Shown here: one piece after another, positions 1 to 24,815 of the stretch
Position numbering within the stretch: the stretch's first letter is position 1
Layout of the letters: each line of letters starts with the position of its first letter
Assembly: GCA_958009085.1 (NCBI GenBank)
Contig: OY253678.1
Coordinates: 992,001-1,016,815, forward strand
Direction of reading: 5' to 3'
DNA: 24,815 nt
Source of the DNA: Protoeuglena noctilucae
Lineage: Eukaryota
The notes under the pieces: generated by a model
What the model saw: only the letters and a program-made list of their open reading frames with translations
What the model was told of the DNA's origin: nothing
The model's database searches: none
Position numbers and translations under genes: made by a program

Positions 1-878
1 GGTGGGCGCGCAGGAGGACATGGCCGTCCCTGACGATCTGCGGGAGCACAACGCGAGTAGGGGTCCACCGTGACCAACACGTTTCGCCACAAAGGCATCA
101 TCGCGGGCGGCGGCCAGGGCCTAAACTGCGGAAGGCGGTTCATCGTCCCGCACCTCGCCGCCACTCCCGGCTGACAGTCGCCTTGGCCCCGCAAAGGCCC
201 GGATAGTTTGACATCTCAGGCAGAGCCCATCGTGCGCCTGGTCTCCGGGTGGTAGGCGGCTCCGTCGGGCTTCGTAAAGCGCACCAACGCCGCGTCTGGC
301 GCCGGAATGCCAGCAGCTTCCCTGCGCCCTTAACCGCGCCTCCCCAGCATCTCCTCCTCTCTCCGCTCCGTCGGCTCAGCAAACCGACCAGAGACACGCC
401 GAACTTCGGAGCTTCACTGGCCCTTCTCCCCTCGCGTGCCTCGCATGGACCGCGCATGGGGGTGATGGCTGCCGATTATTCACCGCGGTGATCCAAGGTG
501 GATCGTCGGCTGGGCCGCCCGCCGTTTGAGGCCAGCGGACCCGCCTGAGGGCAGCGGGGAGGAGCGCCGAAGCGTCTTAGCTCGCAGCCGTTGAGGAAGT
601 CGTGGGAGGAGATCGCATCCCATAAGGCGAGTCTTTACAGCTTTGGCATCCCTCCCATCCCTCGAAGTCGCCCTGGGAGGATTGGGGAGGATGGAGGGGG
701 GAGAGGGGGGGTGGTTGCTGCCGGAAAGCGTCATCTGAGACCAGCATTGGATTCTGTGAATACATCCGCGCATGGGGCGATCTCGAGTCCGCTTACGTCG
801 TCTCCGCAGGGCCATCTCGTGCGCCAGTCCCTCGCCGAGACTGCCCCTCGCCGTTCCGCGCGATTGCAAAGCGGCGCC

Positions 879-3800
879 ATGTCAGATACGAGCCAGCCGC
901 CTGCCGGCGCGTCTGTCCTCGGCGAGGCGCTGTCCCGGCTGGCGCGGGCGCGGGGCGCGGAGGTCGAGCCCGCTGTCAAGGTGTGCAAAGCGCCTCCCGT
1001 CGACGCGCGCGGGCCTAATTTCGCCATCCTTCTGTTTTAAACACGGATCTGGCTCGACGCCGCTACTCGCATCCCGTGCGCAGGGCCTGATGGACGCGCT
1101 GCAGGCGGCCCCCTCCTCGCAAGCACTGGCAGACTCGTCCGCGGCGACGGAGGCGCTCCTGGCGGCCGCGCAGGACCGCGGGCACCTCGGGGCGCAAGCG
1201 TCGCGCTGTCTGCTGGCGCTCGCGGACGCGGAGGCGCGCGCGATGGCCGCGGGGGCGGGGACGGGCGGTGCAGGGGGCGACCCCTCGGCCCCTCCCGCCC
1301 TGCCACCCGCGCTGGCGTGGTGCGTCGAGGAGGCCGGCGCGCCCAGGCACGATCGCCGCGGCCGCAACCTCCACGCCCCCGCGCTGGCGGCGCTCGCGTC
1401 AGCTGCGGACCTGCAGGGCCCAGGCGCCCCCCACCTCCGCTGCGCCGCCCTTCGCGCGGTGGAGCGGGCGGGGCAGGCCCCGGCGCCGCTCCCGGCCGAA
1501 GGTCTCGTCGCCGCCGCACAGCTGCTCGGCCGGCTGCTCTCGCGGGCACCCACGGGCGTTGCTGAAATGGCGATGCGAGAGACGGCCACTGCGGCAATCG
1601 TGCTGCGGTGCGCCGCCCACGCCGCAGCTGGGCTGGGGCCGTCGCCCGGCGCCCTGGCCGCCGCCGTTCCCGCGTCCGCCCACGCGCGCCCGGCATTGCG
1701 CGCCGCGGTGTCTGCCGCTCTGGTCGCCTCCCGCGCCCTCGCCACGGCCCTCGATGATGGTCCCCCCGACACCGGGTGAGCAGCCGAGCTGGCTTGTAAA
1801 AGGTATAATGCCAACATGCGTGATGCTCTCTTACTCACGTGCGGGCCTGGTGCTAGGATGCCAACATGCGAACATGTGTGACGCTCTCTCATGACACGCG
1901 CTCATCTCCCTCACGCCCCTGACCCTGCCCCACCCCGCAGGTCTGCCCGCCTGCCCCCCGCCCTCGCCGCCGCTCGCCAGGGTGGCTCCGCGGCCCGCGG
2001 CCAGTCGCGCGGAGCCGTGGCGCCACTCCCCAACGCCGAGCGACACACGCGGCTTCAATTGGTGCATGCTGTCACAGGTGATTGATCTGCCGAGCGCATG
2101 TGATGCATGTGGCATGTACATGCTTATGCCAAGTACATGCCAAGTGCCTATGCCTAAGCACATGTCATGCCAACGCCAAGTGCCTATGCCATGCATATGC
2201 CAAGCAAACGAGTGCGAGAAACCCGCATGAAAGCATTTAAGCGGGTCGAAGCGGGTCAATTCGACTTTCCCGCAACCCTCATCGACAGTAAAACTTTCAT
2301 GCGTGTTTCCCTCCCATGCAGCCACATGCGGCAGCGTCGTGGCAGCGGTGCTCGCGGCCGTGCGGGCGGAGGGGCCAGGGCCCCAGGAGCGCGCCTCATC
2401 CGCAGCGTGGGCCGTCGGGGCATGTGCGGAGGCGAGCCAGACCTTTCGCAACGCATTTGCCGCCCACCGCAGCGCGTTGCGGGGCGGGGCGCGGACGGGT
2501 GCCGACAAGCTGCTCCCGCCCGCCTGCCGCGCTCTCTGCGGCCTGTGGCACGCGGCGTGGGCGTTTGCGGAGTGGGCGGACGCGGGTGCGGGAGAGGGGG
2601 ATGCGGGCACGGGACACCGCGCCCCCCTCGCCCTCGCTCTGTACGAGCAGGCGTGCGCGTGCGCCAAGGTGACGTGCGTGCGAGGCTTGTCAAGTGCAAG
2701 TGTATGTTTAGAAGAATCCGGTATACTTTGCTCCCCCCTCTGTTACTCCCACTTGATACTCGATAGTACCTGCGCACGGTCATGCCCCTGTCTATGCCTC
2801 TAAGTAGCACCTGAGCAGCATAGCTATTCAAATAACCCACTGCCCCTCGTCGCCCTGCTTTCCAGACCTGGCCGTGGAGCCCCTCCTACCCAAACCCTCA
2901 AGGCAGCAACAGTGATGTAACTAGCAGTATCGTATTTCAACTAACCACTCCCCTCCTCCTCCCTATTCCAGGACCTGGCCGTCGAGCCCCTCCTCCCCCC
3001 CCGTGCCACCGCATCGATCCTCCACCTCTTCACCGACCTCATCGCCACCCTCCCCGCCCACGCACCCCCGGACACCGCACCGGACCTCCCCCTCCCCGCT
3101 GCGCCCTTAGAATCCCTACTCTCCCCCGACGGCGGTTTCTGGCTACTGGCGGCCTCACAGCAGCCGGAGGTGGCGAGGGGCGCGGCCGCGGCAGTCGCGA
3201 GCGCTTTGCGCATCGCCTCCCGCGCCCCCCGCGCCGCCGCGCTCGCCGCGGTGCTGGCGGTGGGGGAGCGGAGGGTGCGCGCCTTCTCTCACGCCCAGTG
3301 CCGCCCCCACGCTGCCCCGGGGGCACCCGACGGCGACGTGTGGCCCGCGTCCGCATCCGCCTCTGCCTCTGAACAGGGAACGGAGTCTGCGGATGATGCG
3401 GGGGATGGGGCGCGGCAGGGAAGGGCGGGGCGGGACGCGCGGGCGGGTGCGGCGGAGTCTGCGGCTACCCTCCTGCGCTTCTGTTTGCTCGCGTTGCAGC
3501 AGGCGATGGGGGGTGGGGATGGGGCGGGGGAGGGTGCGGGCGCAGGTGCGGTGGCGGGGGGCGGGGCGTGGTGGGGTGCGGAGGTGTCGCTGCAGCGGCG
3601 GGCGGTTGGTCTGTTGGCCGACCTCTGCACCAATGCTGCCGTGGCGAGGACGCAGGTGAGAGGAGTGGATTGTATGTGTGGTGTGGATGAATGTGTAAGT
3701 GCTTATAAGTTAGATTGCGCACCTCATCCCTTCTCATCCCTCCGCGCACCACCCCCCCCCCTGCACCTCACCCTCACCCTTACCTCCCACCCCCCACCCC

Positions 3801-6800
3801 CTCCCTCACCCTCGCCCCCACCCCCACCCTCACTGCCACCTCACCCCCTCACTCTCACTCCCCTTCACGCAGGAAGCCGTGCATGTCGGAGCCCTGCGTC
3901 TCCTCCGTTCCGTGTGGCAGGGCCCAGCAGCAGAGCTCGAGGCATTGCTAGCGGCGGTGTTGGCGCTTAGACCGGGCCCGCACATCCAGCTGGACGCGTT
4001 GCAGTGGCTGCTTGCGACGCTCAGGGATGAGGGGGCTGCGGATGCTAAGCAGGGGAATGCGGGGGGGAGGGAGGGTGGGGCGAGAGAGGGTGGAGTGGGT
4101 GGGGAGGGGAGAGACGGAGGCGGGCATGCTAACAATGCCGGGGGAAGGGACAGGAGTGCAGAGCGATCAGGGAATGCTGGGGATGCGAGTGGTGCAGCAC
4201 AAGCAGAGGGCAACGGAGAGAGGGACAGTGCAGGGAGGGACGCCACAGCAGTTGACGCGCCGAGCTCTGACGCAACCACCCTCGCCACACAAGCTCATCC
4301 CTCCCACAACCACCCCCCACCCCGCTCCCCCCTGTGCGACGTCCTTTTGCGTCAGCTACTCGACTGTTTGTCCTCTCCCTATGCCCACGTCTCCTCAGCA
4401 GCGCTGGCGGGGCTGGGGAAGGTGGTGGCTGCACGGCCGCTCACGCCGCTGCAGCTGCCGGAGGTGGCGGCGTGTCTTGCCACGCTGCTCACGCACCCGA
4501 GCGGCCGCGTGAGGGCGAAAGCGGCGGATATTCTCGTATCTGTCAGTCCGTACGCTGCGGCGTGCGCGGCGCATCCCAGGTGAGATGGGCGACGCGATGT
4601 GCGTAGTGCTAGTAGTGAGATTGTGGTATCTCACACGCACAGCTGGTGTGAATGTGAGTGCGAGTGTGGCTGTGACTGTGCTGCACACATACTAGGTGAG
4701 ACACTGCCTTGCATGCACATGCGGGGCGAAACGCTCCCCTATAACAACAGCACCTTTGTGACTGTTCACAGTCACAAACGAGACGACAACCCATCCTCCC
4801 ACTCACCCCATCCCCCCCATCCCCCCCATCCCCCCCCGCAGTCTTTCCGAGCCCCTCTCCCGCCAGGCCCTCACCAGCCCCACCGCAGCATCGGACACCA
4901 ACAGCGCAACCCCAGACACCGACGCACGCACTGACACCGACGCCACCCCCGCCCCCGCCGGCCCCGCGTCGCGCGTCGCCCCCGCCACCGCAGCGCAGGC
5001 GCGCGCGCTGCTGTCCGCGCTGGGCGGGCCGGACCTGGTTGGCTCGCGTGGGCGGAGTGCGAGGGAGGGGCGGGCGAGCGGGGGGAGCGATAGGGACACC
5101 AATCATCGGGATAGGGAGCATCGGGATAGGGATAGGGATCGGCCACCGCCCCCGCCGCGGCTCCTGCAGCGGGAGGGGGGTGCCACGCCTGCGCCTGCTG
5201 CAACAGAGGGCGGCGATGGGGCCGGCGCGGGGGCGGGGGCGGCGGGGGCGGTGGGTGGTGCGACTGCGTCTGTGTCGACGGATGCGAATCGCGCGTATGT
5301 GTTGGCGTTGGTGCACGACGTGCTGGTGGCTGCGGAGATGGAGGCGGCGGGGATCGATAAGCCGGGGGCTGCCAAGCGAGCCAAGGCGAGGGGATGCGGG
5401 GGAATGGGGAGCGGCTGCGATAAATGTTAAGCTGCGATCGATGGATAGTATAGTACTATGGACGCTTGCTATCGTTATGACCCATCGACCACACTGCCCG
5501 TCTGTGTGCATGGTTTTGACCAACCCCCTCCGCACATGCATTCCACATGCATATATCAACACCCTTCCCTTCCCCCACCACCCCCCCAGGACTGCCGCCG
5601 CGCTTTGCCACCAGCCGAGGAGGCCGCGTCCCGGGCATGCCAAGCCGTGGCACGCTCTCTTGTACTGTCGCGACTCAAGACACCGATGGGAGCGGCAGCG
5701 GCCACCTTTGCGGCATTGGATGGGCTAGCAAGAGCATTGCTGAGGGAACTGCAAGCATCGGGGGGGCAGTATGGGGTGCTTGGGACAGCGGCGCTCGGGG
5801 CGAGGGTGCAGGGGGATGCGGGTGCGGGTGCGGGTGCGGGTGCGGGTGGGAGGAGAGGGGGCGTGGCGCCGGCTGCGCAGAGGGCGCGCGTGTTGCTGGA
5901 TCTGGTGTTTTGGGTGGAGAGGTCGGTGGTGGAGGCGCAGAGGTGAGGGGTTGTGTATGGGTGTGAGGGGCAGTGTCATTGTTACTGGGTCTATCATAGG
6001 CATCATTGACACGCTCGCACGCCTGTTGCGCTCCCTGATGCACTCTCCATGCAAGCCCACATACACCCATACTCTCTCCCCACACACATACACCCCACGC
6101 ACCCCACCCCACCCCATCCATCCCCTACCCCCATCCACCTGCCCCCACACCCCCCCCCATTACCCCCCCCCCCCCCCTCCCCCCTCCCAGAACGACTTTC
6201 GAGGACGGCTCTCCCGTCCCCGACGCCACCCTGGCATTCTTCACATCGAACGAACGCCCATGCGCCGACCTACTGCGACGCATGCGCCCCACCCTACTAC
6301 ACGTCGCGTCCCTCGCCGGCCACCCCCACGCCGCCCTGCATCACGGCGTCGCGCATTTGGACACTCTGCGCGCCAGGCTCGCTGCTGCCACCGCCGCGCT
6401 AGCCCCGGACGCCACCCCCACCCACCCGCACCCGCCGCCCCTCCCCGCCCTCGCCTTGGCCCGTCGCGCACCCCCCCGCCCCTCCGCCCGCGCCGACCCC
6501 TCTCCCCCGCTCCCCGCCTCCCCCTCCGCGTCACCCTCCACCTCCCCCTCGCCACCGCACGCCCCCCCTGACCCAAGGGATGCATTGCGAGCCGCACTGT
6601 CCGATCTCGCACGGACCACCCAAGTTGTCGCTGCGGCTGCTCTGGCTGCCAATGACCCAGACACCGTGCACGGGACGCACGCGTGGGCATCCAAGCTCGC
6701 CGCACCCGCCGCCGCCAGGCTGTGGCCGGCAGGGCAGGGAACAGGCGCAACCGCAAGCGCAAACACACACGCACACGCATCCGCTTCGCTGCCGGTGCAA

Positions 6801-9800
6801 GCGGCGCTGAGCGCATCATCGGACCCGCGCCCGCTCGCCGCGGCTCATTTGGGCTTCCCGCCCGCACCGGGTGGGCTGTCACAGGGTGGCGTGGCTGCGT
6901 CGGACTTTGCGGGGCTTAGTCAGGCGGGCGACGGGGCAAACCCGCTCGCCCCCCTCCCCACCCCCCCCTCCTCCGCTGACGCCTTCGCATCCCTCGCTCC
7001 CCTCTCCTCCGATTGTTTGGCCTTTCTCCCTGCTTATGCGGACGCGGCTGCTGGTGACTTGCCGCGTGCGCATGTGGGGCTGTTGGCGTGCCTGCATGAC
7101 GGGCGGTGCTTGGAGCTGCTGGGGCGGTCCGGGTGCCGCGACTTGGCGCATTTCGGGTGCTGGGTTGCGGCGAGGGGGGAGGATGCGGGGAGATTGGGGG
7201 ATTGGGTGCGGGCGTGTAGGGGTGCGGCGGGGATGGCGGGGGGTGCGGCATGGGGGGAGGGGCTGGCGATGGGGGCTGTGGAAGCGGCGGTGTATCAGGC
7301 GGAGGCGCATATGGCTGCGGGGGAAGTGGATAAGGTGAGAATTAGGGAGAATGGGGGTGTGGTGTGGGGGAGGTGGACAGGGTGAGGGGGAGGGAGAGGA
7401 GGGGGGGATGTGATGGTCACGTGTGAGATGCATGCACGCTCCCTTGGCTGCTCTCTGTGTGTGCACGCATCCTCTCGCTGCCACTCTCTGCCTCTTATCG
7501 CCACTGTCACCCCTACCACCCCTCACCCCTTACCCACCACCCTTCACCCCCCAACACCCCCCTCACCCCATCATACCTCTCCCCCCCCCCCCCCCCCTTT
7601 ACACAGGCCCGCGACTACCTCCGCGTCCTGCCCCCCCCCTCTTTGGAGCCAGGCGCAACGTCCGCCGACGCCGCCCACCAATCGGCCCTCGCTTATCTGC
7701 GAGGGGCTGTGCGGCTGGGGGAGTGGGGGGAGCTGGAGAGAATGGAGAGAGATGAGAGGGATGAGAGGGAGGTGGGGGATCACAACGGAGGGGTGGGTGT
7801 GGCGCCTGGGGGATTGCGTGCGAGTGCGGCGGCGTTTGTGCCGGCGTCTGAAGGGCGGAGGGTCAAGGAGGTGAGGGGGGTTGTGGTTGTGGTAGTGGGG
7901 GTGGTGGTGGGGGGTAGTGAGGGTGGTAGCGAGGAGATGGTGGGGGTGGGGGTGGTGGGGGAGAAAGGGACCGAGGGTCAAGGAGGCGAGGGGATGGGGT
8001 TGTGAGGGGGGTGAGGGTGGGGGTTTGTCAGTGGTGGCAGTGGGGGTGGCAGTGAGGATGACAGTGAGGGTGGCAGTGGGGGAGAGAGTGAGGGTGGTAG
8101 TGGGGGTGCGGTCACAGCATGATGCTAATTACAAAAAGCATCTCACAGTCACACTGCACCATCCAAATCCCACCACCTCTCCCTCCCTCCTCCCCCCCAG
8201 GCCCTGTCCCGCTCTTTGCACGAGCTGGATGGCGCATCGCGGGTGGTGATGGAGCAGATCGCAGCCGCGTCCAGCCGGGTGCAGGCGAGAAAGGGGGTGG
8301 AGGGGAGAGTGTAAAGGATGGACGGGCTGTGATCGCGGGGATGAATGCAATTGAATGACACTCATTCAATTGCCCCACTCCCCCATGTACCGCTCACATT
8401 CACTCCACCACTCAATTCATACCCATCTCCTCCCCAGGTCCTCCGCGAGCTTTCCCTTCTCGGCGCCCTCACCACCCTACGCACACGCGTCGCCGCCATC
8501 GCATCCCCCACCCCCCACGCCACCGATGCCCCACACACCGCCGTCCTCCCCATCTCCCACCTCCACCCCAACCACTCACTGTTACACCCGTCTCCACCAC
8601 CCCCGCCCCTCGCCGCCCTCCTCGCAAACCCCGCCACCGCCGCCGCACTCAAATGCACCCCCACCCCGCTCGTCGCACCTGGTTTGGTCCCGAGAGCGAG
8701 GGTGTGTTTGCGAGCGGCGGAATCGGCCAATCGCGGCGCGCTGTTCGCTCTGCTTTGGGACGCGCTTGCGTTGCGTGGCAAGGGTGCTAAGTCGGGGCGG
8801 CTGCTGGCGGCGGGGGAGGGGGGGGGCGATGAGGGAGGCGCATGCGCCACTGCTGTCGCTGGTGAGTGGATGGGAGGGGAATGTGAGAGTGAGTGTGCGT
8901 GTGGGTGCGGGTGTGGGTGTGGGTGTGTTTGACGATGTGTGTGCATGCCGTCACCCTTCCCCTCCTTTCCTCACTCACTCACTCACTCACTCTCACTCAC
9001 TCACTCACTCACCCACCCCCCCTCTCCCCACCCACAGTCCGAGCTCCTCGCTGCTTTGGATGTGAATGACGCCACAGGCAACGACAGGGGGGCGGAGAGA
9101 GTGATGGTGCCACGCGTCACAGCAAAGGGGGGGATTGAGTGGGTGCAGGAGGGTGGTAGTGAAAGGGGGGGGTGATGGGGGGGGTGAGATGAGGGGTGGA
9201 TGGGGGGGTGCGTTGGGGAGTGGTGAGGGGAGGAGTGCTTGGGGTGGTGAAAAAGGGAGTGAAAGGGGGAGTGAGAGGGCGCATGATGTGAGGAGTGGGG
9301 GATGGGTGCATCAAGAGCAGGCGTCAGTGTCAGGGCAGAGCGTGGTGGGATCCAGCGGCAGCGTCAGCGTTTCATACAAACCCGGTCCTGACTCGGGCCC
9401 CCTCCTGCTGTCAGCGTCTGCCTGGCGGAGGCTGGGCGATTGGCTGATGGCGCGTGCGGGATTGGTGGACCGGATCACTGGCAAGGAGATCGACATGGGT
9501 GGCGGGAGGGGCGGGGCGGCGGAGGGGGTGGGGCGCGGGTTTGGCGAGGAGTGGCGCAGGCATGTGGAGGAGATGGGGGTGCTGCCGGAGATACCGGGGG
9601 AGGTGAGGGGGGTTAGTATTGTGGGGTATCGGTGTTGTATTGTGGGGTAGTTGGTGTGTGGGGTGTGTGCATGTGGGGTGGCATGGGGGGTGACAGGGTG
9701 TGTGATGAAAAGTTGCATGGGGGGTGGGGTGAGGGGTAGGGGTGTGTATGCATTCGTGCTAATAGCAGGGGCGGGCAAGGGATGGGCCGGGGTCACCACT

Positions 9801-11468
9801 CAGCCCTATTCCCCTCTCTACACCCCACCCCTGCCACTGNNNNNNNNNNNNNNNNNNNNNNNNNNNNNNNNNNNNNNNNNNNNNNNNNNNNNNNNNNNNN
9901 NNNNNNNNNNNNNNNNNNNNNNNNNNNNNNNNNNNNNNNNNNNNNNNNNNNNNNNNNNNNNNNNNNNNNNNNNNNNNNNNNNNNNNNNNNNNNNNNNNNN
10001 NNNNNNNNNNNNNNNNNNNNNNNNNNNNNNNNNNNNNNNGGGAGGTGGGGCGCCCGCGTCTGGCGTTGCTGCGCGAGGCGGAGGCGGCAGCTGCGGCGGC
10101 GCAGGTGGCAGCGGTGCAAGCGGCCGAAGCGAGGCGCGAGGCGGCGGCGGCGGCGGGGGCGCTCCCGCGGCTGGCGAGGGCGGCGGACGCGGCGCGGCGG
10201 GCGCGCAACGACGCCGCGGCGGCGTTCGTCTCACGCGCCGCCCCCTGCGCGGCTCTGCTGGCCGCGGCCACCCCCGCCCTCTCCCGGGCGTGTTCGCTCG
10301 TCGCATCTGTCGACACGCAGGCCCTCGCCACCGTGCAGGCGAGTTGCTGTGTTACTACCAGTGCCATGATCACATTCTGTCGACATGCATCATAGACATG
10401 TATCTCTCATCTCTCATCTCTCCTGACAGGACCATGACGGCGCTTGCGGTTGACATGACAATGCATCTCGTACATTCGACACCTGCTACATACCTGTTAA
10501 TTACATGTACATTTTATCTTCTGACCCATGCCTCCTTGCGCACCCGTCTCCACCCCAGGGCATTCTGAGTGAGGCGGCCCACGCCACGCGAACCTCCAAG
10601 CCCAGCCAAGTCCTGGCGCCTGCGCTGGAGCGGGCGTCCGCGCTGGCCAATCAGTGCTTGGACGGACTCGACACGGCGCGGGCGGGGCTTGCGGGGCTGC
10701 AGGAGGCACTGGCGGGGGCGGCGGGGTGGGCGTCGGTGGGGGGTGCCGAGGCGGTGCTGGGGCCGGAGTGGGCGGCGGTGTGGCGGCGGATGGCTGACCT
10801 GGCCGCGGAGTGGGCGGCGGTCGGGGGCGGTGCGGCGGCGTGGGCACAAATGGAAGCGGCGGTGGGGGCAGCGGCCGACCGACTGCGCGAGTGGGTGGGG
10901 CGGGCGCAGCGCAGGCACGGGATGGAGGGCGAGGGGGATCGGGAGGGAGAGGAGGAGACCGCGAGTGGCCCCAGCAGCCGCGGGTCGACGGAGGCAGCGA
11001 CGGTGGCGGTGGGGGCGGGGCGGGGTGGGGGCGGCGTGGGTGGGCTGGGTGGCACAGAGCCGAGGGTGCGTGCGTTGACGCGGCCGGGAGCGGATGTGGA
11101 CCCGGAAGAGGAGCGGGCGGCGTTCGTCCAGGACGTGCAGGCGAGTTGGACTGGCCTGAGTGGTGTGGCTGTGTGCTTTGTTGGGTGGCTTGCTGCAGTG
11201 CGGTGGGTGGAGTGGTGGTTGCGTGGGCTTGCTGGTGCACGCGCGAGCGAGCTTGCTGCAACATGCGCGAGTGCGTGTGTGGGCATCGGTGATATCGGTG
11301 GTCATTCGTACCCCCTCGCAGGCCCGGCTGCGCAACAAGTTGCGCGGCCGGGTGGGGCACAGTGGCCGCGACCTGACGGTCCCCGAGTTGGTATCGCGGC
11401 TGGTGCGGCAGGCCACGTCCCTCGAGGCCCTGAGCCAGATGTACGAGGGGTGGATGCCGTGGCTGTGA
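879..11468 (+). CDS. SMG1: SMG1-like PI3K-related kinase (nonsense-mediated decay), multi-exon, interrupted by assembly gap; kinase domain not visible
   Basis: Inferred exons: 879-980, 1084-1775, 1941-2077, 2322-2668, 2972-3655, 3873-4579, 4842-5385, 5590-5942, 6191-7334, 7607-7870, 8201-8284, 8438-8861, 9038-9602, [gap], 10040-10338, 10559-11140, 11322-11468. Phases are consistent except at two G runs (8818-8826, 9165-9172). SMG1-type motifs recognised: AVARSLVLSRLKTPMGAAAATFAALDG, RVLLDLVFWVERSVVEAQ, LAFFTSNERPCADLLRRMRPTLLHVASLAGHPHAALHHG and FAT-like SAWRRLGDW. The protein ends in a FATC domain LTVPELVSRLVRQATSLEALSQMYEGWMPWL*. N-terminal exons are supported mainly by phase and splice signals. 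Confidence 0.88.
2126..2205. repeat. Degenerate intronic minisatellite of (C/T)ATGCCAAG-like units
   Basis: Repeated atgccaagt/atgcctaag/atgccaac units in SMG1 intron 3; gccaagtgcctatgcc occurs twice. Confidence 0.6.
2814..2998 (+). repeat. Degenerate tandem duplication of an intron 3' end plus exon start
   Basis: 2814-2891 (...tccag acctggccgtggagcccctcctaccc) matches 2923-2998 (...tccag gacctggccgtcgagcccctcctcccc). Confidence 0.8.
8970..9012. repeat. (CACT)n microsatellite in SMG1 intron
   Basis: About 10 near-perfect CACT units upstream of the acceptor at 9037. Confidence 0.85.
9840..10039. other. Assembly gap (200 N, probably a fixed-size placeholder)
   Basis: Exactly 200 Ns. Confidence 0.99.
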
Positions 11469-11820
11469 CGCATGCTGCGCGTATGCTGAGCTAGGTCGTG
11501 CCAGCACACCTCCTGCCGCATATGATGACATGAGGCGCCGGGGCGCCGTTGCGAAGGCTTCCGCGTTTGCAGCGCGCTGCTCCTGCGCTTGCGATTGCCA
11601 TTGGGCGTGCTGGTTGTCCCACTAGGCCATGATGTATCAATGTCGTAGTTACGTTCGCTATTGAATGTTCCCAGGACTCTGGGCGGTGCCTAGGGAGGGC
11701 CGGGGCTGCGCGGCGCTGGGGGGCCGTGCACTCCGGTCCCGTCTAAGCCAACGCGGGCGCAAGGGGACGCGGCATGTCTGATGCCCCCCCTTGCATGGCG
11801 CGCGTCACGGACGCGGCCGC

Positions 11821-13266
11821 TCACGCCCACCAGGGCTCCAGGCCCGTGCGGAAGTCCGTCTGCGGAAAGAACGCGTTCTCTTGTCATGCCGGCACCCACC
11901 ACAGCATTGTCTGACGACGGCAGAGGGCGACGCTCGTCTGATGTCACCCCTGTCGACACCCCAGCCGTCGCCGTGGGGAGGGATCCGAGCCGGCGGGGCT
12001 GCCGTGTAGCTGGCCGTCTCACCTCAGTCCAGGGCGAGAGGAACACCGAGTCGTCCGTGACGGAGACGTGGGAGAGGGCGAGGGAGAGGGGGGCGGGGCC
12101 GCGCACGACCTTGCCCTCGTTGTTGTAGCGCGAGCCGTGGCACGGGCACTGGAACTGGTTGGCCGACGCCACCCACGGGACGACGCAGCCGAGGTGCGTG
12201 CACACGGCGTTGAGGCCATACTCCTCCAGGTTCCCCTCGTTGGTCACGATGAGGTACGCGGGGTCCCCCTTGAGGCCCTGCACCAGCGACCGGTCCCCCT
12301 TCTGGTGCGTCTTGAGCCACGCCGACTTCTTCACATCGTTACCCAGAGCGTCCTTCGCGGGGAGCGCACCGCCACCGCCGCCGGAGCTGCGGACAGGCGG
12401 GGGAGGGAGGTGGTCGGCCAGTGCCGGCCGCGATCGCCCTCTGCGGGGCCGGCCGGGATGCGCGTCTCGGTGAAACGACCGCATCATCGCCGAAGGCGCC
12501 CGCTTGGCGCCCATCGCCCCACGAGGCGGGCGCGGACGACAGGCTAGGACTCGCGCGCCCGCGACCAGGCCCGCCGAGGCCCGCCGGCCCCTCCCGCCAT
12601 CGCCGTCGCGCGGAAGCGTCACCAAAGTAGGCGGTGAGAGCCACTTCCCCGACCCCGCAAGCCCACCGCGGCAGACTCGCCTGGGGGGGACAAAGAACAC
12701 CGCGTACGGGAGCGCCAGGCCGCCGATGGGCAGGCTGGCAGCGCCGAGGAGCAGCAGGTTGACGATGTTCCTCTTGTTCATGTCCGGCACCTGCGGGGAG
12801 GCCGGGCGGTGGGTTGTCCCGAGCCAGCGCAAGCCATTCGGCGCAGCGAGCGACGCGCCGACCCTCCGAAGATGCGCAGGGCAACGTAAAATCAGCGGGA
12901 GCGCGGACACCGGAGCCCCCGGCCGGTCGGGGCGCCGGCGATCGTTGGAGGTCGGAGGGGGGCCAGTGAGGGCGCCAATTTCCCCGGCTGCCCCGACCGT
13001 GCGCAAAGAACGCAGTGGGAGGTCCCAACGCGTCCGCGCGCCCCGGGGACGCGGGCTCGGCGGAGCGGGGACCGGTTGGGGCCGGAAACATCCAAATCTG
13101 CGCCGGGCCCGCAGCGGGGGGACGGGCGCCGCGTGACGCGCCGTGGATGGTCGACGCGAGCGAAGGCACGCACCTCCCCGGAGACCGCCGCGGCCGCGCG
13201 CACATTCCGGCGCTGGGCGGGCAGGCGGGGGGACGCCACCGAAGGCAGGCGGAGCTGGGCCGCCAT
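11821..13266 (-). CDS. petC: Cytochrome b6f Rieske iron-sulfur subunit, chloroplast precursor (~201 aa)
   Basis: Exons 13266-13174, 12790-12681, 12386-12023, 11859-11821. Transit peptide [10 protein letters not shown]..., [16 protein letters not shown], Gly hinge, Rieske boxes CTHLGC and CPCHGS, C-terminus [12 protein letters not shown]. Intron 2 is GC-AG. Confidence 0.97.
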
Positions 13267-13485
13267 GTTAGACACCCTCACTTCGCTAGGAGAAATCCAA
13301 ACTCACCGGCCAGCGGGCCTGGCAGCCTAGCCGAGGGGCGCTTTGGAGCGAACTTCTGGCGCCAGAAACCTCGACGTCAGCCAGCGCAGGATGCGCGCCT
13401 GCCCCCCGCCGAGCGCCGATACCTATCGCTCTCGCGCCCACTGGCGACCCGGCAAGTCCCCCCGCGCTCTCCCGCGGACGCCCGC

Positions 13486-13675
13486 TCTTGACAACAGCTC
13501 TTGACGCGTCTTGACGCGGCGCAACCTGACCGCAGCGCGGACGACCTTCGCGGCTCCTGTCCAGGGTTCTGGGACGCGTGCGGGGGGGTAAGTGCCCTCC
13601 GCGGGGGTCGCCGGGGGGCGACCTGGCGCTGCCGAGACCCCTGACGTGACTGTCGCTTCCCATTTCGACGTCCTG
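13486..13675. promoter_or_regulatory. Cluster of TGAC/ACGT-core motifs in the divergent petC-bZIP intergenic region
   Basis: TCTTGAC at 13486, 13499 and 13509; TGACGTGAC at ~13642; CGACGTC at ~13667; function not shown. Confidence 0.3.
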
Positions 13676-14043
13676 GGTATCCCTAGGCATTGTGGTTCCG
13701 CTCTGCCCGTGGCCGAGGCGCCGTTGGTGCGCGCGGATCCCCGGTTGCGCCAGCGCTGCCTCCTCACACCACCCATGCTCCCGGGCAGCCCCTCGCCGCG
13801 GTCCTTCGGGCGCCGAGGCAGGCAGGTCGCTACATAGGGAGTTGGGGGTTTGCGTAAGGGGGCGCATCGCTGTCGCCGCTGGCGCTTCGAGAGGGCGGAT
13901 GGGTCGCGCGCGTGCGAATGCGTCCGATTCTCGCGCTTGCCGGCCCGCTGCGGCAGCGCAGACACGGCGATCGATCCTTTGTCCTCTTGGTTGCCGCTGC
14001 GGACCATCCCCAGCCGGATCGGGGCCCCCGGCGCCCGCAGGCC

Positions 14044-15580
14044 ATGTCGGACCCGGCGGCGTCGCTGCCAGAGGCCCTCCCGCCGTCGGCGGCCCCGGCC
14101 CCGGCGCCCGCCTCCGCCCCGATGAGCACCCCCGCGGCCGCCTCCACCTCGGCGCCCATCCTCCCCGCGGGGTCCCTGCTGCCCCTCCCGATGCTCCCGG
14201 GCATGCTGCCCACGTCGAGCCCGGGACAGCAGCTCCTGAGCACCCCCCTGCAGGCGAGCCACTGCATGCGACGCTGCAAACACAGTTCGCGTATCTGACC
14301 ACTTGCACTCACACCAGTCACTCCCCACCCTGTTCCCCTTGCAGTTCCCCGCTGGTCTGCCGACCATCGGCGCCATGCCGGCCATGAGCCCCATGAACAT
14401 GGGCATGGCCTTCCCCGGCATGCCGCAAGAGTGGCCCATGTCGATGGCTGGGTTCCCCGCCCTCTCGCAATCGATGGGCAAGCGCCATTTGGATGAGGAA
14501 GACGAGGACGACGATGATCGCCCAAGGGGGTGAGTGGGAGATTGCGTGGTAAGCAACAGTGTGCGAAGGGACGTATGTGTGTTTCTCTGTGTGCAGCTGT
14601 GACGTGGCGACAGGCGGCTGAGCCGAGGTGGTTGTTCCTTACAACCTGACCCCCTCCCCCCCTTACCCCCTCACCCCCTCACCCCCCCCGTGCCAGGAGT
14701 GGTGCCAAGACGGTGGCGGAGATGACGCCCGAGGAGTTGGCCAAGCGCCGGGCGCAGAACCGCCGGTGGGCCCAGGCCAGCCGTGCTCGCAAGAAGCAGC
14801 GACTGGGGGAGCTGGAGCACCGAGTCAAGGAGCTCGAGTCGAGCCTCGCGGTCATGTCGCGGTCGATGGCGGAGTTGCACGGGGAGAACCAGAAGCTCAA
14901 GACGGTGCTGTCGATCGTGTCGACGCAGCTGCAGAGGTGCGTAAGGGCGGGGGAGGGGTGGGGGAGGGGTGGGGGAGGATGGTGCCCTGATGTGCTTGGA
15001 GAAGAGCTTAAAGCTGTGACGTTACCCTGTCACCACGCTGATGGCACCCTGACACCACCCCATGGCATGGCATGCTTGCAGCCAATCGGGGAACGGGAAC
15101 GGGGCCCCAAAGGTGGACGTGGCACAGCTGATGCAGAGGGTGGGGCTCAACCCGCACTCCCTGGCGCAGACGCCGCTGTCGGTGCCCCAGGCGCTGCCCG
15201 TGTCGCAGGCGGCGGGGGTGCCGGGGACGGGGGGAGACGCCAGGCGAGCACCGCAGCGACCGTGGACCGCCACGCCCGCGCTGCACCCGCCGGCGCGGCG
15301 ACGGTCAACGCCGGCCAGCTCACGCCCACAGCCTCGCTCTGTCTGCAGTGGGGCGGTGGGGGCGGGCCTGTCCATGGGTCCGCTGTCGATGGGTGGCATC
15401 CCTGGCATGTTCGGGATGCCCATGCCCGTGCCTATGTCAGTGCCATTCGACTCGGGGCTGCTGGGTGGGCTGCCAGCGAGCAGCCACGGGGGTGTCCCGG
15501 GCATGGGGGTCCCGGCCATGGCGGGGGGGCTGCGGATGGGGGACGGGCCGGGGGGGGAGGACAAGGACGAAAAGGACTGA
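14044..15580 (+). CDS. bZIP transcription factor with Pro/Met-rich flanks (~342 aa)
   Basis: Exons 14044-14253, 14345-14529, 14697-14936, 15082-15243, 15349-15580. The last intron (105 nt, GC-AG, in frame) is tentative. Basic region KRRAQNRRWAQASRARKK (N-x7-R) is followed by heptad L/V/L/M/N/L. Possible 5'UTR intron 13588-14040. Confidence 0.9.
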
Positions 15581-15735
15581 GAGAGAAATACACTTGTGGA
15601 GAGGGATAATTGCTAGCGAGCCATGCAGCTGTGTTGAGATTGAGTTTTGTGAAGCGCGTGGCTTGCTGCCCTCGCGCACGTCCGCGCGCGTGTCGCAGCG
15701 CCGTTCCACCTCGCCGTTTCAAACCCCGCTACACG

Positions 15736-16769
15736 CTACTGCGGCGCCTTGGGCGCGGCGGCGCACATCTGCACGGGCCCGACGACCTTGGCGACGTGGG
15801 GGAGCGCCACGATGCGGGTGAAGAATTGGGTGAGGTGGGGCAGGGTCTCACGGAAAGAGGGGTCGAAAACGTTTTTGAAACCCAAGAGGAGGTTGCATGC
15901 CATGACGATGTCCGCCAGGGTCGGGGCGTCCCCCACCAGATAGGTGCGACCGCGTGCGAGGTGGGACTCGACAGCGTCCAAGGCGCGCTGGGGACAGGGG
16001 GGGTGTTACGAGGGGTGGCGAACGGACGTGATGGGGCAGGTGCGCATGTCAAGAAGGGTGATGAACGAACACGATGGGGCAGGTGCAAATGCCGAGAGGG
16101 GTGGCGAACGAGCAGGATGGGGCAGGTGCCGGGCAACTGGTCATGGTAACACTGCCATGAGCAGGACTGCGTGGTTAATGTGTCACCTTGGTGGCAGCCA
16201 CCGCAGCGGCTTCCTTGGCCGGAGAGTAGGGGTAGACGCCAGCCAGGGGCAGGCACCAGGCCAGGATGGCGGGGTCGACCTGGGATCATGAGATAAAGCA
16301 GCTGAGACGCAATGCGGGGTTGAGGGCGGTAGCACCAGCGTGCCTCGGCACCCACCTCGCAGCCGGCAAAGTCGACCCACATGTCGACCTGGGCGCGCTC
16401 GTAGGGCGTGCGGCCCATCAAGTGCGCGGTGGCCGACCCGCCCGCCCGCACGATGTGCCTGGCGATCGCGTTGCTCTCAAAGAAGCACCCGGCGGCGCTC
16501 TCCATCGCGGGCACTTTGCCCAGGGGGAACTTGCGCAAGAAGTCCTCGGAGCGGTTATCCACGCCCATGCGGAAGTCAGGACACTCGATCTTGATCCCCG
16601 CGTACTCGGCCGCTATCAGGGCCTGCGGGAACGAGGCAGGAGGCGGCGTGTTTCGCGCAGGACATGATTATCCCGCGAGGCAGCCGCGCACGCATCCCGC
16701 CTCGGCTCTTGCCTTGTAGGCATTCTTGTTCGAGGGGTAGGAGTACAGGGTGGTCACGGCGGTCGCCAT
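15736..16769 (-). CDS. EF1B-gamma-class glutathione S-transferase-fold protein, GST domains only (~222 aa)
   Basis: Exons 16769-16713, 16622-16356, 16279-16187, 15987-15736. Motifs LYSYPSNKNAYKALIAAEY, FPLGKVPAME, FESNAIAR, QVDMWVDFA and TYLVGDAPTLADIVMACNL are typical of the eEF1B-gamma N-terminal GST region. The gene stops at TAG right after it. Confidence 0.88.
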
Positions 16770-17179
16770 GGTCGCGACGATTTTCCCTGCGCCACGCAAG
16801 CGAGTGCTGCACATCTGTTCAGGAGCTCCGCAAGGACGACCAGGCCCCGCAGCGATGCCATCATCCTACGCCAGACGCACCAAGCCCGATTGCGTCGAGC
16901 CCCGTCCTCAGATGTCACGACAGCACGCGTTTATCGTTTTGTCGCTGGTGTGCAGCTGGTGAGACGCGATTTCATGCACCGAGGCGCAACCTTGCAGTGC
17001 AACAGCCAGCAAGTGGCAAGCAGGGTCGGGCTCGAGCTCGGAAGGCGCGCATTCTTGGTGGCGACACCACGCCAGTCAGAGTGGCGGCGAGTCTGCTCAC
17101 CCATTGCCACGAACAGCACCTGCGATGCGGAAACTGTCTCACTAAGACCGCTGTCGTGTTGTCCTCGGCGCCATCCCCG

Positions 17180-18894
17180 ATGGCTTGCAGGCGCGCGCTG
17201 GCCGCTGCACGCCCGCTGCTCACCTGCGCATCCGATCTCGCGTCCTTTCATCCCGATCGCTTGGGACGACGGGGTATTTTCGACTGGCTGCGAGCCACCC
17301 CGTCGTCTCCCCACGAGCCCCGCACGGACGGCGCCCAAGCTGCTTCACCGGGCTCCTGGCCGCCGCTGGGTCGCGAGGAATCGCAACGAGAGAGCCTCCC
17401 GTCTCCAAATAAAAATGCCTTTGCCGAACATGCCTCCTCTTACCCCCAGGTGTGGCATCGTGTGTACATCGTCGCCTGCGGGTCGACTCACTTGCCGATG
17501 GGGCCAGCCATGGTGCAGCCGCGTTCCGGCATTGCAGGTAGACGCGGGAGGGGAGTGGACGGACGAGGCCGCACTGGCGCTGGCACGCAGCCAGGCCTGG
17601 GAGCCGACCCGCGAGGCCATCGACGTCTTTGTGGCAGTGCATGCGGCGACGGGGCTGCCGTGGTGGGGAGTCTTTGGGGGCGTCGCACTGCTCGGGCGAC
17701 TGCTGGCCGCACCACTGCAGGCCGTAGTGCGGGAGAGCAACGCCCTGAGGCACCCAGGCAGCCAGGCAAGCGCCGTACCGGTGACACCGACCGTGGCTCA
17801 CATTGCTCTACCACCGTGACTGCCGCCCACGCCTCTCCGCACCCAGCGAGGCTGCTACCTCGCAGCCACACCCCATGCGTCGACTCGTCCACAGCTACAC
17901 CCCCTTTTGCCCATGCAGGGACGCGCTGGATGCGTGGCGAAGGTCCTCCGGAGAGACGGGACCCGCACCCCCTGCTTTCCACACGCTTGATGGCGCCACG
18001 CGGATGCTCCTGCAGCAGAAGGCCACGGCCCTCGCGAGGGAGAGAGGCCTGCGCCCCTTCAGGTGATGGCCACCGCCCTGCTGCACCGTGCATGTGGCAC
18101 TCGCTCACCAACTCCCTCAGAGTCACCGATCTGCTGCCGTGCCTGTGGCGCAGGGCAACTGCGTGCGCCGTGGTCGATACCCTGCTGGCCGCTGCTCCCG
18201 TCGCGGGTTCCCTGGCCCTGGCGTCCACGCGACTTCCCTCCCTCGAGACCGGTGGGTTCGTACCCTACACTAACCTGGCAGCGGCCGACCCTCTGGGCGC
18301 CGCGGTCGGCGGCACTGCCCTCGCCCTCATGGGGCTCCTAGAGGTCGCGATGCGGTGAGCGCCTGGGTACGCTCAGCAAGTGTGCGAAGTCGCCACCGCC
18401 GCCCTGCGTCACCTGCTAACCAACCCCGCCCCTGGCCCCTGGCCTCCCGCAGCTCAGCACGGCGCGACGCGGCGGCGGGTGGCTCCCCGACTCTGGCCGA
18501 CGTGCGGGTGCGGATCGCACTGCGCGTGGCAGCGGCCGGGTCAGCGTGGGCGCTGTGGGGACTGCCTTTGGCTACGCTCGAGGTGGTGGCTGTCAGTGCA
18601 GCCACGCAGGCGATCGTTTCATTGTGGATGGGCTCGCGAGGAACGAGCCCCGCGGGGTCGCAGCAGGGGCCTGGCACGCATCCGATGGGCACGCAGAGCG
18701 GGGGCGTGAAGGTGGGGGACGAGAAGATGGGAAGCAGCGGGGGTGCGCGGCGGGGTGCGATCACGCCTGCTGCAGCGCCACCGCCAGCGGGAGCGGCGGA
18801 CGAGGCGCAGCTGCTTGCGGCCCTGGGCCAGGCGGGGGGCGCGCGGAGCAAGCTGCACCGGGCTGGCAGCAGCGCCAAGCGTAGGCAGTTTTGA
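17180..18894 (+). CDS. Divergent Oxa1/Cox18 (YidC/Alb3/Oxa1 family) membrane insertase, likely mitochondrial
   Basis: Exons 17180-17449, 17538-~17749/17765, ~17919-18062, 18154-18354, 18453-18894. The intron 2 junction is unresolved. Motifs VHAATGLPWWGVFGGVALLGRLLAAPL and PSLETGGFVPYTNLAAADP; Arg-rich N-terminal presequence. Confidence 0.78.
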
Positions 18895-18980
18895 AAGGAT
18901 GGACCGTCGATTAACTATGCCTAGTTGCAAATGTCCCAGTAAAATCCCCATCTGGGCAGGGTTTGGGTTACGGTGTTTTG

Positions 18981-19799
18981 CTAGTGGTTGAGCTGGCTGA
19001 GGATGGCGCGCTTGAGGGCCAGTCCCTGCTCCCGCAGCTCCTGCTTGCTCTTCCTGGCCGCGAGGTGTATCTTCTGCTCCAGCAGGTTCGCCTGGGCCCT
19101 GGCGAACTCCTCCACGGTCATGCGGGCGGGGTCTCCGGGAATGACGCGGATGGCCAGCTGCGTGCACACGAGCAACCTGTCAGCTGCCGGACACCTGGGC
19201 TGCCCGGGCACGCGCCGACGCCACGACATGCATCCCGTCACCTTGACCACATCCCCCAGGCCCAGGACGTCCCCCGTCTTGAGAGGGTAGGAGCACCCGG
19301 GCTCCACGCGCTCGCCGTTGATCGTGGAGCCGTTCGTGCTTCCCAGGTCCTGCGGCAAGGCGACGGCGGGAACCTTGCGCGTATCTTCAGTTCCAAATCG
19401 CGCGGAGATGGGGGCGCGGCCGCCGGTGGGCGCGGTGGGATTCAAACGGAGCGAGAGCGCACCTGGAAGACCCACGCCTCCCCCGTCCATTCCACCACGC
19501 CGTGCTCTTCGGACACGGACGGCTCCATGATCGCGAAGACGTCTGGGAGGCTCTTCTTCGTGCGTTTCTGGAGAGAGCAGCGCAAACGGGGCCGGAATAA
19601 CAACGGCGCAGCTGGCAGCCCCGCTGCGACTTTCAGCGCGACAGGCCGGCCCCCTCACCAGTCGAAACGACCCCCCGGCCTTTCCGAACTTCCGTCCCTG
19701 CCCGGGACCTGCAACAACCTCGAGCTCGAACACATCCGCCAGGCGCTCCGGGGCGGGGCCCTCCTCCTCGACCGCCTCATCCCTGGGCTTCCGCGTCAT
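18981..19799 (-). CDS. Small FHA-domain protein with C-terminal helical region (~176 aa)
   Basis: Exons 19799-19659, 19567-19463, 19349-19242, 19157-18981, all phase 0. FHA motifs LEVVAGP, R, SVSEEH and DLGSTNGSTINGERV, LKTGDVLGLG. Confidence 0.88.
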   Translation of the reverse strand: MTRKPRDEAVEEEGPAPERLADVFELEVVAGPGQGRKFGKAGGSFRLVRGPACRAESRSGAASCAVVIPAPFALLSPETHEEEPPRRLRDHGAVRVRRARRGGMDGGGVGLPGALSLRLNPTAPTGGRAPISARFGTEDTRKVPAVALPQDLGSTNGSTINGERVEPGCSYPLKTGDVLGLGDVVKVTGCMSWRRRVPGQPRCPAADRLLVCTQLAIRVIPGDPARMTVEEFARAQANLLEQKIHLAARKSKQELREQGLALKRAILSQLNH

Positions 19800-20116
19800 C
19801 CCCGGCAGGTACAGGTCGAATTATCTAGCCAGGGCGCTTCGGTCAGTGGCCGCCAGGTGGCGCAGGCAAGGAAGTTAGCTTGGACTTTGCAGGATGAGGG
19901 ATGAGACGCAGGGCGAGATGGCAAAACCCTCATTGCCTGAGTAGTTGCGTGAACGATGGCAACAGGATCTGGTTCAACAGCAAAGGATTCCGCTGGTCCA
20001 TGCCAGAAATGGCCACGTCAGTGATCACAGAAGCGTTCTTTTCTCCCAAACCGATCGACGAGCACGACAGACACTGCATGATAGCCAAGTCAATCGCACA
20101 CCGAGCACCCACACCC

Positions 20117-21397
20117 ATGGCGACGCTCCTCGGGAAGACGCGGGTGAGAAGGCGCAGGCGAAGCGTTCCGGGATCCCCAGCGCAACTCCAGCTGCAATTT
20201 GCGCGTCGTTCGAGCCGCGTCGTCGTCGATCCGCGTCCCGGGGTCGCGGGTCAGCTGGCCTTGCCTCGGGGGGAGCAGCGGAGGCCGTCGCGCGCCCCGT
20301 CGCTCGTTTCGGTGGCAGCTTTCTTCCGTTCGAACTCGGGACTGCTCAGCAATGCGCCCATGGATCTCGATCGGGGGCCGCGGGGCGCCTAACAGCCCGG
20401 GGTTGGGAGTTGGGCTTTTACGCACGCTGGGGCCACCCGCTGCCAGCGATGTCGGCTCACCTGCCGAGCTCGTTCTCCGATCTTTGCAGATTGCGGGTCC
20501 GGCGGGCCCAGCAGGACTCCGCGCGCGCCCTGTGCCCGTCGCTGGTAAGCCGCGCTCCTTGCCAGCCGAGAGCCCCCGGCACAGCGCGTCTCGCGTCGCC
20601 GACTCGACGCGCTCGCATGTCTGATGCGGTAGGGGCAATCGAGAGGACCGCGGGCGACCCCGTCGCCTGCCGCTCGCCCCCGCAGGTCCCCGCCATGTGT
20701 GTCCCGCTCCCGTCACGCGCTGCCGCGTCTTGGCCCGGAGCCAGCAGGCCGACAAGAAGTCGACGTCGGCCCAGATTGTGATCCAGGCCAAGGGCACGAC
20801 CGTGACGCCGGCGATGCGCGACCACGCGATGGAGAAGGTGGCATCGTGCGTCCACAACTTTGAGGTGCGGTGCACTGTGCACTGCCCCGCTGCGACCCCT
20901 GCATTCAAGCAGTCGCGAGGCCAACCCTGCAAGTTGGCATCCCACCGCCTCCGCGCAGGTGGATGTCAAGGAGGTGGACGTGCACATGTTTGTGCGCAGC
21001 AAGGAGCAGGGGCACCACGGCCGCGACGAGCACACGGTGGAGCTGGTGGCCTACACGCTGCGGAACGGCACCCTGCGCGTCCAGGACACGCAGGCGAGGG
21101 GCGCCACAGCTGTGGCCTGTGACCGTATGTGCCTGTGACTGTATGTGACCGTACCCACCCAGGAAGTTTGGAATCACCCCCACCCGCCCGCTGGCCCAGT
21201 ATCTGATCCCACCCTTCGCGCCTCGTTCGCAGGACAACATGTACGCGGCGGTGGACTCGTCGTGCCACAAGCTCAAGGGGGTGCTGAGCAAGACGAAGGA
21301 GAAGGCGATGCAGCGGGGCACGTGGCCGGGGCACGCGGAGATCAAGGGGGGAGCCAAGCTGGCCGAGGTGATGGCAGCACAGGAGGAGGATGACTGA
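20117..21397 (+). CDS. PSRP1: Plastid ribosome hibernation factor PSRP1/pY (HPF/RaiA, S30AE domain) precursor, lacking C-terminal domain (~186 aa)
   Basis: Exons 20117-20143, 20490-20544, 20686-20864, 20959-21093, 21233-21397. Transit-peptide-like N-terminus, then IVIQAKGTTVTPAMRDHAMEKV, VKEVDVHM, TLRNGTLRVQD, NMYAAVD...KLKGVLSKTKEK. Confidence 0.85.
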
Positions 21398-21481
21398 AAG
21401 CGGACACGGGTCACAGAGGGCAGCGGGTGCGTCTGGGGTAAAGAACAGCAGGCCGCGTGCGCGATCGATTGAAAGGGAACG

Positions 21482-23350
21482 TCAGCCGAGGTGGAGCGTG
21501 CGGCGGGTGGCGTCGGGCAGCGGCTGAGATGCCCCGCCGCTCGGTGGCCGGCTGGTCCAGCGGCTGGACAGGGGCGTGCTGCCGACCGTCCACATCCCCG
21601 ACCCGGGGGGCGCCAGGCCCAGGGCCGCATTGCGCTGCTCGAGCTTCCCCGCCACGAAAGCCACGAACTCCTCCATCGACACGCGGCCGTCCCCGTCGGC
21701 GTCCGCCGCCGCAAACATCAGGCTAGCCAGGTGCGCGGGCACGTCGGGCGCCACCTGCGTGACCAGTGCACGCATGCTGTTATCGCAAGAGACTGCTTTG
21801 CGTCTGCTGCCTCGCAGCAAACGGCGGGCCATATGCGCTGCTTATGACGATGCGTTCCATATTCGCTTGCCTGACGGAACGCGGCTGTGGCCTCCCGCAC
21901 ATCCAACGCGCCGTCCCCGTCCTCGTCGTAACAGGCGAAGATGCGCCGGGCGCGGACCATGGGATCCGCCGCCGCCACCCTCTGCTGCACGTGCTCCCAG
22001 AACTCTGGCCAAAACACCCTGCGTGTGACAGACACGCCAGCAGGGTATGTCCTGCTTCCCACACTCTAATACTCCGGCTTCTTTCACTGCGGGTTCCGAC
22101 ACATGCTGCCAACTCGCAAGCAGTCGCAGATGAGGGCGAGCAAGGCCTCGGCAGCCGGGGTGCGCCCTTGCCTTTCCCTGGGGCACTTCTTGAGCAGCGC
22201 CCCCATCTCAACCGCGGACGGCTTGCGGCCCAGCACGGCCGTCAGCGCACACTTGGTCTCGTGCGAGCCCATCCACCCCTTGCTGCCCTCGTCGTACAGC
22301 GTGAACGCCTCCCTGCAACCACGGCCACAGACCCTGTGCTCTCGGCACAAACCGGGTGCACTATGCACAGCCCGCCGCATGCACAGACTGGCCCGCATGG
22401 CGTTGGCCTCCACTTAAAAGTGCCACTCACCTGGCGTTGGCCTCCACCCATGAGTGCGACTCGCTGCGCCCCGCGTCCCGCGCTGTCCCCAGCTGTGCCG
22501 GCGGCCGCCCCAGGCCCTGCCTCTCCGCAGACGCCAGGTGGGGCAGGGGACTCAGAATGCGATCCGCGTGCGACAACCCTTGTTGGCCCCACTTGGTGCG
22601 GACGCTCAGGGCGGGGCTCTCACGGGCGCGCGTGGATGGCGCATTCTCATTCGCGTCGCCGGCCCTGTCCTCCGCACCCTCCATCATCTCCCTGCTCGCA
22701 GGACGGGGCTCGACGGTTGGGGGCGATAGCCGGGTCTGCAGTGCCAGGGGCAGTGTCAGGGGCAGGGTGGGTTAGGGACATGCTCCACCTCCGCGCACCT
22801 CAGACGGCGGCGGCTGGCCACGCGAGCCGAGAAGAGTCGGCTGAGCTCGGCCTCTCTGCGGCGTGCGGAAGGGGCACGTCAACTTGAGACCAGCTCCTGA
22901 TGACGGTGTAAACCCTGGGCAGGGCACAGAGCTCGGGCCTCACGTGTGGGTGCCTGGGGAGAGGCCGACGCCTGGCGATGGGGACGACGGGGATGCGGGG
23001 GACGGGCGGAGGCGTGCGACAGCTCGTGGAGTCAAATCCTCCGCGGATCCAGTCGCTACGGCATCGCGCAGGAGCCCCGCGGCCAGGCGGACGGCGCTGG
23101 GGCCGGCCCCAGGCGCGTCCACCGCGACGCGGGAGGGACGCCCGGAAGAGCGCGCGGACGACAGGGCTGCGGAGCTCATTTGCGGCCCGTAGATAGACGC
23201 GGCGGGGCTCGCCCGACGCGAATGGAGGAGCGACGGCGCCCGCGGGGGCGTGCGTGCCCATGCATCGTCGCCTCGGGGCGCCGGAGCCGGCGGAGGAACG
23301 CCCGATGCCCTCCTCGGGGTATCGTTTATCGATGGCAGGCGCTCACTCAT
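21482..23350 (-). CDS. EF-hand calcium-binding protein, EFCAB11-like, with long low-complexity N-terminal extension (~428 aa)
   Basis: Exons 23350-22944, 22855-22799, 22691-22431, 22312-22172, 22018-21871, 21754-21482, all phase consistent. Motifs EAFTLYDEGSKGWM, LGRKPSAVE, IFACYDEDGDGAL, AFRQVAP, FAAADADGDGRVSMEEF. The first three exons are less certain. Confidence 0.8.
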
Positions 23351-24003
23351 GTCCCCGGCCAGGACACGGGTCGCGGGGGCCGCCCTGCTGGGCTAACAAC
23401 GATTAAGGCGGGAAATCAGTGGTTCGCCTGCATCCGCTTGCCTCGGGGCTCTGCAACAGGGTCAGCTGCACTTTGGCTTAAGTGTAGGCACGTGTTTACA
23501 TCCGCACAGCTTTATCGCGTGGGGCCGAGCCCTGACGTCAGGCGGCCCGTCAGTCATCGATGGCATCCTCTGAGCCGCGATGTGGATGTGGAGACAGTGC
23601 ATGTCTGTGCACCCTCCCCGGTGACTCCTAAAGACCACACGCACGCAGGTACCCACCACCACGCGTGCCATGCTAGCCCAGGCACCTGGCGGCCCCGCAG
23701 CTGCGCAGTGCAGGCCCCGGCCATCACAACACAGCAGTGCCTTGCAGTGGATTCAACGTCGCATCTGAAGCAGTAGATTGGTAGAGAGGTCAGCAACTCT
23801 GCACTCTTCACACAACACCAATACACAACAGAGCATCCCCTCGCTGTGCACGAGATGTCGGCCGGCACATCGCTGCTGCGGGGACGGATGCGGGGACACC
23901 TCAGGGCACGCGCCTGCGCTACTGAACGCCACAGCGGAGGCGAGGATGGCGTGACGCACAGCGTCGCATCTCGGGCTCACCTCGAGGCGCCAAGGGTCCC
24001 CGC

Positions 24004-24519
24004 TCAACAACGAAACGCAGACCCCTTCTTGCACCGAGACAGCGTGCACTCGCTGTGCGTGAGGGTGCTGTTGCCGACGCGGCAAAGGCCGTACTGCTTG
24101 CAGTCGGCAATCTCCACGCCCACCACCTCCGCATGCCCTCCCTTCTTGAAATACACACCGTGCAACTCCTTGGACCCCGCGATGTGCCCCCCTTGCACCG
24201 TCACCCTGCTACCCACGCCATCGCAGAAAACGTCACTGGGGTTGCAGTCGGCGATCTCCACGCCCACTAAGTCTACGTGACCGCCCCTTCGGCAGTGCAC
24301 CCCGTCACCCTTCTGGGACCCTGTGATGTGGCCCCTCTGAACCATCACCCTGCTAACCTCGCCATCGCACAAGACACCGCTCTGCTTGCTGTCGGCGATG
24401 ACCGTGCCCTCCATCTCTGCCTCACCACCCTCCCCACAACACAACCCGTGACCCTTGTTTGACCCCGTGATGCGCCCCCCACGGACCACCACCCTGCTGC
24501 CCTGGCTAGCACATGTCAG
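24004..24519 (-). pseudogene. 5'-truncated right-handed parallel beta-helix (pectin-lyase-like) repeat ORF abutting the telomere
   Basis: About 3.5 copies of a 144-bp/48-aa unit (GVxCxGxxSRVxVxxGxIxGS...GVxCxxGGxxxxxGxxIAD). The open frame has no upstream in-frame ATG and runs into telomeric repeats, with TAA at 24531-24529. Confidence 0.75.
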
Positions 24520-24815
24520 GGTTAGGTTTTAGGGTTAGGTTAGTAGGTTAGGATTAGGGTAGTTTTTTTGGGTTAGTGGTTAGGGTTAGGGTTAGGTTAG
24601 GTTTAGGGTAGGTTTTGGGTTAGGGTTAGGGTTAGGGTTAGGGTTAGGGTTAGGGTTAGGGTTAGGGTTAGGGTTAGGGTTAGGGTTAGGGTTAGGGTTA
24701 GGGTTAGGGTTAGGGTTAGGGTTAGGGTTAGGGTTAGGGTTAGGGTTAGGGTTAGGGTTAGGGTTAGGGTTAGGGTTAGGGTTAGGGTTAGGGTTAGGGT
24801 TAGGGTTAGGTTAGG
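24516..24815 (+). repeat. Telomere (TTAGGG)n, G-strand on +, with degenerate proximal repeats
   Basis: 31 perfect TTAGGG units at 24620-24805; variant units (TCAGGG, TTAGG, TTTAGGG, TTTTAGGG, TTAGGA, TTTTGGG) at 24516-24619; terminates the window. Confidence 0.98.

Follow-up and report, generated by a model that had tools for sequence, protein, structure and literature searches.

Abundant GC-AG introns in a subtelomeric window of a GC-rich green alga

The locus and its GC introns

The window, by which we mean the whole stretch of 24,815 nucleotides analysed here (Protoeuglena noctilucae, contig OY253678.1, positions 992,001 to 1,016,815), ends in TTAGGG repeats (telomere) and is subtelomeric. 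Its G+C content is about 68% and even along its length, with introns at 62%. Eight genes were considered: a large FATC/SMG1-like gene (called SMG1 in an earlier sequence-only reading of the same DNA), petC, a bZIP gene, a GST gene, a gene called Oxa1, a PSRP1-like gene, an EF-hand gene and an FHA gene. Introns are dense: the small genes have three to five each, the large gene 14 or more. An Rfam scan of the window matched no family and returned no snRNA.

The PetC protein of the window shares no more than 77% identity with any other protein found, and a PetC tree of 30 rows gave it no placement among named green algae. When petC introns were sought in relatives, 289 of 533 stretches matching the pattern coded for relatives; the 80 retained (best identity 70%) were all contiguous, intronless or transcript, and no close genomic relative was found among those 80. 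Chloropicon is ruled out as the lineage by the TTTAGG-type telomeres, the 57-60% G+C and the fewer than one intron per gene of the published account (PMC12301720). Prasinoderma coloniale has a reported intron G+C of 73.5%, against the 62% seen here, and a term search of two papers on its genome found no mention of splicing.

The sequence-only reading had claimed a very high frequency of GC-AG introns, about 12 of 41. This was borne out: 12 of 39 modelled introns are GC-AG (31%; 95% CI 17-48%), with GT in the majority at 27 of 39, in a table that leaves out donor 9603, whose intron enters an N gap. A GC dinucleotide is present at each of the 12 positions proposed, on the proposed strand. As also anticipated, seven of the eight genes have at least one GC donor, the exception being the FHA gene; the donors are spread across 17 kb and include one in petC, a housekeeping gene. 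The 12 introns are as follows (a slash marks the exon-intron border).

5386..5589, plus strand: intron 7 of the FATC/SMG1-like gene, donor AAG/GCGAGG; model only
8285..8437, plus strand: intron 11 of the FATC/SMG1-like gene, donor CAG/GCGAGA; model only
10339..10558, plus strand: GC-AG intron of the FATC/SMG1-like gene, donor CAG/GCGAGT; model only
11141..11321, plus strand: last intron before the FATC exon, donor CAG/GCGAGT; RNA, four of four runs
12387..12680, minus strand: petC intron 2, donor CAG/GCGAGT; RNA, four of four runs
14254..14344, plus strand: bZIP gene intron 1, donor CAG/GCGAGC; model only
15244..15348, plus strand: bZIP gene candidate intron 4, donor CAG/GCGAGC; model only
16623..16712, minus strand: GST gene intron 1, donor AAG/GCAAGA; RNA, four of four runs
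17758..17918, plus strand: candidate intron 2 of the gene called Oxa1, donor CAG/GCAGCC; frame requirement, model only
21094..21232, plus strand: PSRP1-like gene intron 3, donor CAG/GCGAGG; RNA, four of four runs
21755..21870, minus strand: EF-hand gene intron, donor CAG/GCAAGC; RNA, four of four runs
22019..22171, minus strand: EF-hand gene intron, donor AAG/GCAAGG; RNA, four of four runs

A rate of this kind is hard to obtain by chance at ordinary GC-AG frequencies: were the true rate 3%, the probability of 12 in 39 would be 1e-9. The motif AGGCRAG itself occurs 20 times against 8.8 expected, a count attained in none of 100 shuffles, and 11 of these 20 occurrences are modelled donors.

RNA evidence for splicing

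GC-AG introns are truly spliced in this window, where they make up about 30-40% of introns. The RNA consisted of Logan contigs from four metatranscriptome runs (at most three samples, one study) aligned to window positions 5000-23500, and all permitted alignment shifts were tested for each joint, 15 of 34 joints being listed. Every one of these 15 has a single GY-AG placement on the gene strand, and after shift resolution they divide into six GC-AG and nine GT-AG joints; six of 15 would have a probability of 3e-6 at a 3% rate. The six GC donors (11141, 12680, 16712, 21094, 21870 and 22171) were each recovered in all four runs, their introns starting with GC and closing with AG. Spliced RNA had been proposed as the check on whether nearby GT donors are used instead, and a GT-AG placement sought by alignment shifts was found for none of the six. 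The five junctions that the sequence-only reading had regarded as fixed by conserved sequence are all among them, and 22171 is an addition to those five.

The exon after the 11141 intron carries a FATC domain (E=2e-13), and the petC product has PetC and Rieske domains, with a public ENA-derived protein of 201 aa (P0001) identical to the spliced petC model across the GC junction. The exons flanking the 16712 intron encode GST_N and GST_C domains, both exons flanking the 21870 intron have EF-hand matches, and the exon after the 21094 intron shows a weak S30AE match.

Model-based GC donors

The other six donors (5386, 8285, 10339, 14254, 15244 and 17758) are model-based and absent from the 15 of 34 joints listed. 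Four of them, 5386, 8285, 10339 and 14254, have good in silico support as probable splice sites. At 5386, the frame is open on both flanks, the acceptor tract is C-rich, and none of the 28 GY-AG pairs found is a GT-AG pair compatible with the frame. The search, which extended about 60 nt, was equally negative at 14254, where all three frame-compatible GY-AG pairs use donor 14254 and none is GT. At 8285 the frame is continuous and the GC site agrees with the consensus at seven of the eight positions scored, as against four for the best GT alternatives; at 10339 the match is eight of eight against three, and reading through the intron in frame meets a stop. These two sites and 15244 are alike in that the GC sites match seven to eight of the eight scored positions, and the sole GT alternatives three to four.

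The two remaining donors are less secure, as the sequence-only reading had itself indicated. For 15244, held there to be tentative, the GC dinucleotide and the strong motif stand, but the candidate intron is 105 nt long, in frame and stop-free, so its splicing would be optional for the frame, and it is known from the model only. The 35 residues that splicing would remove are rich in R and P, and both the flanks and the relative P0122 differ from them. For the gene called Oxa1, where an uncertain donor had been placed at about 17750-17766, joining exons 2 and 3 in frame demands donor 17758 with the strong acceptor 17918, which makes 17758 the putative donor in spite of a weak motif (four of seven scored positions, +1/+2 not being scored). 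The candidate 17766 (CAG/GCAAGC) was rejected: it is out of frame with 17918, the sole strong acceptor. A Pfam scan of exons 2, 4 and 5 of this gene matched no family.

Searches against transcript-derived proteins gave no confirmation of any of these six donors. The bZIP exon (142 candidates) found two proteins, the window's unspliced ORF and P0122, exon 2 of Oxa1 (6703 candidates) found one, the window's unspliced ORF, and exon 15 of gene 1 found three, the window's unspliced ORF and two relatives; none gave junction support.

Donor context and composition

GC donors are concentrated in contexts that otherwise follow the consensus. Among donors of the form AG/GYRAG, 11 are GC and seven GT, as against one GC and 20 GT elsewhere (Fisher p=2.5e-4), a test that is partly circular for the full table, six of the 12 GC donors being modelled and recognised partly by AG/GCRAG. 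The RNA joints taken alone (n=15) show the same split, with six GC to two GT in AG/GYRAG and none to seven elsewhere (p=0.007). Exonic AG (-2, -1) is present in all 12 GC donors, and 11 of 12 carry RAG over +3 to +5 (A at +4, G at +5), in line with the earlier remark that exonic AG and intronic RAG are kept while GT donors are looser. On average, GC donors match 6.1 of 7 consensus positions and GT donors, which vary more, 5.2 of 7 (26 tabulated, donor 18355 being left out). The other positions of the GC donors thus lie near the U1-pairing consensus, a pattern of compensation. The U12-type donor pattern is RYATCC, and it was found at the 5' end of none of the 12 GC introns.

In strong contexts, 11 of 18 donors have C at +2, and this fraction of 0.61, though based on 18 donors, matches the C/(C+T) ratio of 0.614 in intron interiors.

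An exon end and its donor recur inside intron 10, with GT in the copy at 7861 and GC in that at 7976.

In P0125, a relative with 48% identity, the site orthologous to 11141 is read through as Val-Ser. Since all Val codons begin with GT, the orthologous donor there is GT.

Explanations for the GC donors

The reading we favour, with a probability of roughly 0.7, is that these are ordinary U2-type introns in which GC-biased substitution has changed T to C at +2 and the change is tolerated in strong donors. GC-biased substitution, through mutation bias and/or GC-biased gene conversion, would convert the T, and selection would permit C only where exonic AG and the intronic RAG of +3 to +5 pair fully with U1, such pairing elsewhere compensating for the single mismatch at +2. 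In strong donors +2 would then be nearly neutral and drift to the background C:T ratio, and weaker donors would retain T. The restriction to strong contexts, the match to the 0.61 background, the T/C difference between the 7861 and 7976 paralogues and the GT donor of P0125 all support this. The sequence-only reading had offered GC mutational pressure on strong donors as one possibility, and it fits the context split, the agreement of 0.61 with 0.614 and the reported association of high genomic G+C with many GC-AG introns (PMC3033335). Counting against it, the sample is 24.8 kb, and subtelomeres may hold more GC donors than the genome overall. Micromonas RCC299 is also reported to combine 64% G+C with 2.7% GC-AG introns, so that G+C alone is insufficient (Iwata and Gotoh, PMC3033335), and a mutation-accumulation study of P. 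coloniale is reported to show that mutation is not necessarily GC-biased in a green alga of about 70% GC. The driver of the GC bias may be any of mutation, GC-biased gene conversion or selection.

A local effect confined to some 25 kb of subtelomere, for example stronger GC-biased gene conversion, would leave the genome-wide rate at a few percent. The TTAGGG repeats at the end of the window and the sample of eight genes speak for such an effect, which we nevertheless consider unlikely: GC donors occur in seven of eight genes over 17 kb, petC among them, G+C is even along the window, and 12 of 39 excludes a rate of 8% (p=3e-5), provided that the window is representative.

Recognition of +2 could also have been altered, by a variant U1 snRNA or by changes in U1C, LUC7, U6 or Prp8, such that GC became a preferred or equal donor. 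The very high GC share (six of 15 listed RNA joints) would agree with this, and Iwata and Gotoh are reported to have left base modifications or U1 snRNP proteins possible for Aureococcus and M. pusilla (PMC3033335). We nonetheless hold it to be quite improbable, because GC appears only in otherwise-consensus donors and GT also in weak contexts, which argues that C at +2 is costly; the U1 5' ends of two GC-AG-rich algae, Aureococcus and Micromonas, are moreover reported to be canonical (PMC3033335). Altered U1 recognition is needless, since C at +2 is confined to donors that otherwise follow the consensus, as a tolerated mismatch would be. Less probable again is a variant reader of the 5' splice site (a second U1 snRNA or a changed U1C/Prp8 contact) that takes C as well as T; if it existed, it would amount to a natural dual-specificity major spliceosome, in an alga that uses GC-AG more than any other green plant.

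A recently spread introner- or transposon-derived family with a GC donor, as in dinoflagellates, where the introner-derived introns of Symbiodinium and Polarella are reported to have predominantly GC-AG borders (review PMC11282704), is barely credible here: a shared GC-intron sequence family was rejected on blastn among the 12 GC introns (E<=0.01; no non-self matches) and on repeats that are C-rich or G-rich low-complexity tracts alone, common to GT introns, and the intron orthologous to 11141 is present in the 48%-identical P0125.

Implications

A practical aspect of these results is gene annotation. A gene finder restricted to GT donors would go wrong at about a third of this organism's introns, with seven of the eight genes in the window affected, and annotation of the genome must permit GC donors; the JGI models of E. 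huxleyi were reportedly mis-modelled likewise (PMC4028052). The 39 introns analysed suggest near-neutrality of +2 in donors whose remaining positions pair well, an account that bears on what Iwata and Gotoh are reported to have left as an 'enigma' (PMC3033335). The habit itself looks like one already known from other GC-rich algae, and what is new here is another member: few GC-rich algae are known to have GC-AG introns in the tens of percent, and the window extends that list by a green lineage that has no close annotated relatives.

Comparison with known systems

In animals and plants, GC-AG introns make up about 1% of the total and have a stronger consensus at the remaining donor positions. 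The introns described here resemble them in their compensation (AG before the site, RAG in 11 of 12) and in having no U12 motif, and differ in a frequency that is about 20-40 times higher in the window. The introner-derived GC-AG introns of dinoflagellates likewise reach a high share, with the difference that no shared sequence family is present here.

The sequence-only reading had stated that high GC-AG rates are reported in only a few lineages, which is right but understates that GC-rich marine algae, one of them green, are those lineages. Pelagophytes are reported to have abundant GC-AG introns together with high G+C (bioRxiv 2024.10.30.620910), and Emiliania huxleyi about 60% GC donors in a genome of high G+C (Feldmesser et al. 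2014, PMC4028052). Like E. huxleyi, this alga combines RNA-validated GC donors, canonical AG acceptors and GC richness (here that of the window); unlike that haptophyte, in which GC is the majority donor, it is a green alga with a GT majority of 27 of 39. GC-AG introns are also reported at 39.6% in Aureococcus anophagefferens, 22.2% in Micromonas pusilla CCMP1545 and 7.7% in Chlorella sp., genomes of 65.9-69.5% G+C in which GC-AG abundance follows high G+C (PMC3033335). The window shares with these three a high G+C (68%), GC-AG introns in the tens of percent and the retention of AG acceptors, its rate being drawn from 39 introns of one window and theirs being genome-wide. Micromonas is much poorer in introns than this alga. 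M. pusilla is a marine green picoalga, and the alga studied here is likewise marine and green.

Splicing at GC donors in RNA

Introns in the window are excised in vivo at GC..AG borders, and such introns are frequent in it, as shown by Logan contigs that were aligned to positions 5000-23500; they come from four RNA runs of a single study, covering no more than three samples. Identity to the window was mostly 99% or more (26 of 31 contigs in run X9, a metatranscriptome). The joints analysed comprise 15 listed ones, with 19 further joints outside the listing; when every permitted alignment shift was tried, each listed joint had exactly one GY..AG placement on the gene strand (GC-AG or GT-AG), nine being GT-AG and six GC-AG.

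GC-AG splice joints seen in RNA
11141-11321, + strand
12387-12680, - strand
16623-16712, - strand
21094-21232, + strand
21755-21870, - strand
22019-22171, - strand

None of these six joints admitted a GT-AG placement at any permitted shift, and each was present in all four runs; two of the nine GT-AG joints (22692-22798 and 22856-22943) were present in two runs only. Spliced by the RNA joints, petC translates into exactly the sequence of P0001, an ENA-assembly protein of 201 aa. Given the unique placements and this identity, neither nearby GT donors nor intron retention explains any of the six sites, and the GC donors that the sequence-only reading had placed there are real.

Two oddities appeared in the same alignments. 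Position 17687 is A in the window and G in contigs from three of the RNA runs; the simplest reading is that the environmental population and the assembly represent different strains. All four RNA runs contain a contig joining 14120 to 6136 with 11 extra letters between; since both sites are C/G-rich and of low complexity, this is probably another locus or a misplaced contig and not trans-splicing.

The window and its genes

The window (24.8 kb, about 68% G+C, even lengthwise) contains an assembly gap of 200 N (9840-10039); TTAGGG repeats occupy its end from about 24500 onward, which makes it subtelomeric. Eight genes were modelled.

Genes modelled in the window
Gene 1, + strand: long, FATC domain at its end (E=2e-13), HEAT repeats, sub-threshold SMG1 match (Pfam)
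petC: TM_PetC and Rieske domains (Pfam)
bZIP gene (Pfam)
GST gene (Pfam)
'Oxa1' gene, 17180-18894, + strand: label from the sequence-only reading
FHA gene (Pfam)
PSRP1-like gene: weak S30AE match (Pfam)
EF-hand gene (Pfam)

The Oxa1 label is unsupported, as exons 2, 4 and 5 of that gene, when scanned, matched no Pfam family at E<=0.01. In gene 1 the exon at 6192-7334 gave a faint SMG1-family match, and scanning six exons, a set that excludes those at 7607-10338, revealed no kinase domain; kinase exons may sit in the N gap. The frame of gene 1 is broken twice near G runs, at the end of exon 12 and inside 9038-9602, with frame problems across 8862-9602; homopolymer errors are possible. PetC has a short, transit-peptide-like leader and falls among green algae, inside no named clade, in a 30-row tree. 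Besides the identical public protein, the best among 120 listed relatives shares 77% identity, in a search where 7537 proteins out of 8000 candidates scored E<=0.001. Most of the DNA and RNA runs containing window sequence carry the label marine metagenome or metatranscriptome.

A 162-aa ORF (24004-24492, - strand) with a roughly 45-residue internal repeat immediately precedes the TTAGGG repeats, a telomere type that differs from the TTTAGG-type reported for Chloropicon. In RNA, the transcript of the PSRP1-like gene begins near 20114-20116 and has no intron upstream of 20544; its first ATG opens a frame of roughly 90 codons (20117-20390, + strand) that ends before the S30AE-like frame, is in a different frame and may be an upstream ORF.

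GC donors in gene models

The sites at 5386, 8285, 10339, 14254, 15244 and the 'Oxa1' donor lie outside the 15 listed joints. In silico, no GT-AG pair that keeps the frame is available in place of 5386 or 14254; at 8285, 10339 and 15244 the GC site matches 7-8 of 8 positions scored against the consensus, and the GT alternatives only 3-4. The 105-nt intron at 15244 is in frame and stop-free, so the frame does not demand splicing, which is suggested only by the donor motif and by how unusually rich in R and P the skipped segment is. For 'Oxa1', a GC donor had been proposed at about 17750-17766: the better-looking 17766 is frame-incompatible, and joining exons 2 and 3 in frame calls for 17758 (CAG|GCAGCC) with a strong acceptor at 17918, leaving 17758 as an unconfirmed candidate. 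Three protein-database searches for ORFs derived from transcripts yielded nothing beyond unspliced ORFs of the window itself and a small number of relatives.

Small comparative hints come from a duplicated border and from relatives. In intron 10 of gene 1, which is packed with 12-nt G-rich repeats, the end of exon 10 and its donor are duplicated, with GT in the copy at 7861-7880 and GC in that at 7976-7995 (+ strand); use of the second would shift the frame. P0125 is an unspliced ORF from a relative and shares 48% identity with gene 1; its similarity stops precisely at the site orthologous to 11141, where it continues with Val-Ser, so that, read from protein alone, the intron there would begin with GT; P0126, from another relative, reads uninterrupted across that site at the protein level. 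Separately, the acceptor and start of exon 5 are duplicated in intron 4 (family D19, 2843-2891 and 2950-2998, + strand, 78% identity), where the copy may offer a second choice of 3' splice site or be what is left of a duplicated exon.

Frequency and context of GC donors

The reported abundance of GC-AG introns in the window is real and well above chance. They make up 12 of 39 modelled introns (31%, 95% CI 17-48%; donor 9603, which runs into the N gap, was left out) and occur in seven of eight genes. At a 3% rate the probability of 12/39 is 1e-9, and that of 6/15 listed RNA joints 3e-6; the 22% published for M. pusilla is compatible with 12/39 (p=0.13). AGGCRAG is present 20 times where 8.8 would be expected, a count reached in 0 of 100 shuffles, and 11 occurrences are modelled donors. 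A further candidate GC-AG intron at 627-809 (+ strand; donor AAG|GCGAGT, pyrimidine-rich acceptor ...CCGCAG|), beyond the RNA-aligned stretch and ahead of where the gene 1 model begins, suggests a gene start upstream of 879 or a 5'UTR intron.

The reported context also held: all 12 GC donors carry AG at -2/-1, and 11 of the 12 carry AG at +4/+5, whereas GT donors vary more. AG|GYRAG contexts contain 11 GC and 7 GT donors and other contexts 1 and 20 (Fisher p=2.5e-4), a test that is partly circular because the motif served to recognise unconfirmed GC donors; among listed RNA joints the split is 6:2 versus 0:7 (p=0.007). C stands at +2 in 11 of 18 strong donors (0.61), and C/(C+T) in intron interiors is 0.614.

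Origin of the GC donors

Most likely, we infer, these are ordinary U2-type introns in which C at +2 is a tolerated single U1 mismatch under GC-biased substitution. Such a mismatch would be tolerated only where all other donor positions pair, so strong donors would drift to the background C:T ratio and weak ones retain T. The earlier interpretation is half right: the context split and the agreement of 0.61 with 0.614 fit GC pressure on strong donors. Candidate drivers are mutation bias, gene conversion or selection; a mutation-accumulation study of another green alga of ~70% GC reports a mutation spectrum that is not GC-biased (PMC11884799).

A local subtelomeric effect on the GC-AG share is a real caveat. 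For an altered 5' splice-site reader, the other half of that interpretation, we found no evidence, and the context dependence of GC donors speaks against it. GC and GT introns show no notable difference in length (159 vs 171 nt) or G+C (0.63 vs 0.64), and none of the 12 GC introns has a U12-like 5' end. An introner family is rejected: blastn gave 0 non-self hits among the 12, which thus have no sequence in common, and the window's only repeats, C-rich 3' and G-rich 5' tracts, occur in GT introns as well.

Several gene 1 introns (within 3656-9037; e.g. 5943-6190, 7335-7606, 7871-8200) are G/T-rich at the 5' end and very C-rich at the 3' end, with 8-17-nt periodic repeats; inverted-repeat pairs connect the two kinds of tract, which, judging from sequence, might pair inside the pre-mRNA.

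Comparison with other lineages

Searches of the literature on algal GC-AG introns turned up no report that could be tied to the present alga. GC-AG introns average about 1.2% in plants (PMC6310983). Iwata and Gotoh (2011, PMC3033335) give 39.6% for Aureococcus, 22.2% for Micromonas pusilla (65.9% G+C), 7.7% for Chlorella sp. and 2.7% for Micromonas RCC299, link GC-AG to G+C, describe canonical U1 5' ends and term the origin an enigma. Pelagophytes reach 14-17% (2024 preprint, bioRxiv 2024.10.30.620910), and in dinoflagellates GC-AG is prevalent in introner-derived introns (review, PMC11282704). In E. huxleyi about 60% of donors are GC, validated by RT-PCR, and genes were mis-annotated by GT-only gene finders (Feldmesser et al. 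2014, PMC4028052). The main practical consequence of GC donors here likewise concerns annotation, that of the Protoeuglena noctilucae genome; abundant GC-AG introns are an already known phenomenon, now in another organism.
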